Shown here in pieces: positions 1 through 64,000 of a stretch of 64,000 bases of DNA (position 1 is the first letter of the stretch; the number at the start of each line of letters is the position of its first letter). The translations under genes and the position numbers were made by a program. Origin of the DNA: Minisyncoccota bacterium (lineage in GTDB: Bacteria; Patescibacteriota; Minisyncoccia; Phycocordibacterales; UBA5272); the NCBI GenBank assembly GCA_041651055.1, contig JBAZJW010000002.1, positions 90,980 to 154,979 on the forward strand. The letters are read 5' to 3'. Below the pieces are notes generated by a model. It made no database searches. It was not told the origin of the DNA and saw nothing but the letters and a program-made list of their open reading frames with translations.

Positions 1-17
1 CGAACAGGGGTATAAAT

Positions 18-725
18 ATGCTAAAGAAGGCAACTTTTGGTAATGAGAAAAACGCATTTTACGAGTTTTCTAACAAAGTGAATTGGGCCATTTTTTGGAG
101 AGAGCAGGGTGGTTGCCGAGACACCATTAAAAAGTGGGCAGAAAAGACAGGCATAGTTGATCCAGGTGCCTGGTACGAATGCCTACACGCATTCCTGTTT
201 GGACACTGGAACAGCTCGGAACCCATTCGTCGCCCCTCGAAAGTACCAATCAAGGTGGCCACCAAACACAAGTTCAGTGAATTTTTGAAGCAGGCTGCTG
301 AAAACCACCAAGAGTCACCTAAGCCAAATAGTTGGTACATAAATTACGGAATGACCAAGGATGCGTATGTGTCTGCCTTGGAAAGATCTTCCGACATCCC
401 TGAGGAACAGGCGGCCATCTCCTATTTAAATACTAAGTGTCTGAGTCTTGGACACCAACTTTTTGAGGAGTACCTGTTAACTTTGGTGCCTGTAGACGAG
501 GAGATGAAACAAACTGCTTCTAGGCTTCGCAAAAAGGCGGCTGTGTTAGAGAGAAAAGCTAGTATAGTACAATCATTTAAGAAGGGTGACAAAGTAAAGT
601 ATGTACTGCTGCAAAACAAGACACTCGAAGTGCAAGGCACCGTAGAGGGTGCTGTAATAGGGCGCGACACAAACAATGGCTCACTTTCCTACGTCGAAGA
701 CGTGTGGAATCTTGAAAGGGTGTAA
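18..725 (+). CDS. hypothetical protein
   Basis: 235-aa ORF with AGGGG RBS-like sequence upstream of the ATG; no recognisable motif. Confidence 0.4.
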   Translation: MLKKATFGNEKNAFYEFSNKVNWAIFWREQGGCRDTIKKWAEKTGIVDPGAWYECLHAFLFGHWNSSEPIRRPSKVPIKVATKHKFSEFLKQAAENHQESPKPNSWYINYGMTKDAYVSALERSSDIPEEQAAISYLNTKCLSLGHQLFEEYLLTLVPVDEEMKQTASRLRKKAAVLERKASIVQSFKKGDKVKYVLLQNKTLEVQGTVEGAVIGRDTNNGSLSYVEDVWNLERV

Positions 726-726
726 C

Positions 727-1401
727 ATGGACAAGCATGCTGATTTCATGGAACCTCAAATAACCGACAGAAGAGAGTGGTTAGTAATTGATGGTCCTCA
801 GGGGTCTGAGTATCTGGACTTAGACGATATTGACCCAGGCGCAGCGCACAGCCTGGTACGTGCAGTAGAATTGCATGATCCTCAAAGTCCAGAAGACAGA
901 GTAGCTCTAAGTGAAAGTTTTCCGGAGCTAAAGGATTATTTTAGAAATGATAAAGTTTGGGAGGCGGAGATAATAACTGGTTATGGTGCTAGACTGTCAG
1001 CATCAGGGTACTTAGATCGCACCGAGTGGGTTGTGTTTGATACTCCAGAAGAGGCCGAAGCTTTCCTAGAAGAAATGTACGGTGACGACGATTTTGATGA
1101 AGAGGCGTGTGAGTATAAAGCCTCAAGACACATTGCCAGCAAGTTAGATAAGGAGTTTGAAAAAGCGCAACAATTGTTGAAGGATGCCAAGGTACAGTTA
1201 AGAGAGTGTGCAAAGGTATTTACATCTCTAAGTAATGATTTAGGTGTGCGAGTAGATGCTCTGGATGCAGTCACAAGACATGATGACAATATTGAAGATG
1301 GCAGTAAGTACATTAAATTGTTGGATAAACTAGATAAACTGCATGGGGAAGTAGAAATGGCAGTGGCGTACGTTGAGGCAGCTTCAGAAGCTGCAAAATA
1401 A
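727..1401 (+). CDS. acidic hypothetical protein
   Basis: ORF; internal ATG at 727 directly follows the TAA of the upstream gene (MDKHADF...); strongly acidic. Confidence 0.4.
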   Translation: MDKHADFMEPQITDRREWLVIDGPQGSEYLDLDDIDPGAAHSLVRAVELHDPQSPEDRVALSESFPELKDYFRNDKVWEAEIITGYGARLSASGYLDRTEWVVFDTPEEAEAFLEEMYGDDDFDEEACEYKASRHIASKLDKEFEKAQQLLKDAKVQLRECAKVFTSLSNDLGVRVDALDAVTRHDDNIEDGSKYIKLLDKLDKLHGEVEMAVAYVEAASEAAK

Positions 1402-1410
1402 GGTTGTGTA

Positions 1411-2271
1411 TTGAACGATCTGACTGAATTAGCTATTTTTCGTACAGGACAAACCGGTGTAATAACCTGGTTTGTTAAGAACCATACTACCGGTGACTTG
1501 ATAGATCTAGGATCTGGTAGTCGGTTTAGTATGATTGACATAGATAGCAATGTGGAAGTGTTGTCCGAGAATCTAGGTCCCTTGGGTGGTGCTCTTGTAA
1601 CTAGAGCTGCAGAAGGTACCTATCAGTTCTCCGTTGATACTTCTGTTTACCCTGGCAGCTACATAGCTGGTATTTACTGTGTAGTGCCTGGTGAAACTTT
1701 CAATGTAAACACTTTCTTCAAGTCCGTGTCTGCTAAACAGTTTGCTTATGCTGCACAACTGAGGATGACCGTAGATAAAGCAAACAAATCGATGGTGGAT
1801 TATATAGCTAATATGGATCGTCCTGCTGGTCCGCCCATTTTGTTGAAGTACGGGTATTCAGACGAGGCGTTAATATATTACATGGAGCGCGGTACGCAGC
1901 TAATCAATGCAGTCCCTCCTTACACCGCACTAATAGTAGATACATTTCCATTTAGTATCTTTGGTAACATATTGATTGATGCAGCTACCATAGCCACATT
2001 GGAAGCACAGGGTATTTTTGCTATTGACACTGACTTTGATTATGCCTTTGGTGGAAACAGTATGGTCATAGATCACTTTACTAAGCTAAGTGCTTTTGTG
2101 CAAAATTTGCTTGGACGATTTAAGGATGAAGTGTCTGCTTTCAAAAAGCAGTACCTTACCAAGGGTATGGTGTTATACCAATTCCTGCCTGGTGGCATTC
2201 GTGACTTGCGGTACTTGTCTGCTATGCCAGATGGATTCTGGTCAAGACTGTTCAGTGTATCATTCGGGTGA
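1411..2271 (+). CDS. hypothetical protein (TTG start)
   Basis: 286-aa ORF; AAGG upstream of TTG. Confidence 0.35.
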   Translation: MNDLTELAIFRTGQTGVITWFVKNHTTGDLIDLGSGSRFSMIDIDSNVEVLSENLGPLGGALVTRAAEGTYQFSVDTSVYPGSYIAGIYCVVPGETFNVNTFFKSVSAKQFAYAAQLRMTVDKANKSMVDYIANMDRPAGPPILLKYGYSDEALIYYMERGTQLINAVPPYTALIVDTFPFSIFGNILIDAATIATLEAQGIFAIDTDFDYAFGGNSMVIDHFTKLSAFVQNLLGRFKDEVSAFKKQYLTKGMVLYQFLPGGIRDLRYLSAMPDGFWSRLFSVSFG

Positions 2272-2516
2272 TAAATATGGTTGAGAAGAAGACCAACAAG
2301 ACCTTTGTGACCAATGACTTTTCTATGTCAGCATATTTATTTATGCGAGGAAAACACTTGGTAAAGGCTTCGAAAGATGGGGCCACATTCAGATTTGAAT
2401 TTGTAGATGATGGAGAAATAGAATCACTGACCATGGAATACATACATTCGGAGAGTTCCAAGTTTGATGATGCAGTGCGAAAAATCAAAAAGATCATCTA
2501 TGGTACGAAAGGATAA
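2268..2516 (+). CDS. small hypothetical protein
   Basis: 82-aa ORF whose start overlaps the upstream stop. Confidence 0.35.
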   Translation: MINMVEKKTNKTFVTNDFSMSAYLFMRGKHLVKASKDGATFRFEFVDDGEIESLTMEYIHSESSKFDDAVRKIKKIIYGTKG

Positions 2517-2521
2517 ATAAT

Positions 2522-2947
2522 ATGGCTCACAACTCGTGGGGTAATTTTCAAGTAGCTACCGTCACGGTTGAACCGGGTGGTTATGTAGATGTGTTTCCTA
2601 TACGGTCCAACACTGTTTACAAAAACGTGTCTGTTGGTGTGATACCACTAGATGATCATATCACTTACAAGCACGCTGTTGGCATTTATATGTATGAAGA
2701 GTTAGAAGAGTCACATATATATAATGACGACAGCAAACACATTTCATTTATGACATTGCCAGATAAGATCTTTCCTCCAAATGTAGGATTAAAAACAAAC
2801 CCAGAAATGGTCCGGGCTGCTTTATATGAACCTGCCTTGAACGTAATAAAGATTCGTATAGCAAATGCTGAGGCTGAGACGAGGCATTTCCAGGTGTATG
2901 GTACATTTGAATGCCTTGATACTGTCATGAAAGCTGTAGGTAAGTAA
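2522..2947 (+). CDS. hypothetical protein
   Basis: 141-aa ORF, tightly packed. Confidence 0.4.
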   Translation: MAHNSWGNFQVATVTVEPGGYVDVFPIRSNTVYKNVSVGVIPLDDHITYKHAVGIYMYEELEESHIYNDDSKHISFMTLPDKIFPPNVGLKTNPEMVRAALYEPALNVIKIRIANAEAETRHFQVYGTFECLDTVMKAVGK

Positions 2948-2948
2948 C

Positions 2949-3281
2949 ATGATAAATCACTATAAGTGGGGCCTGCAAGACGGACAAGCAGATCCAGACA
3001 GCGGAAGTGGTGTGCCTGCTGGTTCTGATTATGGTGCTCCAGAGGTGTTTACTGGTGCTTTAGCAGGAGATGTCACACTTACGTTTACGCGAGCCACCAA
3101 GTCTGTGACTATACACAATACGCATGATTCAGAGCACTTGGAGGCGTCTTTGGATGGTGGGTTAACTTGGATTGACTTTGGGCCGTATGGTGAGCGTACC
3201 TATGATGTTAGCATACAGCAACTTATGTTAAGACTGGTAGCTGGCAATAGTTCCTATGCTGTGGTTGGGGTGTTGTCATGA
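2949..3281 (+). CDS. hypothetical protein
   Basis: 110-aa ORF. Confidence 0.35.
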   Translation: MINHYKWGLQDGQADPDSGSGVPAGSDYGAPEVFTGALAGDVTLTFTRATKSVTIHNTHDSEHLEASLDGGLTWIDFGPYGERTYDVSIQQLMLRLVAGNSSYAVVGVLS

Positions 3282-3793
3282 AGAAGATAGCTTTTCTATT
3301 TTTGCTGGTTTTTGCTGTTGCTGCCCAAGCACAAGTAAATCAACAGGTAGATTGCCGCCTTAGAGATGCCACAAACCCAACTACTCGTGCTGCTGTGGGT
3401 GCTGCCACCGGGTCTACATTCGCAGTCTCTATCATAGGACTAACAGTAAAATCTGCTAATTATTTTTACAATGGGAGTGCCTGGGCTCCCATGATCCCTC
3501 CTTGGGGTACAGGATCCCTTTCTTCTGCAACAAATTGTGTTGCCATGGACACGGTTGGCACAGAGATTACAATTGTTCCTGGGTGGCACAAAATAAAAGC
3601 CATAAGCAACAGTGCTTGTTTGTTGTCGGGTGCAGTTGGTGTGTTAGCCTCCTTGACATGCGGAGCAGGTACGATGGGGTATCAATTAAGCGAAGGGGAA
3701 CGCTTAGAAATTTACATACCAGACGTGCGTTTGGCAGTAAAAGCACCAACTAGCGTAACCGGTGATCTCTTGTGCGTAATTCGCATATACTAA
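3278..3793 (+). CDS. secreted/signal-peptide protein
   Basis: N-terminus MKKIAFLFLLVFAVAAQAQ is a typical Sec signal peptide. Confidence 0.4.
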   Translation: MKKIAFLFLLVFAVAAQAQVNQQVDCRLRDATNPTTRAAVGAATGSTFAVSIIGLTVKSANYFYNGSAWAPMIPPWGTGSLSSATNCVAMDTVGTEITIVPGWHKIKAISNSACLLSGAVGVLASLTCGAGTMGYQLSEGERLEIYIPDVRLAVKAPTSVTGDLLCVIRIY

Positions 3794-5889
3794 TAGCGGT
3801 CGCATATATTTTTTCTGTAAGCACATCTTTATCAGAAGATGCGGGGGAATTGTATCCGAAGTGGAGCGCCTCGTTTTCAGGATCTGATTACATAGATCCG
3901 TGTGTGGTGCGCGCCGGGGTTAAGGTATGCCCGACGTTGGACATGAACTTCGACCAGGCAGTTGCCGCGCAGGTAACCCCTGACGTGGGGCCAGCAGGGT
4001 TTGTACTGGATGTGGGGGGAACTCCTGTACGTGTGCCTGATGGAACTTACCCCGATGGATTTGATGGTTCTAGTGGTAATGCTTGGGATATGCAAGGCGG
4101 GTATCTATACAGAGCGCACGCCAGCGGTGGAAGTGCGTTCAATCCTAACACAGCATTCTCCGCTTGCGTCGTGGTTACTCCGAACACCGCCATCACAACC
4201 AACAGCAGCCTACTTGGAAAGTATGACAGCACGTTCGCCAACCGCTCCTGGATGCTGTACGCCACCGCCGCAGACGGAGGATCGGCCGCAGCACTGTTTT
4301 CTGACAACGGCACCACCGATGCTGGGCACGTAACTGTACTGACTCGCACACTCGGGTTCCGCCCGCACATGACCAGCGTGGTTTGCATCACCTGGAGGAA
4401 CGCCGGGGACGGTACCTCCCCGGCCGCGCTGTACGTCAACCGACTAGCCGTGGCTGGTACCGCCGCCGCACAGGCCCCCATCTACGCTTCCACGGCTCCG
4501 TTCTCTATTGGCTGCCAGAACGTAGGCACGTACCCCTTCCCAGGACAGATCCACAGAGTCACCTTCTGGCAGGATGTGGAGTTGACTGCTGCTGAAGTGC
4601 AGCACTACCAGGCAGGTTATTTTGGGTACTTGGACAACAACGGGGTGACCTCACCAACATTTTACACAGGACTTAGTACAGATATTCCTCCATCTATCCC
4701 TTTTGCTAAAGCAGACACTGTAATTGAACCATTTATAGGAATGGCTGGTCAGGGGTTTTCTCGTGTAGGAGAATTAGTAGAAGGGGTTGGTGGCATTGCT
4801 TGGAATGAACCAACTATAAATCTGTTACCAAACCCGTCTGCAGAATATGTAGATGAGGATCCGGAGGGGCCTGGAGGAACGTACCGTCCATTAGGTTGGG
4901 AGTTTCTCTGTAGTGACTGCGATCCTTGGCTGCAAGTATCTGACGATCATTCCGCACACGGTAGCAATGCTATGGTTATTGGTCGTGCAGACGAATTCAC
5001 TACTGGAGAGGCTTATTCAACGTGTGTCGTTGGCTCTGGTCCTAAAAATTATTATCTGGATTTTAGATCTATGACCTCGGCGCACACCACTCCTGGGGGA
5101 ACGGGGTTTTTTTCTGTATACGCAGTTAGTTGGAGCGGGGCTGCTTGCGATGGTTCAAGACTAAGCGAGCCGCTGCTTTTAACAGTAGAAGATGTGGAGG
5201 GTGCTGGTTGGGTGTGGCATCAGGATGCTTTTACAAGTCACGCAGACGCCGAAAGTATAAATCTGTGGTTTGTTTGGACTGATGGAGAGCCAGCATCCAC
5301 AATGTGGATAGATGCTGTTCAAGTTAGAGAATCAACATACCCTGTTTACGGGTTTTGCGGGCACAGTGCAACCGCTATAGCGACCTCCGTTTGCGCACAA
5401 ATCGCTCCGAGTATTGAGCCAAATCCCTTGAATATCTCTAATACAGGAATAAGCTTAAAAGTGATCCAGCCCTACAGCATCAGCGAGATTACTGGCGTAG
5501 GTTGGTATGTAATATACTCTAGAGCAACCTCCGGAGCAAACAATTTACCTAATATCCAACTTGATACTGGTGGGGGGTACATCCGTAGTACTGTTCATTC
5601 TGGAACTGCTGGGGCGACAGACTCCTGCCGAAACTTTGGTGATCCCTGGGCTAAGGATGTGCAGCACGAGATTCATTTTAGTTACACTAACAACGTTGGC
5701 GGAGATGGTTATATCTGGCATGAAGTAGACGGCACGGACTACAATAACTTTATCTGCTTTGGGGTAGGTCCTGGGCGAGGGCTGGTAAACGGGATCGGTA
5801 CAAGCCTCTGTATCGGCCACCCCTATAGTTATGCAAAAGGCTCTGGTTACGTACAAGATTTTTATGTGTACTTGAGATCTCTTCCCTGA
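3772..5889 (+). CDS. large structural/host-interaction protein with ConA-like (LamG-like) region
   Basis: 705-aa ORF; central segment resembles concanavalin-A-like lectin/LamG folds; start uncertain (GTG). Confidence 0.35.
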   Translation: MRNSHILIAVAYIFSVSTSLSEDAGELYPKWSASFSGSDYIDPCVVRAGVKVCPTLDMNFDQAVAAQVTPDVGPAGFVLDVGGTPVRVPDGTYPDGFDGSSGNAWDMQGGYLYRAHASGGSAFNPNTAFSACVVVTPNTAITTNSSLLGKYDSTFANRSWMLYATAADGGSAAALFSDNGTTDAGHVTVLTRTLGFRPHMTSVVCITWRNAGDGTSPAALYVNRLAVAGTAAAQAPIYASTAPFSIGCQNVGTYPFPGQIHRVTFWQDVELTAAEVQHYQAGYFGYLDNNGVTSPTFYTGLSTDIPPSIPFAKADTVIEPFIGMAGQGFSRVGELVEGVGGIAWNEPTINLLPNPSAEYVDEDPEGPGGTYRPLGWEFLCSDCDPWLQVSDDHSAHGSNAMVIGRADEFTTGEAYSTCVVGSGPKNYYLDFRSMTSAHTTPGGTGFFSVYAVSWSGAACDGSRLSEPLLLTVEDVEGAGWVWHQDAFTSHADAESINLWFVWTDGEPASTMWIDAVQVRESTYPVYGFCGHSATAIATSVCAQIAPSIEPNPLNISNTGISLKVIQPYSISEITGVGWYVIYSRATSGANNLPNIQLDTGGGYIRSTVHSGTAGATDSCRNFGDPWAKDVQHEIHFSYTNNVGGDGYIWHEVDGTDYNNFICFGVGPGRGLVNGIGTSLCIGHPYSYAKGSGYVQDFYVYLRSLP

Positions 5890-5902
5890 TAGGAGACAGA
5901 AG

Positions 5903-6289
5903 ATGCATACAATGCTGTTTCTGATTTGGCTTCTTGCCCAAGTAAACCCGTTTCCTGTATATGAAAGTACTACTACAGTAGCTGTTGCAGGTACTGCTAC
6001 TACAGCCTGCGTGGCTCAGAAGGTTTTGATTTATCAAAATATGACGTTTACGGTTAGGAACACAGGCGCTAATGTCCTTACCGCATGTACGGTAGAGCAA
6101 TCTGCTGATGGTATAACCTATAGTACTGTATCAGATTCGTGGACAGACTGTAGCGAACTTGCAGCGGGCGCACAAACAACGTGGTCGATAAGTGGACATA
6201 GCTTCAAGTACATTCGAGTGCGTGTCACTGCTGCTGCGGCACCCAATAATACAACCGTGTCTTGTATCATCACGGGTAATGCGGGGTAA
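5903..6289 (+). CDS. hypothetical protein
   Basis: 128-aa ORF, Thr/Ala-rich beta-type composition. Confidence 0.35.
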   Translation: MHTMLFLIWLLAQVNPFPVYESTTTVAVAGTATTACVAQKVLIYQNMTFTVRNTGANVLTACTVEQSADGITYSTVSDSWTDCSELAAGAQTTWSISGHSFKYIRVRVTAAAAPNNTTVSCIITGNAG

Positions 6290-6292
6290 ACC

Positions 6293-7972
6293 ATGCATCG
6301 TTTGCTTATTGCACTATTGCTTCCTATACTGTTGGGTGCATCCCCTCCGTCCGTTCTAGAGGGAGATACTCAAACATTTTTAGGTCCAATAAAAGTAGTG
6401 GGTGAAATTTATCGGTGGTTGGATAGCGTGTTGGGCACGGCTACTTTGGCGACGGTAGCTCCGATAACCTTATACGTAGAGACTACGGGGAACGATTCGA
6501 ATGACTGCCTCTCCGTTAGTACAGCGTGTTTAACTATACAAGAGGCCATCAATAGAATCCCTAAAAATATAGGCCACACAGTATCAATAACGGTTGGATC
6601 TGGTAATTTTGCTGGTTTTGTTGTCAGTGGTTTTATTGTAACAGACCAAAATCAATTTTCTGTTCAGGGCACACTTGGTGCCTATTCTCCTGCAACAGGG
6701 TTGCAAACAGGTGTTGCTGATGGTGCGGGGGGTAGCACCGAAAAACTAGTAGACAGTGATGGTGGATGGACCGTTAACAATCTAAAGGGGTCTCTTTTAA
6801 AGATAGGAACCGAATACAGATTTATTAGGGACAATACAGCTACAGAAATAGAGGTAGTTGGTGCATTCTCTGCTACTTGTAACGGAAAAACTTATGAAAT
6901 TGTTGAGTCTAAAACGGTGATTACTTCCAATGCATCAGTGGGTAGCGCTAGAGTCTATATTACCGCCAATGTAGCACGATCGGGTGGCATTCGAATTCTC
7001 AATTTGAAATCTTCTGGAGGGACATATGGGTTCTTTGCAGATGGGACATCTGGGACGCGTTTTCAATATCTACACGCATATGGTTTCAGTGGTGTTGGAT
7101 TTATAAATCAATTCGTAGATTATGCTACTATATTTGATATAGCCGCTTCCGCTGGTACGGGTACCTCCTACGGCATTTTTATTTCGCACTCACATATGAG
7201 TAGTGTCGGTAGGATGTTTTCATTTTCTAGTACTGGGGCCTACGGTATTAGGGCATACTCCACAAGTATAAATTCGCCGTCTTATTGGGTAGTATATGAT
7301 TTAACTGGCACATCTGTATATGGCATAGCCTTGGAAGCAATGATGAATATGGAATTAACTGGCACCAATAGGATTAAAAATATTACTGGGTCTACAAGTG
7401 TATATGGGGCCGGTTTTTATTCTGGGGCCTATTATAAGATAAGTGGAACGCTACTGATAGATACGATTACTAAAACTGGAGCTGTCGATTTAACTACTGG
7501 CATTGGCTTATATCAAGGACAACCATGTGACGTAAACCTTCACAATATTACAGTAACAAACTGTACTAGTCATGGAATTTCTGCTACAAGATCTACTAGT
7601 ATTATGCTCGTTACTGCTAGCCTTACAAATAACGATGGGTATGGTTTGCATGCCATACAAAATTCTAATATAATTTTTCGTAATGGAACGCAAACTGTTT
7701 CTGGCAATGCCTTAGGAGGAGTATATGCAGGCACTTCGGCCAAGGTTCTTTTAGACAACACAGATGGGTCAAATACTGGATATGGTATAACCGTTGAACA
7801 GGGTGCAAGAGTCACGATTGATAGCGGAACAGGGATTACGGGAACCACAAATAATATTTTGTTAGACGATGTGGAGAAAACCTATGCTGGTGATTTTGCA
7901 GTAAACAAAGACACAGAAATTGGTGTGTATGGCTCTGTTGTACAGCGTTATGATGGGCTCGACTTTATGTAG
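6293..7972 (+). CDS. right-handed parallel beta-helix protein (tailspike/depolymerase-like) with N-terminal signal-like peptide
   Basis: N-terminus MHRLLIALLLPILLGA; repeated N-I-T-V/T-N-C, G-I-S-A, N-S-N-I-I turns typical of the pectate-lyase fold. Confidence 0.5.
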   Translation: MHRLLIALLLPILLGASPPSVLEGDTQTFLGPIKVVGEIYRWLDSVLGTATLATVAPITLYVETTGNDSNDCLSVSTACLTIQEAINRIPKNIGHTVSITVGSGNFAGFVVSGFIVTDQNQFSVQGTLGAYSPATGLQTGVADGAGGSTEKLVDSDGGWTVNNLKGSLLKIGTEYRFIRDNTATEIEVVGAFSATCNGKTYEIVESKTVITSNASVGSARVYITANVARSGGIRILNLKSSGGTYGFFADGTSGTRFQYLHAYGFSGVGFINQFVDYATIFDIAASAGTGTSYGIFISHSHMSSVGRMFSFSSTGAYGIRAYSTSINSPSYWVVYDLTGTSVYGIALEAMMNMELTGTNRIKNITGSTSVYGAGFYSGAYYKISGTLLIDTITKTGAVDLTTGIGLYQGQPCDVNLHNITVTNCTSHGISATRSTSIMLVTASLTNNDGYGLHAIQNSNIIFRNGTQTVSGNALGGVYAGTSAKVLLDNTDGSNTGYGITVEQGARVTIDSGTGITGTTNNILLDDVEKTYAGDFAVNKDTEIGVYGSVVQRYDGLDFM

Positions 7973-8057
7973 TAATTTTCTAAGTGGTAAATTTCTCGCC
8001 GTCCCTTAAATCTTCTCTGTTACCACGCAGTATAATAATCAGCAAATAGGAGGTCCC

Positions 8058-8189
8058 ATGAACAAGCAGACTACCAAGATCCTAAACTCCGTGAAAGAGT
8101 TCATTTACAAGTACAAGATTCCTGTAATTCTTGTTGCTTTACTGGTGGTTGCATCTACCGCAATCACCTGTGCGACCTGCGGTGCTTAG
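8058..8189 (+). CDS. small hydrophobic peptide (43 aa)
   Basis: AGGAGGTCCC-ATG RBS; single TM segment; below the ORF-track size cutoff. Confidence 0.3.
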   Translation: MNKQTTKILNSVKEFIYKYKIPVILVALLVVASTAITCATCGA

Positions 8190-8194
8190 CCGCC

Positions 8195-8395
8195 GTGTAC
8201 GATTTTACACCTATGTGGACACCTAAAATTAGGCGCATAGCCGAGTGTATGCACCAACAGCGCGAGTGGTGGGTGAATCGAAGGTCTTCTAAGGAAACTG
8301 TGCCGTTCGAGGCACTACCAGAATGTGATAAATTGGCCTACAAAATGGTAGCGGAACGCATATTGAAGATCACAGAAGATGAAAAAGACTATTGA
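8195..8395 (+). CDS. small hypothetical protein
   Basis: 66-aa ORF. Confidence 0.3.
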   Translation: MYDFTPMWTPKIRRIAECMHQQREWWVNRRSSKETVPFEALPECDKLAYKMVAERILKITEDEKDY

Positions 8396-8518
8396 AAAGC
8401 TTTTTATTGGTGGTATGAAAGTGTTGGGCACATGCGCGTACGTGTTCTGTTGCTTGTGCGCCTATGTGGATCATAAGATTAAAGAAGGCGATAGGTTAGA
8501 GAAGCTAGGTATGCGAAA

Positions 8519-8764
8519 ATGACACGTCCCGATATAGATAAGCTAGTGCGTGATGTTTATCTGGACCCGAGCGTGCCTTCTCATGCTCTACGTGCAATAG
8601 ACACCTTCGTAAGATACATTCAGCACTTAGAACATGAACTAGATTTTACGGAACCTTATGACGCCCCTGCTAAGATAGCGAAGTTGAAGCTGGAGAAGCA
8701 GTTCGATCCCAGGAACGTGCCGGAGTTTCTAGATATCGTGAGGAAACAACATGACAAAGATTAG
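8519..8764 (+). CDS. hypothetical protein
   Basis: 81-aa ORF. Confidence 0.35.
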   Translation: MTRPDIDKLVRDVYLDPSVPSHALRAIDTFVRYIQHLEHELDFTEPYDAPAKIAKLKLEKQFDPRNVPEFLDIVRKQHDKD

Positions 8765-9212
8765 AGTATATGCAAACCAAGAAGATCTTCAACTCGTTTT
8801 TGGAGACGAACTATTTGGAATGGATATTCTTAATAACGATCCGTGGGCACTGGCGCAATTGTCCGACATCAACATCCTTTCTAATAAAGAACTTCTTGCT
8901 AGCTTTGTTGATGTGAATTTTGAAGGAGAAGGTGGCGTAGTTGTAGCGGCCATTTTCGATGCTTATGACGGCGAATCGTACGACTTTGATACAGTAGTGC
9001 ATCCTAAGTACCAGGGGCGTGGTTTAGGAACACAGCTAATTGAAATAGCTATGGATCGGTTCAAGAGTGAAATATTAGAGATGAATCCTGATGCGAAGTT
9101 ACATTTAGACGTAGTAAACCCGGGCATGGTTGATTTTCTAAAAACGAAGTATGGCCTAGAGGTAAAGGAAGAGGTTGGAAGTCACATAATTATGGGTGCT
9201 ATTCTTGAGTAA
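8751..9212 (+). CDS. GNAT family N-acetyltransferase
   Basis: HPKYQGRGLGTQLIE matches GNAT motif A (Q/RxxGxG/A acetyl-CoA pocket). Confidence 0.55.
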   Translation: MTKIRVYANQEDLQLVFGDELFGMDILNNDPWALAQLSDINILSNKELLASFVDVNFEGEGGVVVAAIFDAYDGESYDFDTVVHPKYQGRGLGTQLIEIAMDRFKSEILEMNPDAKLHLDVVNPGMVDFLKTKYGLEVKEEVGSHIIMGAILE

Positions 9213-9349
9213 CCTTTGCAAATTTTGTCATAAGCCGTTTACGAAAACTAGTTCTAGACAAGTATATTGTAAACGACCGGAATGCATAGCTAGAAAACGC
9301 GCACGGATGCGGTACGTAAAAAACGTGTTAGGAGTCTCGTGGGCAAGAT

Positions 9350-9787
9350 ATGAGAAAAGATAAAATAATACTGTTTCTAGACATAGATGGGGTTCTAATT
9401 TGCAAGGGTGAGGAACAGCCGCGTTTAGAGGCTGTTTCTTCTATAAACAAATTAATAAAAATTTTTGATGCATATATAGTTATAACGTCTGCTAGAAGAA
9501 TTGGAAAATCAACTGAAGAACTTCAAGAAAAAATAGAGAAATACGGTATTTTGGGTATTGTTGTAGGAAAAACAAAAGATGCACCTATTATAAATAGAAG
9601 AGGAAATGATATTTATTCTTACATAAAAGAAAATGGAGTACAAAAGTATGTTGTTGTGGATGACGTAGATCCAATTCAACTGATCCCTCCCTTAGATAAA
9701 AGTTGTGTTTTGCATGTCCCGTTAGGATTTAGGACCGGAATAACACGAGGTATGGTAGACAGATTCTTGGAGAATAGAATAATATGA
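9350..9787 (+). CDS. HAD-superfamily hydrolase-like protein
   Basis: N-terminal FLDIDGVL matches HAD motif I (DxDGxL/T). Confidence 0.45.
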   Translation: MRKDKIILFLDIDGVLICKGEEQPRLEAVSSINKLIKIFDAYIVITSARRIGKSTEELQEKIEKYGILGIVVGKTKDAPIINRRGNDIYSYIKENGVQKYVVVDDVDPIQLIPPLDKSCVLHVPLGFRTGITRGMVDRFLENRII

Positions 9788-10128
9788 CTTCCATTAACCA
9801 TGATCGCACAATACGTATGTTGTATGGTGAGTGTTCTGGGATTGAAGAGTTGGATTGCACTTATTGTGTGTGTACGGTATGTGGATCCTCATATATAGAG
9901 GTGTTCCCTAAGCACGCGTTAGATATCAGCAAAATGAAGAAGCTTACTATTGACCAAGCAAAAAATTTGGGTTTATATGAAGGCGCATATAAGGAGCACC
10001 TTCTGTGTGAAACGTGCCAACAAAAACGAATAAAACACGAGGATATTTTACAGATACTTAGTTTTGTGTTTTGTGTCTTGTCGGTGATTGCATTGACAGT
10101 ACTATTCTCTGTTGGAGGAATTCCTTGA
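9784..10128 (+). CDS. Cys-rich protein with C-terminal TM segment
   Basis: CxxC...CxxC pairs; hydrophobic C-terminus. Confidence 0.35.
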   Translation: MTSINHDRTIRMLYGECSGIEELDCTYCVCTVCGSSYIEVFPKHALDISKMKKLTIDQAKNLGLYEGAYKEHLLCETCQQKRIKHEDILQILSFVFCVLSVIALTVLFSVGGIP

Positions 10129-10595
10129 GTACAAAGCGAAAAGGCTGGCATGAATACTTTATGAATTTGGCTGAACTTACATCAACAAGGGGCACGTGTG
10201 ATCGAGCTAGAGTGGGCTGCGTTCTGGTTAAAGATAAATTAGTTATTGCTGGTGGATATAATGGCTCGCTTCCTGGTGCGGATCATTGTGATGATATAGG
10301 ACACTTTATGCAAGAAGGTCACTGCCGACGCACGAACCATTCGGAAGCAAATATGATAGCTTCCGCAGCCAAACGCGGCGTTTCTACTGATGGTGGAGTT
10401 CTCTACTGTACGCACACTCCATGCATTACGTGCCTAAAATTGCTTGTGGCAGCAGGGGTTCATACTGTATATTATCTTAATGAATATAGGATAGAAGATG
10501 TGCCAGATTTTGTTAAGGAGAAAGTAAGGTTGGTAAAATTCAACAAGAACCTAGACACTCTTAATGAAGTAATTGTTAGAAAGGATTATTTGTGA
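10125..10595 (+). CDS. dCMP deaminase (CMP/dCMP deaminase zinc-binding)
   Basis: W-HEYFM-LA-L-S-R-TC-RARVGCVLV..GYNG; HSEANMI and CTHTPCITC zinc ligands (H-x-E ... PC-x2-C). Start set at TTG 10125 after GGAGG, because the conserved N-terminus precedes the first ATG. Confidence 0.8.
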   Translation: MSTKRKGWHEYFMNLAELTSTRGTCDRARVGCVLVKDKLVIAGGYNGSLPGADHCDDIGHFMQEGHCRRTNHSEANMIASAAKRGVSTDGGVLYCTHTPCITCLKLLVAAGVHTVYYLNEYRIEDVPDFVKEKVRLVKFNKNLDTLNEVIVRKDYL

Positions 10596-11044
10596 TGGAA
10601 GAACTATATGTAAACACGGAGCGTATGAAGCATCGCCCCGATAAACCAAAATCTAATCTTGAATTTTGGAAAGTGTGGGTGCCTGTTATAGTTACGCTTG
10701 TAACTGTGTTTGGCTCTCTTGTTGGTATTTACATCCAGGGAAATAAATCTGCTTCTAAGATCGAGTACATAGTAAGCCAAATCAATGATGCAATAATTCC
10801 TAGGCTAGAAAAAGCACTTGAAGGTAATAATACAGAAATAAAGATTTTGCGTGAGCGGGTGGCTGTTCTAGAAAAAATGAGCGAGGTTCGAAGATCTAGA
10901 GTAGTTCCAACCACATTTGGTTTTGGTAATCCATTGGATCTTCCGGCACCTGCTGTAAAGACGCTTTCTAAACCAGCTACAGAGGCACTAAAGACTTCTA
11001 CTAAATATGATATACCTAGATTGCAACATGAACAGGTAGAGTAA
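10592..11044 (+). CDS. membrane protein with coiled-coil
   Basis: TM segment WKVWVPVIVTLVTVFGSLVGIYI then a heptad-like region. Confidence 0.35.
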   Translation: MMEELYVNTERMKHRPDKPKSNLEFWKVWVPVIVTLVTVFGSLVGIYIQGNKSASKIEYIVSQINDAIIPRLEKALEGNNTEIKILRERVAVLEKMSEVRRSRVVPTTFGFGNPLDLPAPAVKTLSKPATEALKTSTKYDIPRLQHEQVE

Positions 11045-11046
11045 TC

Positions 11047-13341
11047 ATGAAGAAACTGTTAATATCCGCTATTGCTGTTGTTTTTCTGTTTCCGTCCGCT
11101 GCTTATGCTGTTGCCTGCGTATCAAACGGAACTGGTGGTGGCAACTGGAGCGATGAAGCTACATGGACTGACGCCTCGTGCGGTGCAGCACATTTTCCTA
11201 TATCTGGAGATTCTGCTACCATAGCCGCAGGAGACACAGTAACAATAGATGGAGATCTTACGGTAGGCACTTCTCCCGCAAGTGCTGTTACTTATGATTT
11301 AGATATTTCTGGCACGCTGTATTGGCCAAACAATCCAGGCATAGATATGATTTTTACACTACAGTCCTCCATGAGAATAAACGCGGGAGGCATATTCCAG
11401 ATTGGGGATTCTGGAACCCCGTTAAATTCTGCAGTTCGTGCCCACATACTGTTTAATAATACATCTCCTGTCCCCGATCAAAAATACAAAATTCTTGTAA
11501 ATGGTGGCAAATTGTATGTGTATGGGAACTCAAGTTATTTTATGACATCAGGAGCAAATTACAGGGCAAGGATTTTTGGGTGCATTCCGGACTGCAACGC
11601 CGGTGCCGGTAGAACTATAATGCTAGACCGTGCTGTATATTGGCCTGCATCAGCCAGTCTCACACACGATGCGATATTGATCGGAATAGGAGGCAACGTA
11701 TCAACTGCCCCGGCTGCTGGTGACGATGGGGAACTAATTACTAGTTGGGGATCTCCTGGTTCTAGCAGCATCAACGGGGTAACACTTACAGAAAATCATA
11801 TGATTGGGGATATTGTAGTAAACGTGTCCCGAAACGTTCTCTTTCAGGCGGATAGTGCTACTTATCATAGCATAGTAGAAACAACTGCTACAAATAATCC
11901 ATACGATATAAATTATGCGAGGTTCGATGAATTTGGAGATAACACTACCACAGGATCTGGTATAACATTCAATGCTGCATCTAATACTGTTGGAACAATA
12001 AATCATGTATCCGTAACTAATTGTGAAGATGGTGCCGGTACTACTTGTTTTTATATTAACTCTTCTGGATGGACTAAATTTGAAGGAAATACGGCATATG
12101 AATCAAGATCAACTGGAAATGGATTTTATTTTTTAGGTAATCAGTATCCAGCAGGAACATTTGAAATAAAAGATTGTACATATATTGAGGGACCACTAGG
12201 AAATGGAGATGGTATTGAATTCGCTTCAAACACTGTAAAAACTGATTTAACTGGATTTTGGTCATCTAACGCAAATTCTGGAATAAAAATAACTGCATCA
12301 TATACTGATACTTATTCTTGTATTCTTCATGCTACCACTACTTATGGGGTACAAATTACAAGCCCAAATTCTACGTATTATCAGTATGTAAAATTAAAAA
12401 TAGATTCATGTGAAATAAGGAATAGTGAATCGAATTCAATATATTTGCTCTCATTTGCAAATTTAATTTATTCAAATAATGATATAGATGGAGCAGAAGC
12501 TACTTGCTTCAATGTTGCTGGTAGTTTTTATGGTTATTTTGAAAATAATACTTACGATAGATGCAATACGAGCAATACAACAAACAGAGCAGGATTTGAA
12601 ATACTTAATTCTGACAATAATTTTGATGTATATGCAGTAAATGAATCATTTGGAGCAACAACCGCAAACAATAAATCAAATATAAATATAGATTCACCAA
12701 CATTCAATGATACAATTACTGGATCTAATAGATATGTATGCAACAATTGCTTACTCGCAGAAGTTAATAATCCGATTACATGTAGCTCAATGCCAACAGA
12801 TGGAATAATTATTCCATGTCTTACATATAATAATGCCGTGTATATTCCAGAGGAATCTTTTTATTCATTACATAATAAAGATCAAGTTGAAAATGCAAAT
12901 TACGGATGGGGTCCTGGGGGAATGGTATTTACTAGAGAAACCGTGACTGTCGTGGATAATACATTGAATGTTAAAGTTCAGCCAGGAAACGCTACTGACT
13001 ATGGGTACCTTCCTTTAGGAACTATAAGCGTTGTGCAAGGACAAACTGTTACTGTAAACGTACAAATACGCAAAGACGAATCTCAAAGTGCAGGATTTCG
13101 GCCAAGATTGGGTTTAGAAGGGGCAGGATTTAACAGGTACACCACATACGATGAAATGAGCGATGCTATAAACACATGGGAGACGGTCACTGTCACTGGT
13201 GTGGCCACTTACTCTGGAAGCGTTCATATTTATTTAGGCGTTAAAAATAATTTGTCTGGTGCGAACAACTATGAGCCGGAATGGCCACCAACACTAGAAA
13301 TATATGCAGATGGAATCAGTGTTACAAAGACAGGGCCATGA
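11047..13341 (+). CDS. beta-helix protein (tailspike/depolymerase-like) with signal-like peptide
   Basis: MKKLLISAIAVVFLFPSAAYA; many N-x-T/S, IxNxxI beta-helix-type repeats. Confidence 0.5.
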   Translation: MKKLLISAIAVVFLFPSAAYAVACVSNGTGGGNWSDEATWTDASCGAAHFPISGDSATIAAGDTVTIDGDLTVGTSPASAVTYDLDISGTLYWPNNPGIDMIFTLQSSMRINAGGIFQIGDSGTPLNSAVRAHILFNNTSPVPDQKYKILVNGGKLYVYGNSSYFMTSGANYRARIFGCIPDCNAGAGRTIMLDRAVYWPASASLTHDAILIGIGGNVSTAPAAGDDGELITSWGSPGSSSINGVTLTENHMIGDIVVNVSRNVLFQADSATYHSIVETTATNNPYDINYARFDEFGDNTTTGSGITFNAASNTVGTINHVSVTNCEDGAGTTCFYINSSGWTKFEGNTAYESRSTGNGFYFLGNQYPAGTFEIKDCTYIEGPLGNGDGIEFASNTVKTDLTGFWSSNANSGIKITASYTDTYSCILHATTTYGVQITSPNSTYYQYVKLKIDSCEIRNSESNSIYLLSFANLIYSNNDIDGAEATCFNVAGSFYGYFENNTYDRCNTSNTTNRAGFEILNSDNNFDVYAVNESFGATTANNKSNINIDSPTFNDTITGSNRYVCNNCLLAEVNNPITCSSMPTDGIIIPCLTYNNAVYIPEESFYSLHNKDQVENANYGWGPGGMVFTRETVTVVDNTLNVKVQPGNATDYGYLPLGTISVVQGQTVTVNVQIRKDESQSAGFRPRLGLEGAGFNRYTTYDEMSDAINTWETVTVTGVATYSGSVHIYLGVKNNLSGANNYEPEWPPTLEIYADGISVTKTGP

Positions 13342-13616
13342 ATAAAGAAATTGAAAATATACTTAGTTTTTTGTGTTCAGAATTGAAGAGTGTAATTGAA
13401 GGAGTGTTTTACAATGATACTACCTTCAACAATGAATTGTGTGTTTATGTAATTGTACGTGAACATTTTAACAGGTTCTATGAAAAAATACTATTAACAG
13501 AAGGAAAAATAAATCAGACGTATAAAACACCAGTTACAATACATGTGTGGGCATCTCAAGGTCGCACGATAGAAAAATGCAGACCTCCTAGTACCAAGCA
13601 GTGGGTATCTAAGTGA
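13281..13616 (+). CDS. hypothetical protein
   Basis: 111-aa ORF overlapping upstream gene end. Confidence 0.3.
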   Translation: MATNTRNICRWNQCYKDRAMNKEIENILSFLCSELKSVIEGVFYNDTTFNNELCVYVIVREHFNRFYEKILLTEGKINQTYKTPVTIHVWASQGRTIEKCRPPSTKQWVSK

Positions 13617-14167
13617 CTCCGTGGGGTGATGGGCTTCCTGGGTTAGATGACGTCCCGATTGGTGGGTGGGGCGACGGACTTCCTCTTGGGCCGTCTACTG
13701 TTGGACCTCAAGTCGTGTCTGCTGTGGCTGTGGATTCTACTACCACAAGACTTACCTACAATAAAGAAGTACAACATTCAAACCCAGGTAACATCAACGA
13801 TTCTTTGAATCCAGCGAATTATGCTTTTTCTGGTGGTTTATCTGCGGTGAGTGTGTCTGTTAACCAAGCCAATCCAACTGTAGTAGATATTATAGTAACG
13901 CCTGCAATGGAGAACATTAACTACACTGTTGTAGTGTCTAATGTAGAAGATCTTGCGGGCAATCTGGTAGATCCACTATATAATTCTGCTACGTACTTGG
14001 GACCGGAAAATGACGAAGCCAACGATTTTATTGCTGAAATACTCATTGGTGATGAGGTGGTGTGGAGTGCAAACAGTTTTGTAAACCAACAAAAAATAAA
14101 AATTGACGTGGCACGATTTTACGGTAAATTTCCTCTAACGTTTAGGATAAGGGGTATTAGGATATGA
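13613..14167 (+). CDS. Ig-like domain structural protein
   Basis: Beta-sandwich-like composition (VVSAVAVDSTTTRLTY...). Confidence 0.35.
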   Translation: MTPWGDGLPGLDDVPIGGWGDGLPLGPSTVGPQVVSAVAVDSTTTRLTYNKEVQHSNPGNINDSLNPANYAFSGGLSAVSVSVNQANPTVVDIIVTPAMENINYTVVVSNVEDLAGNLVDPLYNSATYLGPENDEANDFIAEILIGDEVVWSANSFVNQQKIKIDVARFYGKFPLTFRIRGIRI

Positions 14168-14427
14168 GAAAAAGAGACGTGGACTGCAAGCGCATAAGAG
14201 AGCGCATTGTTGCTCTGCTTGAAAAGGAACCGTGGCTTACTAATTACACCATCAGCCAACGATTTGGATGCCCTGTTGACTATGTAGGAGACGTAAGACG
14301 TTCTGCCGGTAAAAAGTCTCCTAGAACTGAAACACTTACTGATACAGACTTCAAGAAATCAAGATTTTCAAAGCTAATCAAAAAACTAAGAAACAACCCT
14401 CATTACATAACTGAGCGTAAGAAATAA
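14164..14427 (+). CDS. putative winged-helix DNA-binding protein
   Basis: Basic 87-aa protein; IVALLEKEPWLTNYTISQRFG resembles an HTH. Confidence 0.35.
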   Translation: MRKRDVDCKRIRERIVALLEKEPWLTNYTISQRFGCPVDYVGDVRRSAGKKSPRTETLTDTDFKKSRFSKLIKKLRNNPHYITERKK

Positions 14428-14495
14428 TAGTACACAAAGACATACTAAATGTTGATGCAGGCATACTTGTACATCAAGTAAATCTGTGCGGGGTT

Positions 14496-14849
14496 ATGGG
14501 TGCTGGTGTAGCCAAGCAAATTAGACTAAAGTATCCACAAGTATTTACAGAGTACAGTGCAGCTTGCGCACACAATAACTGTGGATTGGGTGATGTTCAA
14601 TTTGTTGAAATAAATGAGTATTTGTACGTGTGTGATTTGTTCGGTCAAAGAGGGTATGGCAGAAATGAACTACACACTGATTATGCAGCACACAGAAAAG
14701 CGTGGCCGCTCATTAAGAACAAGTCGAGTGAACTGCAATTAAAAGTGTTTGCGCCTTACATGATAGGGTGTGGTTTAGGTGGTGGTAACTGGGACGTCTT
14801 GCGACCGATAATAGAGTCAGCGTGCGATGTAGTATGGTGCCGAAAGTGA
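14496..14849 (+). CDS. macro domain protein (ADP-ribose binding/processing); true start unresolved
   Basis: GAGVAKQI (GGGVagAI) and FAPYMIGCGLGGGNW (PaIstGvyG) macro motifs. The open frame extends upstream to 14421 and encodes the conserved KDIL-VDAGILVHQVNL N-terminus (GDIT/NAAN region), but has no ATG/GTG/TTG there. Confidence 0.55.
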   Translation: MGAGVAKQIRLKYPQVFTEYSAACAHNNCGLGDVQFVEINEYLYVCDLFGQRGYGRNELHTDYAAHRKAWPLIKNKSSELQLKVFAPYMIGCGLGGGNWDVLRPIIESACDVVWCRK

Positions 14850-14865
14850 AAAGGAAAGGTACACA

Positions 14866-15711
14866 ATGGAAGCCATAGTTGTAGACAAATTTATTGATAA
14901 ACGCACCGACCCAGTAAACCTGACGGTCTATGGGGACCTGCACGAAGACTCACGCATGTGTAACATAAAGAAGCTGCACGAACATATGAATCATCGAGCG
15001 AAATTAAAGAATGCTATGTTTGTTGGTATTGGGGATATGAGTGACTGGATTTTACCTTCTGATAAAAGATACACACCATCAAATACACGTATAGATGCAA
15101 TACACCCAGGGTACGATGATTTGATTGATCGTGAAATAATGCGACAGGCAGAGTTCTATAAGAAGTTTCCGTGGGCTGTGCTGGGAATGGGCAACCATTG
15201 TCTGAAACCACTAAAAGTGCATTACACCAACCCAGCAGAGAGACTGGCACAAATACTTGGATGTAAATATGGTGGGTACAGTGGATTTTTGAGGATTCGC
15301 ATAAGACAAAAAGGTAAGATGAAGAATTATGTATCTAGTGATATCGTTGGCTCAGTTACCATACTCTACCATCATGGTGCGTGGGGTGGAAGAGTAATAA
15401 AGGGTTTTGGTGGTGCCAGGGATTGGGGTAGGGCGCATGAAGGATGGGACGTTCTTTGTTATGGGCACTCACATCAAACAGTAGTACATCAAGAAGTCAG
15501 AAAAATGATGACACACAGAGGAAACATCGTAGACAAAGACGTGTATATAGTAAACTGCGGCACATTTTACTCTGGTGTTGCGGATGGTGGTCCGCCATCC
15601 TATGCAGAGAGAGGTGGCTTTCCACCAGTTTCGGTGGGAGCCCCTCTTATTACCATAACTCCGTGTGAACAATCCATACCACACATATCCATAAGTGTTG
15701 GAGACTGCTAA
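14866..15711 (+). CDS. calcineurin-like metallophosphoesterase
   Basis: Motifs GDLH, GIGDMSD, GNHC, HHG, GHSH match metallophosphoesterase motifs I-V. Confidence 0.7.
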   Translation: MEAIVVDKFIDKRTDPVNLTVYGDLHEDSRMCNIKKLHEHMNHRAKLKNAMFVGIGDMSDWILPSDKRYTPSNTRIDAIHPGYDDLIDREIMRQAEFYKKFPWAVLGMGNHCLKPLKVHYTNPAERLAQILGCKYGGYSGFLRIRIRQKGKMKNYVSSDIVGSVTILYHHGAWGGRVIKGFGGARDWGRAHEGWDVLCYGHSHQTVVHQEVRKMMTHRGNIVDKDVYIVNCGTFYSGVADGGPPSYAERGGFPPVSVGAPLITITPCEQSIPHISISVGDC

Positions 15712-15712
15712 T

Positions 15713-16510
15713 ATGAACATTGGAATAGCTGGGTTCGGGTTTGTGGGTCAGGCTGTGTATGCTTCTTTGAAACCTGAGTACAAAAAACAGTGCATTATTT
15801 ATGATCCCCCGAAAGGTTTTGATAATTTTGACCAACTGATTGCCAGCGATTTTGTATTTTGCTGTTTGCCGTCACCAACCATAAAAGACGAAAACTTAGG
15901 AATAAGTGGTCTTAGACAGGACTTTTCTGCATATGAACAGTTTTTCAAAGCAGTAATTGGTCAATTAAAAAACAAACAAACTGTATTTATAGTAAAAAGT
16001 ACAGTGCTGTATAGCAATATACTCCCTTATTTATCACAGCTAAACATAGTAATGAATCCAGAGTTTCTGAACCAAAATACGTCTATTGAAGATTTTATGA
16101 ATCAAAAATGGGTGTTGTTGGGAGGAAGGACGGACCGCTGTTGCCAAGTTAGGGATATGTATGATGAGTGCTTTGACCTTGGGTACACTATATGTGAATT
16201 TTGTAGTGAAAAGGAAGCCATAGAGGCAAAATACATTCACAACTTGTACCATGCGTATAAAGTACTGTTTTGGAACTACGTACAAGAAGTAACCGGCAAT
16301 GAACGAAAGATTTATGATTTGTACAAGAAAGTGTTGAAAGAACCAACTGATATGGCCAAAATTTGTGCAGATGGCTCACCTGGATTTGGTGGAGCATGCT
16401 TTCCAAAGGATTTGGCCGCCTTTGACGGAGAATTTCCGCATATGTTGACCAGGTTCATGCAAGAGTACAATCACCGATTAAGGTCGATGGGCTTCAAAAC
16501 AAATCTTTAG
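15713..16510 (+). CDS. UDP-glucose/GDP-mannose dehydrogenase family-like protein (short form)
   Basis: GIAGFGFVGQAV Rossmann motif; VFIVKSTVLYSNI; catalytic-Cys motif GFGGACFPKDL; only ~266 aa, so C-terminal domain is missing. Confidence 0.55.
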   Translation: MNIGIAGFGFVGQAVYASLKPEYKKQCIIYDPPKGFDNFDQLIASDFVFCCLPSPTIKDENLGISGLRQDFSAYEQFFKAVIGQLKNKQTVFIVKSTVLYSNILPYLSQLNIVMNPEFLNQNTSIEDFMNQKWVLLGGRTDRCCQVRDMYDECFDLGYTICEFCSEKEAIEAKYIHNLYHAYKVLFWNYVQEVTGNERKIYDLYKKVLKEPTDMAKICADGSPGFGGACFPKDLAAFDGEFPHMLTRFMQEYNHRLRSMGFKTNL

Positions 16511-16603
16511 TTCGAACTTTAATATTTAGTTCGAACCTTCAACCTCCCTACGAAATAACAGCGTATTTAGGAGCATGAAACGTTTTGTCCGACTTGTGTT
16601 ATA

Positions 16604-16900
16604 ATGGAGGTGTTGGATAACTGCATAAGGAGTTGTGCAATGTATAATGTAATAATTCAAAGATTGTGGAATTGCATTCTATGGTTATTTTACAAAGAAA
16701 GACGATCAATAGGTTGGTGGATTAAGAACCTTGAAAGAAGGACTGGCGGCAAAACAATAAATATACCACAAAGTGTGCAGTATGGAAATCTGCTGGTCAT
16801 AACACACGATGGCTGGAAAATCACTGATCACAGTGGTAATGGAACCGGTTTTACGCTCATGCACTTACAATCTGGGAGGGTGTTGATAATAAGAAAATAA
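16604..16900 (+). CDS. hypothetical protein
   Basis: 98-aa ORF. Confidence 0.3.
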   Translation: MEVLDNCIRSCAMYNVIIQRLWNCILWLFYKERRSIGWWIKNLERRTGGKTINIPQSVQYGNLLVITHDGWKITDHSGNGTGFTLMHLQSGRVLIIRK

Positions 16901-16905
16901 CTATC

Positions 16906-16934
16906 TTTACTGATTATTATATGTGTAGTATAAT
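16906..16934 (+). promoter_or_regulatory. sigma70-type promoter TTTACT-N17-TATAAT
   Basis: -35 at 16906-16911, -10 at 16929-16934, then AGGAGG and ATG at 16953. Confidence 0.45.
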
Positions 16935-16952
16935 GTGTACCAGGAGGTGCTT

Positions 16953-17117
16953 ATGATGGGTAGTGCTGTAAAGTTTATGAGAATGCTTTCTGAGGCCAAG
17001 ACTGAAGAAGAAGTGACCAGAAAGTGGACCAAGAGACGAGTCTTGCAATTCGCAAGTGGTGTGAGGAAAACTGTATCGAAATGGGCGGAGGTTGGTGACA
17101 TATGGGCAATTCAATGA
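16953..17117 (+). CDS. small hypothetical protein
   Basis: AGGAGG RBS 6 nt upstream of ATG. Confidence 0.4.
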   Translation: MMGSAVKFMRMLSEAKTEEEVTRKWTKRRVLQFASGVRKTVSKWAEVGDIWAIQ

Positions 17118-17266
17118 AACATAAGCTGTTTTGGGTTGAGTATAACAACGGTAAAATCGAAAAGAAGTACAAGATTTTCAAGAATGTTAAAGACCGAGAC
17201 AATTTTTCTAAGGAGCTGGTGAAGAAGGAACATTTTGTCGCTTTCAGGACATGGGCGTGTACATAG
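17114..17266 (+). CDS. small hypothetical protein (50 aa)
   Basis: ATGA start/stop overlap with upstream gene; below ORF-track cutoff. Confidence 0.3.
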   Translation: MKHKLFWVEYNNGKIEKKYKIFKNVKDRDNFSKELVKKEHFVAFRTWACT

Positions 17267-17283
17267 TTCGGTGGAGATTAGCC

Positions 17284-17715
17284 ATGCAATTTGTTTATGA
17301 CGATGGTGGGCGTGCTGCTGCAGGGTTCAAGGGAGATGCCGGTGATTGTGTTTGTCGTGCTATTGCAATTGCTTGCCAGAAACCTTATTTGGAGGTGTAC
17401 GACGCACTGAATGTGTGTGCAAAGGATGAACGTATTACAAAGAGACGGCCAAAAAGATCAAGTGCACGTACCGGTGTAAATAAGGGTATCATCAAAAAGT
17501 ACTTGGCTGGTATTGGTGCTAAGTGGGTGCCGACCATGCACATCGGTGCGGGCTGTAAAGTACATTTACGAGACGGGGAAATTCCGATGGGCAGGCTGGT
17601 GGTGCAGGTTAGCAAGCACCTGGTGGCAGTAATTAACGGCGTAGTTCACGATACCTACAATCCAGATCGCGACGAAAGCAGGTGCGTGTATGGGTACTGG
17701 TGGGTGGTGCCATGA
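17284..17715 (+). CDS. hypothetical protein
   Basis: ORF; internal ATG (MQFVYDDGG) chosen to avoid overlap. Confidence 0.35.
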   Translation: MQFVYDDGGRAAAGFKGDAGDCVCRAIAIACQKPYLEVYDALNVCAKDERITKRRPKRSSARTGVNKGIIKKYLAGIGAKWVPTMHIGAGCKVHLRDGEIPMGRLVVQVSKHLVAVINGVVHDTYNPDRDESRCVYGYWWVVP

Positions 17716-17894
17716 GTCGTAAAGAATTACTCGATGATAGATTTGTTCGGTGGGAGGTGGTGGTCTGTGACAAGTGCGGCGCAGAGTGGACTGTAGATGT
17801 TGCTGAGAAACGTGGGTGGGATTTAGACAACAATGGACGTGATTTTTGTAATTACTGTGCTGTTGCGAAAAAGAAGAAAAATGTTAAGTATTAG
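17682..17894 (+). CDS. small Zn-ribbon protein
   Basis: CDKCG...CNYC pair. Confidence 0.35.
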   Translation: MRVWVLVGGAMSRKELLDDRFVRWEVVVCDKCGAEWTVDVAEKRGWDLDNNGRDFCNYCAVAKKKKNVKY

Positions 17895-18096
17895 ATAGTC
17901 TTTCAATCTCTCTATTTACATACCACGCCGCTTTCTGTAAATCTTCAAGTTGATTGTTCTTCAAACCAGCGCGCCACAAATATTTTATGGCATTGCCGAT
18001 GTTGAAATTGAAGTGTTCTACCACCGTGATACACTCTACACCTGATGGGTGACTGTTGTAGTGTGGTGGGTGATTCACTTTTTCTTTCTTTGTCAT
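17884..18096 (-). CDS. DUF3310-family phage protein
   Basis: HYNSHPSGVECI...GNAIKYLWRAGLK...DLQKAAWYVNREI matches the DUF3310 signature. Confidence 0.6.
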   Translation of the reverse strand: MTKKEKVNHPPHYNSHPSGVECITVVEHFNFNIGNAIKYLWRAGLKNNQLEDLQKAAWYVNREIERLSNT

Positions 18097-18383
18097 TAAT
18101 ACAGCACCTTGTGTTTGGAGGTGTCCACCAATTCTATGTATATGCTTGAATTCATGGACTTTGCTAGTTTTACCATCATTCGAAGTGTGAGTTTGGCTGG
18201 GCTTATGGCTATGGCTCGCAATTCCTTAACAGTCAATCCGAGTTCTTTTGATAGTATATCATAGTTGCACCGGCCGACTTCTTTTGATGCCTGTCTGAGT
18301 TTGTCTGTGGCATATGATATAGACTTATCCACTATCTGTTTGTTGATGTGATATAGTTCAATGTTGACCTCTTCCTCGGTCAT
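18096..18383 (-). CDS. putative HTH protein
   Basis: ILSKELGLTVKELRAIA helix-turn-helix-like; start/stop overlaps neighbours, suggesting translational coupling. Confidence 0.4.
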   Translation of the reverse strand: MTEEEVNIELYHINKQIVDKSISYATDKLRQASKEVGRCNYDILSKELGLTVKELRAIAISPAKLTLRMMVKLAKSMNSSIYIELVDTSKHKVLY

Positions 18384-18808
18384 GTATTCAGCCTCATTTT
18401 GGCTATGCCGTTACCGGTAGTAAACCACACGTCTCTGCACCCAAGCTCCCTTAGGTATGCAGAACAACACGGACACGGCTTGCTGTTTTTCAATATACCT
18501 TTCTTTGACATTCTGACATTCAAAACCTCCCAAGTCTTGTTTTGATTCAATATTCCTTTGGCTTTTCTGTAGGCATCAGTCTCTGAATGTATCTTTCCAT
18601 ATTTTGGGTATCCATGATAAATCAAAGGATCAGCCGACCTATTGTAACCCACTTCTACTATAGCGTTGTCTTGTACCACAAAGGTGAAGTGTGCATGATA
18701 CCTGATCTGCGGGTGTCTCTTCTCGAATATTTTCTTTCGAGCCCTGGCAACGCACTCGCGTATAACAGTATCCTTCATGCAGACTGGTTGTACTATTACT
18801 ATGCTCAA
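18380..18808 (-). CDS. CDA-fold zinc deaminase-like protein
   Basis: HSETDAY ... PCPCCSAYL is the H-x-E / PC-x2-C zinc signature of the cytidine/dCMP deaminase superfamily. Confidence 0.45.
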   Translation of the reverse strand: MSIVIVQPVCMKDTVIRECVARARKKIFEKRHPQIRYHAHFTFVVQDNAIVEVGYNRSADPLIYHGYPKYGKIHSETDAYRKAKGILNQNKTWEVLNVRMSKKGILKNSKPCPCCSAYLRELGCRDVWFTTGNGIAKMRLNT

Positions 18809-18879
18809 TAGTAAATATACGAGGATTTATGATCTTGTTGCTGTGTTTGATTAAATTATTGTGAAAGGCGGGTAAATGC

Positions 18880-19275
18880 ATGGAAACCGTAAGTAATATC
18901 ATAGACCAGGCATTTTTGAAATCATTAGAAGAACGGATAGTTGCGTTTGTGCTAGATGACAACCACATTTACCTGTTCCTTGGTCTTATATCTATAATGG
19001 CGTTGCTTAGGTATGTACCATATTTTCAAAAAGTGGTTTTTACAGAGTCAAGAAAATGGTTAGCCGCTCCAATAAACGTAGCATTGAGCGTGGTTGGTGT
19101 ATTTCTACTGAGTATGACGCCTGCTACCACCACGGGTTTGAAAATCGTGGTAGTTGCGGTTGAGTCTACGTTGGCAACCTTCTTGTATGAAGCAGCTCTG
19201 AAGAGACTCATTAGCATGGTACAAAGTAGATTAGAAAAGTACAAGAATGGTGATGCTGCGCCGCCCACCGTATAA
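18880..19275 (+). CDS. multi-TM membrane protein
   Basis: 3 hydrophobic segments. Confidence 0.4.
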   Translation: METVSNIIDQAFLKSLEERIVAFVLDDNHIYLFLGLISIMALLRYVPYFQKVVFTESRKWLAAPINVALSVVGVFLLSMTPATTTGLKIVVVAVESTLATFLYEAALKRLISMVQSRLEKYKNGDAAPPTV

Positions 19276-19296
19276 CCGAATGGTGTTGTGTAAGTA

Positions 19297-20214
19297 ATGT
19301 CCCCGCACTGGATCAGCCCCTTCCGCGTAAGAAGAGTAACCAACATACTTAGTTTTGGTGTTCGCCAGAACTATGAATTACTGAACACTGGCGGCGAGGC
19401 GATGTTTCTGTTGAAACGCATGTCTCGCTCCAATGCCACTTTTCAATTAGCAGACAGACGAATAGATACCATCACACAAATAGCTTCCGGAGGGTCATTT
19501 AGTACCGACCCAGAGACTGGTGATTATCGGTGTAAGCTGTGGGGATCACACTCAGATCCAGACACAGCTTATCCAGATCTTGGTACTCTTACATGCACTG
19601 TTCAAGCCAGTGGCGGGGCAGCCGGTGTCTGGGATCCTGCCATAGATAAATATAGCTTCATATTAGGCGCGGAGGAGTATTCACCAGATATTTTTCAAAA
19701 TCAAATCGAGTCTGACGGAACAGAACTAGAAGATGCTGTGTATATTGTGTTTAATACGCCGCCATTTTCTTTGGATGATATAGCTATTTTTAATTATGGT
19801 ACTATCAATCCACAGGTTAAATTTAACAGGATGCAACCCATCATAGATAGTTATTCGGTATTCAAAGATTCACTGTTTTCGTATGAACAGTGGTTGGACC
19901 CAAATTCAAGGATAAGATCTAGAAAGCAACCCAATAGACTGTTGGTGGCGTTTCCTGGTACTTTGATGGATTTCAAGGTAACAGATGGTGGTCTTATTAG
20001 ACAGATGCAAGATACCTATTGGACTGTGCCGCCTCCGTACGGACCAAAAGTTCAAGAACACGACATATTAGTTCGTGAAAGTTCAGGGCAGAGGTTTCAG
20101 ATTATAGATTTAACACCGATTTATGTAGAAGATATATTAGTTTCACAGCACTTTTCGTTGAGTGAGTATGATCCAAAGTCGTCAGTGTATGATATAGAAG
20201 TGCAAACGGTGTGA
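19297..20214 (+). CDS. hypothetical virion/tail-associated protein
   Basis: Position upstream of tail genes. Confidence 0.3.
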   Translation: MSPHWISPFRVRRVTNILSFGVRQNYELLNTGGEAMFLLKRMSRSNATFQLADRRIDTITQIASGGSFSTDPETGDYRCKLWGSHSDPDTAYPDLGTLTCTVQASGGAAGVWDPAIDKYSFILGAEEYSPDIFQNQIESDGTELEDAVYIVFNTPPFSLDDIAIFNYGTINPQVKFNRMQPIIDSYSVFKDSLFSYEQWLDPNSRIRSRKQPNRLLVAFPGTLMDFKVTDGGLIRQMQDTYWTVPPPYGPKVQEHDILVRESSGQRFQIIDLTPIYVEDILVSQHFSLSEYDPKSSVYDIEVQTV

Positions 20215-20215
20215 C

Positions 20216-20824
20216 ATGGCTTTAACTATGGTGTACAGAGGTATTGAGTTTATACGAGAATACGTAGCGTTATATTTGAAAGCAGCATTTATGGCAAATA
20301 CTAAAGGTGCTGTAATATTTACAGACGGAACCAACAAAATTACTTTCAGTAGAGAACCGCACGTGTCAGTTGCACAGGAGTGGGTTGAACGAGAAATACC
20401 ATCAGTGTTGATTGGTAGTCCCAGCGGTGAATTCGGACTTAGAACTTTTGCCAATGATTTACTCAGGAATGATGACAACACAGAAGGAACGGGAAGTGCG
20501 TATAAATATACAGGTGGTGATATAGAGCTTACCCATGAAATAGTGATACGCTCCAAAACCGCCGCAGAACGTGATAGACTGGTTGATACTGTTTGTTTGT
20601 TGTTGTCACACCCAGATGCACGTGCATTTTTTGGAAAACAGAACATAGCGGTACCTAAACCTCCTTCAATAGGTGGTTATAGGGAGATAAATGAACCAAC
20701 CATAGATTATCCTATATATGAAGGTACTCTATCTTTTTATACGTGCGGATATTGGCAAGACAAAGAAGAGTTGGGTGAGAAACTGTTGGATATCATAGTC
20801 GAAGTAATAACATATATGGAATGA
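20216..20824 (+). CDS. hypothetical virion/tail-associated protein
   Basis: Position upstream of tail genes. Confidence 0.3.
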   Translation: MALTMVYRGIEFIREYVALYLKAAFMANTKGAVIFTDGTNKITFSREPHVSVAQEWVEREIPSVLIGSPSGEFGLRTFANDLLRNDDNTEGTGSAYKYTGGDIELTHEIVIRSKTAAERDRLVDTVCLLLSHPDARAFFGKQNIAVPKPPSIGGYREINEPTIDYPIYEGTLSFYTCGYWQDKEELGEKLLDIIVEVITYME

Positions 20825-20898
20825 TGACTACGCCCATTAATAAAAAGAAGTTCTTTTGTGTGACAATGTAAACACGTAGTTTCTGAGGAGAGCAAACC

Positions 20899-22263
20899 AT
20901 GGCAGAACGAGTACCGGGCGTTATAACAACGATCACTGATGATACTGGTCGGATAGTGCCCCCCACCTTTAGACGGTACGTTACAATCATCGGTGTTGGA
21001 GATGCTTACAAGCTTATTCAGAACCGCAGAATGGTACGTGGTGCAGGCACCAACGACGCAATTCCTACCGTTACTCAAGTAAACACAATTGTGTCTGTTG
21101 GTGATTTACCAGGCATTTCAAAATATATTGATGGTGCCGACTATCAATTGTCTGGTGATGAAGTAGAATGGTTGGCTGGCGGTGATGAACCGGGTGCTGG
21201 TGATGCGTATTACCTAACTTTTACAGAGACTCGTCCGGCAAGCGCGTATCAGCCCATTCTATATTTCAATGACAACCTTGCAATTGCCAATCACGGCAAC
21301 GTACTTATGACTACTGGTCAAATCAATGATGTTACTAAAGGCGTGCAATTGGCTTTGGAAAACGGCGGTAAAGGTGTAATAGCTTTACAATTAGACTTGA
21401 GAGCTGCAGTCAATCCAAATGCACCAACCGGGCAGGAGCTGGAAAACGCTTTCTTGGCCTGTATTGACAAGCTAGAGCGCATTACTGATGCCAAGCTGTT
21501 AATGGTGGGCATGTCAAGCGGTGTTATGCAAACCGTGACTGCCGCCAATATCCTGTACAGTCATGCCATACTGGCTTCACAGCCAGAGCGCAAGCAATGG
21601 CGCACGGTGATGATGGCCATGCCTGCTGGTACTAGTTATTTGGAATTTGTGGCTGCACAAGCAGCGTATGCTAATTCACGGATGGTTGTTCCGGCCATAC
21701 CTACGAATCTGTCTATGCCGGGTTTGCTTGGTACCTATGATTCTCGGTATTACTGTGCTGCGCTCGCAGGAAAGCTGCTGTCAGGTGGTGTAGGCGACAC
21801 ATATTACGATGAAATAATCTCTGGTATCACCTTTGGTGACTCTTACAACTACACGCCAGACGAATTAGAGTACTTGGTGCAACACAGTGTGTCCCCAGCC
21901 AAGTCCTTGTCTGGTGTGGTCAGAAACGTGGCCGCATTCACTACTGATGGAACCAGTGCACTTACTGAGGATTTGGGCGTACAAGATATCAAGGACTACA
22001 CTGCGTATGCTTGGAACAAGAAGTTGTGGGAAGTATTTCGCAACAAGCGGTCTGCAATTGGTTTAGCTGGTGAGATAAAGTCTGCTTCTGAGAACTTCTT
22101 AGATACTTTTATTGATAAAGGTACCATAGCTAACCACAGAAATGTGGCTGCATACCAAGATATAACTGAACCGAGGAAGTATCGGGTTACTGGACAGATC
22201 TTGCCGGTGTTTGGTGTTGGGTGGATGGACGTTGACTTCGTGTTCTTTATGTCATTTGTATGA
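20899..22263 (+). CDS. putative tail sheath protein
   Basis: 454-aa protein immediately upstream of a ~150-aa tube-like gene, chaperone and tape measure gene (myovirus gene order). Confidence 0.4.
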   Translation: MAERVPGVITTITDDTGRIVPPTFRRYVTIIGVGDAYKLIQNRRMVRGAGTNDAIPTVTQVNTIVSVGDLPGISKYIDGADYQLSGDEVEWLAGGDEPGAGDAYYLTFTETRPASAYQPILYFNDNLAIANHGNVLMTTGQINDVTKGVQLALENGGKGVIALQLDLRAAVNPNAPTGQELENAFLACIDKLERITDAKLLMVGMSSGVMQTVTAANILYSHAILASQPERKQWRTVMMAMPAGTSYLEFVAAQAAYANSRMVVPAIPTNLSMPGLLGTYDSRYYCAALAGKLLSGGVGDTYYDEIISGITFGDSYNYTPDELEYLVQHSVSPAKSLSGVVRNVAAFTTDGTSALTEDLGVQDIKDYTAYAWNKKLWEVFRNKRSAIGLAGEIKSASENFLDTFIDKGTIANHRNVAAYQDITEPRKYRVTGQILPVFGVGWMDVDFVFFMSFV

Positions 22264-22281
22264 TAAACAAGGCGGTGATAC

Positions 22282-22746
22282 ATGGGATACCCACAAGTCA
22301 GTGTACCTGAAACCTCGAAAGTAGTTTCGTATGCTTACAGCATTACTGTGAATGGTGCTGCAATCGGCTCGTTTGAAAACTTTTCTTCACGTTCACAGCG
22401 TGTGGTCGAACGTGTACGCGAAATTTTATTTTCTCGTGGACCGGAAACAGTAGAGTTGCTGTGGGGCGGCACCGACACTAGCATCGACCTGCGATACGTG
22501 GAGATGTACGAAAAGTCGTGTTTTGAGGCCATTGGTTACCCAGTGTATGCTCTTGAGGACATGAATTTCCCAGTTACTATTATTGAAGTGATGAAGCTGC
22601 CAGACTCTATTGGTGGCATTCGTCAGATTGAATACATTGATGCTGTGTGTGAATCCTGGGGCAAGGAGCTTGAGGCTGGTGCGCCTAAAGTGGTTTCATC
22701 TATGACTTTCCAAATCAGGAAGGTGAAGGGTACCAGGCTCAGTTGA
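22282..22746 (+). CDS. putative tail tube protein
   Basis: 154 aa; position between sheath-like gene and chaperone. Confidence 0.45.
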   Translation: MGYPQVSVPETSKVVSYAYSITVNGAAIGSFENFSSRSQRVVERVREILFSRGPETVELLWGGTDTSIDLRYVEMYEKSCFEAIGYPVYALEDMNFPVTIIEVMKLPDSIGGIRQIEYIDAVCESWGKELEAGAPKVVSSMTFQIRKVKGTRLS

Positions 22747-22786
22747 TGCAATGTTTTCTTAGTACACGAAACGAACAGAGGATGAC

Positions 22787-23326
22787 ATGACCACTGAACC
22801 TTCCAAGTCTGACATCAGCACACCTAAAAGCAAAGACGCAGAATTTTTTAGAAACAAAAGCTTGGCTGCTATAGAAGATCTGTTCCGTGTGGGGTATACT
22901 GAATCGGGTGATATAGTTGTATTTAGAGATGAGTCAAAAGAGATAGAAATTACAGCCAGATTTAGGACATTGACCCCTACCGAGATCAGAGACGTAGAGG
23001 AAATAGTTAGTAAGTATGAATCTGCTGGTGCCAAAGGTGTTATGCAAGGTGTAGAAACACTGGCTCGTGCTATAATACACATCAACGGCAGACCACTTAT
23101 ATTACCGACCAACGAAGTTGAGGAGTTGAAAAAGCAAATAGGTAGAGAGCCTGACAGACTAGATCAGGCTCGGGAAATACTCCACAACAAAGTGCGAAGC
23201 TGGTATGTACTTGATGCGATGTTTGACGCGTACCAAGAGTTTACTGCTGAGCTGGACGGGTATTTTGAAGGTCTAAAAAAAAAGTTGAAGAGTCAACAGC
23301 CTTCCAGCTCGACTGGTCAATCATAA
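22787..23326 (+). CDS. tail assembly chaperone (G-like, short form)
   Basis: Position between tube and tape measure genes; contains the A_AAA_AAG slippery site near its 3' end. Confidence 0.6.
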   Translation: MTTEPSKSDISTPKSKDAEFFRNKSLAAIEDLFRVGYTESGDIVVFRDESKEIEITARFRTLTPTEIRDVEEIVSKYESAGAKGVMQGVETLARAIIHINGRPLILPTNEVEELKKQIGREPDRLDQAREILHNKVRSWYVLDAMFDAYQEFTAELDGYFEGLKKKLKSQQPSSSTGQS

Positions 23327-23832
23327 GGTACTTCAAAGTACTGCCTACAGATCCAAACTTTCAAAATCTAAGCCCACTTCAAAAAATAATACTGTCTACA
23401 TTCATACAACGTCAAGAGGGGTATGAATATGACTTACAAAAGGCCATGCTAAACCAGTTAAAGATGTACATACGTCCAGAAATGTACGTTGAAGAGTTTG
23501 GCTTGGGGGATGACAAGACAGGTAGAACCAATTCGGAGTTTGAACAGCACTCCCAAACGGCCAGGATGACTGGGAAGCCCTTACTATCCAAGGAGATGAA
23601 AGAGGCCGTCCGGAGGGCCTGGGAAGGCCGGGAAAGGGTAAGAGGAAAGTCGTGCCTGTTCCCCGACCTGCAACAGCCAAAACAACGCCCCGAAGCGCCA
23701 CTGCCTGTTGGCGCGGTGCGTCAAATAGTGCTCGATCCGGATGGTAATGTAATACATGAAACGGTGGTTACACCGGATGCCCCTGCATCCGATAAAATAA
23801 AATCTGATGAAGAAGACACTCCACTAGGATAA
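22787..23832 (+). CDS. tail assembly chaperone -1 frameshift fusion (GT-like long form)
   Basis: -1 frame is open from 23276 through 23832; a slip at A_AAA_AAG (23278-23284, within a 9-A run 23275-23283) joins ...GLKK to KVEESTAFQLDW... Confidence 0.55.
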
Positions 23833-23839
23833 GTACTAT

Positions 23840-26062
23840 ATGGCTGGCGACGTATTTACCGTAGACACAAAAGCCTTTGCGCAGGCTAATGAATCCCTGA
23901 AATCTATGCAGGGTAGTACCGAGAAGGTACGCAAAGGTATGGGTGATGTAGTAAGTGCTCTGCAGCTACTTTCTAAGACACAACAAGAAATAAGCAAGTC
24001 AGCCATAGTAGACCCCAACGCAAGTAAGGTGGTGGCAGATTTACGCAAGCAGCTTGAAGCTGTGGGGGTACAGGCCAGAACTATAGCAATAGCATCTAAC
24101 AAAGAAGTAATCAATTACCGGCAGTTGGGCATAATGGACAAGCTTAGGGTCATGATGCTGTCTGCGCAGTCTGACAAAAAGAAGCGGATGGTAATGTATG
24201 GCGGCCAGATGATAGAACTGGCTGCTAAAGAAAATTCATTATTAAAAGCGTCTGCTAGTTTGTGGAATAAGAGCAAGCAAAGCATAACTGGTGCTGTTCG
24301 TGGTGTTACAAGTTATGCCACGTCTATGACAGGAGTAACGCTTTCTCTTACTGGTATAATAGCACTTTTGTTGGATATATACAACAAGAGTAACCGTATT
24401 GGTGCTATGAGCAGACAAATTACAGCGCAGTGGGGCTCTACCAACACAGGCATGAAAACAGCCTCGCGTGCTATGGCAGACCTTAGAAGCAGTTTCTACA
24501 TGACTGTTGATGCTGCAGGTAATATAGCTACATCCATAGCCAGGTCCGGTTTTGAAGAGAAAAACCTGGCCACTATAGCTAAAGACGCTGCTGCCATAGA
24601 ACTGCAACATGGCATAGCTGTACAGGATCATGCACAGCAGGTTAAAAACTTGGCCACCAGTTATGGCATGACTGCCGATTCTTCCTCCATGCTGCTGCAC
24701 TTTGTGCGCGAAACCAGCAAAACGGTGCCTTACCTCAGCATGCAGGAAGTAAGTCAAGACATGGCTGAGTTGATACACTCTACTCGCGCATTCAACAGTG
24801 ACCTGCTCGGCACCATTTCTATGTACAATACTTTAGCAAGACAGGACATAGCCGAGAAACTTGGATTAGGGAAGATGCCTATTGACATGCGCCGCGACAT
24901 GATAAAAACTGCCGCCGCATTTTCCCAGAACTTGAATAAGGGGTTGCAGGCAACACTTGGTGAAGGAAGGACAGCGGCAGAACGTATACTGAGTTTCCGC
25001 AAGATGGAAACGCCTGAGCAATTCTCAAAGATGGCTGGGTTTATTACTAAGAGTACTGCTGGATTTAAAGGTGCCGAAAAAGAACTTGCTACTATGCAAT
25101 TGCTGGAGGAGTTTGGGTTCAACCAGGATGAAATGAACGCTACTTTAGCAGAAGCTTTTGCTGGTGGTGGGTTTGAGCCAGAAAATTTGCAGGCAGTGAT
25201 GGATGAAATAGCTGCCTCACGCAAGGTAGCTGAAGACGCTCAAAAGAACGAAAAAACTGCTCGTGCTAAATTGTACAAGGATGCCGGTCGCATAGCATAT
25301 GGTTTGGAAAGTCTTGAAGATAAACTGAAGAGAGCCATCGAAAATTCGATGTTGGGTGCTGCTGGATGGAAAGACATACAAGCAAACTTGGAAAAGATAG
25401 CTTCGTGGGCTCTTGAGAACATACCGAAGTTGTTTAGAGATGCTGTAGACTTGCTGTCAAACATACTTGATGTGTTGGATTTTGATAAGCACGACAAGAA
25501 CATCGCAGAAGGAAAAAAGACTATCGCAGGAACGATGGTATCTGAAGGTTTTGGTGCAACAGCAAAACAAGCACTTGGGCAATTCAAGCGCATTGAAACT
25601 CAATTGGTTGGTATTGGTCCAAAAGGCCCTGTAGCCATGACAAATTTGCAATCATTGATACAGGACATTAGACTTGATCCTAAGTCTGTAGAAGATATGG
25701 CTAATTCTTTGAAAGATGTGATTCCAGAAATTGCCAGGATGCGTATTGGTGAAAAACGCGGACTTATTACAAATGTGGCCCTTTCACAGCTTGCTACCAC
25801 TGGAGTTGGAAGCCACGCACAAGAACTTGGCGTACCACAAGCAAGTGAATTGGAGACGTTTGTAATAGCTTTGGCCAGGGGTGAAATGGCCACTGCCAAC
25901 AAGATTCTGCGAGCGCAGCTCAGAGAAAAAGCAAACATCAGAGAACAAGTTACACAATTGCGCAGTGCTTATGCTAAACATCAAAGTGGTATGAACTTCT
26001 GGACAACCAGTCCAACAGAAGCCGCTGAGTTAGCGGTGGCTGAATTTAAAGGTAAAATGTAA
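23840..26062 (+). CDS. tape measure protein
   Basis: 740-aa Ala/Gln-rich, largely helical protein immediately after the chaperone pair. Confidence 0.55.
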   Translation: MAGDVFTVDTKAFAQANESLKSMQGSTEKVRKGMGDVVSALQLLSKTQQEISKSAIVDPNASKVVADLRKQLEAVGVQARTIAIASNKEVINYRQLGIMDKLRVMMLSAQSDKKKRMVMYGGQMIELAAKENSLLKASASLWNKSKQSITGAVRGVTSYATSMTGVTLSLTGIIALLLDIYNKSNRIGAMSRQITAQWGSTNTGMKTASRAMADLRSSFYMTVDAAGNIATSIARSGFEEKNLATIAKDAAAIELQHGIAVQDHAQQVKNLATSYGMTADSSSMLLHFVRETSKTVPYLSMQEVSQDMAELIHSTRAFNSDLLGTISMYNTLARQDIAEKLGLGKMPIDMRRDMIKTAAAFSQNLNKGLQATLGEGRTAAERILSFRKMETPEQFSKMAGFITKSTAGFKGAEKELATMQLLEEFGFNQDEMNATLAEAFAGGGFEPENLQAVMDEIAASRKVAEDAQKNEKTARAKLYKDAGRIAYGLESLEDKLKRAIENSMLGAAGWKDIQANLEKIASWALENIPKLFRDAVDLLSNILDVLDFDKHDKNIAEGKKTIAGTMVSEGFGATAKQALGQFKRIETQLVGIGPKGPVAMTNLQSLIQDIRLDPKSVEDMANSLKDVIPEIARMRIGEKRGLITNVALSQLATTGVGSHAQELGVPQASELETFVIALARGEMATANKILRAQLREKANIREQVTQLRSAYAKHQSGMNFWTTSPTEAAELAVAEFKGKM

Positions 26063-26064
26063 AT

Positions 26065-26775
26065 ATGGCTATAATAGATTCATTGGCTGATTTTGCTCCG
26101 TCCGTAAACCAGGAGCGCCTTACTTTTAGGCGTTTTGATGGGTTGGAACTGGCCAAAGCTGCAGAAAAAGGTACAGTCATCAGTCCTAAGTATGTCACTA
26201 CAGTAACCTTATTAATAAACCCTACTGAGTTGTCCTGGAGTAGCACAAAGCTCACCAACAAAGTGCCCTCAAACTCTCCTGGCAGATTTATTGTGTTTAA
26301 TTGGGGGAACGATTTAGATATGTTAAACATATCTGGTACCACAGGTAACATGGATCCTGCCACTTCCGTTGCTAATACCCCTGATCAATTGGCCAGTTTC
26401 GTGAATGGTCTGTCGGGTCAAGTTGTTGAAGGATTTCATTCACCAGAAGTGCATAAAGCAGAAGTACTAACGCTCAAAACATTAATAAAATCTTTTAACT
26501 ATTTTCAGTTACTAGATATGTCCCCGAAGTATAGGACCTTTAAGAAGTTGCAAGAAATGTACAAAATATCTGATCCAGATTCAGATGTGGTTACGTTAGA
26601 GATGTGTGAACAAATTTATCGCGGGTACTTTTCAGAATTCCGTTTTCAAGTACAAGAGCGCATGCCTTGGGTGTGGACTTACAACATGAGCTTTATCATA
26701 TTACAGGACTTGGCTTTGTTCGATCCTAAACAGGATGGAACCTTTCCAACAGGTGCTGATATTCGTACTAAGTGA
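26065..26775 (+). CDS. hypothetical tail/baseplate protein
   Basis: Position after tape measure protein. Confidence 0.3.
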   Translation: MAIIDSLADFAPSVNQERLTFRRFDGLELAKAAEKGTVISPKYVTTVTLLINPTELSWSSTKLTNKVPSNSPGRFIVFNWGNDLDMLNISGTTGNMDPATSVANTPDQLASFVNGLSGQVVEGFHSPEVHKAEVLTLKTLIKSFNYFQLLDMSPKYRTFKKLQEMYKISDPDSDVVTLEMCEQIYRGYFSEFRFQVQERMPWVWTYNMSFIILQDLALFDPKQDGTFPTGADIRTK

Positions 26776-26787
26776 GCAAATCACAGA

Positions 26788-28872
26788 ATGTCTAATGCTC
26801 AAGCACTCTCAGGTCTTATCCTGCAGGCACTGTATTCAGGGAAACTGAAACACGGCTTTGGTGACTCTGAAGATAGAAGGATAGTTAATCATCCTAGAGT
26901 AATATACGGTCTGTCATCATCGGATCCTGAAATACCATATGTTATACCCAACGAAGCGTTTACACCTCGATTTTGTGTGTCGTTCGATTTTACCCACACG
27001 TTTACCACTGCTGGCATAGGATTTAAAAGGCCGGTTTCTGAAGATACGTTGTATCGGGTTGGTTCTGATCTGTCTCGGTTTTTTAGATACTATTTTGAGT
27101 ATGTATTGTCATACGGAAAATCAAACAAAAAATCGGCAGAAAGTAGATTGGTAGACTGGAGCATAGGTGTTTATGAAGATGATTTAAATTTGTTTGTTAA
27201 CTGGATGATTAATTTATTTATATCTAGTGTAACCACAAACTCCGCCATTCATCAAATTGGTAGTGCTGTTATTGAAATAAATGACAACAACACGTATAAA
27301 TACAATAACAGGAACAGGCTGTTTTATGACACATCATTTAGTATACTGAGCCAATTGTTTGTCCCAATGGTGCCAGTAATGATTTGGGCCAAGGGCAGAC
27401 TGTACCCCAATTACTGGTTCCCCATTTTCGATGGGTTTATCACTGCTCCCAACATAGCTACGCGTGGCGGCTTTCAATCCATTACACTGAACTGCAAAGA
27501 TTCTCTTGAAATCGCCAGGATTAGCACTGAGATGGTAAATCCATCCATTTTGCAAATAGAAGAAGTAAAAACACAACAAAGCATAAACATTTTCAACATG
27601 CCATTCTATGGGTTAGATCATTTTGACATTTTTCTGACCATGTTTCATGGCGGGAAGCTGGTATATCACGCTGAAAAAAACAGGCTGGTGCCGTCAGACC
27701 CGGAATTTCACAATACTAGTGCTACCAACTTTTCTGCTCTTTTAGGCTTCAACCGCATAGACGATTATCAATCACGCCTAAAGCCACATGAGATAGCACA
27801 GACAAAGTATGCTATTCACAGAGATGATTTTAGCCTGAAAAAGGCCATAAAGCAAACTTCGTACACAGAAAGAAAACGCAACACCGTTATGTGGGGCAAC
27901 AAAATTACTCCATACCGCATTTTGAATTATGCGGCCCCTAAGGTATATGAGGCCGAATTTTCTTCAAGACTTGAGGTTATGCAAAACGTAGCACAGATGA
28001 CCTATTATGATTTGTACGTGAATGGGTACGGCGATGTGTGTTACCACCCCATGAGACTGTCCAATGAATTCCTGAGGAACGAGGCCATTTACAAGTCCGG
28101 TGATCAAAACGCCGAAGAGTTCAAACAAGCATTTCCAGGTGTAAATATAATTGGACCACACGAGTGTACGTCTACTAACGAGCTGCTGAATATCGACGAG
28201 CTGACTACATTCTTGCGGCTTACCGGCAAACATCCATTCTTTTCTAGTGAAGTAGCTGAGACGCTGTTACTGACAGGATCTGCTGTAGATGAGAATCTGT
28301 GGAACCGGTTTGGGTACAGAAGAAAATCTCTTACTAACCCATTGTTTAACATAAACGTCGAACTATTCACAAAGAACGGTAAAAAAGTTCGTTTTATGGA
28401 CATGGCTGCTCGTATTTTAATGAGCTTCATGAATGCAGAACTTCATACCCTATCATATAGTATGATTTTTAGACCTGAAATGCGGTTGGCATTTCCAGTA
28501 TTGAACCCCTACACTTCAGATGTATTTTACTGTCAATCGCTGTCACACAACATTACTGTAAACGGTGAAGCTACCACCACAATCAACGGTGGGTATGCAC
28601 GCAAAGAGCGTGAAAGTCCATCAGACTTATTTAGCTTCCTGGTGATGTCGCAGAGACTGTTTGACTTGAACGGGAAACTTCCTGTACCACCAGCCTCATT
28701 CAACGCAGAAAGTGTAAAAGAGTATTATGAATCAAACTTTGGAATTAGCAGCATGCAATTTATTAGTTGGCTAGATGAAATGGTGAATCAACAGGAGAAG
28801 TTTGAAGAATATGAAAGACAAAAATCGCGAGAAAGGTCGGTTGATGTGAACGCACAAGAGGTGATAGCATAA
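26788..28872 (+). CDS. large baseplate/hub-like structural protein
   Basis: 694 aa between tape measure gene and spike gene. Confidence 0.3.
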   Translation: MSNAQALSGLILQALYSGKLKHGFGDSEDRRIVNHPRVIYGLSSSDPEIPYVIPNEAFTPRFCVSFDFTHTFTTAGIGFKRPVSEDTLYRVGSDLSRFFRYYFEYVLSYGKSNKKSAESRLVDWSIGVYEDDLNLFVNWMINLFISSVTTNSAIHQIGSAVIEINDNNTYKYNNRNRLFYDTSFSILSQLFVPMVPVMIWAKGRLYPNYWFPIFDGFITAPNIATRGGFQSITLNCKDSLEIARISTEMVNPSILQIEEVKTQQSINIFNMPFYGLDHFDIFLTMFHGGKLVYHAEKNRLVPSDPEFHNTSATNFSALLGFNRIDDYQSRLKPHEIAQTKYAIHRDDFSLKKAIKQTSYTERKRNTVMWGNKITPYRILNYAAPKVYEAEFSSRLEVMQNVAQMTYYDLYVNGYGDVCYHPMRLSNEFLRNEAIYKSGDQNAEEFKQAFPGVNIIGPHECTSTNELLNIDELTTFLRLTGKHPFFSSEVAETLLLTGSAVDENLWNRFGYRRKSLTNPLFNINVELFTKNGKKVRFMDMAARILMSFMNAELHTLSYSMIFRPEMRLAFPVLNPYTSDVFYCQSLSHNITVNGEATTTINGGYARKERESPSDLFSFLVMSQRLFDLNGKLPVPPASFNAESVKEYYESNFGISSMQFISWLDEMVNQQEKFEEYERQKSRERSVDVNAQEVIA

Positions 28873-29934
28873 ATGGCAATGTCTACGCAGAGGATTGTGT
28901 GTCCCGCAATAGTACTGGCGGTTCACCCAGAAGATAGACTTGTGGACGTGAAGTGGGCAGATGCCGAAGGTGGCAGAAAAGGCGTAGTGATGATTAATGA
29001 CATGGGGTCTTACTCCATGCCAAACATAGGAGACTCTGTTCTGGTGCTTGGTACTGGTGTAGATTATTTTTGTGTAGGTAAAATAGAATACGGATACAAA
29101 GCCAAACTTAACGGAAAGCAGCGCGTGCAGGGATCTAGCACGCCTCTGAAGTATAAAAATGTTGGTCCGGGAGAAATCATAATCAACCACATACGCAAAC
29201 TGTCATGGCTAAAACTTGCTAATAGCGGCGACTTTTCGCTAATGAATGGATTCATTGAAGGATTTAAATATCTAAGAAGCATAAGAACAGCCCGCGTATT
29301 GGGTCGTACCATAGAACTAGTAGCTAATGGTGTTAAGATTGGGGCAGGTACGGTTATTAGAAATATACCAGGAAAAGGCGAACAGCCGATTACCGGGGAG
29401 TCTGGCGGAAAAGCTCTAGAATACTACATACAGATAGCATATAACAGCATACAGTCAGTGCGTTTTCATTTGGGTGAGATTCGTGATATGACTTTGGGGG
29501 TAGTGCCGGAAGTAAGTTCACTTGGTGGTAGAGTAAAAGCACTATTGGAGGTTACACAGGCCGCAGTAAGAATGGGATTCTTGGTTATTGATGAAGCTGG
29601 TAATGTCGAGCTGACATCAAAAGTGGCTACGACTGTGGTAGGTGGGACAGAGGTAAAACTTGGTGGTGTGGCTGCACAGGAGCCAGTAATAAAAGGACAG
29701 TCTTATTCTACTGCGGAAATAAATTTTTTGTCGAAGATGACTTCGTTTGTAACTGCGCTGCAGGCTTACATAACTGCTTGTTCTACAGAAAAGACAACGG
29801 CCCCCACACTGTTAACTGAAACTGCTGCTAGTGCCGTTGCGTTTATGCCACTTATAGCTGAATTTCTGTCTGCTATTTCAGAATTCAACGGAAAGATAAC
29901 ACCGGCACTGTCTGCTGTAGTAAAAACTACTTGA
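28873..29934 (+). CDS. baseplate central spike, gpV/VgrG-like
   Basis: AIVLAVHPEDRLVDVKWADAEGG...VMINDMGSYSMPNIGDSVLVLGTGVDYFCVGKI resembles the P2 gpV OB-fold N-terminus. Confidence 0.5.
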   Translation: MAMSTQRIVCPAIVLAVHPEDRLVDVKWADAEGGRKGVVMINDMGSYSMPNIGDSVLVLGTGVDYFCVGKIEYGYKAKLNGKQRVQGSSTPLKYKNVGPGEIIINHIRKLSWLKLANSGDFSLMNGFIEGFKYLRSIRTARVLGRTIELVANGVKIGAGTVIRNIPGKGEQPITGESGGKALEYYIQIAYNSIQSVRFHLGEIRDMTLGVVPEVSSLGGRVKALLEVTQAAVRMGFLVIDEAGNVELTSKVATTVVGGTEVKLGGVAAQEPVIKGQSYSTAEINFLSKMTSFVTALQAYITACSTEKTTAPTLLTETAASAVAFMPLIAEFLSAISEFNGKITPALSAVVKTT

Positions 29935-30850
29935 TTGCAGACATTTTACTAACTACAAAATTTACTACTTCTGGAGATACTTCCATCTTTGTGCCTGCGG
30001 CTTGTCTGTGACCGCCACCACCAAATTTATTAGCGATTTCTGATACATCTACATCACTTTTTTCAGTATATAGTGAAACCCTGTTTTCATCTGCGTTTAC
30101 TATTATTACATAGTCTATTTCATTGTGACTTTTCAGAAATTTGTGACCGGTTTCTGGTTGATACTGTGTTGCTAATATTACTGAATATCTGTGCCCGTTA
30201 GGATCACAAAAAACTGTAATTGGCGAATTCTTTTCTACTGTTCTGGTTATTTGTTCGTTCCTTCTTTCTCTGGTTGCTTCTATAATCTCTTTCATTTTCT
30301 CTAGATCTGCATTAATGTTGATGTACATGTGTTTTACAAAAGAGTTAAACCCGAGTACCTGCAACAAATCATTTAATCCTTCTCCCCTAAATCTGTGATG
30401 TGACGATAATTTCCACATGTCATAGGCATCAATTGCCTTTGAAAATATGTATTTGCTGTCTGACTCATTTATTTTTGCGTCATCGTTCTGAATTTTCATG
30501 CAAAAATTGTAAACAAGGGATGTTGCACACCTATTTGGATTAAAAGACGACCCAAAATCATACTTTGAAAGCCACTTCTTTGTTTTGTGGTGATCTATAA
30601 TCAATACCTGGTTTTTGTATTTGTGTGCATTTATTTGATCGCATACTTCAATAGATGGGCAAATGTCGGTAATCATAAGCAGAGTAGAATCGTCTAACTG
30701 CTCCAGGGCCTGCAATACATGCTTGTCTATCTTTTCGTATCCACACTGTTGGTATCTTGTTACGTTAAAAAATAATTTCAGCAATATCAAACACCCGGCA
30801 CCGTCTAAATCTGAGTGTGTTATTGCTATTACTTGTTTTTCGTTGTCCAT
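29927..30850 (-). CDS. DHH-DHHA1 phosphoesterase (NrnA-like nanoRNase/pAp phosphatase family)
   Basis: ITHSDLDGAGC (HxxxDxDG), LIIDHH (DHH motif), FGGGGHRQAAG (DHHA1 GGGH). Start set at ATG 30850, which has GGAGG upstream. Confidence 0.7.
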   Translation of the reverse strand: MDNEKQVIAITHSDLDGAGCLILLKLFFNVTRYQQCGYEKIDKHVLQALEQLDDSTLLMITDICPSIEVCDQINAHKYKNQVLIIDHHKTKKWLSKYDFGSSFNPNRCATSLVYNFCMKIQNDDAKINESDSKYIFSKAIDAYDMWKLSSHHRFRGEGLNDLLQVLGFNSFVKHMYININADLEKMKEIIEATRERRNEQITRTVEKNSPITVFCDPNGHRYSVILATQYQPETGHKFLKSHNEIDYVIIVNADENRVSLYTEKSDVDVSEIANKFGGGGHRQAAGTKMEVSPEVVNFVVSKMSAIK

Positions 30851-30929
30851 GTGTTCCTCCATTACCTTGCCAGAAGTGGTACCGTATAGGACACGGTAGT
30901 CAACACAAGAATTTATTTTGGAGAGCGGC

Positions 30930-31415
30930 ATGATTGTAAAATGGTATGCAATGGCTTTTGCTGACATAGAGAATAAGGAGTGTTTGTGTGCGTGGTTGGC
31001 TGGATTGGGTGAACCACCAAAGCAGCAGCTAAAAACCTTGATTCAGGTTGCAAATGGGCTTATTCAAACGGCTAAGGCTGTATACATACTCATAAACACT
31101 GATTTTGAAGATCTGTTGAAAAAAGAGGCTTTAGAGAAGTTACTTGAAGTATATAAATTAGCCACAAAACCGCTAGAGATGCCGTTAAATTATTTGTCGG
31201 CGGTGACTGCCCCTGCGGCTGATTGTCCACCAGTAGCACAAATTGCCGCCACTATGTATGATCTGAAAAATACTTTATTGGCACCAGTAAAAGATTTGGA
31301 AGAAGAAATAGAAGCATATATTAGTTCCATAGAACAGTCACAGGCGAATTCTGAGTTTTTAGATATGTTGTCTAGTGTATTGGATGACATAAGCCAAGCT
31401 ATAAATGAGTGTTGA
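30930..31415 (+). CDS. hypothetical baseplate-region protein
   Basis: GGAGAG RBS then ATG. Confidence 0.35.
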   Translation: MIVKWYAMAFADIENKECLCAWLAGLGEPPKQQLKTLIQVANGLIQTAKAVYILINTDFEDLLKKEALEKLLEVYKLATKPLEMPLNYLSAVTAPAADCPPVAQIAATMYDLKNTLLAPVKDLEEEIEAYISSIEQSQANSEFLDMLSSVLDDISQAINEC

Positions 31416-32148
31416 CATGGTAGATTATCAATCTGACCTAAAAGTGATACTTCCGGATGGCACTCGCTTCAGAAGTTCCATAGCCCTATCCCCCTCTGGT
31501 GACATACAACTTGTTACTGGCAGGGAAAAACTGATATCACAGCTCGTGTTTGCTATACTGAATGAAAATACGTTTCCTGAAGGGGTTGCAAATTCTAAGT
31601 CTAATGCACTAGGTGATTTGAAAACCGCACTGAATGTTATATTGAGAAGATTCAAGCAAAACCAAATAGCGTATGTGCAACAGTACGCTGATTCTGATTT
31701 TTTGGGTTTTGGTATTTACAGAAAAGAGGCTGGCGCTGATACAGATTATGCTAGAATTTCTAACCAAGCAGTAACTTGGAATTTTGAAGACACAGATGTA
31801 TACAACGAAAAGGAGTATTTATACGGAATCTCCAAATTATATAAAGGTATGCTAGAATCCAAGTATGTTGATGTATTTAGAATTGCTCCTACCTCTAACA
31901 CTGAAAATGTTACTGTGTTGTCTGGTAGATATGCTGCCATTGTAAACGGCAATAAATCTGTGTCCATCTATGTTGACTACAATAAGACATTTAAAGCGTC
32001 AGAACTATTGCAAAACATAATCAGAATACAGGCCACTTTAGTAAAGACAGACCCCAGAAGGGTGTTAATTGATTTGGTAATAGAGAATTACTTAGGTGAG
32101 CAAGTGTCGCTGTCTTCATATGGCGCTGCTAATGCGTACGGTGCATAA
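31405..32148 (+). CDS. hypothetical baseplate-region protein
   Basis: 247-aa ORF. Confidence 0.35.
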   Translation: MSVDMVDYQSDLKVILPDGTRFRSSIALSPSGDIQLVTGREKLISQLVFAILNENTFPEGVANSKSNALGDLKTALNVILRRFKQNQIAYVQQYADSDFLGFGIYRKEAGADTDYARISNQAVTWNFEDTDVYNEKEYLYGISKLYKGMLESKYVDVFRIAPTSNTENVTVLSGRYAAIVNGNKSVSIYVDYNKTFKASELLQNIIRIQATLVKTDPRRVLIDLVIENYLGEQVSLSSYGAANAYGA

Positions 32149-32151
32149 ATA

Positions 32152-33570
32152 ATGGCTGCTATAAAATCAATACAAACTATGTTCGCAGAATTGAAGACCT
32201 ATTTAAGAGCCAGATCTAAGTATTTAGATTTGAGCGACAACAGCCTATTGAATGAGCTAATATTGAAGTCTTTTTCTGTCGGTGGAAAACTTATTATGGA
32301 TCAAGTAAACAAATTCAAAAATTTGCACATACTGTCCTTGACTACCGGATCTGATTTAGAAGACGAAGCTGGCAATTATTTATTGGAAAAGTTAAGCGGC
32401 AACTATGCAAAAGTGATACTGACATTATGGACCAACACCAAGCCCACGAGCAATGTAGTAATACCGATAAGTACTCAGGCAAAAACCAGTGGCACAGCGT
32501 TTGTATCACCAGTAACCTTTTCAACACTTAGCGAATTGAACGTACCTGTTAGTGCTGTAGACTCGTATTTCTCATTCGACAGAAACAGGTATGAATTCAA
32601 CGTGTTGGCGCAGTGTGATAGTATAGGCAGTGTGGGTATTGTTGGTTCGAACCTTGTAAATGAACTCATTACTTCGGTTTCTCAGATTGACAGTGTTACA
32701 AACCTGCGCGCTTCATACGGGAACAATCTAGATTCAGAGTCGGATTCTGGCTTGCAAGAGAGAATTCGTCTTGCCCGTGTGGGTAGAAACAAAAACGTGT
32801 TGAACGGCATCAAGAAAACGATGAAGGATCTTGGATTTTTTGATGCTAATGTGGTGCGTCCTGGAGACACGTATTCAGAAAAAGCTACCGGAATTGACAC
32901 TTTTGTGGTCGATACCTCCTCTGAAAAAGCTGAAGACGTGTTTGTATATGATCCATCGAATGTAAGATATTATTTTACCCACAGACCAATTTTGGAAGTA
33001 ACTTCTGTAGTGTCCGAAATAAACGGCGCACTGGTAGCATCACAGTACAGTGTTACTATAGACTCAGACTCCCCTGTGAGAAGGAGCGTTGATGCGTTAG
33101 ATTATATTGAGTTTTTGCCGCCTGTGTCGTTGGTTCCTGGATCTAGAATTACCGTCGTCTATAACTACGCCTCTGCAATAAAAAATGCACAAGATATAAT
33201 AAATTTAGATAATAGCAAAGTTTTGACCTCTAATGTGTTGGTAAAAAGAGCGTACCCTTTATATCTATATCTGAATGCACAATTGACCTTGAAGGCAAAT
33301 GCAGATGGGCCTACCACAAGAAACAAGTGTAAAAATGCATTAGCTCAGTTTATGTCTACGTACATACTTGGGCAGCCATTGCAAGAGAGTGATTTGATAG
33401 TAACCTTGCAATTGGGGTACGGAGATTATCCAATTGATACTGTAGACGCTGTTAGGATAAGTCAATTCTATTTACAAGATGAATATGGCAATAACTACCC
33501 ATCAGTAAATGGTGTAATATCTTTGAACAAAAAGCAGCATGCAGTATACGGGTCTACTTCTATAGTGTAG
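32152..33570 (+). CDS. putative baseplate wedge (J-like) protein
   Basis: Size and position only. Confidence 0.3.
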   Translation: MAAIKSIQTMFAELKTYLRARSKYLDLSDNSLLNELILKSFSVGGKLIMDQVNKFKNLHILSLTTGSDLEDEAGNYLLEKLSGNYAKVILTLWTNTKPTSNVVIPISTQAKTSGTAFVSPVTFSTLSELNVPVSAVDSYFSFDRNRYEFNVLAQCDSIGSVGIVGSNLVNELITSVSQIDSVTNLRASYGNNLDSESDSGLQERIRLARVGRNKNVLNGIKKTMKDLGFFDANVVRPGDTYSEKATGIDTFVVDTSSEKAEDVFVYDPSNVRYYFTHRPILEVTSVVSEINGALVASQYSVTIDSDSPVRRSVDALDYIEFLPPVSLVPGSRITVVYNYASAIKNAQDIINLDNSKVLTSNVLVKRAYPLYLYLNAQLTLKANADGPTTRNKCKNALAQFMSTYILGQPLQESDLIVTLQLGYGDYPIDTVDAVRISQFYLQDEYGNNYPSVNGVISLNKKQHAVYGSTSIV

Positions 33571-33576
33571 GTATAT

Positions 33577-34170
33577 ATGAATATCTGGTGGTGCTCACCT
33601 AACGGAAACAACGTCTTTGGCGTTGGAAGCAGGGAAAACCCGTTCCAAACCATCGAAAAAGCCTTGTCTGTGTTTCAAGATGGAGATCAGATTAGACTGC
33701 TACCAGGAACGTTTACTCCTACAGACAGTGTGTTGATTAGTGGTAAAAGTGGATCTATATTTGCAGATGTACCAAAAGCTAGCTTTATACAGCCGCAAAA
33801 GACACTCAATCACCGGGCTGGGATAGCTGTAATAGATGCAGAAAGGTTTACTATAGCTGGCATAGTATTGTTACAAGCTTCTGACTCTAGCGGCAATTTG
33901 ATGGGTATTTATGTTAATAATATAGAGAAATTTCTGTGTCTAACCTGCGATGTAAAGAATTTCACAGTTCCGTCTGGAGATGCTATTGGAATTTTTGCGT
34001 CTGGTGGTGGACGAGTAGAAAACTGTACAGTAAGTAACTTGAACGGCGCAGGAAACAAAACTATTGGAATTTGGACTATAGGTATAGTGCCAATAGATTG
34101 TCACACAGAGGAATCTTCCGGTGTGAATTACTTCCGTGGGATGCTGATAGAGGGGTTAAATTATCCTTGA
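33577..34170 (+). CDS. beta-helix (pectin-lyase fold) N-terminal domain protein
   Basis: ENPFQTIEKALSVFQDGDQIRLLPGTFT is a typical beta-helix cap motif. Confidence 0.4.
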   Translation: MNIWWCSPNGNNVFGVGSRENPFQTIEKALSVFQDGDQIRLLPGTFTPTDSVLISGKSGSIFADVPKASFIQPQKTLNHRAGIAVIDAERFTIAGIVLLQASDSSGNLMGIYVNNIEKFLCLTCDVKNFTVPSGDAIGIFASGGGRVENCTVSNLNGAGNKTIGIWTIGIVPIDCHTEESSGVNYFRGMLIEGLNYP

Positions 34171-34781
34171 TAACTGCTTCTTTAATACGTGGTAATGGTT
34201 ATTTGCCAGGAAATGCCTCTGTTGGTGGAGTGGTGTTCTTTAGCTTGACCGATAGCAACCCACAGAACGTGCTGTGGAATCTAGAAAGTGCACCTAATGG
34301 ATCTGTGGCCAGACTTTTTAATACGAACGGTGCAACCACCAAGTTGTTGGACATAGATAAATATGGCGTATACTTTGTAAAGGCAAAATTGTTTGTTGGT
34401 ACCCCAACAGAAAAAGAGTATTCCTATTCAGTATCGGTACCTCAAACTGTACACAACGTAATCCCCCCGGAACCGGTGTTTGAGGCAAGTGACCGGGTTA
34501 GAAACTTCAATTTTGAATTGCCCGGTGAATTTTTTGGGGAGGCACACTACTGGAATACAGAAGATGACAACGGCATTTTGTTTGGCGGGGGAGGTGCGAC
34601 CCGTGGTAGAATTGAGCATCCTATTGGCTACGATAAAGATACTGGATTTATATTTTGTTTGGGGGATGATTTGAATGAGGAGTCTGTGTTCTACAGAGAC
34701 ACACTATTTTCGATATCGCAAGTTGTAGATTTTAGCAATATTGAAACACTAGAAATAGCATTGAAGTTTAGAAAAGGATAA
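34071..34781 (+). CDS. overlapping -1 frame ORF (possible continuation of 33577..34170)
   Basis: No ATG; frame opens at 34038; 100-nt overlap with upstream gene. Confidence 0.3.
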   Translation: MDYRYSANRLSHRGIFRCELLPWDADRGVKLSLITASLIRGNGYLPGNASVGGVVFFSLTDSNPQNVLWNLESAPNGSVARLFNTNGATTKLLDIDKYGVYFVKAKLFVGTPTEKEYSYSVSVPQTVHNVIPPEPVFEASDRVRNFNFELPGEFFGEAHYWNTEDDNGILFGGGGATRGRIEHPIGYDKDTGFIFCLGDDLNEESVFYRDTLFSISQVVDFSNIETLEIALKFRKG

Positions 34782-34785
34782 TACT

Positions 34786-36915
34786 GTGTCCACCCTCCCA
34801 GCATTTTATGTAGATAACATAAAGGTCATAGAAGACCGTACGTATGTTGTGCGTGGCAATGTCGTATCTAACTGCTATGGATCAGATGCAATTGGCATAG
34901 AAATAAAGAACTGCAACACAGTTCGAGCAAAAAATAATCGCACTCACAGAATTAGATCTGTGTTGGGTAACAGCATTGGTTTGAAAATAGTTGATTGTGA
35001 AGACGTAGTGTCAGTATACCATGTATCTTCGCGGTGCAATGCTGGAGTGCATTTAGAAAACATAGAGAAACTATATTTTTATAACTATACGTCCCACGAT
35101 TGTGACATTTGCGGCACACTCGACAACCCATCAGTGGTGTCAACATTAAGAAACATCAGTCTGTCGGTGTACGACAATGTGCCTATATTTAGAAAAGGAT
35201 CTGGATTTGTGCTGTCATCAGGCAGTGTGCTTGACATTGATTACATGTACCACTACGGTATTGGTGACTTATATGTGGGCGGTTCTGTTACTGAAGGATC
35301 TAGTATAACATTAGACAAACCTATCTATGTTGATGAGGAAAACGACGATCTTACTCCGGACAATTTGTCGGTTTTGAACAATGCGGGTACGGACAACCCA
35401 CTCTATGAGGCAAATCCAGACATAGGAGGAATAGAGAGTGAGGTTGTAGACGAACAAACCACAGACCAGGATTATTATTACAAGTTACTTGATAACACAT
35501 TCTGGGACATAGGTAATCAAAGTGCGGTTGAAGTGTCGCTCATCAAAGCATTTCAAAGCAGGATTTTAGCTAATTGCGAGTTGGCTGTCAGTACAGCTAA
35601 AAGAGACTATTTTATTAAAGACGCACAATCTTTGACTGGGTTTTCTGAGATATTTCCGTGTCAGGCATACTATTTCAACAGCTCAAAATTCAAAAAACGT
35701 GTGATGGATCTGTGGTTCAACACCATAAATCCTTCTACGTTGTATTCCATGAATTGTTCAATTGGTGGGTACAACCTGTTTCCATCATACTTCAAGAGAA
35801 CTGAAGATGATATACGTTATTGGCTGCTAGGAAGCTCGGCAGTAAATATTGATAATATGCTTTCTAGTGTAGAAAATCTTAGGTATGGTATAACCATAGA
35901 CGTGCTGGGTTTGTCAACTATGTCTTCGATGGCTTCTGCAGAATGTTACAGCCATTTCAAGGAAACTGTGGCTGATGCCGGTCCGTTTGTGTGGACTATG
36001 CACAATGAACCACAACCCAGTGGCTATTTATTATTTACAGATATGTGGAACGACTTTGAAAGATGTACCCTAAATAAAATGTTCTACAACAATGATTTCA
36101 ACATAAGTCCGGAGTCTGCCGAAGATTGTTCACTTGTTACCCCATTGTTGATTACAGGAGCAAATCCCATTTCTGGATCCGTAACTCTTGGGCCTGCTCC
36201 ATCAGGCGGAGGAGATGTAGAGCTTTCTTTGTTAGACCGTATTTGGGGCGAGTCTCTGAACAGACAAGCCCATTACAGACTTGGGGATTCAGAACCATCT
36301 ATGGGTTCGTGGAATGAATTGGACAATGTTATAGGAAAAACGATATCAATCAATAACAGATACATACAATTTCGAATAAACGTGTCCGACTTGAAAAGAA
36401 AAGATGATTATGAATTTATGGGATTGTGTTTACGACCACTACAAAACAGACGTGTGTGGTCAGAACCACAAGAATATACACAAAGTTACATAGAAATAGT
36501 GCCTGGCGAGTGCTGTTTTGATAAGACCAATCCTCCTATTTTAGACGAGGGTGGTATTAGGTTCTCGGATGATGGTGTTCCGCATATTTGTGGATGGAGT
36601 TATTTTGTGCCGAAAGAAATAAGAGAGAGTGCGTCTGAACTTATTCTGATGATTTCTTCTGCTGGGTTGGGTGATTTGTATATGCAATATTCAATAATTA
36701 CTTTATTGAATACCGGTTTTATGGGTGCATCGTTGGTGTCTAATTTTATACAAAATTTCGATGGTGTTGGCTTCTTCAAAACCGTGAAAATAAATATGAG
36801 TGGCTTGTTTAATAATGCAACTACGCATATTATACTATTGCTAACTCGTGATTCTACGAACATAAACGACACACTCAACGGAAATGCTACTATGTTGCTT
36901 GGGAAAATAGAATAG
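34786..36915 (+). CDS. tail fiber/spike-like protein
   Basis: 709 aa; C-terminal ~110 aa is paralogous to the next ORF. Confidence 0.4.
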   Translation: MSTLPAFYVDNIKVIEDRTYVVRGNVVSNCYGSDAIGIEIKNCNTVRAKNNRTHRIRSVLGNSIGLKIVDCEDVVSVYHVSSRCNAGVHLENIEKLYFYNYTSHDCDICGTLDNPSVVSTLRNISLSVYDNVPIFRKGSGFVLSSGSVLDIDYMYHYGIGDLYVGGSVTEGSSITLDKPIYVDEENDDLTPDNLSVLNNAGTDNPLYEANPDIGGIESEVVDEQTTDQDYYYKLLDNTFWDIGNQSAVEVSLIKAFQSRILANCELAVSTAKRDYFIKDAQSLTGFSEIFPCQAYYFNSSKFKKRVMDLWFNTINPSTLYSMNCSIGGYNLFPSYFKRTEDDIRYWLLGSSAVNIDNMLSSVENLRYGITIDVLGLSTMSSMASAECYSHFKETVADAGPFVWTMHNEPQPSGYLLFTDMWNDFERCTLNKMFYNNDFNISPESAEDCSLVTPLLITGANPISGSVTLGPAPSGGGDVELSLLDRIWGESLNRQAHYRLGDSEPSMGSWNELDNVIGKTISINNRYIQFRINVSDLKRKDDYEFMGLCLRPLQNRRVWSEPQEYTQSYIEIVPGECCFDKTNPPILDEGGIRFSDDGVPHICGWSYFVPKEIRESASELILMISSAGLGDLYMQYSIITLLNTGFMGASLVSNFIQNFDGVGFFKTVKINMSGLFNNATTHIILLLTRDSTNINDTLNGNATMLLGKIE

Positions 36916-36924
36916 GAATAATGA

Positions 36925-37371
36925 ATGCCCGCGAAATTGGAACTTGTTCCTGGTGCTGCTGGTATGGACGGCACCAACCCCGCCACACAGGATGCACAAG
37001 ATATAATTTTTGAGGGGGACAACGCAGATCACATATGTGGTTGGGTTAAATATGTATCTCCCGAGTTGAGGCTTCTCATTAGTAAAATCCTGCGGTTGGG
37101 GTTTGGGTATGATGGTGCAGTTGGTACCGCTAGGTTTGATATTACTGTTGCCACTTTTGATGCGGAAGGTAACTTGACGGGGTTTACCGTTGTTCCGTTT
37201 TATGTGTCAATTTCGAATGTTCCTAATTACATATTTTGGGGAGTGTTTGATTTAACGAATTACATACATGACAATGATGTGGTGGTGTTCATACTAATGA
37301 ACAGAAATTCATCAAACCCAGGTGATACACTTAACGGTGATATACGATTCTTTCACGGGTACGTGGAGTAA
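36925..37371 (+). CDS. paralog of fiber C-terminal module
   Basis: DHICGW...DTLNGD...G-x-E aligns with the C-terminus of 34786..36915. Confidence 0.4.
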   Translation: MPAKLELVPGAAGMDGTNPATQDAQDIIFEGDNADHICGWVKYVSPELRLLISKILRLGFGYDGAVGTARFDITVATFDAEGNLTGFTVVPFYVSISNVPNYIFWGVFDLTNYIHDNDVVVFILMNRNSSNPGDTLNGDIRFFHGYVE

Positions 37372-37377
37372 TAAATC

Positions 37378-40300
37378 ATGAAACGTGCAGAATATTTTAA
37401 TAAGACCATACCAACCGAAGATCAGCTTAATTATACAGAAGATTCAAAAGTAAGTGCGTTGTTGGAGCGACTGCGTTCTGACTCCCAGTTGGGCGTGGTA
37501 AATGGGTTTATAGTAACAGTAAACCCAGTTGATTCAACATTGATAGATGTTGGTCCGGGTGAAGGGTACACAGGCGGGAAATACCGTCAATTAGATATAA
37601 AGGGTGAATACTCCGGAGAAAGAATATCTACCATCAATGATTCTACTTCTGGAAGTACAAATTTTTACACAGTACAAGGACAGGCACTAGCATCTTATGT
37701 GGCAGGCATAAAGAACTATGTTTCACTGGTATATGCAGAGGTTGAAGATACAGCACTAGCAGAAATCGACTATCCGTTCACACCGCACAATACAATAGTT
37801 AGAGACAGCTTTTCTGTATCAGTACTTGCAGAAACTGATTGGAACTTACTATCACTAAATGAAAAACGAAGACGTTTTCTTGTAGCTATAATAACAGCCA
37901 ATGGGGCTGGTGTGCCGTTAACAGCTTCTAGTATCCAACAAGTGGTACAACCGAAGAGCCACCCTACGCCCACGCAGCCTTCAAATGTGTCTGGTGCCAT
38001 AATTACATCATTATCACAAGAAACATTAATAGGTGCCGGTACACTAAGATATGAATCAAGTACTAAAAAGTTGTATTGGACAGCACCAGGAAGTACAGAA
38101 GGAGCAGGTGTTACAGTAACTTCTTCTGGCTCGTTTACTTTATACTCTTTCGATGTAATTTACTGGATCACTGTTGAAGTTACGTACGCCTCTCTTCCGG
38201 CCGGTGACGAAACAGACTCAATTGACATAATATCATTATATGGTAGTATTATACCGCGTTTTAGTGCAGTTGATTCAGTGCACCGTGATATGGTTGGTTC
38301 TGGTGTGCCCACACTCAGCAACCCACACGGCATGACTATTGATGATTTGCCGGGTGGTGGATTTGACCACGCGGACTTATTTCACAGAAATGGTATTTCG
38401 TATGACTCCGATCCAGCACAGTTAGAATGCATCATAAACCCAGATCCTGGTGTGGATGAAATACTGATTAATAACCTTGGAGGGTTCGACAACAGTTTCT
38501 TGGTAGATGGTCGTGTGTATGAAGTGGTGGAGGGCGTGCCTGCGGGTACGGATGCTGTGCTGTCTTTTGATACTGTACCGTCTCCGGACAGTGGAGAGTA
38601 TCTGATTTATTTAGACAGTGCTGGGTCGCTGCATAGTGTCAAAATTGGTGAAGTGTTGTGGGATGCTAATATTTATATTGTTGACATGTCCAACAAAACC
38701 CCCGGCAACGCTACTATTACGTGGAATGCTATTGGTAATGTACTTACTTATCAAGCCCCCGGTGATGGAGCACCGGGCGCTGCTGTTAGAATAACTGGAT
38801 TTGCGTCCCCTACCGATCCTCAGCTTTATAAATTATACTCTAGCGATCTTGATAATTGGGTGATAGTAGAGATGATCGGTTCTGTTGGGTTAAATAACTC
38901 AACCACATTTGATACTGATAAAAACAATACCACCAATGATAATGAAGTAATATTGAAGCTTGCGGTGGTGGGGTGGGATGCAGTAACCGAAACCCTGTCA
39001 AATGTACGTGATATCAGGAGATTTTTTACCGCAGACATTGGTTTTCAATTTGAGGAAGAACATGATTCTGATGGTTCACACACAAAAGTGCTGCAAAATA
39101 CTCTAAGATTGGTGAATACCACTAACCCCACAATACGTGCCATAGCTGAATCTGTAGTAATCTCAGCTTATGCAGATGATTCTACTGCTGTTTATGGAGC
39201 TGCGTATGACAGTTATGGTGTGTATGGTTTGGCGGGGGGATCATACGGAGTATTTGGTAGTGCTGGAGGAGCATACGGAGTATGTGGAAAAGCTAGTAGT
39301 TATGGTGTGTATGGAACCGCTAGCAATTATGGGGTCTACGGCTCAGCAAACGGAAATATACCAATAGGACACGTAATAGGCGTATACGGATCTGCAGTTA
39401 ATGTAGGTGCGCCCAATAGTGCTGTTGGTGCTGTTGGAAATGCCGCTGGTGTCAATGCAACGGGTGTGGCAGGCTACGCTGCCAATGGAACAGGTGTTTA
39501 CGGATCTGGAGATGTTTATGGTATTTACGGTACCGCTGCTGAATACGCTATTAGGGGTGTGGCTGCACAAAGCCACGCTGTGTGGGCTTCTGCTCCACAA
39601 TCAGCCATACATGCTCGCGCCGGTCAATACGCGGTATGGGGCAGTGCCAACTCGAACTCTGTTGGTAATATATACGGTGTGTTCGGGTCTGCTGTAAACG
39701 GATTAAACGCACACCTAGCAGTGGGTGTAATTGGACAGGCTGGTGGTGTTGCAGCAACTGGTGTATTTGGAAGTGCAGCACAAGGTAGGGGTGTGGTTGG
39801 CATTGGTGTTGTAGGAGTATACGGGTCAGCAAACACCAATGGAGTATACGGGAAAGCATTAGTTGAACAGGGTGTGTATGGAGAAGCGGTTACTGCAGGC
39901 GTATACGGATTTGCGAGTACCTATGGTGTATATGGAGAATCGGATGATGATTACGGTGTGTACGGTACGGCTTTAGTAAGCTACGGTGTTTTGGGCAAAG
40001 CAGCCACGGTTGGAGTAAAGGGGATAGCATCAACATATGGTGTATACGGGGAAGCAGACACCTACGGTGTCTATGGATTGGGTGGTGATAGTTATGGTGT
40101 GTATGGTCAGGCAGCAACTATTGGGGTTATGGGAAAGGCTACTGGTATTAATTCACGCGGTGTTAGGGGCGTGTGTACTGCCGCTGGTGGTTATGGCGTA
40201 GAAGGGGTAGGAGACTCTGTTGGGGTGTTCGGTGATGGTGATGCCGGTGGGTGGTTTGAAGGAGATACCTTTGGTGTAGTGATAAGCAACACAGCAAGTT

Positions 40301-40431
40301 TCATTGTGGCGTTACAAGGCGGTGCTGTAAGTATTGCCGGTGCTGCAGTCCCGGCATCCGCTACATTCATGCCAATAGTGGCAAATGGTGGAAATACATA
40401 CCTTGTAGCTTTATTTGCGGTTCCACCCTAA
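37378..40431 (+). CDS. tail fiber with Gly/Tyr-rich repeat array
   Basis: 1017 aa; C-terminal third carries dozens of x-YGVYG-x-A units. Confidence 0.5.
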   Translation: MKRAEYFNKTIPTEDQLNYTEDSKVSALLERLRSDSQLGVVNGFIVTVNPVDSTLIDVGPGEGYTGGKYRQLDIKGEYSGERISTINDSTSGSTNFYTVQGQALASYVAGIKNYVSLVYAEVEDTALAEIDYPFTPHNTIVRDSFSVSVLAETDWNLLSLNEKRRRFLVAIITANGAGVPLTASSIQQVVQPKSHPTPTQPSNVSGAIITSLSQETLIGAGTLRYESSTKKLYWTAPGSTEGAGVTVTSSGSFTLYSFDVIYWITVEVTYASLPAGDETDSIDIISLYGSIIPRFSAVDSVHRDMVGSGVPTLSNPHGMTIDDLPGGGFDHADLFHRNGISYDSDPAQLECIINPDPGVDEILINNLGGFDNSFLVDGRVYEVVEGVPAGTDAVLSFDTVPSPDSGEYLIYLDSAGSLHSVKIGEVLWDANIYIVDMSNKTPGNATITWNAIGNVLTYQAPGDGAPGAAVRITGFASPTDPQLYKLYSSDLDNWVIVEMIGSVGLNNSTTFDTDKNNTTNDNEVILKLAVVGWDAVTETLSNVRDIRRFFTADIGFQFEEEHDSDGSHTKVLQNTLRLVNTTNPTIRAIAESVVISAYADDSTAVYGAAYDSYGVYGLAGGSYGVFGSAGGAYGVCGKASSYGVYGTASNYGVYGSANGNIPIGHVIGVYGSAVNVGAPNSAVGAVGNAAGVNATGVAGYAANGTGVYGSGDVYGIYGTAAEYAIRGVAAQSHAVWASAPQSAIHARAGQYAVWGSANSNSVGNIYGVFGSAVNGLNAHLAVGVIGQAGGVAATGVFGSAAQGRGVVGIGVVGVYGSANTNGVYGKALVEQGVYGEAVTAGVYGFASTYGVYGESDDDYGVYGTALVSYGVLGKAATVGVKGIASTYGVYGEADTYGVYGLGGDSYGVYGQAATIGVMGKATGINSRGVRGVCTAAGGYGVEGVGDSVGVFGDGDAGGWFEGDTFGVVISNTASFIVALQGGAVSIAGAAVPASATFMPIVANGGNTYLVALFAVPP
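39170..40250 (+). repeat. coding tandem-like repeat (tatggtgtgtatgg units encoding YGVYG)
   Basis: Repeated tat/tac-ggt-gtg/gta-tat/tac-gg visible in the DNA; produces spurious antisense His/Pro ORFs. Confidence 0.6.
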
Positions 40432-40442
40432 TTCATAATGAT

Positions 40443-41033
40443 TTATGAACAGTTGCTGTTGCAGTATTCGCTGCACACCGTCTGTTCGCATTTGTTTGCC
40501 TGATCTTCTTTGTACGTCTCTTTGTTGATACCGTTTCTTTTCACCAACATCAGAAAAAACGGATTACCGCAGTCAACTCTGTTTTCTTCACAGCCCCCAA
40601 ATCCATCATTAAGTTCCTGATTGTAATCAAAAAACGGACCATTGCTCAGACAACAACATGTGCTGCACTCATTACTCATGCCTCCGCACGCTTCGTTCCT
40701 CCCAGCAGTATATTCCTTTGTATACTGAATGCATGTTTCCGTGCACGTTCCATTTACACAAACGTTGAAATCACCGCAGTCCTGGTCATACATACAGGCG
40801 TCGCCGGTGCTGGAATCATATTGACGTGCATCGAATGTACATGAATAGGTGCCGTCTGAAAGCACAGAACAGTCGTTTTTGTTGTAACAGAACACCATTC
40901 CGGTGTCAAAGTCACTCAAACACAACTCTGAATCACCGCCGCACCCATTCAGGCTGATGATTGCCCAGGCCACCAGCACGGCCAGGATCATGAAACAAAC
41001 GGCGTAAAGGATCTCTCTAAAAAATTCCTTCAT
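40443..41033 (-). CDS. Cys-rich secreted/lipoprotein-like protein
   Basis: N-terminal TM/signal peptide ending SLNGC; more than 25 Cys; own promoter and AGGAGGT RBS. Confidence 0.45.
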   Translation of the reverse strand: MKEFFREILYAVCFMILAVLVAWAIISLNGCGGDSELCLSDFDTGMVFCYNKNDCSVLSDGTYSCTFDARQYDSSTGDACMYDQDCGDFNVCVNGTCTETCIQYTKEYTAGRNEACGGMSNECSTCCCLSNGPFFDYNQELNDGFGGCEENRVDCGNPFFLMLVKRNGINKETYKEDQANKCEQTVCSEYCNSNCS

Positions 41034-41045
41034 TTGAGTGACCTC

Positions 41046-41081
41046 CTACCCACATTCTACCACAGCTATAATATCCTGTCA
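41046..41081 (-). promoter_or_regulatory. promoter cassette copy (TTGACA-N17-TAGAAT)
   Basis: RC reads CTTGACAGGATATTATAGCTGTGGTAGAAT...AGGAGGT..ATG. Confidence 0.55.
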
Positions 41082-41098
41082 AGTATCAAAACGTATAG

Positions 41099-41299
41099 TC
41101 ATGTATGGTCATTGTTGTACTGTTCTGAGCATTCTGGGCAATAATACTCCGCATCAACGGTACCTGGGTGGGGTAATCTACACCAACCAGCATTTACTGC
41201 GGCACGTATAACGCCATTAGGCAGAATACCTTCAAAGATCTGTGATTTTCCGCACTTATCACAAACCACAACAAGCGTAATTTGCAGAGTTGCTGTCAT
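41099..41299 (-). CDS. Zn-ribbon protein
   Basis: CDKCGKS...CPEC. Confidence 0.4.
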   Translation of the reverse strand: MTATLQITLVVVCDKCGKSQIFEGILPNGVIRAAVNAGWCRLPHPGTVDAEYYCPECSEQYNNDHT

Positions 41300-41314
41300 A
41301 CTTGGAAAAGGAAA

Positions 41315-41503
41315 TTACACGCATTTGCATCCGAGTGATTTGGCCTGCAGGATTTCGTGCAGTTCTTCGATCTTCTCTTTGGCTTGTTCCAGTTCTTGTT
41401 CCAGAGATGAATTTGATTCTCGAAGACGGATAATTTCCTTTTGTAGACGTACGATTTCCTCATCCGCTTTTGACATCAGCGCTGCGTCAACTTGAAGGCC
41501 CAT
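41315..41503 (-). CDS. small coiled-coil protein
   Basis: Heptad-rich 62-aa protein (EIVRLQKEIIRLRESNSSLEQELEQAKEKIEEL). Confidence 0.35.
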   Translation of the reverse strand: MGLQVDAALMSKADEEIVRLQKEIIRLRESNSSLEQELEQAKEKIEELHEILQAKSLGCKCV

Positions 41504-41515
41504 AGATATCTCCTT

Positions 41516-42919
41516 TCAAATCTGGAAGATGGTTTCCTTGATGTGCTCAGTGTTGTTGAGATCGGAAGCGTCAATCGACCACAGCTTGTCGGACAGGGAC
41601 TTGAGGTCGTCGCCGTCTGCGGGTACACCACCAATGACCACAGAAAAGAGCCTGGCACCCAACTTCTTCTTGGTATTAGAGAGTGCTTCCTTATCGGGGA
41701 TGTTGCACAAACCGTCTGTGATGAACACAATGTCGGCTTTGGACATGGAAACGTTCTCCGTAACAGAGGAGAATGCCTTTCCAAGGGCTGACGAAAAATC
41801 TGTGCCTCCGCCGAAAAACATTTCCATGCACTTGAGCAAATCCTCGGTGTTGAATGGAGAGGTGAACTCCTGCTCGTGTCTGACGCACTCCGAGAAGTGG
41901 ATGATGCGGAAAGCGCGCTTTTGCTTAGAGGCCACGAAAGCCATCGCAAGTCCTACTGCTTTTGACCAGATCTCGGGTGCCCCTACCATGGAACCACTGT
42001 TGTCGATGCACACGACGATGGGACCCTTCTTCTCGGTGATGTGCTCGTCGAGCCGGTACTGTACCAGCCCCTTCTCCAGGTACCTCTTGAAGAAATCGAG
42101 TTCGAGATCCCCAGCCACCAGTTTCATGGCCTCAGCGGGGATCAACCGGCCGATGTCATTGCCCATCTCGATGTCGGTGATTTCATCGGGTCCCGGCTGC
42201 TTCTTGTTGGCCTGGTGCTTCTCCGCTTCGTTCTTGAAGCGACCAGCCATTTCCATGATCTGCTTCAGCTTGGCGCTGTTGCGGATCATTTCCATGACGC
42301 GCAGCTTCTGCTGGTCGCCGGTTAAAGAAGCCGCCCCGGAAGTCGAATTGTCATATCCAAAGACGGAGTTTGCTTCGCTGGCATCGTCAAGGGCTTCCTT
42401 GGCCTTTCCGAGCCCACGGCGGATTGCCTGGCGCACCTGGTAGCCATCCAGGTTATTGATGGCCTCAGACCACGCTTTCTTTGAATTGGCCAACTCCTGC
42501 TCCAGCTTTTCCTTGGTAACTTGGTAGTTGGGCCGATCCTGCATGTCTTCCAGGCCGTTCAGATCCCTTTCCACGTCCTTGGGATTGCGATCTTCCATCT
42601 TGGGCAGGGTACTGAGGATCTGCTCGGACAAAACGGAGGTGCCAAGGCCAGACTGGAAGGAATCAAACACCGTGCCTTGGCTGCGAATATCCTTCCACTC
42701 CTTCATGCCGCGCATCTCGTTGAACACCTTGGATGCCCACTCAGGAGAAGGATTATCAAAGTCGGGGTTGGACTGGAATAGGCTACCAAACACACCGGCT
42801 TGGAAGTCCCTGAAGTCCGAGTAACCCTTCGAGACACCACTGTTTTCCACCGTCTTCAGGCCACCGTGCGCCTCGAAGAAGTTGTCAAAGGACATCTTTT
42901 CCCAGGAGGAAAGCTTCAT
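41516..42919 (-). CDS. von Willebrand factor A (VWA) domain protein, MoxR partner
   Basis: MIDAS motif VVCIDNSGSM ... GGGTDF; start ATG 42919 is 10 nt after the MoxR stop with a GAGGG RBS. Confidence 0.75.
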   Translation of the reverse strand: MKLSSWEKMSFDNFFEAHGGLKTVENSGVSKGYSDFRDFQAGVFGSLFQSNPDFDNPSPEWASKVFNEMRGMKEWKDIRSQGTVFDSFQSGLGTSVLSEQILSTLPKMEDRNPKDVERDLNGLEDMQDRPNYQVTKEKLEQELANSKKAWSEAINNLDGYQVRQAIRRGLGKAKEALDDASEANSVFGYDNSTSGAASLTGDQQKLRVMEMIRNSAKLKQIMEMAGRFKNEAEKHQANKKQPGPDEITDIEMGNDIGRLIPAEAMKLVAGDLELDFFKRYLEKGLVQYRLDEHITEKKGPIVVCIDNSGSMVGAPEIWSKAVGLAMAFVASKQKRAFRIIHFSECVRHEQEFTSPFNTEDLLKCMEMFFGGGTDFSSALGKAFSSVTENVSMSKADIVFITDGLCNIPDKEALSNTKKKLGARLFSVVIGGVPADGDDLKSLSDKLWSIDASDLNNTEHIKETIFQI

Positions 42920-42929
42920 GACAGCACCC

Positions 42930-45077
<2,148 letters not shown>

Positions 45078-45112
45078 GCGAACCTCCTAATTGAAAACTT
45101 GATCCTAAGACC

Positions 45113-45141
45113 ATTATACCACAGCTATAATACGCTGTCAA
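45113..45141 (-). promoter_or_regulatory. promoter cassette copy (TTGACA-N17-TATAAT) for MoxR operon
   Basis: -10 RC at 45113-45118, -35 RC at 45136-45141, AGGAGGTT RBS 45081-45088, ACCATAC direct repeats upstream. Confidence 0.7.
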
Positions 45142-45191
45142 GTATTTCGAACAAACGACGACGTATGGTCATGTATGGTAAATAAGACGGT

Positions 45192-45488
45192 TTACCCGAT
45201 CAACAACTTGGCGTGTTCTTTTAGTGCTTCATTGAATGTGCCTGAAGCAATAAGATTACATGAACACTTGTTTGATACCAGTGGTGAAATATCGACTTTG
45301 TAGATGTCCACTTCAAACTCAGAATAAAAGTTTGGATCCAAAGCCCTTTTCTTTTTAACCAAATCCTCGCGCATTAGCATATGATCTGGGTATGTTAATA
45401 CTTCACGGTGTAGAAGTGTTGGACCAAACTTGGGTTTATCGGTTTGGGTGATGATTACCATCAAGAAAGAAGCGTTATTTAGATCCAT
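45192..45488 (-). CDS. hypothetical early protein
   Basis: 98-aa ORF. Confidence 0.35.
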   Translation of the reverse strand: MDLNNASFLMVIITQTDKPKFGPTLLHREVLTYPDHMLMREDLVKKKRALDPNFYSEFEVDIYKVDISPLVSNKCSCNLIASGTFNEALKEHAKLLIG

Positions 45489-45578
45489 TTTGTGTACTAC
45501 CCTTTCTGGTAACTACTTTGCTGTAGATTATCAAAATGGTCAACAGTATCCCGATACCAGTATGCACAAATTCGCTCA

Positions 45579-45851
45579 TCAGAACAGCTTCTTGCCGCTG
45601 ATTCTGAATTTGACTGTGCCGTTGTCCAGGGTAAATTCGCATAACATTTCCTTGCAATTAGTCTTGTTGCCGTACTGCTTTTCGTCCAACACCTTCCAAT
45701 GTCCGTGTACGGTACACCCAGCCACAAACCTGCTTCTGATTTTCTCAGCCTCTGCGAAAAATTGATCCCACGAAGGATCCTTTTCAAGTGCAATACGCTC
45801 GTGAAGAAAACCCTCAGTGTCACGCACTTCGTACACAGCCTTAGTAATCAT
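45579..45851 (-). CDS. hypothetical early protein
   Basis: 90-aa ORF. Confidence 0.35.
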   Translation of the reverse strand: MITKAVYEVRDTEGFLHERIALEKDPSWDQFFAEAEKIRSRFVAGCTVHGHWKVLDEKQYGNKTNCKEMLCEFTLDNGTVKFRISGKKLF

Positions 45852-45878
45852 ATTCCTTCTCCTGTGATAGTATGAGTT

Positions 45879-46109
45879 TTATTCCTCTGTGAAATGTCCG
45901 GGTGACTGCAATTGACTGTGGAGTCGGAGTATTCTTTCTTTGTCTTCGGGCTTTACTTCCACGTCTTTGTAAAAACACGTTGAAGCAATTGAATCTAGTG
46001 CGCGTGGGTACGATACGGATTGCAGGTAGTATCCTGCATTTTCTTGGCAACATACTCCATATTCAACCAAACAACGTTCTAGAAAATCTTTTAATGTTTC
46101 CGCTTTCAC
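45879..46109 (-). CDS. hypothetical early protein
   Basis: 76-aa ORF. Confidence 0.35.
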   Translation of the reverse strand: MKAETLKDFLERCLVEYGVCCQENAGYYLQSVSYPRALDSIASTCFYKDVEVKPEDKERILRLHSQLQSPGHFTEE

Positions 46110-46112
46110 AGT

Positions 46113-46331
46113 TTACCACCCCACATTTCTATGTCCAGTGGTTTTGCTGTATACTTGGTTTCCGTATTCATCCCAAACGGCGTCAATTTCGTAACCATAA
46201 AAGGTTCCGTGTTTCTTGAGGTACTTCTCTTCTGCTGCGTGCATGGCATCCACGGTGTTTTCAGCACGTACACGCACCTGTGATTTGCACTCACCGTCAG
46301 TTTCCTTGAACTTGACTGTGTATAGATTCAT
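46113..46331 (-). CDS. hypothetical early protein
   Basis: 72-aa ORF with AAAGGAGA RBS. Confidence 0.4.
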   Translation of the reverse strand: MNLYTVKFKETDGECKSQVRVRAENTVDAMHAAEEKYLKKHGTFYGYEIDAVWDEYGNQVYSKTTGHRNVGW

Positions 46332-46354
46332 ACGCTTTCTCCTTTGCGTATTCT

Positions 46355-46427
46355 TTATTGTATGGGACCGGTGGGATTCGGACCCACATTCCCTTGATTA
46401 AAAGTCAAGTGCGTTACCAATTGCGCC
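46355..46427 (-). tRNA. tRNA-Lys (anticodon UUU)
   Basis: 73 nt GGGACCGTGGCGCAATTGGTAACGCACTTGACTTTTAATCAAGGGAATGTGGGTCCGAATCCCACCGGTCCCA. 7-bp acceptor stem, anticodon stem CTTGA/TCAAG with loop CTTTTAA, T-stem GTGGG/CCCAC; T-loop TCCGAAT has C rather than U at position 55. Confidence 0.8.
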
Positions 46428-46452
46428 ACGGTCCCGTATTACCAAAGATCAA

Positions 46453-46480
46453 CAACATTTGTATTATACTGCGAGGAGTG
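46453..46480 (-). promoter_or_regulatory. promoter TTTACT-N16-TATAAT upstream of tRNA-Lys
   Basis: RC reads TTTACTGACACACTCCTCGCAGTATAAT, about 27 nt before the tRNA 5' end. Confidence 0.45.
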
Positions 46481-46482
46481 TG

Positions 46483-46776
46483 TCAGTAAATCGGTTTGGT
46501 CCAGTCTGGTGTGGTGCCGGTATTCTCCATTTCTTCGATCTCATCATCCTCCATATCCAACCATTCGTTGTCATGAAAGATTTGTATTCTGCCCGCATTG
46601 CAGTAATCAGGCTTGATGTTGTGCTGGAGCTGGAAAAGATCGTAATCACCCAGCACACTGAGCAACAGCCTGGCATCCCTGATGCTGCTTACAGGGACCT
46701 CGAATCCCTCCATGGGCACCTGTGGGATCCACCAAATCCTCAGATCTCCCTCTGCAGGTTCGTGCTTTGTAGCCAT
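46483..46776 (-). CDS. acidic hypothetical early protein
   Basis: 97-aa ORF. Confidence 0.35.
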   Translation of the reverse strand: MATKHEPAEGDLRIWWIPQVPMEGFEVPVSSIRDARLLLSVLGDYDLFQLQHNIKPDYCNAGRIQIFHDNEWLDMEDDEIEEMENTGTTPDWTKPIY

Positions 46777-46971
46777 CTAAACCTCCTTAATCATTTCCAC
46801 GGACAGTTCGTAGATAGCGAACTCTACATTCCATCCATATTTCTCGTCCAGCTCCTGCTTGAACTTTTCGGCGTCTTCTGCAGTGAAAAAGATCCTGTCG
46901 TGTTGCGCCTTGCACAGCTTCGGCATCGAGCCGTCTGAGCGTCGAGCTGCTACAATAAATGCCTGGTACAT
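46777..46971 (-). CDS. hypothetical early protein
   Basis: 64-aa ORF. Confidence 0.35.
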   Translation of the reverse strand: MYQAFIVAARRSDGSMPKLCKAQHDRIFFTAEDAEKFKQELDEKYGWNVEFAIYELSVEMIKEV

Positions 46972-46980
46972 AATATCACT

Positions 46981-47811
46981 TCACAGCTCCATCAACTTGG
47001 CCTTGACCTGGTTCTCCATGGCATTCAACTTCTCCAGCACGTTCTCACCAGAGAACTTCAATCTCTCGGCGTAGAACTCCACTTCCTTCTTGGTTTCACG
47101 GAAACGTTCGAGAGTGGCTGCCCAACCCTTGGGGGTGCTGAACTTGTTGTTGTTGATCTCCTCCTGGAAGTTATCCAAACGACGGTTCATGTCTTCCATG
47201 AGGCTGTTGTAAATCGCCTTCTTGGTGTCTTCGGTGTTGATCTGAGGCACCAACACCATGCTGCATCCCTCCAGGGACTTGAGCAGTGCCTCCACCTGCT
47301 TGAGTTCCCTGGTGAACTTCTCATCAGCGTAGTAGATACCGCCGCCTTCACGGACAGTCACAGGCGTCATCTTGTCGATGATGTCCTTGATGATCAAACG
47401 CATGTCGTAGGACGTGAGGTTTTCCTTGAAGGAGTTGTACTTGTCCTTGATGAGATCAAAGGCGCGGTGTGGATGATCACAGGTCAGCAACCCGGTCTTC
47501 TGATTGAAAGACATGGTAGCCGAGTGGTGGTACTGCAGGTCCTGTGCCTTGGGGTCAACCTTTTCATCCACCAACCCCACCAGGTGCTGGTCTTTGTCCT
47601 TGGCGATCATACGCACCAAGACATGGTGCTGTCCCTGTTGCTGTTTGACCTGACGCACTGCATTGAGGTAGGCTGTGCGGTCGCAGTCCTTGATGTCGTA
47701 CTTGATGCCCACCTTTTTACAGGAGGCGAGGAAGTCCACCTTCTTGACCAGGACTTCGCGGATGCTCCACCAGAAGAAGTACCCCATGATCACGAGTCCG
47801 TTGGCTGTCAT
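46981..47811 (-). CDS. hypothetical early protein (276 aa)
   Basis: AAGGAGA RBS; first gene after promoter copy at 47834-47862. Confidence 0.4.
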   Translation of the reverse strand: MTANGLVIMGYFFWWSIREVLVKKVDFLASCKKVGIKYDIKDCDRTAYLNAVRQVKQQQGQHHVLVRMIAKDKDQHLVGLVDEKVDPKAQDLQYHHSATMSFNQKTGLLTCDHPHRAFDLIKDKYNSFKENLTSYDMRLIIKDIIDKMTPVTVREGGGIYYADEKFTRELKQVEALLKSLEGCSMVLVPQINTEDTKKAIYNSLMEDMNRRLDNFQEEINNNKFSTPKGWAATLERFRETKKEVEFYAERLKFSGENVLEKLNAMENQVKAKLMEL

Positions 47812-47833
47812 GTCTAAATCTCCTTTCGATCAA

Positions 47834-47862
47834 ATTGTACCACATCTATAATAACGAGTCAA
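47834..47862 (-). promoter_or_regulatory. promoter cassette copy (TTGACT-N17-TACAAT)
   Basis: RC reads CTTGACTCGTTATTATAGATGTGGTACAAT. Confidence 0.5.
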
Positions 47863-47883
47863 GTATCTGTCGTTGTGTGCATA

Positions 47884-47910
47884 CGTCCCCAAGGGGATTC
47901 GAACCCCTGT
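47884..47910 (-). pseudogene. tRNA 3' fragment (T-arm plus 3' acceptor strand only)
   Basis: RC ACAGGGGTTCGAATCCCCTTGGGGACG; no matching 5' half within 80 nt. Confidence 0.3.
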
Positions 47911-47957
47911 ACCAAGCTTGAAGAGACAAACGCCATTTATGTTGAGAAAAATGATCA

Positions 47958-48527
47958 TTAAACGCACTTTTTGCCATTGCGGATGTGCTTCTTTACTGTT
48001 TGAAAACTTACACCAAACATTTTACTAACTCCTAAAATACTATTATCTTTTATTAATTTCATAAGTTCATTGTGAGTAGGCCAACACACCTTTTGATGGT
48101 CTAACTGGCAACATTTAATAGAACAATAACGGTGTCCGTTTCTTTTCACAGGAAAACTGCAACCACAGTGTTCACACACAGATGTTGTACCTCTCTTGGT
48201 GTTTTTCTTGCTGTTCTTTTTATTTCTAATCCACTTTGAGTACTCATTTGATTTATCTGAATTAAAATGAATCTCAGAGTGACAATTTGCACACAGTAAT
48301 TGGCATTTATCTAACTCTTCCTTCATTGTTTCTAGACTACGTTTTCTCATGTGATGCCAAGAAAATTTTTTATTTAATGGGTCTTTATGGTGAAACACAA
48401 GAGCACCTATACATTTATTGTACCCACATATTTCGCATTTGCCTCCTTTATACTCTACAGCCATCTCCTTCAAATACACATATCTACGTTTTATGTATTC
48501 AGAATTATATTTTTGATCATCATTCAT
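47958..48527 (-). CDS. HNH homing endonuclease
   Basis: CEICGYNKC...VFHHKDPLNKK...LLCANCHSEIH (HNH motif) plus C-terminal CxxC zinc ribbon. Confidence 0.8.
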   Translation of the reverse strand: MNDDQKYNSEYIKRRYVYLKEMAVEYKGGKCEICGYNKCIGALVFHHKDPLNKKFSWHHMRKRSLETMKEELDKCQLLCANCHSEIHFNSDKSNEYSKWIRNKKNSKKNTKRGTTSVCEHCGCSFPVKRNGHRYCSIKCCQLDHQKVCWPTHNELMKLIKDNSILGVSKMFGVSFQTVKKHIRNGKKCV

Positions 48528-48827
48528 GTTTGTTAGGTACCACTTTTCTCAGACAGGGCATCATCTCACTTTCCTACTTTCTTGGCGCGTCGCTTTCGGG
48601 CGCGCTTGATGGCCTGAATGACTACGTTGATGATGCTCACCCCCATAAATCCACCTTCCCTAGAACAACTCAGAATCTGTTCTTGAAAGTAAACATGCAA
48701 CTATGTAAATACCAGAAAAAATGTTGTTAAATGCTCCTCCTCCAGTATATTGTGCCTGACAACTATCCCATCTAATACAGTTGTGACAGTTGTAATGCTC
48801 ACCATTTTGTAAATAACGATTCAATAT

Positions 48828-49070
48828 CTACTCCTTCATGCTCAAGAAATTGTCATAGAATGACATACGACCACTTACACACTCCTGGAAATTGAAGTAG
48901 CACCCGCATGCAGGATCGTAGTGTTCGCAATCCTTGCAGTCCTTGCTTATTGCCCACTGCAAGAACGCCTGGACCATGGTGGCTGCTCCAATTTCTGCCA
49001 GCGTTTGCATGCGCCTGTCCTGATCGTGAGAGGAACTGTATGACGTGTGCAAGTCTTCCCAGGAAAACAT
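48828..49070 (-). CDS. small Cys-rich protein
   Basis: CKDCEHYDPACGCYFNFQEC. Confidence 0.35.
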   Translation of the reverse strand: MFSWEDLHTSYSSSHDQDRRMQTLAEIGAATMVQAFLQWAISKDCKDCEHYDPACGCYFNFQECVSGRMSFYDNFLSMKE

Positions 49071-49082
49071 TCCCTTCCCCCT

Positions 49083-49232
49083 TTACTGTTCGCTGCAAAA
49101 AACGTTCAGGACGATGAAAGCAAACGTGTCAAGCACGGCGCTGAAAAAGGACTTACAAAATCCGTGCTTCATATATTTGTGGTAAAGGTACTCACCACGA
49201 AAGTTGGCCAAAATTTTGTTGAAAAAACTCAT
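49083..49232 (-). CDS. small hypothetical protein (49 aa)
   Basis: ATGA overlap with the upstream 54-aa ORF. Confidence 0.3.
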   Translation of the reverse strand: MSFFNKILANFRGEYLYHKYMKHGFCKSFFSAVLDTFAFIVLNVFCSEQ

Positions 49233-49393
49233 GCCAAACCGTTCTCTTTCATGAACTTGACGGTCTTTTCCGCGTCCTGCATCACCTCCTGCACGGCACA
49301 CACCCCATGCACTCCGTCGTGTTTGTTGAGCAGCTCGGCCATGGCCTGGTTGAGTTCACTGATGAGAGAGGAAACTTTGTCGAGAACTGGCAT
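49229..49393 (-). CDS. 54-aa ORF carrying a duplicated MoxR N-terminus (first 20 aa identical)
   Basis: MPVLDKVSSLISELNQAMAE identical to MoxR residues 1-20; the DNA differs only at synonymous sites; same promoter/RBS cassette upstream. Confidence 0.45.
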   Translation of the reverse strand: MPVLDKVSSLISELNQAMAELLNKHDGVHGVCAVQEVMQDAEKTVKFMKENGLA

Positions 49394-49428
49394 GTGAACC
49401 TCCTAATTGAAAACTTGATCCTAAGACC

Positions 49429-49457
49429 ATTATACCACAGCTATAATACTCTGTCAA
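49429..49457 (-). promoter_or_regulatory. promoter cassette copy (TTGACA-N17-TATAAT)
   Basis: Near-identical to the copy at 45113-45141, including UTR and AGGAGGTT. Confidence 0.7.
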
Positions 49458-49496
49458 GTATTTCGAACAAACGATGACGTATGGTCATATATGGTA

Positions 49497-50715
49497 ATTA
49501 GAACAAGCTAAATGTACGATGGTTAATTCATCTTTATTTTTCAATGTTTTACTTTCTTTGTGCATAAGACTTTCAAATACCGTCTCTATCCAACACATGT
49601 GCAGGTCACTTTGCTAAATACTACATTAGAAATCTGTCGTCAAGTCTATAATAAAACATTGGGTATGAGAAAATATACTTACGAGACTGAGAAAAAGTCT
49701 TTATCTTTGTACGATACTCACAACCTATTAACTAAATGGAAAAAGGATAGTGTTCATTGGAACAGTGTTTATTCACAAGTACTAACTAATGTACAAGTCC
49801 GAGTCGATTTAGCCTATAAAGCTTTCTTTCGCAGAGTTAAAGCTAAGCAAACTCCTGGTTTTCCGCGTTTCAAGGGCAAGGGGCGTTATGATAGCTTTAC
49901 TTTTCCTCAAGCTAGTAATCAAGGTGCTAAAATCGTTGGAGGTGGTCTTAGACTCAGCAAGATCGGTATTATATCTACAGTCTTTCATCGTCCAGTCCAA
50001 GGCAAAATCAAGACGATCACTATACGCAAATCATCTACTAACAAGTGGTATGCCTATATCAATGTAGAAATAGATCCTGTACGTTTACCAGCAAATGACT
50101 TGGCAGTAGGTATAGATTTAGGTATAAAGACTTTTGCTGTCTTGTCCAATGGTGAGACTGTACCCAACCCAAGATTTTTCAAGAGATCAGAAAAGAAATT
50201 AGCTAAAGTACAACGCAAGTATTCAAAGCTTGAAAAAGGATCAAGTAAGAGACGTGCGTATCGTAAAGTCGTAGCACGAGTCTATGAAAAGATTTCAAAT
50301 CAACGCAAAGATTTTGCTCATAAACTTAGCAGAAGTCTCGTTCATCAGTTTGGTACAGTGGTGTTCGAGGATCTCAACATACGAGGCATGATACAAGATG
50401 GTCACTTAGCAAAAAGTATCCATGACGTAGCTTGGCATCAGCTAGTACAATACACTATCTACAAAGCGGAAGAGGCTGGTAGGAGTGTAATACTAGTAGA
50501 TCCAAGAAACACGTCGAAAAAGTGCAGCAGATGTGGTAGCATAAAAGAGGATCTAACGCTTGATGACAGGACTTACATTTGTACGAGGTGTGGCTTGGTC
50601 TTAGATCGTGACTTCAACGCATCCATAAATATCTTGGCGCTGGGGCTGCAGCGCCGGGGGCGCTGTGCCCCGCGTAGACGTGTAGACCTAAGCACGTAAC
50701 AGCCACGAGCACACG
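49497..50715 (+). mobile_element. IS200/IS605-family tnpB-only element (approximate ends)
   Basis: Bounded on the left by the end of the promoter cassette and on the right by GC-rich hairpins at the tnpB 3' end (GGCGCTG-GGGCTG-CAGCGCC; GGGGC-GCTGT-GCCCC), typical of the right-end/omegaRNA scaffold. Confidence 0.45.
49560..50699 (+). CDS. tnpB: TnpB (IS605 OrfB) RNA-guided endonuclease
   Basis: FKYRLYPT...; RuvC-I GIDLGIKTFA; RuvC-II FEDLNIRGM; CSRCG...CTRCG zinc finger; RuvC-III DRDFNASINIL. Confidence 0.85.
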   Translation: MHKTFKYRLYPTHVQVTLLNTTLEICRQVYNKTLGMRKYTYETEKKSLSLYDTHNLLTKWKKDSVHWNSVYSQVLTNVQVRVDLAYKAFFRRVKAKQTPGFPRFKGKGRYDSFTFPQASNQGAKIVGGGLRLSKIGIISTVFHRPVQGKIKTITIRKSSTNKWYAYINVEIDPVRLPANDLAVGIDLGIKTFAVLSNGETVPNPRFFKRSEKKLAKVQRKYSKLEKGSSKRRAYRKVVARVYEKISNQRKDFAHKLSRSLVHQFGTVVFEDLNIRGMIQDGHLAKSIHDVAWHQLVQYTIYKAEEAGRSVILVDPRNTSKKCSRCGSIKEDLTLDDRTYICTRCGLVLDRDFNASINILALGLQRRGRCAPRRRVDLST

Positions 50716-50933
50716 ATCTTGAACTTTCCATTCACACACTTGGCCCTGATCTTGATTGTGTCTTTGTAGATCTCAACCAGCTTATTGATTAGCTCCGTGG
50801 CTTGTGCTTCGGTGTCAAAGCTACCAGGCAGGATGCAGATTCTGTCAGTTTCTGATGCTGGTGCAGAAGCCTGCACTTCGATTTCGATGTATTTACCTGT
50901 AGCTGGGTCGAAGGCTTTGATGAACCTGTTCAC
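50688..50933 (-). CDS. hypothetical early protein; 3' end abuts/overlaps the IS right end
   Basis: GTG start 7 nt after the -10 of the promoter copy (near-leaderless). Confidence 0.3.
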   Translation of the reverse strand: MNRFIKAFDPATGKYIEIEVQASAPASETDRICILPGSFDTEAQATELINKLVEIYKDTIKIRAKCVNGKFKIVCSWLLRA

Positions 50934-50939
50934 AAGTCC

Positions 50940-50968
50940 ATTATACCACAGCTATAATACGCTGTCAA
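50940..50968 (-). promoter_or_regulatory. promoter cassette copy (TTGACA-N17-TATAAT) with 18-bp palindromic operator-like site
   Basis: -10 RC at 50940-50945, -35 RC at 50963-50968; perfect palindrome GTATGGTCATGACCATAC at 50990-51007. Confidence 0.65.
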
Positions 50969-51017
50969 GTATTTCAAACAAACGACGACGTATGGTCATG
51001 ACCATACGTCTGGTAGA

Positions 51018-53369
51018 TTATACTGGTTCTAGTACATCTATCTTTTTGAAATCTGGTGGCAGGCACCCAAGTCTGTACATGATTGGTCGCAGTCTGTTTC
51101 CGATTTCCTTATGCAGTTTCTCAATGTCTTTCAGTAACACCCTATACTGTTCTAGCTCCTCTTCTGAGCTGTTTCCAATCCATTTACGTACTTGGTACCA
51201 TCCGGCATCATCCCTTGTAAGTTGCAATCTATACGGTGCTGTGTTTCGGTATCCTATTGTCTCTGTTACCAGTCTTGTGGCCGAATCGATTAGCAGCCTC
51301 ACATCACTACTAAAAAGGTGTTTATGGCTTTCAACCCACTTCGACACAAATGACTGATTGGTGCCAGTATTCACCCAAAAGAATTCGTTTTTGATGTCGT
51401 AGGAGTTACCATTGTATTGCACACCTCCAAGTGACGAAGACTGATTGGAATTATGAAACAGTGACCAGATCACCGCGTCTACTGCAAACTGTCTATACTC
51501 AGGGTGTGTGGTGTCTGGGGTGTTATACTGGTCTTTGTTATTTAGCCACCTTCCCTTCGTCAGTCTTCTGATAGTAAACACTGTCATAGACTGCTCAAAG
51601 TTTTCTGGAGTAATAGACCATCCATTACTATTTGCATATGGTCCAGACAGTATTTCAGTAAAGTCCCTGTGCTGTACTTCGTTAGCATTAGCCAAAAGAT
51701 ACCCAATGGCATCTTCAGACAATCTATTAAGTCTACCTTTTTCCACCACGTTCAGTGCACTTTTCATTGGTGGTCTAACTACCGTGTTCTTAGGTCTATT
51801 AATCCACTTATTCAACGGATCCTTAGCAGGACCAAAACCCTTAGTACCTGTCTTTACCAATGCCCCGTTTTTGTCCCTTTCTAACACATCCAACTCAACT
51901 ATATCAATGTTGATAGTGTTTGAATTTTTTCCTTTTACCCACACAGTAAACAATACTGGCCAGTTGTTGGCAATATCGCTGAACTCTGTTGTCTGGAAAC
52001 CAGAGCCTTTTACAAACTTCCAGTTACTGAACCAAAATTTTCTGAATGACTCATAGTTTTGCCCAACCAGGAAAGATGCTGGTGTGAAGATGCCCAATAC
52101 TGTTCCCTCAGGCATGAGTTCGGTGAGCCTAAACATAAATTGTGGGTATAGATTATTGCAAGTGATCTTTTGATCCTGCATTCTTTCCTGTGTTTTTGTT
52201 CCAGTTACCCCTTTGATGGTGTGTCCGCGTCCGCTGGTATCACCAGCCCACGGCGGATTAATCAACACCGCCCAATTGTGATCATTAGTTAATAGTTCAT
52301 GGATGCCTTTTGGAATATCATCATTCAAAAAGTCTAACTGGAAAATCCTTGCCTTGACCCCGTGTTGAATCATGTTTTCTACATCATATGACATTAGCGT
52401 AGATGCAAAAATTTTGCCTGGTGGGGTTCTGCAGTTCTTTACTAAATTACCTGTTCCAGCACAGCAATCCCAGAAATATATACTATCATAATCCAGGGCT
52501 GCTTTCTGTAAGTATGAGTGAGCCATCAAACACATATCAGGGGGCGTATTTACTTCTCCTGTGTTTCTGCGATCAGAAAGTTCGATTAGTGTATCCTTAT
52601 ATGGCATTATGTTGGAAAGATCTTCTGTGGTGATTCTCTTGTAAACACTCCAGAAGTCATTGTACTCTTTGATGTCTTCAATTACTCCTTCGATTGACAT
52701 CGTTTCGCCATTCCAGGAGATTCTTCCATCCTTGCGGAGTTCATACTTGTTTTGTAGATCAAGAAAAAATGCGGATACCAGAATTTGACTGATTAGATCC
52801 TTGCTTCCGAGCACCGTTTTCTTGATCCTGCTGTTCCATTGTCTGTATACATCGCACACGTTCTCTGCATTTACCGTCCTGGTAATTGCGGAATTATCCT
52901 CCTGAAAATACGCTTTCATGAAACAAGATGCTTCGTACTCATCTGTCATACTGTAGATGTGTGGAGTGCTGATCAGTTCTTCTACTGCATCAATGATATC
53001 TTGACTTGGGTTGCTTGGTACGCTCCAATCCTTTGAGTCATCCTGGATTAGTTGTTCAAATGGCTTTGTTGAGACAATGAATGCTTCATTTTTGTCCGCA
53101 ATTGACACCTTCTTTGGTACACTGAGTGTGCAGTCCTTGTAAATAGATCTTACATAGTGCAATACTTGTGCTGTGCACCTAGACCACTGTTTCTTCATGT
53201 TGTAGTCGAACTTGAATTCAAATATCACACCACGTACATCATCCACCCCATCGCAATTGTGTACTCTATGCAACATATCAACATTAAGCCATTGGACATA
53301 GCAGTCAGTTACTTCTGATTCAGTCTTGGTATTGAGTAATGATTTCACGAACTTTATGGTTGATCCCAT
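51018..53369 (-). CDS. MmeI-family-like gamma-class N6-adenine DNA methyltransferase (Type IIL RM / BREX PglX-like), 783 aa
   Basis: Motif X GEVNTPPD, motif I FWDCCAGTGNLV, motif IV LINPPW; N-terminal VDDVRGVIFEFK resembles the MmeI PD-ExK module; about 350-aa C-terminal target-recognition region. Confidence 0.65.
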   Translation of the reverse strand: MGSTIKFVKSLLNTKTESEVTDCYVQWLNVDMLHRVHNCDGVDDVRGVIFEFKFDYNMKKQWSRCTAQVLHYVRSIYKDCTLSVPKKVSIADKNEAFIVSTKPFEQLIQDDSKDWSVPSNPSQDIIDAVEELISTPHIYSMTDEYEASCFMKAYFQEDNSAITRTVNAENVCDVYRQWNSRIKKTVLGSKDLISQILVSAFFLDLQNKYELRKDGRISWNGETMSIEGVIEDIKEYNDFWSVYKRITTEDLSNIMPYKDTLIELSDRRNTGEVNTPPDMCLMAHSYLQKAALDYDSIYFWDCCAGTGNLVKNCRTPPGKIFASTLMSYDVENMIQHGVKARIFQLDFLNDDIPKGIHELLTNDHNWAVLINPPWAGDTSGRGHTIKGVTGTKTQERMQDQKITCNNLYPQFMFRLTELMPEGTVLGIFTPASFLVGQNYESFRKFWFSNWKFVKGSGFQTTEFSDIANNWPVLFTVWVKGKNSNTINIDIVELDVLERDKNGALVKTGTKGFGPAKDPLNKWINRPKNTVVRPPMKSALNVVEKGRLNRLSEDAIGYLLANANEVQHRDFTEILSGPYANSNGWSITPENFEQSMTVFTIRRLTKGRWLNNKDQYNTPDTTHPEYRQFAVDAVIWSLFHNSNQSSSLGGVQYNGNSYDIKNEFFWVNTGTNQSFVSKWVESHKHLFSSDVRLLIDSATRLVTETIGYRNTAPYRLQLTRDDAGWYQVRKWIGNSSEEELEQYRVLLKDIEKLHKEIGNRLRPIMYRLGCLPPDFKKIDVLEPV

Positions 53370-53401
53370 CTTTAACCTCTTATACAGGTAATCACAAACG
53401 T

Positions 53402-53668
53402 TTATTGAACCTTCAATCTCTGTCTAATGTACTTGTTTCTCAGAAGAAAATTTTTCCTGTGTGCCTCTTTCAATTCAAGATCGTATTTTAACCTCTTTTG
53501 AGGGTTTGTAAGAATTGAATATGCTTTATTCAGCAAAGCCATCTTCTTGACATCACCTGTTTCTTTGTTGTCGGGGTGATAATGCTTGGCAAGAGCAAAA
53601 TAAGATTGTTTGATGTCTTCAATCCTACAATCCTCAGTGACGCAAAGGATTATGTAATAGTTGATCAC
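53402..53668 (-). CDS. DnaJ (J-domain) protein
   Basis: YFALAKHYHPDNKETGDVKKMALLNKAYSILTNPQKRLKYD has the HPD motif and J-domain helix pattern. Confidence 0.75.
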   Translation of the reverse strand: MINYYIILCVTEDCRIEDIKQSYFALAKHYHPDNKETGDVKKMALLNKAYSILTNPQKRLKYDLELKEAHRKNFLLRNKYIRQRLKVQ

Positions 53669-53674
53669 ACCTTA

Positions 53675-53704
53675 ATTTTACTACGACTGTAATAATTTTG
53701 TCAA
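53675..53704 (-). promoter_or_regulatory. promoter cassette copy (TTGACA-N18-TAAAAT)
   Basis: RC reads TTGACAAAATTATTACAGTCGTAGTAAAAT; upstream ACCATA(T/C) repeats conserved. Confidence 0.5.
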
Positions 53705-54078
53705 GTATTTTCTGTGTATGGTCATATATGGTAAATGTGAAAGGAAGGAACACCCCAACCTCGTTAATTATTATCTACATGCTTTTCGGATAGCCTGAAG
53801 TGTTTGGTCCAGCTTTTATGGGCTGATCGGTGGCATTGTGCTCGATGATATTAAGAGTGAGTATTATTGGAATCTTCCGTAGTGTTGGGGACACCAATTT
53901 CCATAACAGTAAACTCTTCGTACCCTTCAGATTGATTTAATAGATGAGCAACTTCAAGTGCCTCACCTCGCGAATTAAATTTTTTAGCCTTGGTGGGGTT
54001 GTTCGTCAAGCAGTTTCGCCACGGCTCATTTGGATCCCACCTGTTGTTACTATACGTCTAATTACTTGTCCTGTTGAT

Positions 54079-54618
54079 TTAGTCTTCACGATCGGGCTCT
54101 GTATCTGTTTCAGGCACTTCAGATTCTAAATTTTTCACTGCTTCTGCAAAATTCTCAAGATCCTTCATGTACAGTCCATGTCGTTCAATCACGGAGCAGA
54201 ATTCTTGCACATCGTGTTCTATGATAGTGTATTTTGTGTCACCATCTTCAGACTCATCATCTGTTTGAACTAACATATGCGACAGCTCATGGTCGATTAC
54301 TGCCAATTTTTGAGCATCTGTTAGTGTCTGCCACACGGGATACGACACAATCAACAAGAAGTCAAAACCTTCAACGTCCACGTCACTCATACCGTTGTTG
54401 TACTTAGCGAGTGCGTTTTCTTTAGGTGAGCACTTCCCGGCAGTAGCTATTACAATCTTCCCGCCTTTCTTTATTTCTTTATTCTTGAATAGATAAGCGA
54501 TTCTGGCATTTACTAAGTGGGTGTGAAACTTTGGAATCAGTCTTTTTGCTATTTCTGCTACAGTATCAGCACGATCAAATTGCAGCGGAACATTTTTCAC
54601 TTGCTTATTATCAGGCAT
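54079..54618 (-). CDS. HExxH zinc metallopeptidase-like protein (ImmA/IrrE- or SprT-like)
   Basis: VIDHELSHMLV; GGAGG RBS; first gene of the leftward block. Confidence 0.45.
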   Translation of the reverse strand: MPDNKQVKNVPLQFDRADTVAEIAKRLIPKFHTHLVNARIAYLFKNKEIKKGGKIVIATAGKCSPKENALAKYNNGMSDVDVEGFDFLLIVSYPVWQTLTDAQKLAVIDHELSHMLVQTDDESEDGDTKYTIIEHDVQEFCSVIERHGLYMKDLENFAEAVKNLESEVPETDTEPDRED

Positions 54619-54639
54619 GCAGAACCTCCAGTTTTGCAG

Positions 54640-54668
54640 AAGTTACCGTGTTTTCATTTGTTGGTCAA
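54640..54668 (-). promoter_or_regulatory. candidate promoter TTGACC-N17-TAACTT
   Basis: RC reads CATTGACCAACAAATGAAAACACGGTAACTT then CTGGAGG ATG. Confidence 0.3.
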
Positions 54669-54689
54669 TGTTCATAAAATATACTTCAT

Positions 54690-54850
54690 TTACTGATCGG
54701 TAAAACGGCCACCAGTGACACTGGTGAGAGGTGACCTCTTACAGGTACAGGTTGCCTAGGTCACCAGGTAACCCGCATCTGGTGCAGGTAGAGGTCGCCA
54801 GGTCACCTATGTGAGGTTGCCTAGGTGCCTAGGTACGGTCGCCAGGCGAC
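54690..54850. repeat. iteron-like short repeats and palindromes in divergent intergenic region
   Basis: CCTAGGT x3, CCAGGT x3, CAGGTA x3, GGTCACC/GGTGACC, GGTCGCCAGGCGACC, CACCAGTGACACTGGTG. Confidence 0.5.
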
Positions 54851-54978
54851 CTAAAACTTTTTTAAAAACAAAGATCGAAGAAAGATCCGGAAAAAATGAA
54901 GGAAAAAGGGGTTTGGGGGAGAGGGGAACAACGATGCATGACGCATAAACCCAAGACTAAACTGTATACTGTGTGGCG

Positions 54979-55022
54979 GCATTCGCCGCCACGTGGTGAC
55001 TGCGAAGCGCAGTCACCACCCC
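54979..55022. other. two adjacent perfect GC-rich hairpins
   Basis: GGCGGC-ATTC-GCCGCC and GTGGTGACTGCG-AA-GCGCAGTCACCAC (12-bp stem). Confidence 0.5.
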
Positions 55023-55089
55023 CACATCTATAGAAATACTTTACCCTGAAAGGAAAGGAAGTACGGCACTCGAAACATGGAGGAATAAC

Positions 55090-56070
55090 TTGCCTAATAA
55101 AGAAGAAAAACAACACATAGTAATTTATACACAGGGTGGATCGGGAGATATAATTGCTTCTACTCCTATGTTGCGTTGCATACATAGGGATTACCCAAAT
55201 CAAGAGTTGGTTGTGGTAACTACATATCCTGTTATCCTAAAAGATAATCCTAATATCAGCAAGGTATTTCCATTCAATGAGGGAATGAATGTTTATTCAG
55301 AATATAAAGATACCGCTGTTATGTTCAAGAAGAGATTTGCTTATGATTATTTTAGAGACGAACACAGAGCAAAAAGCAAGAACATACTTGATTTTATTTG
55401 CAATGTGTATGATACTAAGTGGGATGGTGATCCTCCTGAGGTGTTTTTAACAAAACATGAGCGTGAGTTTGGTCAATACTTTATGAGTCAATTCAAGAAA
55501 CCTGTAATACTGATACATGCGTTTGGTGCTGTCCCCTCTGAGGGTCAATCTAGAAAAATACACGCTCACAAAGATATGCGGATGGATTTGATCTCTGAAT
55601 TGGTTAGAAAATACAGTAAGCATTTTGAGTTCGTGCAAATTGGATTAGCTGGTGAACAGCTTGTTGAGGGTGCGTTTGATGCTCTTGGTATGCAGATGCG
55701 TGAGACTTTTGCGATCATTGACCTGTGTAAAACGTTCGTGTTCATAGAAAGTTTGTTTGCACATTATTCTGCGTGCATTAACAAGACTGGTGTAGTGTTG
55801 TTCAATAATACTGATCCAAGATTCTTTGGACATCCACACAACATTAATATCAATGCACCGCAAAGCTTGTGTGATGAGTGGCCTTGCAATCGACCGGTTG
55901 GTGCTTTGTTGGATCTGGAGCCTGGATACTTAAACCCCAAAACCCGTGAACGCAATTTGTGGACATGTAAGAGAGATATAGTATGCAATCAGATACCGTA
56001 TGCTACTCTTGAGTCTGCGTTTCTGCGCGCTATAGAAAAGAACACCGAAAAAGACGAAAAGAGTGCATAG
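55090..56070 (+). CDS. GT9-like glycosyltransferase (heptosyltransferase-like)
   Basis: TTG start after GGAGG; IVIYTQGGSGDIIASTPMLRCIHRDYPNQELVVVT resembles the GT9 N-terminus. Confidence 0.5.
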   Translation: MPNKEEKQHIVIYTQGGSGDIIASTPMLRCIHRDYPNQELVVVTTYPVILKDNPNISKVFPFNEGMNVYSEYKDTAVMFKKRFAYDYFRDEHRAKSKNILDFICNVYDTKWDGDPPEVFLTKHEREFGQYFMSQFKKPVILIHAFGAVPSEGQSRKIHAHKDMRMDLISELVRKYSKHFEFVQIGLAGEQLVEGAFDALGMQMRETFAIIDLCKTFVFIESLFAHYSACINKTGVVLFNNTDPRFFGHPHNININAPQSLCDEWPCNRPVGALLDLEPGYLNPKTRERNLWTCKRDIVCNQIPYATLESAFLRAIEKNTEKDEKSA

Positions 56071-57153
56071 ATGGAAAATCGCCCATATCAATTCCTGACT
56101 GAAGACAAGAATGAAGCCAAGACAAAGATCATAGCCTACAAGGCTGATAGTGGTGCGTGTTGGTTTTATAGGTTGCATAGTCCGTTGAGTGCTCTTACTA
56201 GAAACAACAAGTCATTTCTGATTTCTGTATATCCGTATATGCATGAATCTCACATGCTAAAGAAAAACACCGATTTGGCTATATTTCAACGTCAATATTC
56301 TGCACAGGTGTTGCAATATGCCATGCAGATGAAGAAAGATGGCATAAAAATAGTTTATGAAACTGACGATGACCTGTTTCATATACCTGATTGGAATCCA
56401 GCACATCACACCTACGCAAAAAGACAAACTCAAGACGTGATCAGAAAGTTTTTGGAAATAGCAGACGCTGTTTTTACCACCACACAGCCGCTAGCTGAGG
56501 AACTTTTGCAGTATAATGATAATGTGTACATACTTCCAAATTCAATAGATTTTAGACTGATTACCGAGAGTCCGCACAATTCAATCAAGAAAGTGGCGGT
56601 GTGGCAAGGATCCGCTACTCATAAAAATGATTTAAAATTGATTACTCCAGCCATAAAGAGGCTGTGTTCTGAAGATAAGTACATGGTGAAACTGATGTAT
56701 GCTAAAATAGAGGGAGCTTATTCTGTTCCGCCTGTTGAACTGCAGGCATTTTACCAGATGATGAGCCAATTGGACGGTACTGTTGGTTTTGCACCAATAA
56801 TAGCAAACAAATTTAACGTGTGTAAATCTAATCTAAAGTTTCTTGAATATGCTGCACAAAAGATAATTACCGTAGCATCTGATGTACACCCATATTCAAC
56901 TTCTATAGTTGATGGTGAAACCGGATTTATAGTAAAGGATAATAAGGAATGGTACGACAAGGCAGTGTGTGTTCTGGAGAACGAGGAACTTATTGAAAAA
57001 GTTACCTCTGCCGCATATGAGTACGTGAAGGATAATTTTGATATAGATGATACATATAAGTATTGGGAGACAGCAATAACAGAAGTTCTGGAAGGAAAAG
57101 ACGCAGATAACCAGGAGAATGAAGATGACAGGTCTGTCGCTAGTATTGATTAA
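56071..57153 (+). CDS. GT1/GT4-like glycosyltransferase
   Basis: DAVFTTTQPLAEELL...VYILPNSIDF pattern. Confidence 0.4.
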   Translation: MENRPYQFLTEDKNEAKTKIIAYKADSGACWFYRLHSPLSALTRNNKSFLISVYPYMHESHMLKKNTDLAIFQRQYSAQVLQYAMQMKKDGIKIVYETDDDLFHIPDWNPAHHTYAKRQTQDVIRKFLEIADAVFTTTQPLAEELLQYNDNVYILPNSIDFRLITESPHNSIKKVAVWQGSATHKNDLKLITPAIKRLCSEDKYMVKLMYAKIEGAYSVPPVELQAFYQMMSQLDGTVGFAPIIANKFNVCKSNLKFLEYAAQKIITVASDVHPYSTSIVDGETGFIVKDNKEWYDKAVCVLENEELIEKVTSAAYEYVKDNFDIDDTYKYWETAITEVLEGKDADNQENEDDRSVASID

Positions 57154-57607
57154 TGGAAGCTTTGTTGGCGCGGTGTCTGATAAAGAATTTTCAGAGTGGG
57201 TTGATGGTACAAAAAATCGCCTGTTGATGTATTTTCCGAAAATGCTGCAAATACAGCCTGTTATGGAAAATGAACAGATGGCTGGCTTTAAGACCATGGT
57301 TTTGCCCATGCATTTGTTGAAGGTTAAACAGGAATTTTTGATGGTGAGTCCTACTACAATAGAAGTGTTGTGTGTAATAAATAAAGATCAAGATGAGGCG
57401 GAACAAGATATAAACAACTTATCACAAAAAGACATACGCGATTTTATTTTAGAACATCTGCATGCATTCAGTACCATGCCGCAAATTGAGCTGTTTGGCT
57501 TGTGGACCAACGCTATTAACATGTGGCGCGCTGAGTTGGCTGGTATAGCTGTTCCGTCTGGTCCTGTTCCGAGACCTAGGAACATTTCAAGATTGAAATT
57601 GAAGTAG
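57119..57607 (+). CDS. hypothetical protein
   Basis: 162-aa ORF. Confidence 0.3.
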   Translation: MKMTGLSLVLINGSFVGAVSDKEFSEWVDGTKNRLLMYFPKMLQIQPVMENEQMAGFKTMVLPMHLLKVKQEFLMVSPTTIEVLCVINKDQDEAEQDINNLSQKDIRDFILEHLHAFSTMPQIELFGLWTNAINMWRAELAGIAVPSGPVPRPRNISRLKLK

Positions 57608-57614
57608 GTGGTGC

Positions 57615-57950
57615 ATGGCAGACAAAAGACAGCTTTGTAAAATCGGAAAAAATGCAGAAATTGTGTTTGATGGTAAGTGCTTTACTCTTAGATTTCTAGA
57701 AGGAGGATCTGTGGTTGATGAGTTTAATTTTAGCTGGATAGCAGATGCATTGCGTGCGTATGTATTGTACTCATTAAACAAGGTTGCTAGAATAGAGCCT
57801 TCTGTGTCGGGGCTTGTAAAGAAAGTGGATAATTTATCGGCATTAATTAGTTCTGTGGGGTGTGTTCTTGGGGATGAATGGAGGAAATTTGTTAACGATC
57901 CTGTAGAAAAAGTAATAGAAGAAGAGGATACTAGAAATGAAGACGAATGA
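57615..57950 (+). CDS. hypothetical protein
   Basis: 111-aa ORF. Confidence 0.3.
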   Translation: MADKRQLCKIGKNAEIVFDGKCFTLRFLEGGSVVDEFNFSWIADALRAYVLYSLNKVARIEPSVSGLVKKVDNLSALISSVGCVLGDEWRKFVNDPVEKVIEEEDTRNEDE

Positions 57951-58518
57951 GAATGTAATAATACTTACTAAAGCGTATATAATAGAACTATTTGATAGCA
58001 TGTTTTTTAGTAATAGGATAAATTGGGGAGGGATAGACTTATTCAACACCCTTCCGATTATAAATTCAGAAAAAAACGGTGAAGAAGGTATTGAACAAAG
58101 ATTTGCTTTTATGGTGCATGAATCTGCTCCAATGGCACTCAAACTACTAATCACTGCGTCTGTAGGAAAAGAAATACACAAGGTGTGCTACAGAGTAAAA
58201 ACGGTCAATAAACAAATTGAAATAGATGACAGAAAAATGAAAATTCCGGTGGCTATGATTGACTGTTCTATAGCAAACTTGTCACTGGGGTTCAAAGATC
58301 CATCAGCACTCATTTTTAATATAAATACGGAGACTTCTGATGCTGCGGAAGGTTCTGTTGTGTGGAATCTAATGAAGTTTATAACAAATTCCTACATGGT
58401 GTCTCATGAATTAGATAATGATGACAAAAATTTGTTCGATGAAGTGGTATTAGACTTGAAGAGTCTGCCTCCTGTACCTGGTGATGAACACTACAGACAA
58501 GTGTACGCCATATCATGA
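57937..58518 (+). CDS. hypothetical protein
   Basis: 193-aa ORF. Confidence 0.3.
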   Translation: MKTNENVIILTKAYIIELFDSMFFSNRINWGGIDLFNTLPIINSEKNGEEGIEQRFAFMVHESAPMALKLLITASVGKEIHKVCYRVKTVNKQIEIDDRKMKIPVAMIDCSIANLSLGFKDPSALIFNINTETSDAAEGSVVWNLMKFITNSYMVSHELDNDDKNLFDEVVLDLKSLPPVPGDEHYRQVYAIS

Positions 58519-59057
58519 AGAGGTTGTTTGTAGATCCAGGCAGTGTGTCTGGGTATGCTTGTTATAACAACGGCAATTTGTGTGAACACGGTTATTGTAA
58601 TTGTAAGGTGTATGATAAGGAGTGCGTTGACTACGTAAAATCAATCATTGAACTTACAAAACCAGAAGAAGTATATATTGAGCGACAGTTCCTGCCTGAA
58701 CCAAAAAAAGAGAACGGAAAAGTAACAGGCAGAACACTTGGTATATTCACACTGGTTTTGAATAGGTCTGTGTGGGATGTGTTATCTACACTTATTATTG
58801 GCAGTGATGCTGTTAAAGAAGTGAATGTTGCTAAGTGGCAATCACATTTTGGGCTAAAAGTGGACAAATCTATTAAGAGCAAATACTCCAGAAAGAAGAA
58901 GCTGAAGCAAGATATGATTTGCAAGGTGAAAGAGCTGTTTGGTATTGAAGTGTGTGAAAATGAGGCAGATGCTGTACTAATAGGTAAGTATATAACCGAC
59001 AAAGAGAGCAGCGATGTCACTGGACCTGACAGCACTAATAGCGGTAAAGGATCGTGA
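58515..59057 (+). CDS. RuvC-like Holliday junction resolvase
   Basis: LFVDPGSVSGYACY (GIDPGsrvtGYgvi), EEVYIERQF (catalytic Glu), ENEADAVLIGKY (D-x-ADAlAiA). Confidence 0.65.
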   Translation: MKRLFVDPGSVSGYACYNNGNLCEHGYCNCKVYDKECVDYVKSIIELTKPEEVYIERQFLPEPKKENGKVTGRTLGIFTLVLNRSVWDVLSTLIIGSDAVKEVNVAKWQSHFGLKVDKSIKSKYSRKKKLKQDMICKVKELFGIEVCENEADAVLIGKYITDKESSDVTGPDSTNSGKGS

Positions 59058-59748
59058 GTTCAACATAAATTACTGTTTGTCGTCGATAGATAAGTGCAAT
59101 CCGAAACCGAAGTGTATTTTAGTTGATTTTGGTAGCAAGATACCTTTGTCCGGGAGATTCAACTATGACTGGTTGCAAGTGATTAGGGTTACTCGCAATA
59201 CTAGCCTGTTTCATAAAGCAAGAGCACTGAACATAGGACTGAAGAAAACCACTACCAAATATGTGTGTGCTACGGACGCTGATCAGGTCTTTAACCCATC
59301 ATTTTTTGGTGTGGTGCATGATTTGCTCATGAAGAACCCAAAAGCGTTCGTGATGTGTTATACATATTTTTTGTATAAAGCTCCAAATTTTAAGCCGCAT
59401 GAACTCAATTATCACGCGCTACTAAAACAAGTGCGTGCATCAAAATCCAAATTGAGTGGAGATGGATGTTGTAATGGTATAAACAAAGATTTTTTGATGA
59501 GTGTGCATGGATGGGATGAAAGATACATTGGGTATGGTGCAGAAGACAGTGATATGAATCTTCGTGCGCGGTTACGCGGGTATAACATAGTATGGGCACA
59601 TAAATATACTAATATGATTCATTTACCTCATAGCAGAAGTACGCCATATCACTCAGCTTCATATTTATCTGCAAATAGAAAGATGTATTATACAAGAAGA
59701 AGAATCAAAGACGTGGTTGTAAATCCCAGGAATTGGGGTGAGATTTAG
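59014..59748 (+). CDS. GT2-like glycosyltransferase
   Basis: ARALNIGLKKTTTKYVCATDADQVF (DxD). Confidence 0.5.
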   Translation: MSLDLTALIAVKDREFNINYCLSSIDKCNPKPKCILVDFGSKIPLSGRFNYDWLQVIRVTRNTSLFHKARALNIGLKKTTTKYVCATDADQVFNPSFFGVVHDLLMKNPKAFVMCYTYFLYKAPNFKPHELNYHALLKQVRASKSKLSGDGCCNGINKDFLMSVHGWDERYIGYGAEDSDMNLRARLRGYNIVWAHKYTNMIHLPHSRSTPYHSASYLSANRKMYYTRRRIKDVVVNPRNWGEI

Positions 59749-60683
59749 TGTCAAGACCAAAGATCATAACGATACGAAAATGGGGCACCGCAAACTGTAT
59801 GCGTGAGTTTGGGTTTGATGTGTATTCTGTTCCAGTTAATAATTTGAAGAGCGCGCGTTTGTTTATGATGGCAGTTAAGGAGATTCAACCTGATATATTC
59901 TTTTTCTCTAAAGATGAGAGTGTGTCGCCCAGTGTATTTAAGAGGGTGAGAACTTTGTCACCCAATACAGCTTGTGTGATGCTGTACTGGGATCAACGTG
60001 GGCGTGTTCCTGGGATAATCAAGGCCAGGAGAGGGTGCATAGACTCCATTATTATAAATAATGCTGATCCAAAACAATTTTTGATGTATAAAAAATTTGG
60101 AATAAAAAATGTGTATACGCTGTATGATTCTGCAAACAGTAAGATATTCAATCCTATTAATAAAAAGAGAACATATGATTTAATATTTGGTGGCTCGAAC
60201 TACAAAAATTTGTTTCCGCTGTCTAATATGAGATTGTGTTTATTGGGAGAATTGAAAAGGAAATTTAATATGATAGTCTATGGTAATGGTTGGCCATTTC
60301 AATCTATGCCTATAGTAAGAAAAAATAAATATTGTGAGGCTATTCAGAATGCAAAAATTAGTTTAGGTATAAATCATTATGATGTATATAAATATTATGA
60401 GGAAAGATTTATTGAGTGCATGGCAGCAGGAAGAATGCATTTAACATATTATATACCTGGAATGGAAAACGATTTTGGAAATAGAAAACATGTGGTGTGG
60501 TTCAAAAGTGTTCCTGAGTGTGTTGATCTTGTGCGTTATTATTTGAAATACCCAAATAAGAGGGAAGAAATAGGGAGGGATGGGAGGAAAAGGATTTTTG
60601 AGCTTTTTGATATCAAAAAGAACACACAGAGATTATCAAATATACTTAAGGATTCATATACAAGAAAGCAGGCGGCAACGTGA
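59748..60683 (+). CDS. CgeB-like glycosyltransferase-like protein
   Basis: GTG start; paralogous to the next ORF; pattern resembles CgeB/DUF3880 family. Confidence 0.35.
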   Translation: MSRPKIITIRKWGTANCMREFGFDVYSVPVNNLKSARLFMMAVKEIQPDIFFFSKDESVSPSVFKRVRTLSPNTACVMLYWDQRGRVPGIIKARRGCIDSIIINNADPKQFLMYKKFGIKNVYTLYDSANSKIFNPINKKRTYDLIFGGSNYKNLFPLSNMRLCLLGELKRKFNMIVYGNGWPFQSMPIVRKNKYCEAIQNAKISLGINHYDVYKYYEERFIECMAAGRMHLTYYIPGMENDFGNRKHVVWFKSVPECVDLVRYYLKYPNKREEIGRDGRKRIFELFDIKKNTQRLSNILKDSYTRKQAAT

Positions 60684-61732
60684 AAGTTGGTGTGATATTG
60701 GATGATTTTTCCTATTATAACTTCTCTCCTGAATTTCAGGCCATTAAAATAAGTAGTAAAAATTTTATGAATGACATTAAAAATATAGATATGTTGTTTG
60801 TTGAATCTGCCTGGGCCGGAAACAACAATCAATGGAGACTAGTTATAGGTCCTAACAATAGGTGGGTTGATGGTGCTATTAATTCTATCATAAATGTGTG
60901 TAAAAAAAGAGGAATTCCTACAGTTTTTTGGAATAAAGAAGATCCCGTACACTTTAAGAATTTTTTGTGGTTAGCAAAAAAGTTTGATTTTGTTTTCACT
61001 ACAGATGATGGTTCCATTAATAAATATAGAAGTGCTTTGAAACACAACAGAATCTATGCGCTTCCTTTTGCCGCCCAACCAATGTATCAATACCCTTCTG
61101 TGTTGTCTGGAAGGAACAAGAACCCGTGTTTTGCTGGTACATACTGGAATAAACAGCATTTGCATCGGAAAAAACAAATGGAGTGCGTTCTGAAACCATG
61201 CATTCCATATGGTTTGCATATTTATGATAGAAAGAAAGTTGGTGGTGCCGGTAATAGTTTTCCAGGCCCATATGATAAGTGTGTGGTGGGTGGAGTTCCG
61301 TTTTTGGAGTTAATGAATAAATATAGAAATTATAGGTTTTTTGTAAATGTTAACATAGTTACGAATTCAAATACGATGTTTTCTAGAAGAGTTTTTGAAA
61401 TAGCATCCTGTGGTACGCCTATTTTGAGTTATCCTTCTTTGGGAATGAAAAGGGTTTTCGGTGATTCCATTGTGTTTTCTGATTCAGAGGAAAAATCGCG
61501 TGAATATATAAGAAACATACTGTCTAATGATGCATATTGGGAGGAGTTGTCTATTAAAGGGATAAAGGTTGTATATGGTAAAAATACCTATTCGCACAGA
61601 TTTGATAGGATATGTAGGATTGTCGGTGTTCGTACTCCGGATGTTGTTACTAGAAGGATCGAGTTATACGATAGGGTTATGAAATGCAACTCTGTGTCTG
61701 AGGCATCATTGTTGATGCGTGAGATACTATGA
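60680..61732 (+). CDS. CgeB-like glycosyltransferase-like protein
   Basis: Paralog of the preceding ORF. Confidence 0.35.
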   Translation: MKVGVILDDFSYYNFSPEFQAIKISSKNFMNDIKNIDMLFVESAWAGNNNQWRLVIGPNNRWVDGAINSIINVCKKRGIPTVFWNKEDPVHFKNFLWLAKKFDFVFTTDDGSINKYRSALKHNRIYALPFAAQPMYQYPSVLSGRNKNPCFAGTYWNKQHLHRKKQMECVLKPCIPYGLHIYDRKKVGGAGNSFPGPYDKCVVGGVPFLELMNKYRNYRFFVNVNIVTNSNTMFSRRVFEIASCGTPILSYPSLGMKRVFGDSIVFSDSEEKSREYIRNILSNDAYWEELSIKGIKVVYGKNTYSHRFDRICRIVGVRTPDVVTRRIELYDRVMKCNSVSEASLLMREIL

Positions 61733-62418
61733 CAGATTCAAACATTTTATCCGCAATAAAGAAAAATACAATGCTAGGTAGCATTACGTTTAATAATATC
61801 ATAAAACAAGTAAAATACGTAATAAAGAATGGTGTGGAAGGGGACTATGTGGAGTGTGGTGTTTGGAAAGGTGGGGGTGCTGCTATTGCAGCAAAAACCT
61901 TTTTAGATAATAAATCTGTCAGATGCATGCACTTGTTTGATGTGTTCGATGATCCTCCTATGCCCACCGTACATGACGATGAAAAACTTGTGAAAAAACT
62001 TGGAGGAATAAGGACAGGTGAATGTAAATCTATAAAAGGATGTTATGCAAGAATGGGTAAATCCGGTCCAGGGACAGAAAATGGTGCAAGGAATTTAATA
62101 ATTAATAAAGTTGGGTATTGTGAAAAGAACGTGCAATTCTATAAAGGTTGGTTTCAGGACACTGTTCCTGCAGCAAAAGAGGGCATCAATAAAATTTCTG
62201 TGTTTGTGTTAGATTGTGGGTATTATGATGCTAGTGTTGTTTGTTTAGAAAATTTATATGAAAAGCTGGAAGGAAAAGGTATTATGATTGTTGATAATTA
62301 TTTTACGTATTCTGGGTGCAGGAAGGCAGTGGATGAATACTTAAATAAAATTGGCGAAAAACCAAACATGGTTCGAGTTAATAAAGACTGCGTGTGTTGG
62401 CACAGGCACAGGATATGA
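61729..62418 (+). CDS. TylF/MycF-family SAM-dependent O-methyltransferase
   Basis: YVECGVWKGGGAAIAAKTF; GWFQDTV; VFVLDCGYYDASVVCLENLYEKLEGKGIMIVDNY. Confidence 0.8.
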   Translation: MTDSNILSAIKKNTMLGSITFNNIIKQVKYVIKNGVEGDYVECGVWKGGGAAIAAKTFLDNKSVRCMHLFDVFDDPPMPTVHDDEKLVKKLGGIRTGECKSIKGCYARMGKSGPGTENGARNLIINKVGYCEKNVQFYKGWFQDTVPAAKEGINKISVFVLDCGYYDASVVCLENLYEKLEGKGIMIVDNYFTYSGCRKAVDEYLNKIGEKPNMVRVNKDCVCWHRHRI

Positions 62419-64000
62419 AAATATTACACATTGGGGGATCTCATTCCATACACTTATCAGATTTGGTGTATGAATTAGATAAGTTGGGTCACAAACAATG
62501 CGTATTTAGTTACAGGAAAAAGAGCACACTAAAAAATTCAATACCGGTTTATTATTATCCATATGATTCTTTCTATCCTGATGTAGTTGACGCAAACAAA
62601 TCAGCGTGTGTTAGGGGCATGCTGAAGAGAATTGTTGAAAAAGAACAGCCAGATTTAGTCCATGTGCATTTTATTATCGTTGGGTGTGTACCGTTGTTGC
62701 TTTTAGATTCTATAAAGAAACTGCCGGTAATTGTATCGCCGTGGAACCTTAGGTTTATGGGCAGCGTGGGAATATTAGGCAAAAGGATAAGACGTTCATT
62801 TGAAATATGCGACAGAGTGTTGTTTGGATCAGATGTAATATTTAGATGTTTTCAAAAAGACTATCAAATTCACGAAAATAGGTATTCGTTCTACAAACTT
62901 CCCCTTGATTTAGACTGGTACATGCATTCTGATGTAGACTGTTCATGTCCTAAAATACTCTCTGCCAGGGTTATGCAACCAACAAACCACCAAGATTTGC
63001 TATTATATGCAATTAAGAAGATGAGAGAGGGTGGTGGGGATGTGCACGCAACATTTATTGTTGGTCAAAGCCGAGAGCAAGGTATCAATTACTTCAATAA
63101 AATGAAGGCACTCTCACGCGGACTTAATATTGAAAAACTGTGTACTTTTATAGATCGCAGTTTATCTCAAGATGAGTTTAAAAAGCTTATTGCAAAACAC
63201 AATATTGTGTATTCTGTGTCTGAAGACTCTGGTTATTCACAAACAACAATACAATCATTGTGTGCCGGTGTGGTCACTTTAGTAAGAGAAAATGTACTAG
63301 AAAAAAATCTTGCTGATAACAACAAGAATTTACTTCCAGTTAAACTAGACGTAGCTGGGGTGTATAATGGGCTAAAAAAAGCAGTTGATGGTCTGCAGAA
63401 TCTGTGCATACCTGTCGGTGAACGAAACAAAGCATTGTTGTTGTATGATAAATCTGTAACTATGCCGACATTGAACTGGATTTATCTGAATATCAACAAA
63501 TGTAAAATTTGTGGTGATGTTGTGAGAATAGAAGAAATTTCTGGGCATGATTTGTGTATATGTAATGCGTGTGGTGTTAGGTATCATCGTAGTACCCCCT
63601 CTGGTAGATTTTTGGATAATTACTACAAAGGTCTTTCGAAGAGATTTGGTAGTATTCAGAAGGCCATAAACAGAAACCACAATCAGAACAAAAAATCTTT
63701 TGAGGTGTATGTACGCGAGGTTAAAGAGAACGTGCCTGTTGGATCAAGAATTTTAGACGTAGGATGTTATGATGGACTATTAGTAAAGATGTTGGTTGAT
63801 GCCGGTTATTTGGCAGAAGGAATAGAGATAAATAGTGAATTGGTGAGGTGCAGCAAAAAATATGGAGTCAATGTAACGAATTGCGACATAAGCAATTTTA
63901 ATAATAAATTCCAATACGATACGGTTATATCTCATGCAGTTTTGGAACACCAGCCAGATCCATTCATATTTATTGATAAAATAAAAAGTGTGCTGTCCGA
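62415..64000 (+). CDS. GT1/GT4 glycosyltransferase fused to class I SAM methyltransferase (3' partial, runs off window)
   Basis: ATGA overlap with upstream stop; N-terminus MKILHIGGSHSIHLSDLVYELDKLGH; C-terminal ILDVGCYDGLLVKMLVDAGYLAEGIEIN; not in the ORF track because no stop within the window. Confidence 0.55.
   Translation, partial: MKILHIGGSHSIHLSDLVYELDKLGHKQCVFSYRKKSTLKNSIPVYYYPYDSFYPDVVDANKSACVRGMLKRIVEKEQPDLVHVHFIIVGCVPLLLLDSIKKLPVIVSPWNLRFMGSVGILGKRIRRSFEICDRVLFGSDVIFRCFQKDYQIHENRYSFYKLPLDLDWYMHSDVDCSCPKILSARVMQPTNHQDLLLYAIKKMREGGGDVHATFIVGQSREQGINYFNKMKALSRGLNIEKLCTFIDRSLSQDEFKKLIAKHNIVYSVSEDSGYSQTTIQSLCAGVVTLVRENVLEKNLADNNKNLLPVKLDVAGVYNGLKKAVDGLQNLCIPVGERNKALLLYDKSVTMPTLNWIYLNINKCKICGDVVRIEEISGHDLCICNACGVRYHRSTPSGRFLDNYYKGLSKRFGSIQKAINRNHNQNKKSFEVYVREVKENVPVGSRILDVGCYDGLLVKMLVDAGYLAEGIEINSELVRCSKKYGVNVTNCDISNFNNKFQYDTVISHAVLEHQPDPFIFIDKIKSVLS

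Follow-up and report, generated by a model that had tools for sequence, protein, structure and literature searches.

SCO6735 hydrolyses thymidine-linked DNA ADP-ribosylation and represents a class of macrodomains in which a Gln occupies the catalytic-Lys position and is positioned by a conserved Asn (PMC9411070). The Q85A substitution abolishes its activity and N27S leaves the enzyme almost inactive, while a mobile loop is five residues longer in the SCO6735/BT1257 subclass than in DarG and TARG1 (PMC9411070). A phage-encoded macrodomain has also recently been described: AdfM (PhiKZ gp104), a DarG2-like macrodomain from a chimallivirus, removes DarT2 ADP-ribose from DNA, and mutation of its Asn23 to Ala reduces this activity (PMC13309987).

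The gene described here lies in a window of 64 kb (the whole stretch of DNA that was analysed) with a contractile-tailed phage context, indicated by Baseplate_J and tail-fibre-like genes. The enzyme type that it encodes is already known. Its frame lacks a canonical start codon ahead of a conserved N-terminal segment. Bacterial genes with near-cognate (AUN) starts exist, infC and pcnB with AUU among them; the present gene differs in that its candidate starts overlap an upstream stop codon, and reinitiation is therefore proposed here, as opposed to de novo 30S binding.

The macrodomain frame and its N-terminal codons

In the phase of 14421, the macrodomain frame runs without a stop for 142 codons, from 14421 up to the TGA at 14847–14849, and its earliest ATG, GTG or TTG is the ATG at 14496 (codon 26), in agreement with the original prediction that it has no canonical start. 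The frame had also been described as opening immediately after the stop of the preceding 87-aa gene; this needs correcting, as it opens after an in-frame TAA at 14418–14420, with many further stops 5′ of 14421, and the stop of the 87-aa gene is the TAA at 14425–14427. The upstream gene does lie in the +1 frame relative to the macrodomain gene, and 7 nt are shared by both frames. The features of the locus, all on the forward strand, are as follows.

14164..14427, +, 87-aa gene; product basic with a weak winged-helix-like match; stop codon TAA at 14425–14427
14418..14420, +, TAA in the macrodomain frame; closes the frame upstream, 7 codons before D7
14421..14849, +, macrodomain ORF; predicted orphan DarG/SCO6735-type macrodomain (Pfam, PHROG, NCBIfam and PADLOC matches, AF2, Foldseek)
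14424..14426, +, ATA, favoured candidate start; overlaps the 87-aa gene by 4 nt (ATAA); family-profile score from here 171.1 bits
14427..14429, +, ATA, alternative candidate start; overlaps the 87-aa gene by 1 nt (TAATA); family-profile score 170.4 bits
14463..14465, +, ATA, start in the NCBI (PGAP) record MFA5132658.1 (128 aa, 'MLVHQVNL...')
14472..14483, +, codons of H18-Q19-V20-N21; N21 corresponds to SCO6735 Asn27 and AdfM Asn23, H18 to SCO6735 His24
14496..14498, +, ATG, first canonical start; corresponds to the conserved internal Met26 of the family and is the start in the JGI, ENA and Logan records (117 aa)
14646..14648, +, codon of Gln76, the counterpart of SCO6735 Gln85; DarG (K80) and TARG1 (K84) have their catalytic Lys here
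14766..14786, +, codons of the phosphate-binding loop G116-C-G-L-G-G-G122; G118 corresponds to SCO6735 Gly128
14851..14859, +, SD-like site of the downstream gene, AAGGAAAGG
14866..15711, +, metallophosphoesterase, 281 aa; own ATG and SD; divergent, mostly phage and metagenome family

Before ATG 14496, the only table-11 starts on offer are ATA (14424, 14427, 14442 and 14463) and CTG (14484). Database products of the gene are short (117 aa in JGI, ENA and Logan; 128 aa in NCBI), and none of these records holds a longer ATG-type product. Within the 64-kb window the situation is confined to this gene, since every other ORF chain has an ATG, GTG or TTG and no other gene without a canonical start was found. 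Genome-wide use of non-canonical starts was considered and rejected, the gap at 7972–8519 being occupied by ordinary small genes; likewise, an apparent 100-nt overlap at 34071 proved to be a TTGA-overlap start at 34167 and not a start anomaly.

A conserved N-terminus encoded ahead of the first ATG had been predicted, and profile searches bear this out. With the extension (14421–14846), the frame matches Pfam Macro (PF01661) from profile position 1 with 25.6 bits (gathering score 22); from ATG 14496, the alignment begins at profile position 10 and the score of 20.9 bits falls below the gathering score. Against a family profile built from 19 homologues, the full ORF scored 171.2 bits and the ATG 14496 product 135.8 bits, codons 1–25 thus contributing 35 bits. 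Shuffled N-termini (n=200) scored 139.8±2.2 bits with a maximum of 147.9, placing the native sequence ~14 sd higher. H18, Q19, V20 and N21, all encoded 5′ of ATG 14496, vary little or not at all in the family alignment, and codons 1–25 supply two β strands (residues 3–4 and 14–21) in the AF2 model. From the alignments and the model, the 25 codons ahead of the ATG encode a segment homologous to the rest of the family and predicted to be needed for the fold. All 16 of the 16 invariant family residues are kept, and among the nearly invariant columns a single one differs, conservatively; the ORF therefore exhibits no sign of decay.

Homologues start differently. At 22/22 homologue loci an ATG, GTG or TTG lies about 1–20 codons before the aligned N-terminus, and most retain the internal Met of 14496. 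Two further loci that had been called short were rejected as start-less members after inspection of their DNA: in P0068 the gene caller overlooked an upstream ATG, and P0004 has a strong SD and an ATG directly before 'DIL', bringing the total with canonical starts to 24/24. The commonest initiator Met in the offset distribution is seven residues before the D7 equivalent, the position held here by the TAA at 14418–14420, and only 3/102 homologue gene calls start ≤6 residues from that equivalent. Thus, homologues neither start at the ATG nor lack the upstream segment, and the pocket residues are not lost; either outcome would have spoken against the original prediction. A megablast search against phages returned no close relative, the best protein homologue being 49 % identical, and the sequence pattern, left open (N) at 14426 and 14429, had no exact match in viral, metagenome or genome collections.

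Class, fold and active site of the predicted protein

Judged by sequence profiles and structure prediction, the protein is a stand-alone ALC1-like macrodomain of the DarG/TARG1/SCO6735/BT1257 group; its Gln at the catalytic-Lys position marks it as SCO6735-type. The AF2 model (pLDDT 94.6, pTM 0.89) has a three-layer α/β/α macro fold that Foldseek matched to BT1257, DarG and SCO6735 with probability 1.00 and TM 0.82–0.90, and to Poa1p and TARG1 with TM 0.77–0.84; BT1257, SCO6735, DarG, TARG1 and Poa1p were also returned as PDB profile matches. Q76 and N21 are both invariant in an alignment of 20 family members.

SCO6735 and BT1257 were the best PDB sequence matches (E value 8e-14 with the single sequence, 2e-26 with the profile), albeit at only ~24–26 % identity. 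They share with the predicted protein a stand-alone architecture of about 140–160 aa and conservation of the Gln, Asn, His and GCGLxGG loop; they differ from it in being encoded on a bacterial chromosome rather than by a phage, and the start is non-canonical only here. Judged by pairwise alignments, the loop that follows Q76 is intermediate in length: the mobile loop of SCO6735 has 2 residues more and that of Thermus aquaticus DarG ~1 fewer.

AdfM resembles the predicted protein in being a phage-encoded orphan macrodomain of comparable length; the two share 28 % identity across 133 aligned residues (E value 4e-16). The alignment starts at the very N-terminus ('EFIIGKDIFNV' in AdfM, 'EIIVHKDILNV' here), with AdfM N23 matching N21. 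However, AdfM has the DarG-type Lys ('FPTKDNW') where a Gln is found here, and it starts with ATG; no sign of a phage nucleus or of import was seen here.

The N-terminal macrodomain of DarG, the antitoxin of DarTG2 systems (PDB 5M31, 5M3E and 5M3I; NCBIfam NF048014), is similarly alike, with Foldseek TM of 0.82–0.84. Matches to DarG models cover the macrodomain part only (PADLOC DarG: E value 1.6e-18, profile positions 6–134 of 329) or a portion of it (NCBIfam antitoxin_DarG: E value 5e-17, 62 bits against a cut-off of 250, profile positions 5–65). In contrast to DarG, the C-terminal DarT-binding domain is absent (142 aa versus about 330 aa) and Gln76 replaces Lys80. No darT was found beside the gene, as neither flanking gene matches a PADLOC model or looks like DarT.

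Taken by homology, the protein is a probable DNA or protein de-ADP-ribosylase, and the earlier suggestion that the locus reverses ADP-ribosylation gains support, for the macrodomain, from its DarG/SCO6735 class. By analogy with AdfM, we infer that it would strip ADP-ribose from DNA thymidines (DarT2-type) and/or from proteins, in an orphan-antitoxin-like counter-defence role.

Neighbouring genes and the accessory slot

The 87-aa protein has a 64 %-identical homologue (P0105) in a related contig, L031, where its gene precedes a different cargo gene, RlaP. DNA homology to L031 stops at the stop codon of the 87-aa gene; together with the different cargo that follows there, this places the 5′ end of the macrodomain gene on a recombination boundary. 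Between a 184-aa gene and a UDPG-dehydrogenase-like gene, L031 carries an Acb2/Tad1-hairpin gene (E value 5.8e-11), and the corresponding slot here holds the 87-aa, macrodomain and metallophosphoesterase genes. The macrodomain gene therefore sits in a variable accessory slot.

The downstream gene encodes a metallophosphoesterase in which, as had been claimed, all five motifs are present: motifs I–V (D24/H26, G56-D57, G109-N110-H111, H170 and H201/H203) are invariant columns in 25 sequences, motif III reading GNHC in this protein. Pfam Metallophos (PF00149) scored 20.8 bits, marginally below its gathering score of 21.5, and the family profile found no sequence match in the PDB. The AF2 model (pLDDT 87) matched predicted viral calcineurin-like phosphoesterases in Foldseek (TM 0.79–0.82), and matches to PDB structures were weak (Pseudomonas putida metallophosphoesterase, probability 0.98, TM 0.31–0.42). 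Assignment to a characterised subfamily failed, only viral predicted structures matching well, and a 254-aa metallophosphoesterase-like protein of L031 was rejected as an orthologue.

The proposal that the two genes form a functional pair finds no support, as the pairing is not conserved: no phosphoesterase homologue lies within 3 kb of the macrodomain gene in loci L001–L030, and no macrodomain gene was found near phosphoesterase homologues in four contexts examined through precomputed Pfam calls. The metallophosphoesterase is a separately translated neighbour, not a demonstrated partner.

Proposed initiation of the macrodomain frame and its implications

Our favoured reading, put forward tentatively, is that a complete orphan macrodomain with an anti-defence role is made by reinitiation at AUA 14424 (or 14427). 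Initiation at one of these codons is the most likely explanation, with recent loss of the start nearly as likely, and a frameshift, a sequence error or a truncated product less likely. Ribosomes finishing the 87-aa gene would reinitiate at AUA 14424 or 14427, because the ATA overlaps the TAA stop of that gene as ATAA (or TAATA), in the manner of ten ATG, GTG or TTG junctions. These ten are the other 4-nt overlaps of the window (five ATGA, four GTGA and one TTGA), half of which are consequently on weak starts, and the TAATA at 14427 is analogous to a TAGTG junction at 59748. The product would be about 140–141 aa long and made at a small fraction of the level expected from an ATG. The junction probably dates from the attachment of a macrodomain cassette behind the 87-aa gene at a module boundary, or else from one G-to-A transition in what had been an ATGA or TAATG.

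SD-like pairing before 14424/14427 is weak (−3.1 kcal/mol; gene median −4.4, background −2.4), and no promoter, terminator or unusual RNA structure was found between the 87-aa and macrodomain genes. AUA is a very poor initiator in the bacteria in which it has been tested, which weighs against an ATA start; in E. coli reporters, it initiates at ~1–2 % of the AUG level (bioRxiv 10.1101/063800).

The original prediction had listed non-canonical initiation, −1 recoding or coupling from the upstream gene, a sequencing frameshift and an inactive N-terminal truncation. Non-canonical, stop-coupled initiation is favoured from that list, beside a recent start loss, which was not on it; −1 recoding would need a non-canonical slip within a 7-nt window that lacks a stimulatory structure. 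A sequencing frameshift does not fit, in that the macrodomain frame is merely without a start codon and is closed by stops 5′ of 14421.

Recent loss of the start, through a G-to-A change in ATGA or TAATG or the loss of 1–3 codons at cassette joining, would leave a silent or near-silent nascent pseudogene, and we regard this as possible if somewhat doubtful. This is the only family member examined that lacks a canonical start. A single transition restores ATG at either ATA, and A-to-G at 14426 also yields a TGA stop for the upstream gene, so that its termination is kept. The 5′ end lies on the recombination boundary where L031 homology ends, and the in-frame TAA stands where homologues most often place their Met. 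The 142 intact codons and complete set of invariant residues speak against start loss; however, they do so weakly, as an intact ORF is equally expected after a very recent event, and if some protein were still made from ATA, this reading would be hard to tell apart from AUA reinitiation as proposed above.

That the missing ATG is instead a matter of design, with obligate AUA reinitiation, or a stop-stimulated −1 slip that yields a fusion of a DNA-binding domain and the macrodomain, tying dosage to the upstream gene, appears improbable.

A shortened real product from ATG 14496 (117 aa) or ATA 14463 (128 aa), binding or regulatory rather than catalytic, is slightly less probable still. ATG 14496 has the strongest SD-like pairing among the candidates (−4.5 kcal/mol), and both starts are those of existing database annotations. 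However, this ATG is a conserved internal Met, and the GGGG preceding it belongs to the codons of C-x-G-V-M-G. The earlier suggestion that truncation would leave the protein inactive is reasonable for ATG 14496, since Asn21, His18 and two core strands are all missing from the 117-aa product; truncation as the true state of the protein is the less likely part of that suggestion. ATA 14463 has neither SD-like pairing (+0.6 kcal/mol) nor a stop overlap, and starting there loses ~15 bits and strand β1. Were either short start the true one, the conservation of codons 1–25 would be unexplained.

It is also quite unlikely that the real phage has an ATG at 14424 or 14427 and that the contig holds a base error or a minority allele. 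The sequence is a metagenome assembly in which a single base decides the matter, and an independent sample with this stretch was not found; yet the JGI, ENA, Logan and NCBI records agree in lacking the longer product, consensus substitution errors are rare and no other start or frame is broken in the 64 kb.

The least probable reading is a −1 frameshift, programmed or fortuitous, on the terminal Lys codon(s) in AAG AAA TAA, which would fuse the 87-aa protein to the macrodomain in a product of 228 aa: the upstream gene is in the +1 frame, the 14421–14427 window ends at a stop that would slow decoding, tRNA-Lys(UUU) on AAA could, from the sequence, re-pair with GAA through a G–U pair and the phage encodes its own tRNA-Lys(UUU), but there is no X XXY YYZ heptamer, no frameshift-stimulating structure or known RNA element was found at the junction (fold z=−0.84), nothing similar to the 87-aa protein precedes the macrodomain in any homologue (best E value 1.0) and in L031 the 87-aa gene is a separate unit that ends at its own stop beside an unrelated gene.

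The 117-aa and 128-aa annotations, from three pipelines, both omit part of the macrodomain fold, and automatic anti-defence surveys would as a result mis-score or miss the gene. A lone gene with ATA for ATG is a curiosity unless selection on it is shown; if the absence of the ATG were by design, this phage would have an anti-defence gene for which selection maintains initiation at AUA (or recoding) in nature, with a potentially harmful de-ADP-ribosylase kept at a fixed low ratio to its upstream partner. If the protein is made, it would be a Gln-type (SCO6735-like) counterpart of AdfM from a very divergent uncultured phage, suggesting that phages have recruited both catalytic flavours of the DarG-like fold.

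Reading frame and N terminus of the macro-domain gene

The macro-domain frame (14421–14849, + strand) is open for 142 codons, from 14421 to the TGA at 14847–14849, and its translation begins EIIVHKDILNVDAGILVHQVNLCGVMGAGVAKQIR. It is shut upstream by a TAA at 14418–14420 and several further stops, and its earliest ATG, GTG or TTG is the ATG at 14496 (codon 26); the only other table 11 start codons ahead of codon 26 are ATA (14424, 14427, 14442 and 14463) and CTG (14484). The gene directly upstream (14164–14427), which encodes a basic protein of 87 aa, ends in the +1 frame with a TAA at 14425–14427. The original prediction had the macro frame opening immediately after this stop; its coordinates and frame relation stand, but the wording was slightly off, since the macro frame and the 87-aa gene share 7 nt. 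The final two codons of the 87-aa gene, beside the macro start, are both Lys (AAG AAA), and a single tRNA-Lys(UUU) gene lies at 46363–46435 (− strand).

Judging from profile and alignment evidence, the 25 codons ahead of ATG 14496 are a genuine part of the gene. With this extension the Pfam Macro match begins at profile position 1 and scores 25.6 bits, as against position 10 and 20.9 bits without it, and only the former reaches the gathering score of 22. Against a family profile built from 19 homologues, with the window sequence excluded, the whole ORF scored 171.2 bits and the product from ATG 14496 135.8 bits, while shuffling the 25 N-terminal residues (200 shuffles) gave 139.8±2.2 bits (maximum 147.9). 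A 20-sequence alignment places the invariant residues Q19 and N21 and the nearly invariant H18 and V20 before ATG 14496, whose own product, M26, is a nearly invariant internal residue. The claim that a canonical start is missing was correct and stands well above chance.

All 22 homologue loci examined have an ATG, GTG or TTG approximately 1–20 codons upstream of the aligned N terminus, and the internal ATG is also present in most of them. Across 102 homologous proteins, the counterpart of D7 usually sits at residue 8 or 9; P0022, among the three shortest-called homologues, starts only five residues before it. Two candidate start-less homologues were rejected: P0068 has an upstream ATG missed by the gene caller, and P0004 has AAGGAGG plus ATG directly before 'DIL'. 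The macro gene is the sole one without a canonical start among approximately 125 family members examined, and within the 64-kb window the problem is confined to this gene. An ORF at 34167–34781 (+ strand) lacks any ATG; its mechanically listed start, TTG 34071, would make it overlap the gene before it by 100 nt, and TTG 34167, which overlaps that gene's stop as TTGA, is the likelier start. Separately, three IMG/VR contigs from different samples (L021, L022 and L023; 3001–3377) carry a macro homologue split over two frames (residues 3–49 and 70–132), a recurrent frameshifted or disrupted copy.

Candidate starts and origin of the junction

The JGI, ENA and Logan records call the 117-aa product from ATG 14496, which lacks strand residues 3–4 and 14–21, N21 and H18. 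The NCBI PGAP record (MFA5132658.1, 128 aa, 'MLVHQVNL...') starts at ATA 14463; one public annotation thus already relies on a non-canonical ATA start. This codon has no Shine–Dalgarno (SD)-like pairing and no stop overlap, and costs approximately 15 bits of profile score. Essentially the full score is kept from ATA 14424 (171.1 bits) and ATA 14427 (170.4 bits), which overlap the upstream stop as ATAA and TAATA, respectively.

Genes in this phage are tightly packed, with 4-nt overlaps at ten window junctions (five ATGA, four GTGA and one TTGA, at 34167) and a 1-nt TAGTG overlap at another; the GTGA, TTGA and TAGTG junctions indicate that weak starts at stop overlaps are normal here. Between the 87-aa and macro genes, neither a promoter-like nor a terminator-like site was found, and the RNA there has no unusual structure. 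SD-like pairing ahead of 14424/14427 is weak (−3.1 kcal/mol vs a gene median of −4.4), and several overlapping genes in the window do no better. In E. coli reporters, AUA initiation reaches approximately 1–2 % of the AUG level (10.1101/063800). On account of the stop overlaps, the junction habits, the lack of separating signals and this measured level, we favour a route in which ribosomes terminating the 87-aa gene would start the macro protein at AUA at a low level.

The main rival is a very recent loss of the start, leaving the macro gene silent. A single G-to-A change would suffice to produce the observed junction from an ordinary one, either ATGA (ATG plus TGA) or TAATG. The undamaged ORF does not speak against this, being equally expected under recent start loss and AUA use. 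This part of the genome has one relative only, the hydrocarbon-metagenome contig L031. Both carry genes for a beta-helix protein, 111-aa, 184-aa and 87-aa (64 % identity) proteins and a UDP-glucose-dehydrogenase-like protein. Between the 184-aa and dehydrogenase-like genes of L031 lies an Acb2/Tad1-hairpin gene (2846–3088, E value 5.8e-11), where the window has the 87-aa, macro and phosphoesterase genes, and an RlaP nucleotidyltransferase gene follows the 87-aa gene of L031. DNA homology ends at the 87-aa stop codon, which places the macro 5′ end on a module boundary; the first macro codons, ATG included, may have been lost on arrival there. L031 also carries TnpB and type I-C-like cas3, cas5d and csd1 genes (681–1874 and 9075–12270). 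The UDP-glucose/GDP-mannose dehydrogenase-like protein (15713–16510, + strand) is short, at 265 aa, and has 54 % identity to its L031 counterpart (3081–3836); its Pfam match is limited to NAD-binding domain profile positions 74–178 and the central domain, and the C-terminal domain is missing.

A −1 ribosomal shift on AAG or AAA within 14419–14427 would also bypass the missing start, but neither a canonical slippery heptamer nor a stimulator is present there, and the homologues lack any related N-terminal extension. A sequence error is unlikely; all deposited versions are alike in having no ATG-started long product. The start anomaly is genuine but singular, and would reflect either rare AUA reinitiation or recent inactivation.

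The downstream phosphoesterase and the phage setting

The ORF at 14866–15711 has its own AAGGAAAGG and its own ATG. As originally predicted, it carries five metallophosphoesterase motifs (D24/H26, GD56–57, GNH109–111, H170 and H201/H203), invariant in 25 sequences, and by motif content, with the predicted fold in support (pLDDT 87; TM approximately 0.8 to predicted viral calcineurin-like phosphoesterases), we assign it to this family. It is very divergent: Pfam falls just under threshold, PDB fold matches are weak, a PDB sequence search gave no match and only two, distant, matches were found in cultured phages. The proposed functional pairing with the macro gene was not supported. In loci L001–L030, the 3 kb on either side of the macro gene hold no phosphoesterase homologue, and no macro gene appears among precomputed Pfam calls in four contexts of phosphoesterase homologues, which suggests adjacency in an accessory region rather than a conserved module. 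A common role in ADP-ribose metabolism is speculative.

Window proteins include Baseplate_J, beta-helix, Laminin_G and G8 fibre-like proteins, a glycosyltransferase and TnpB, alongside one tRNA, with very few PHROG matches; by gene content, the window is a divergent contractile-tailed phage. The 183,779-bp source contig was deposited at NCBI within a Candidatus Paceibacterota MAG (locus tags WC444_05045 to WC444_05055). It nonetheless encodes Baseplate_J and fibre-like beta-helix proteins, and its small genes are closely packed in one orientation; it belongs either to a phage wrongly binned there or to one that infects a CPR bacterium.

Other genes in the window
29927–30967, −: DHH/DHHA1 phosphoesterase (NrnA/RecJ-like), on the opposite strand within an otherwise + structural block
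42930–45077, −: bpMoxR/AAA_5 ATPase, 715 aa, interrupted; AAA residues 6–116, AAA lid 562–630
49560–50699, +: TnpB (OrfB_IS605/Cas12f-like TNB), 379 aa, GTG start
51018–53369, −: protein of 783 aa; weak match to Eco57I-type restriction-modification methylase (23.4 bits), just under gathering score

The ATPase has a Hom_end (homing-endonuclease) match at residues 318–391, between AAA domain and lid, and is probably an intein-containing MoxR ATPase; local GC there is 0.545, the window maximum.

Protein class and relation to known macrodomains

Sequence and predicted fold place the macro protein in the ALC1-like macrodomain class. Its best PDB relatives are BT1257 (2FG1/2AFC), SCO6735 (5E3B), the DarG macrodomains (5M3I, 5M31/5M3E), TARG1 and Poa1p, on whose structures a confident AlphaFold model (input, the 20-sequence alignment; pLDDT 94.6, pTM 0.89) superposes with TM 0.77–0.90. 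DarG is the top model in both NCBIfam and PADLOC, with coverage of the macrodomain part only; PHROGs assigns phrog_335, and tblastn against a phage collection matched approximately 600 records, every one below 60 % identity.

Residues H18, N21, Q76 and G118 correspond to His24, Asn27, Gln85 and Gly128 of SCO6735, which strips DarT-made ADP-ribose off thymidine in DNA; there, Gln85 occupies the position that the catalytic Lys has in DarG and TARG1, and activity is lost in Q85A and almost lost in N27S (PMC9411070). The phage macrodomain AdfM (PhiKZ gp104) removes DarT2 modifications and protects the phage, with activity reduced in N23A (PMC13309987). AdfM shares 28 % identity with the macro protein, and its third residue aligns to the first residue of the latter. 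The N23 asparagine is present in both, whereas the catalytic position is Lys in AdfM and Gln in the macro protein. Unlike DarG, the macro protein lacks the Lys, a C-terminal domain and an adjacent DarT. On this residue mapping and comparison, we regard it as a phage-borne, Gln-type, stand-alone DarG-like macrodomain. The enzyme type is already known, the macro protein being another member, and a counter-defence role, for which there is published precedent, is likely.

Follow-up and report, generated by a model that had tools for sequence, protein, structure and literature searches.

A multi-copy consensus promoter cassette with upstream TGACCATAY units in a leftward gene cluster of an uncultivated myovirus

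A promoter cassette is present in at least eight copies in a ~184-kb uncultivated myovirus, six of them within a ~13-14-kb leftward gene cluster. We consider that these cassettes are probably (roughly 60%) early promoters for the host polymerase, similar to the promoter-early stem-loops (PeSLs) of T4-type phages, which were spread by recombination and each have, just upstream, a candidate site for a DNA-binding factor. The contig was deposited within a Candidatus Paceibacterota MAG, and we use the term window for the whole 64,000-nt stretch that was analyzed. The six leftward copies are named c41, c45, c47, c49, c50 and c53, according to their kb position, and their parts are listed in Table 1. 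All six were found on the minus strand at 41-54 kb, where a preliminary description of the sequence had placed them.

Table 1. Cassette copies, their component parts and the long direct repeat. Positions are those of the window unless another contig is named.
Feature	Position	Strand	Composition and remarks
c41 cassette	41031..41112	-	nhmmer E=8e-10
c41 units	41109-41103; 41099-41093	-	ACCATAC + ACTATAC; end 20 and 10 nt before -35
c41 core	-35 41082-41077; -10 41059-41054	-	GATAC, TTGACA, 17-nt spacer GGA+TATTATAGCTGTGG, TAGAAT
c41 downstream	SD 41047-41041; start 41033	-	AGGAGGT, ATG of 196-aa Cys-rich ORF
c45 cassette	45075..45184	-	
c45 units	45179-45173; 45169-45163	-	ACCATAC twice; end 31 and 21 nt before -35
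c45 core	-35 45141-45136; -10 45118-45113	-	21-nt linker, TTGACA, spacer GCG+TATTATAGCTGTGG, TATAAT
c45 downstream	SD 45088-45082; start 45077	-	35-nt leader with AGGAGGT, ATG of bpMoxR AAA ATPase gene
c47 cassette	47809..47866	-	core only, without TGACCATAY units
c47 core	-35 47862-47857; -10 47839-47834	-	GATAC, TTGACT, CGT+TATTATAGATGTGG, TACAAT
c47 downstream	start 47811	-	AAGGAG, ATG of DUF6744 gene
c49 cassette	49391..49500	-	
c49 units	49495-49489; 49485-49479	-	ACCATAT + ACCATAC
c49 core	-35 49457-49452; -10 49434-49429	-	TTGACA, GAG+TATTATAGCTGTGG, TATAAT
c49 downstream	start 49393	-	leader and SD as in c45, ATG of chimeric 54-aa ORF
c50 cassette	50931..51010	-	
c50 palindrome	51010-50987	-	GACGTATGGTCATGACCATACGTC; inverted unit + direct unit (50996-50990) ending 21 nt before -35
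c50 core	-35 50968-50963; -10 50945-50940	-	linker, TTGACA, GCG+TATTATAGCTGTGG, TATAAT
c50 downstream	start 50933	-	6 nt, then GTG of 81-aa ORF, no SD
c53 cassette	53666..53735	-	
c53 units	53732-53726; 53722-53716	-	ACCATAT + ACCATAC; end 21 and 11 nt before -35
c53 core	-35 53704-53699; -10 53680-53675	-	AAATAC, TTGACA, 18-nt spacer AAAT+TATTACAGTCGTAG, TAAAAT
c53 downstream	start 53668	-	6 nt, then GTG of DnaJ-domain protein
c16, diverged seventh copy	16906..16955 (core 16906-16934)	+	nhmmer E=0.23
c16 parts	start 16953	+	TTTACT, GAT+TATTATATGTGTAG, TATAAT, AGGAGGT, ATG of 54-aa ORF
Further diverged copy	L013 7138-7110		~350 nt before window start; profile search
168-nt direct repeat, first arm	45017..45184	-	96% identity
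168-nt direct repeat, second arm	49333..49500	-	96% identity

The core common to all copies consists of ATAC-TTGACA, three variable bases, the block TATTATAGCTGTGG, and TATAAT. The perfect sigma70 consensus that had been attributed to the cassettes is real for c45, c49 and c50 (12/12), while c41 and c53 have 11/12 matches and c47 has 10/12. Spacers of 17 nt (18 nt in c53) fall within the 17 ± 1 nt of bacterial sigma70/sigmaA promoters. Conservation of the 14-nt spacer block equals that of the two hexamers, while identity in the flanks is no better than random: compared with c45, the diverged copies retain 10-14 of 14 positions in the block (11/14 in c16), versus 4-12 of 40 and 10-13 of 30 in the flanks. 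Within the spacer of the diverged copies, the TATTATAG part is identical to c45 at 36 of 40 positions and the three bases after the -35 at only 4 of 15 (Fisher p = 1e-5). Because the similarity thus reaches well past the -35 and -10 elements, the copies cannot be dismissed as hexamers of similar sequence. The last five bases of TATTATAGCTGTGG form a TRTGn extended -10, in keeping with the TGn (or, for Firmicutes-type promoters, TRTGn) element; TGTGG lies directly before the -10 in c41, c45, c47, c49, c50 and the copy ahead of the window, six of the eight in all; c16 has TGTAG and c53 CGTAG there. In a scan of 40-58 kb, the cassette copies were by far the best sigma70-type matches, with extended -10. 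A TATTAT in the spacer might be read as a further, tandem -10, but it lacks a suitably spaced -35 and this reading was rejected; a TATAAT on the reverse strand has a usable -35 in c50 only.

Other proposed parts of the cassette are less general. The “UP-like” TTTGTTCGAAATAC, which had been described as AT-rich, occurs in three copies only and is not notably so. The “conserved 5' UTR” belongs to the duplicated stretch of c45 and c49, and no other copy has it. AGGAGG is present in the leader of most copies; c50 and c53 have no Shine-Dalgarno sequence and place a GTG 6 nt after the -10. These two would yield leaderless GUG mRNAs, poorly translated in E. coli-like hosts, which counts against our preferred explanation.

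Several searches support the cassettes as a set. A 29-nt core pattern has four matches at ≤3 mismatches and none in 100 shuffles, the pattern TACTTGACNNNNTATTANAG has five matches versus 0.23 expected, and an nhmmer profile recovers the six leftward copies with E = 2e-10 to 7e-6. Alignment confirms that some copies are nearly identical (c45/c49, 96% over 168 nt; c45/c50, 92% over 78 nt). The repeated cassettes are not an assembly artefact: positions 45119-49425 are matched at 100% identity by an independent Logan assembly (SRR8542065), in which the contig ends coincide with those predicted from k=31 repeats.

The two arms of the 168-nt repeat bracket 4.3 kb that contain ORFans, an HNH endonuclease gene, c47, DUF6744, a Sie-like gene, tRNA-Lys and further ORFans. 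The c45/c49 homology extends from the distal unit to 64 nt into the MoxR coding sequence, and the repeat carries the first 21 codons of MoxR into the chimeric 54-aa ORF at c49 (MoxR residues 1-21 plus 33 unrelated residues), direct evidence of the recent duplication that had been suspected; at the level of sequence, the aligned copies demonstrate that the cassette was spread by duplication. Each of the following modules is headed by its own copy: a DnaJ protein with a methyltransferase; the 81-aa ORF; ORFans with the HNH endonuclease; DUF6744 with the Sie-like gene and tRNA-Lys; MoxR with vWA; and the 196-aa ORF. The GC content of the modules varies from 33% to 54%. On the upstream side of c47 is a remnant resembling a tRNA 3' half, followed by the HNH endonuclease gene. 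A syntenic relative, L016 (protein identities: tail fibre, 47%; MoxR, 53%; vWA, 42%; DUF6744, 43%), has a single cassette before contiguous DUF6744-MoxR-vWA; compared with this arrangement, additional modules are present in the window, and every one of them has a cassette to itself. Another relative, L021, has a tandem duplication of its own cassette.

This organization is similar to that of the PeSLs of the T4-type phages RB49/phi1, PST and nt-1 (Arbiol, Comeau & Krisch 2010, PMC2839356; Comeau et al. 2014, PMC4122927). Like PeSLs, the cassettes are multi-copy composites in which a consensus sigma70 promoter is immediately preceded by an additional module, and they are clustered among small non-essential genes and ORFans, as repeated early promoters in plastic regions (six in 13 kb, two elsewhere). 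PeSL copies provide homology for the insertion, deletion and duplication of modules, and recombination between them gives indels, duplications or mini-circles. The c45/c49 duplication, the comparison with L016 and the tandem duplication in L021 are indirect footprints such as exchange of this type would leave. By analogy, the cassettes may act as portable homology through which modules would be inserted, duplicated or lost. Unlike PeSLs, in which the upstream module is a stable, G/C-rich terminator hairpin, the module here is a pair of 10-bp units, of which only that of c50 folds; the conservation of the spacer also sets the cassettes apart, and the phage has no detectable relation to T4 and is not a T4-like myovirus.

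The cassettes would be strong promoters for the host housekeeping (sigma70/sigmaA-type) RNA polymerase, presumably read early, by the unmodified enzyme. Consensus early promoters are known from large lytic phages, the SPO1 host-takeover module being an example, and the cassettes resemble these as a multi-copy set of host-type promoters close to the consensus, with a TRTGn extended -10, that would drive early genes. The combination of TRTGn and TATAAT is also that of the 58 Kayvirus early promoters (TTGACW-17-TRTGN-TATANT) obtained from RNA-seq (PMC7698491). Among the PaP3-like Pseudomonas phages, PaP3 has the sequence TACTTGACA-AGGTATTAAAACTGTGG-TATAAT, identical to the cassette core at 28 of 32 positions. 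In our judgement this resemblance reflects convergence towards strong-promoter design rather than homology. The PaP3 copies share only TGTGnTATAAT, whereas here the whole TATTATAGCTGTGG block is kept in eight copies and the TGACCATAY module in five.

The upstream module consists of paired 10-bp ‘TGACCATAC’ units (rTGACCATAy), and paired units occur in the window only at five of the cassettes. The preliminary description had assigned ACCATAC repeats to every cassette, which is correct for the other five leftward copies but not for c47. Since c47, c16 and the copy before the window all lack units, these are not needed for the core promoter. In all five unit-bearing copies, one unit ends 20-21 nt before the -35, and the second lies one turn up or down, at a unit spacing of 10 nt. 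Four of the five pairs are direct repeats with a 10-bp period. The units lie upstream of the -35, at about -46 to -73, without touching the -35, the spacer or the -10. A complete cassette would then comprise two units, a linker of zero or one helical turn, ATAC-TTGACA, three free bases plus TATTATAGCTGTGG, TATAAT and a leader. The L016 cassette has ATATGGTCATGACCATAC-GTGACTATAC, in which the last unit ends 20 nt before ATAC-TTGACA, in the same register, and it shares 19 identical nt with c50 and 19/20 with c41. Such retention of the units in a relative with only 40-50% protein identity indicates that they are under selection. Both the anatomy of the cassette and the constraint on spacer and units are established at the level of sequence.

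In their 10-nt spacing and fixed phase with the -35, the units match the architecture of direct-repeat activator sites (OmpR/PhoB-, CII- and Cox-like), in which two or more direct units have a 10-11-bp period. The units may be described as a putative binding site of a sequence-specific DNA-binding protein, which would tune initiation from a single helix face, next to and upstream of where the polymerase alpha-subunit/UP region lies. Because the units are upstream of the -35, activation by such a factor seems somewhat more likely than repression.

The c50 pair is arranged differently. The 18-bp palindrome originally noted there is in fact a perfect palindrome of 24 nt, which mirrors 12 nt, including the non-repeat bases GTC. 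It was noted as looking like a dimeric regulator site, and on this model the repeats would be operators of a dimeric phage repressor that shuts the promoters off. The occurrence of the palindromic form in both c50 and L016 does indicate that an inverted pair is an accepted configuration; in addition, three relatives (L019, L021 and L023) encode HTH_3 (XRE-type) proteins directly after DUF6744. We consider this model improbable. The c50 palindrome is an exception, since the four other pairs are direct repeats of 10-bp period, and the sites are clear of the promoter elements, in contrast to a palindromic operator, in which an inverted repeat overlaps or flanks the core promoter. Furthermore, the HTH_3-encoding relatives have no TGACCATAY units, and scanning of the window cluster turned up no HTH gene.

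The c50 palindrome also forms a terminator-like hairpin (10 pairs, z = -2.9) behind the methyltransferase gene, followed by a U-containing tail. This hairpin could suggest that the units lack a protein partner and derive from a former PeSL-type terminator stem-loop or recombination junction, being retained solely because the cassettes are recent copies of one another. The upstream frames (the 66-aa ORF before c41, whose stop codon falls inside the repeat, and a short unconfirmed gene remnant before c49) close at the TGA of a unit, as at a junction, and the cassette homology starts exactly at the distal unit. However, RNA folding of the six cassettes revealed no shared structure (z = +1.4 to -1.8 for the other five; 0.24 to -1.8 for the four that bear units), and the four other sites cannot form a hairpin. 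The units are also identical in the relative at 40-50% protein identity, and recur in ~30 unrelated phages. The conservation data largely refute this explanation, and we regard it as very improbable.

The recurrence in other phages is based on tandem TGACCATAY arrays in IMG/VR, where 43 loci were found, versus 5 for a reversed control. This phage is not alone in having the repeat unit, and sequence matches place the unit in a class of tandem arrays that is widespread in uncultivated phages. No match for the arrays was found among cultured phages, and no relevant mention of the unit was found in the full-text literature searched. The arrays often have 3-6 or more units, in direct and inverted orientation, and several can occur in one non-coding stretch (L028, L066 and L029). 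Some lie in long non-coding stretches, sometimes between convergent genes.

Such long non-coding arrays are less readily explained by promoter control than as iterons, centromeres or packaging sites. The units might be iterons for a DNA transaction distinct from transcription, at an origin of replication, a ParR- or omega-type partition centromere or a site recognized by terminase; promoter proximity would then be secondary, and the binding protein would autoregulate or block transcription only incidentally. Short tandem units in either orientation are typical of the omega/ParR ribbon-helix-helix proteins and of the P1 pac hexamers, which is a point for this explanation. So are an array of 4+1 units located 260 nt upstream of a tyrosine integrase (L033), and a GC-rich group of 11 loci in which an unannotated ~620-aa protein is encoded within a few kb of the array; this protein has no Pfam match, and we infer that it is the large terminase subunit (a portal-like gene adjoins in L050). 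On the other hand, the five two-unit sites of the window are dispersed and all in fixed helical register with the -35, as is that of L016, and one would not expect five occurrences of a single origin or pac site within 13 kb. Among 150 ORFs flanking the arrays (40/43 loci), no family occurs more than three times, and genes for partition, replication-initiator or small-terminase proteins are not regular neighbors. BLAST clusters of the neighbors unite at most 11 related loci, Pfam likewise gave nothing consistent, and no binding-protein gene or replication or partition module was recognized as a constant companion of the arrays. On balance, we regard an iteron-type role as unlikely, if less so than the repressor model.

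Short tandem units are known from the omega repressor heptads, ParR/parC iterons, P2 Cox boxes, OmpR/PhoB-type sites and lambda CII direct repeats. The TGACCATAY units are similar in their ~10-bp period and helical register beside a promoter and, as for the omega heptads, both direct and inverted arrangements are tolerated; unlike these systems, the unit matches none of their sequences and has no such gene as a consistent neighbor. The stoperators of mycobacteriophage Cluster A and the start-associated sequences of Cluster K are also short asymmetric motifs that recur many times within a single phage genome and are tied to transcription units. Stoperators are single 13-14-bp sites for the immunity repressor, mostly within or between genes and not in -35 register, whereas the TGACCATAY motif is common to unrelated phages and in -35 register here.

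No candidate for the binding protein emerged from the cluster: Pfam recognized no HTH, winged-helix or RHH protein among the small ORFs scanned, which gave only sub-threshold zinc-finger and coiled-coil matches. DUF6744 was rejected because its AlphaFold model (pLDDT 82) matches no DNA-binding fold, and comparison by PDB fold or by sequence gave nothing significant. The unit was also considered as a possible DnaA, LexA, NrdR, MraZ, CpxR, PhoP or GntR site, and a resemblance at the sequence level was rejected.

Region BLAST, near and distant, against 50,697 phage records gave no relative, and the best cultured-phage match of Baseplate_J is 27% identical. Among ten large proteins compared with PHROG, a glycosyltransferase is the sole confident match, with a second one marginal (E = 8e-4), and an Rfam scan found tRNA-Lys only. 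Homologues of the methyltransferase were discarded as a lead, as they point to an unrelated phage that shares that gene alone. In scans for the exact cassette pattern, there was no match in IMG/VR; there were two chance matches in JGI metagenomes (one inside a tape-measure gene, the other without a -10 in register) and three singletons in GTDB genomes.

Phage genomes are known to gain plasticity through repeated consensus promoters on which recombination acts, and the present case would extend this route to a lineage unrelated to T4, with a duplication caught in the act. The upstream units are the more useful result, given their constraint to polymerase register, their deep conservation, and their arrays in dozens of unrelated uncultivated phages. 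One tentative interpretation, which we think possible but would not favor outright, is that tandem TGACCATAY units are a widespread, previously undescribed cis-element of tailed phages, read by one conserved factor (from the host, or a small phage protein missed by homology searches), and here coupled to consensus early promoters as a portable switch that moves with modules. The candidate partner of the units could be a new regulator, or a new host factor exploited by phages. With its defined spacer, the core is a compact promoter design, predicted to be very strong, that may be of use in synthetic biology.

The six leftward promoter cassettes (c41, c45, c47, c49, c50 and c53) lie where the preliminary description placed them, and all align as one family. 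Their 29-nt core is matched four times at ≤3 mismatches, whereas 100 shuffles give no match, and a looser version of the core is found five times (0.23 expected). With a profile made from the six copies, these reach E = 2e-10 to 7e-6; searches with this profile add two diverged members (see table). Identity is 96% over 168 nt between c45 and c49, and 92% over 78 nt between c45 and c50. The segment 45119-49425 is identical in an independent Logan assembly (SRR8542065), which breaks inside cassettes, exactly at the sites predicted from 31-mers shared with c49 and c50, and the repeats are therefore real DNA rather than an assembly artefact.

Judged from their sequence, the cassettes are predicted to be functional host-type promoters, with a probability of roughly 0.85. 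Agreement with the sigma70 consensus is complete (12/12) in three copies and 11/12 in two; all have a TG ahead of the -10, and they are the top-scoring matches of the region; the regional total of promoter-like sites is not above that of shuffles. Similarity is not restricted to the -35/-10 hexamers. With c45 as the reference, the diverged copies agree at 4-12/40 upstream positions, 10-13/30 downstream positions and 0-2/3 of the bases right after the -35, whereas the spacer block TATTATAGCTGTGG is kept at 10-14/14, on par with the hexamers. Its TATTATAG part agrees at 36/40 positions versus 4/15 for the three free bases (Fisher p = 1e-5), and forms with the -10 an inverted repeat, ATTATA-N7-TATAAT. 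The TGTGG element corresponds to the TRTGn extended -10 of mapped Kayvirus early promoters (PMC7698491), and is present in PaP3-like phages too. Three contigs of relatives (L016, L019 and L021) retain ATAC-TTGAC and CTGTGG-TAAAAT around a different spacer (AAAATTGCGATyTGTGG in both L019 and L021; L016 has a related one). This spacer is likewise kept between copies and between phages, so that a conserved spacer is a trait of the lineage.

Other elements that had been attributed to the cassette as a whole belong to some of its copies. The “UP-like” linker TTTGTTCGAAATAC is present in three copies and is not a family-wide feature, and the conserved 5' UTR holds as a leader common to c45 and c49 only. 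The AGGAGGT element does not extend to c50 and c53, which have no Shine-Dalgarno sequence; here the sole possible start is a GTG exactly 6 nt past the -10, which implies leaderless GUG mRNAs, as far as can be read from the sequence. For c53 this start is not movable, because the DnaJ domain begins at residue 3. The ACCATAC repeats are missing upstream of c47 and present at the other five copies.

These repeats are best described as 10-bp units, rTGACCATAy. Four copies have two direct units, while c50 has one direct and one inverted; the c50 palindrome, previously given as 18 bp, is longer (see table). In all five unit-bearing copies the distance from the end of one unit to the -35 is 20-21 nt, and the partner of that unit lies one turn further up in c45 and c49 or one turn further down in c41 and c53, so that the whole site stays on one helix face. 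No RNA fold common to the cassettes is found. Conservation and fixed register make a protein-binding site a reasonably likely role for the units, and the factor could be a conserved host protein or a small phage protein that these searches would miss. The units are centred near -54 to -65, a location that speaks more for an activating or architectural function than for classical repression.

The 58.8-kb contig L016, reached via a DUF6744 search and present with the same sequence in three datasets, is a true relative. It is syntenic with the window phage at protein identities of 47% (tail fibre), 42% (vWA), 53% (MoxR), 43% (DUF6744) and ~39% (glycosyltransferases), and has a single cassette, ahead of a 62-aa gene and DUF6744-MoxR-vWA, which reads ATATGGTCATGACCATAC GTGACTATAC ACCTATATGT AAAAAAATAC TTGACA-18-TAAAAT-GGAGGAGG-ATG. 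This cassette shares 19 identical nucleotides with c50, its unit pair matches that of c41 at 19/20 positions, and 20 nt separate the end of its last unit from the -35. Since neutral DNA would be randomised at such protein divergence, the units and their register appear to be under selection; alternatively, the cassette itself may have been exchanged between these phages.

The units also occur outside this lineage. Scanning IMG/VR with TGACYATAYRTGACYATAC gives 43 loci (reversed-sequence control, 5), both Y positions of GACY being C in 41/43 versus 25% by chance, and a three-unit pattern occurs at six loci, for a chance expectation far below one. The array-bearing contigs span 7 to 212 kb and 38% to 69% GC, often with 3-6 units, direct and inverted, and some have several arrays. 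In one of them (L033, a 65-kb viral contig of 65% GC) the array precedes a tyrosine integrase gene by 260 nt; a reverse transcriptase, bpMoxR and vWA come next. No common partner gene emerges near the arrays by BLAST clustering of flanking ORFs (which links ≤5 loci by flanking ORFs and ≤11 by whole loci) or by Pfam on 150 flanking ORFs, whose commonest family is resolvase (3/150). The 11-locus family, one GC-rich group, has an unannotated ~620-aa protein that adjoins a portal-like gene in locus L050; we infer that it is a large terminase subunit. TGACCATAY arrays were not found in cultured phages, and full-text literature search gave nothing relevant on the unit. Long arrays of this kind fit a serious rival reading, namely a primary role of the units outside transcription (iterons, centromere or packaging site); paired units within the window occur only at the five cassette sites.

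The window lies in a circular 183.6-kb contig (ENA ERZ27247363 k141_3129229, with record ends overlapping by 141 nt), which is phage-like throughout the parts read. Its Baseplate_J, tail-fibre-like proteins and intein-bearing MoxR ATPase clearly indicate a tailed phage as the source. Its deposition at NCBI within a Candidatus Paceibacterota MAG reflects a binning error or else hints at the host. No close cultured relative was found, and at the DNA level it is linked to cultured phages only through the Sie-like gene, which matches superinfection-exclusion genes of Vi1-like phages (Klebsiella, Salmonella, Escherichia, Serratia) over 60-80 nt at 79-87% identity. Spread along a 14-kb leftward cluster are the six copies; the cluster is bounded on one side by the tail-fibre gene and on the other by divergently oriented glycosyltransferase genes, and its modules range from 33% to 54% GC.

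Cassettes, their gene modules (c53 to c41, in cluster order) and associated features. Positions are window coordinates unless a contig or record is named.
Feature	Position	Strand	Content
c53 module		-	DnaJ protein, 783-aa N6-adenine methyltransferase-like protein
c50 module		-	81-aa ORF, then TnpB gene on opposite strand
c49 module		-	Chimeric 54-aa ORF, ORFans, HNH endonuclease
c47 module		-	DUF6744, 64-aa ORF, Sie-like protein, tRNA-Lys, four ORFans
c45 module		-	MoxR, vWA, two small ORFs
c41 module		-	196-aa Cys-rich ORF
Diverged copy c16	16906-16934	+	From profile search
Diverged copy outside window	L013 7138-7110		From profile search; ~350 nt before window start
c16 54-aa ORF	16953-17117	+	Starts MMGSAVKFMRMLSEAKTEEEVT
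783-aa methyltransferase N-terminus	53369	-	MGSTIKFVKSLLNTKTESEVT
c53 GTG start	53668-53675	-	
c50 GTG start	50933-50940	-	
c50 palindrome	51010-50987		24 nt, perfect
bpMoxR AAA ATPase gene	42930-45077	-	342-aa intein, residues 111-452
Sie-like gene	46483-46776	-	PF17420 / phrog_1510
tRNA-like GGGGTTCGAATCCCCTTGGGGAC	~47885-47915	-	Between HNH endonuclease gene and c47
TnpB gene (IS605 OrfB / Cas12f-like)	49560-50699	+	Between c50 ORF and c49
Second TnpB gene	L013 4503-5741		Just beyond window; 32% identity to first
GGTCACC / CCTAGGT / GGTCGCC-type repeats	54620-55090		Dense, short; divergent intergenic region, metallopeptidase gene / glycosyltransferase cluster
~17-kb cluster	55090-64000, on to ~72 kb (L005)		Glycosyltransferases, methyltransferases, radical-SAM protein, epimerase, aminotransferase, acetyltransferase-like protein
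L021 cassette	L021 2610-2830	+	Tandem duplication, 96-nt period
L033 array	L033 6790-6840	-	Four direct units, one inverted

The MoxR intein directly follows the Walker B FLDE, begins with Ala and ends with His-Asn before Cys, and has a weak homing-endonuclease match. With its GC-rich 3' end the first TnpB gene covers the stop codon of the 81-aa ORF and has probably truncated this ORF; the strong c50 promoter would give antisense reading through TnpB. The sequence GGGGTTCGAATCCCCTTGGGGAC resembles a tRNA T-arm plus 3' acceptor strand, is called by neither ARAGORN nor Rfam, and may be a scar of HNH endonuclease insertion. The GGTCACC-type repeats may be iterons or regulator sites, and the adjoining ~17-kb cluster amounts to a complete phage-borne pathway for sugar modification, partly kept in L016.

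Duplication of the cassette, as first proposed, is borne out by the c45/c49 repeat, whose c49 arm fuses MoxR codons 1-21 to unrelated sequence. The ORF after c16 resembles the methyltransferase N-terminus, and c16 with this ORF may be another duplication of a promoter and 5'-gene fragment. In L016 the MoxR gene (375 aa) is intein-free and directly follows DUF6744, while the window phage has ~1.8 kb of extra genes and c45 between the two, as well as additional upstream modules that each have a cassette. The more distant relative L021 has tandemly duplicated its own cassette (GATAC-TTGACG-AAAATTGCGATTTGTGG-TAAAAT), which carries a different upstream element, TCTGATAGATTAAATCACTCCAC. In T4-type phages, experiments have shown that the promoter-early stem-loop cassettes (PeSLs) let modules be inserted and duplicated by serving as portable homology (PMC2839356, PMC4122927). 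The differences in module content from L016, the c45/c49 repeat and the L021 duplication are together the footprint expected if the cassettes acted as portable homology through which gene modules would be inserted and duplicated.

The preliminary description is confirmed as an observation and partly supported as an interpretation. The cassette would work in a PeSL-like manner, yet should not be classed as a PeSL: the upstream terminator hairpin, a defining PeSL feature, is missing from 5/6 cassettes, and this phage does not belong to the T4-like phages. The cassette is a variation on PeSL-like early promoter cassettes, and its upstream unit raises a wider, testable question.

What the first reader, a model, noticed from the sequence alone, without database searches (positions are those of the whole stretch)
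51018..53369. 783-aa MmeI-family-like enzyme (Type IIL RM / BREX PglX-like) co-transcribed with a J-domain protein
The central region has gamma-class N6-adenine methyltransferase motifs in the order X (GEVNTPPD), I (FWDCCAGTGNLV), IV (NPPW). The N-terminal region shows VDDVRGVIFEFK followed by a KVSIADKNEAF-type segment resembling the MmeI-family PD-ExK nuclease module, and there is a long C-terminal specificity region. This is either a single-chain restriction-modification enzyme carried by the phage (exclusion of competitors or host DNA attack) or a nuclease-dead, protective or decoy PglX-like methyltransferase. It shares a promoter with a DnaJ-domain gene.
Basis: partly seen in the sequence, partly recalled or inferred. 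Interest (0 to 1): 0.55.

Follow-up and report, generated by a model that had tools for sequence, protein, structure and literature searches.

The report
Phage-borne single-chain restriction-methylase, unannotated family
This gene most likely encodes one protein that both cuts and methylates DNA at a specific sequence, an already known kind of enzyme, but it belongs to a large family that no current annotation library recognises.

Summary
It has the four-part layout of MmeI/DrdV-type (Type IIL/IIG) restriction-modification enzymes. These parts are an N-terminal PD-ExK nuclease (D40-X10-E51-X-K53), a connector, a gamma-class N6-adenine DNA methyltransferase (motifs X, I, NPPW), and a C-terminal specificity region. 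The nuclease residues are not degenerate: ExK is present in all 44 aligned relatives and in 51 of 52 independent viral homologs. Near-identical family members swap a cassette (residues ~376-600) while keeping about 100% identity on both sides, which is the signature of a target-recognition module. Best structural matches are DrdV, BpuSI, BsaXI and MmeI, not Dam-type orphan methylases. It is not a BREX PglX: there are no BREX neighbours, and homologs are solitary genes in bacteria, plasmids and phages. By sequence it fails every curated model (Pfam, NCBIfam, PADLOC, PHROGs), yet the family has at least 1,295 clusters at 50% identity, and every homolog that carries a name is called hypothetical (one is named 'CagY like'). 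The J-domain gene is probably co-transcribed, but the pairing appears in none of 80 related viral loci. Verdict: an ordinary mechanism in a new, unannotated family; activity is untested.

The parts
51018..53369 (-). Complete 783-aa ORF (stop codon 51018-51020): single-chain nuclease-methyltransferase-specificity protein
   Evidence: ORF list. AF2 model pLDDT 85.3. Foldseek best hits DrdV, BpuSI, BsaXI and MmeI.
53040..53369 (-). N-terminal PD-ExK nuclease domain, residues 1-110. Candidate catalytic residues: E17, D40 (53250-53252), E51 (53217-53219), K53 (53211-53213); also conserved Q68 and D92.
   Evidence: Conservation. Predicted alpha-beta-beta-beta-alpha-beta-beta-alpha topology, with D40 at the start of one strand and E51/K53 at the end of the next, as described for MmeI (PMC2731913). 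The domain-only model hits DrdV at E=1e-3, prob 1.0.
52635..53039 (-). Connector region, residues 111-245 (helices plus a small beta unit)
   Evidence: Secondary structure of the models. It occupies the same position as the helical connector of DrdV. The assignment is by position only.
51930..52634 (-). Gamma-class N6-adenine DNA methyltransferase domain, residues 246-480: motif X 52536-52559 (GEVNTPPD), motif I 52440-52475 (FWDCCAGTGNLV), motif IV 52248-52259 (NPPW)
   Evidence: Sub-threshold hits to Pfam Eco57I and PADLOC MTase_II. Foldseek hits M.TaqI, M.BseCI and CamA with rmsd 4.5-6 A over ~250-300 columns. Motifs are invariant in the family.
51570..52244 (-). Specificity cassette, residues ~376-600: the post-motif-IV half of the MTase plus a beta-rich hypervariable domain (481-600; putative TRD)
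   Evidence: Pairs P0019/P0046 and P0026/P0027 are ~100% identical in residues 1-375 and from ~600/660 to the end, but only ~25-35% identical within 376-600, with indels. This is also the lowest-conservation segment of the family.
51021..51569 (-). Conserved C-terminal, mostly helical domain, residues 601-783 (motif W608-x-N610-x-x-D613...P618; C-terminal Y765-x-x-G768-F/C-L770)
   Evidence: Conservation. Residues 491-783 are encoded as a separate gene in related phages (L003, L030, L065, L066).
53402..53668 (-). 88-aa stand-alone J-domain protein (HPD at residues 31-33), 32 nt upstream of the ORF and probably in the same transcript
   Evidence: Pfam DnaJ E=6e-17. No terminator-like site between the genes. 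The pairing is not conserved at other loci.
53675..53704 (-). Promoter-like site TTGACA-18-TAAAAT (11/12) upstream of the J-domain gene
   Evidence: Consensus scan. Tentative: the -10 hexamer ends 6 nt before the GTG start, which would imply a leaderless or near-leaderless transcript.
50987..51010 (-). Terminator-like perfect 10-bp hairpin (GACGTATGGT-CATG-ACCATACGTC) followed by a T-rich tail, starting 8 nt after the stop codon
   Evidence: Consensus scan and sequence.

Best explanation
The ORF encodes a self-contained, bifunctional restriction-modification enzyme of the Type IIG/IIL kind, carried as an accessory gene by a large phage-like element. Proposed mechanism, by analogy with MmeI and DrdV: the beta-rich variable domain, together with the post-motif-IV part of the methyltransferase, reads a short specific DNA sequence. 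The gamma-class methyltransferase flips an adenine in that site and methylates N6 using SAM, which marks the element's own DNA as self. [quoted passage not shown] Shown here by computation: the domain order, conservation of the catalytic motifs, the structural class, cassette swapping, gene autonomy and family size. Inferred: catalytic activity, cutting away from the site, oligomer-dependent cleavage, and the biological role. The most likely role is exclusion of competing phages or plasmids, or attack on unmodified host DNA. A selfish addiction role is also possible. The J-domain protein is most likely an unrelated co-chaperone gene that happens to share the transcript.
For: Nuclease: ExK is present in 44/44 aligned relatives and the upstream D in 43/44. 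In 52 independent viral homologs, E51, K53 and Q68 are each in 51/52, D92 in 50/52, and the D...ExK pattern in 50/52. The D40-X10-E51-X-K53 spacing and strand placement match MmeI D70-X9-E80-X-K82 (PMC2731913). The N-terminal model alone retrieves only DrdV at high probability. Methyltransferase: motifs X, I and IV are invariant, and there are structural matches to M.TaqI, M.BseCI and CamA. Whole chain: DrdV 1.6e-11, BpuSI 2.4e-10, BsaXI 5e-10, MmeI 1e-8. A phage protein annotated as an N-6 DNA methylase matches with TM 0.58/0.61. Specificity: there are sharp mosaic breakpoints around residues 376-600. Autonomy: the gene is solitary in Helicobacter and in two other bacterial contigs. It is the main cargo of ~10-kb plasmids. 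It has no conserved neighbour across 80 viral loci. Modularity typical of RM genes: there are split forms, and nuclease-less forms with only the MTase and C-terminal module.
Against: No activity data exist for any member. No curated sequence model passes its threshold: Pfam Eco57I scores 23.4 bits against a cut-off of 25.3, and only the query of 41 members hits it; PglX scores 16.7 against 500. The PADLOC hits are weak generic MTase/REase models, the best at E=7.6e-6. PHROGs gives nothing. Whole-chain TM-scores to solved RM enzymes are only 0.24-0.31, and the N-domain match to DrdV is borderline (E=1e-3, TM 0.33). I could not see which DrdV residues were aligned. The C-terminal region was never searched as a separate structure. 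Motif IV is NPPW here, whereas the 52 viral homologs have Y (48) or F (4) at that position; W is still aromatic and, from my own knowledge, falls within the accepted [DNS]PP[YFW] motif. Phage identity of the window is probable but not proven, because no capsid, portal or terminase gene was identified in it.
Confidence: 0.7

Rival explanations
1. The protein works mainly as a protective (anti-restriction) DNA adenine methyltransferase for the phage genome. The N-terminal domain would be catalytically silent or would serve only as a DNA-binding or regulatory module.
For: Nuclease-less relatives with only the MTase and C-terminal module exist in viral contigs (L024, L047, L058, L060, L064, L068), so methylation alone can be useful. 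Phage-encoded orphan methylases are common in jumbo phages (PMC7824862). The best BFVD match is annotated only as a methylase.
Against: E17, D40, E51, K53, Q68 and D92 are all intact in this protein and are under strong conservation across the family. A vestigial domain would not keep them. Cassette swapping with a 100% conserved nuclease is typical of restriction enzymes.
Confidence: 0.15
2. It is a selfish addiction or mobile cargo gene (an RM enzyme acting as a post-segregational killer) that landed in a variable region of the element and gives the phage no particular benefit.
For: Transposase genes lie just downstream of three family members: TnpB at 49560-50699 in this window, an IS1595 transposase in L001, and a Y1 transposase in L006. 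Distribution is patchy across bacteria, small plasmids and phages. The gene is the main cargo on ~10-kb plasmids.
Against: This is a statement about biological role, not mechanism, and it is compatible with the best explanation. The gene has its own clean terminator and sits in an ordered minus-strand transcription block.
Confidence: 0.1
3. It is a PglX/BrxX-like methyltransferase that needs partner proteins, as in BREX or another multi-gene defence system, and has no nuclease activity of its own.
For: There is a weak NCBIfam PglX hit (E=0.0012) and a structural hit to E. coli BrxX (9ewz, E=5e-8).
Against: The PglX score is 16.7 bits against a cut-off of 500. No BREX genes, or any other conserved partner, were found in the contexts inspected or in the 80-locus neighbour clustering. 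The protein is far smaller than E. coli BrxX (783 aa against a 1,205-residue chain). It has a conserved PD-ExK motif.
Confidence: 0.03
4. It is an RNA or protein methyltransferase, not a DNA enzyme.
For: NPPY-type motifs also occur in some RNA and protein methyltransferases (my own knowledge). Low-ranked BFVD hits include putative RNA methylases.
Against: All the top structural matches are DNA enzymes bound to DNA. Fusion to a PD-ExK nuclease and a swappable specificity cassette makes sense only for DNA.
Confidence: 0.02

Closest known systems
MmeI family / DrdV (Type IIL single-chain restriction-modification enzymes)
   Same: The domain order is the same: N-terminal PD-ExK nuclease, connector, gamma-class m6A methyltransferase, C-terminal TRD. 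The D-X10-E-X-K spacing is close to MmeI's D-X9-E-X-K, with the same strand placement. DrdV is the best structural hit for both the whole chain and the isolated N-domain. Both are solitary genes with no separate methylase.
   Different: There is no detectable sequence-family membership. The protein is smaller: 783 aa against 1,029 for DrdV and about 919 for MmeI (from memory). The swapped cassette begins right after motif IV and includes half of the MTase domain. Natural split forms encode the C-terminal module as a separate gene. Cleavage distance, single-strand methylation and the multi-site requirement are unknown.
BpuSI / Eco57I-type Type IIG enzymes
   Same: They are single-chain nuclease-MTase-TRD enzymes. 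BpuSI is the only PDB sequence hit (E=0.14, residues 236-450) and is a top structural hit (2.4e-10). Pfam Eco57I is the only Pfam family touched.
   Different: Eco57I scores below the gathering threshold (23.4 against 25.3 bits), and no other family member reaches even E=0.01.
BsaXI / BcgI-type Type IIB enzymes (RM subunit plus separate S subunit)
   Same: The BsaXI RM subunit is a top structural hit (5e-10). The split variants of this family, with nuclease-MTase (residues 1-485) and a separate C-terminal protein (491-783), resemble an RM + S arrangement.
   Different: In this window the protein is fused. The C-terminal module holds one variable domain, not the two TRDs of an HsdS-like subunit (my own knowledge of Type IIB enzymes). 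Nothing suggests cutting on both sides of the site.
BREX PglX/BrxX
   Same: Both have a gamma-class adenine methyltransferase with a C-terminal specificity region. There is a structural hit to 9ewz.
   Different: There are no BREX partner genes. This protein has a conserved nuclease motif and is far smaller. The NCBIfam score is 16.7 against a cut-off of 500.
REase-fold domains fused to DNA-modification enzymes in jumbo phages (Mom-REase fusions; Iyer et al. 2021, PMC7824862)
   Same: These are phage-borne fusions of a DNA-modifying enzyme to a restriction-endonuclease-fold domain. They are predicted to protect phage DNA while attacking host or superinfecting DNA. The same paper notes J-domain and MoxR-vWA genes as sporadic features of its group 2.2 jumbo phages, and both occur in this window.
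   Different: The modification chemistry differs: methylation here, momylation there. The comparison is conceptual, not homology.

Membership tests
Type IIG/IIL restriction-modification enzymes (functional class) | Nuclease and methyltransferase in one polypeptide | tested here: met
   PD-ExK motif and fold at residues 1-110, and gamma-class MTase at 246-480, in one ORF.
Type IIG/IIL restriction-modification enzymes (functional class) | Intact PD-(D/E)xK catalytic residues | tested here: met
   D40, E51 and K53 are present. ExK is in 44/44 aligned relatives and 51/52 independent viral homologs; the D...ExK pattern is in 50/52.
Type IIG/IIL restriction-modification enzymes (functional class) | A target-recognition domain that sets sequence specificity | tested here: met
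   Mosaic pairs are ~100% identical outside residues ~376-600 and ~25-35% identical inside. This is indirect evidence; the fold of this region was not compared on its own.
Type IIG/IIL restriction-modification enzymes (functional class) | No need for a separate cognate methylase or partner genes | tested here: met
   The gene is solitary in bacterial, plasmid and viral contexts, with no recurrent neighbour.
Type IIG/IIL restriction-modification enzymes (functional class) | Site-specific cleavage and SAM-dependent methylation demonstrated | not testable with these tools
   Needs biochemistry or methylome sequencing.
MmeI sequence family (Type IIL) | Significant sequence similarity over the whole length, or a match to the Pfam MmeI domain models (I recall that such models exist; this is from memory) | tested here: not met
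   No MmeI-related Pfam family at E<=0.1 for the query or at E<=0.01 for 41 members. No MmeI or DrdV sequence hit in the PDB with a single sequence or a profile.
MmeI sequence family (Type IIL) | [quoted passage not shown] | tested here: met
   Model: H17-28, a bridge at residue 33, E41-43 (D40 just before), E48-52 (E51, K53), H58-79, E87-91, E95-100, H102-109.
MmeI sequence family (Type IIL) | Methylation of only one strand; cleavage about 20/18 nt from the site | not testable with these tools
   Biochemical property.
Eco57I-like methylase (Pfam PF07669) | Score at or above the Pfam gathering threshold | tested here: not met
   23.4 bits against a cut-off of 25.3, covering residues 368-452 only. 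One of 41 members hits at all.
BREX-1 PglX (NCBIfam NF033452) | Model score above the cut-off | tested here: not met
   16.7 bits against a cut-off of 500.
BREX-1 PglX (NCBIfam NF033452) | Encoded in a BREX gene cluster (brxA/B/C, pglZ, brxL) | tested here: not met
   No such genes appear among the ORFs scanned around the gene (46981-57153) or at homolog loci.
Gamma-class N6-adenine DNA methyltransferases | Motif order X - I - IV with (D/N/S)PP(Y/F/W), and a Rossmann-type fold resembling M.TaqI | tested here: met
   GEVNTPPD at 271-278, FWDCCAGTGNLV at 299-310, NPPW at 371-374. M.TaqI, M.BseCI and CamA match at E 1e-8 to 7e-10 with rmsd 4.5-6 A.

The most novel reading that the evidence does not exclude
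This is the first recognised representative of a large family of single-chain restriction-modification enzymes (at least 1,295 clusters at 50% identity) with no significant sequence similarity to any characterised family. The family has its own cassette logic: the swap begins right after NPPY and can be split off as a separate subunit. In this phage the enzyme would be used offensively, against host DNA or rival phages, and the co-transcribed J-domain protein would recruit host Hsp70 to fold or assemble the multimeric cleavage complex.
Probability: 0.12. Interest if true: 0.6.

Novelty: new member of a known kind. Interest (0 to 1): 0.38.

Why it matters
If members are active, this family is an untapped pool of restriction and methylation specificities. 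It has natural, cleanly bounded specificity cassettes (residues ~376-600), which could be useful for engineering, as was done for MmeI. The family is invisible to Pfam, NCBIfam and PHROGs and touches only weak generic models in PADLOC. Defence-system and RM censuses of bacteria, plasmids and phages that rely on such libraries would therefore miss it, and m6A motifs in methylomes of Bacteroidales, Lactobacillaceae, Helicobacter and other groups may be unassigned because of it. For phage biology, it adds a case of a large phage-like element carrying a complete restriction-modification function. The mechanism itself is not new.

Tried and rejected
- **Sequence-profile routes.** Pfam, NCBIfam, PADLOC and PHROGs on the query gave only sub-threshold MTase hits. 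A Pfam scan of all 41 family members gave nothing consistent.
- **PDB by sequence.** A single-sequence search found BpuSI at E=0.14. A 41-sequence profile search gave only spurious Rab5 and DnaJ hits.
- **GenBank phages.** Megablast with 5 kb around the gene found no match. tblastn with the protein found no match.
- **J-domain as a functional partner.** Rejected: no J-domain ORF lies within +-4 kb in 80 viral loci, and none is adjacent to the close homologs P0007 or P0002. A DnaJ gene three genes away from the Helicobacter homolog looks coincidental.
- **Conserved-neighbour search.** Clustering of flanking ORFs found no partner. The largest cluster covers 11 of 80 loci, all from one phage lineage.
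- **Apparent loss of ExK in alignment A2.** This turned out to be a 2-column register shift, not real loss.
- **Extra-long family members.** They carry insertions (LAGLIDADG, suggesting an intein; DUF559; LPD3), not partner-function domains.
- **Phage hallmark genes.** Twenty large ORFs of the window gave almost no PHROG hits.
- **Literature.** Searches for phage-borne Type IIG enzymes returned nothing specific.
Full report
**1. Observation**

The window has an intact 783-aa ORF on the minus strand at 51018..53369.
- VDDVRGVIFEFK at residues 42-53
- KVSIADKNEAF at 87-97
- GEVNTPPD at 271-278
- FWDCCAGTGNLV at 299-310
- NPPW at 371-374

An 88-aa J-domain gene (53402..53668, minus strand; Pfam DnaJ E=6e-17; HPD at residues 31-33) ends 32 nt upstream of the ORF's start codon.

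**2. Transcription unit**

A sigma-70-like site (TTGACA-18-TAAAAT, 11/12) lies at 53704..53675. No terminator-like site separates the J-domain gene from the ORF. A perfect 10-bp hairpin with a T-rich tail (51010..50987) starts 8 nt after the stop codon. It is followed by a separate 12/12 promoter for the next gene. A two-gene operon is therefore plausible. One caveat: the -10 hexamer ends only 6 nt before the GTG start of the J-domain gene. That would imply a leaderless transcript, so the promoter assignment is tentative.

**3. Sequence libraries do not recognise the protein**

- Pfam gives only a sub-threshold Eco57I methylase hit (23.4 bits against a cut-off of 25.3; residues 368-452).
- NCBIfam gives PglX at 16.7 bits against a cut-off of 500.
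- PADLOC gives weak generic Type II hits, the best being an MTase model at E=7.6e-6.
- PHROGs gives nothing.
- The best PDB sequence hit is BpuSI at E=0.14.
- A 41-sequence profile finds no real PDB relative.
- Of 41 family members, only the query touches the Eco57I model.

**4. The protein belongs to a large unannotated family**

A word-indexed search found 490 relatives. Most are about 800 aa. None of the 120 listed carries a precomputed Pfam domain except one with an extra DUF559. All that have a name are called hypothetical, apart from one 'CagY like' label. They come from Bacteroidales, Treponema, Helicobacter and many metagenomes. The identical protein is on record as a hypothetical protein on a 183,779-bp contig binned as Candidatus Paceibacterota.

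An exhaustive profile search of 1.84 billion cluster representatives found 1,295 proteins at E<=1e-30 and 3,243 at E<=1e-3. At least 83 loci occur in IMG/VR viral contigs of up to 412 kb. Twenty-four plasmids carry a homolog, always annotated as hypothetical, unannotated, or with no listed feature. No GenBank phage record has one.

**5. Nuclease domain**

In the family alignment, E51 and K53 are invariant, and E17, D40 and D92 are nearly so; Q68 is invariant. A second alignment seemed to lose ExK, but inspection showed a 2-column register shift. All 44 sequences have E-x-K, and 43 of 44 have the upstream D.

I also checked 52 distinct full-length viral homologs that were not used to build the alignment. 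E51, K53 and Q68 are each present in 51/52, D92 in 50/52, and a D...ExK pattern in 50/52.

The AF2 models (full chain pLDDT 85.3; N-terminal 245 residues alone pLDDT 87.8) place D40 just before one strand and E51/K53 at the end of the next. The overall topology is alpha-beta-beta-beta-alpha-beta-beta-alpha. This is the arrangement described for MmeI, D70-X9-E80-X-K82 (PMC2731913).

Searched alone against the PDB, the N-terminal model finds only DrdV at high probability (E=1e-3, prob 1.00; two more DrdV chains at 0.02 and 0.04). Non-significant hits to viral cap-snatching endonucleases follow; from my own knowledge these are also PD-(D/E)xK enzymes. The match is borderline, and I could not see which DrdV residues were aligned.

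**6. Methyltransferase domain**

Motifs X, I and IV are invariant across the family. The full model matches gamma-class N6-adenine DNA methyltransferases bound to DNA (M.BseCI, CamA, M.TaqI) with rmsd 4.5-6 A over about 250-300 columns. The window protein has NPPW, whereas the 52 viral relatives have Y (48) or F (4) at that position. W is still aromatic and, from my own knowledge, falls within the accepted motif.

**7. Whole-chain class**

The best PDB structural hits are single-chain or RM-subunit restriction-modification enzymes:
- DrdV, 1.6e-11
- BpuSI, 2.4e-10
- BsaXI, 5e-10
- MmeI, 1e-8
- BrxX, 5e-8

TM-scores are low (0.24-0.31), as expected when domain orientations differ, so the MTase core probably drives most of the score. 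In BFVD, one phage protein annotated as an N-6 DNA methylase matches over the whole chain (E=9e-31, TM 0.58/0.61). DrdV is described as an endonuclease, a helical connector, an MTase and a TRD. It cleaves only after several DNA-bound protomers assemble (bioRxiv 10.1101/2021.01.06.425610). The same four-part order is seen here.

**8. Specificity region**

Residues 481-570 are the least conserved part of the family. More tellingly, closely related pairs are mosaics. P0019/P0046 and P0026/P0027 are about 100% identical from residue 1 to ~375, immediately after NPPY. They fall to about 25-35% identity, with indels, across ~376-600 (to ~660 in one pair), and then return to about 100%. This cassette exchange is the classic signature of target-recognition modules in RM enzymes. 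It also implies diversifying selection on DNA specificity.

The module is physically separable. In at least four loci (L003, L030, L065, L066) residues ~491-783 are a separate gene; in L003 it is 41% identical to the query, E=3e-81. Versions that lack the nuclease domain also exist.

**9. Autonomy**

Homologs are solitary genes among housekeeping genes in Helicobacter and in two other bacterial contigs. On ~10-kb Acinetobacter and Fluviibacter plasmids the homolog is the main cargo next to replication and partition genes. Across 80 viral loci no flanking gene family recurs beyond one lineage (11 of 80). No BREX genes appear in any of these contexts, so the PglX reading is rejected.

No J-domain ORF lies within 4 kb in any of the 80 viral loci. 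The J-domain pairing is therefore local to this element. J-domain and MoxR-vWA genes are noted as sporadic features of "group 2.2" jumbo phages (PMC7824862), and this window has both.

**10. Nature of the window**

Phage-like features:
- a phage metallopeptidase and a DUF6744 protein
- proteins with tail-fibre-like domains
- a Holliday-junction resolvase hit in PHROGs
- a MoxR protein resembling that of jumbo Bacillus phage 0305phi8-36
- a 1017-aa ORF weakly matching an uncultured 197-kb virus

However, most large ORFs have no PHROG hit, and no capsid, portal or terminase gene was identified in the window. "Large phage or phage-like element" is probable, not proven.

**11. Conclusion**

This is most likely an active, self-contained Type IIG/IIL-like restriction-modification enzyme from a previously unannotated family (confidence about 0.7). 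The mechanism is inferred by analogy with MmeI and DrdV; no member has been tested. The kind of enzyme is well known, so the finding is only moderately interesting. Its value lies in exposing a large blind spot in annotation and defence-system libraries, and a natural set of swappable specificity cassettes.

Noticed in passing
window 41052-41082, 45111-45141, 49427-49457, 50938-50968 (minus strand): A 31-nt extended promoter element, TTGACAGNGTATTATAGCTGTGGTATAATGG, occurs four times (three exact, one with 3 mismatches; 0 expected by chance). It heads successive minus-strand transcription units. The spacer is conserved as well as the hexamers, which suggests a regulator-binding site or a phage-specific promoter class. 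The J-domain/RM operon does not use it.
   Followed up: partly
window 49412-49488 and 50923-50999: A 77-nt direct repeat (90% identical) contains half of a terminator hairpin plus the promoter element above. The two copies bracket a TnpB/OrfB_IS605 gene (49560-50699, + strand, antisense to the surrounding block) and an 81-aa ORF (50688-50933, -).
   Followed up: partly
window 42930-45077 (minus strand), 715-aa MoxR AAA+ ATPase: The MoxR ORF appears to carry an intein. Residues ~100-452 match sequences inside terminase large-subunit genes of mycobacteriophages and Gordonia phages (35-37% identity), and there is a weak Hom_end Pfam hit. The flanking parts match MoxR of Bacillus phage 0305phi8-36. 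A VWA-domain gene (41516-43117) follows it.
   Followed up: partly
family members P0175, P0201, P0234, P0266 (1,103-1,178 aa): Several homologs have an insertion of ~300-350 aa at the same profile position (~332, inside the MTase core). P0201 has a LAGLIDADG domain there, which suggests inteins inserted in the methyltransferase of this family.
   Followed up: partly
window 49560-50699; L001:10493-11410; L006:10165-10620: Three different transposase types (TnpB, IS1595 DDE, IS200-like Y1) lie just downstream of three different family members. This suggests the gene sits in variable accessory regions.
   Followed up: no
window 55090-57153 (+ strand); L001:15171-17888: Glycosyltransferase genes lie close to the RM-like gene both in this window and in the 345-kb contig that carries homolog P0007. 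Whether they modify DNA or a surface structure was not examined.
   Followed up: no
window 1-40431 (+ strand ORFs): Nearly all large plus-strand ORFs (up to 1017 aa) have no PHROG hit, and their only Pfam matches are lectin, beta-helix or carbohydrate-binding domains. The element is very distant from cultured phages. The source contig (183.8 kb) is binned as Candidatus Paceibacterota, which may be a binning artefact or a hint about the host.
   Followed up: partly
window 53668-53680 (minus strand): The -10 hexamer of the candidate promoter ends 6 nt before the GTG start of the J-domain gene. This implies either a leaderless transcript that starts with GTG or a different, unrecognised promoter further upstream.
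   Followed up: no
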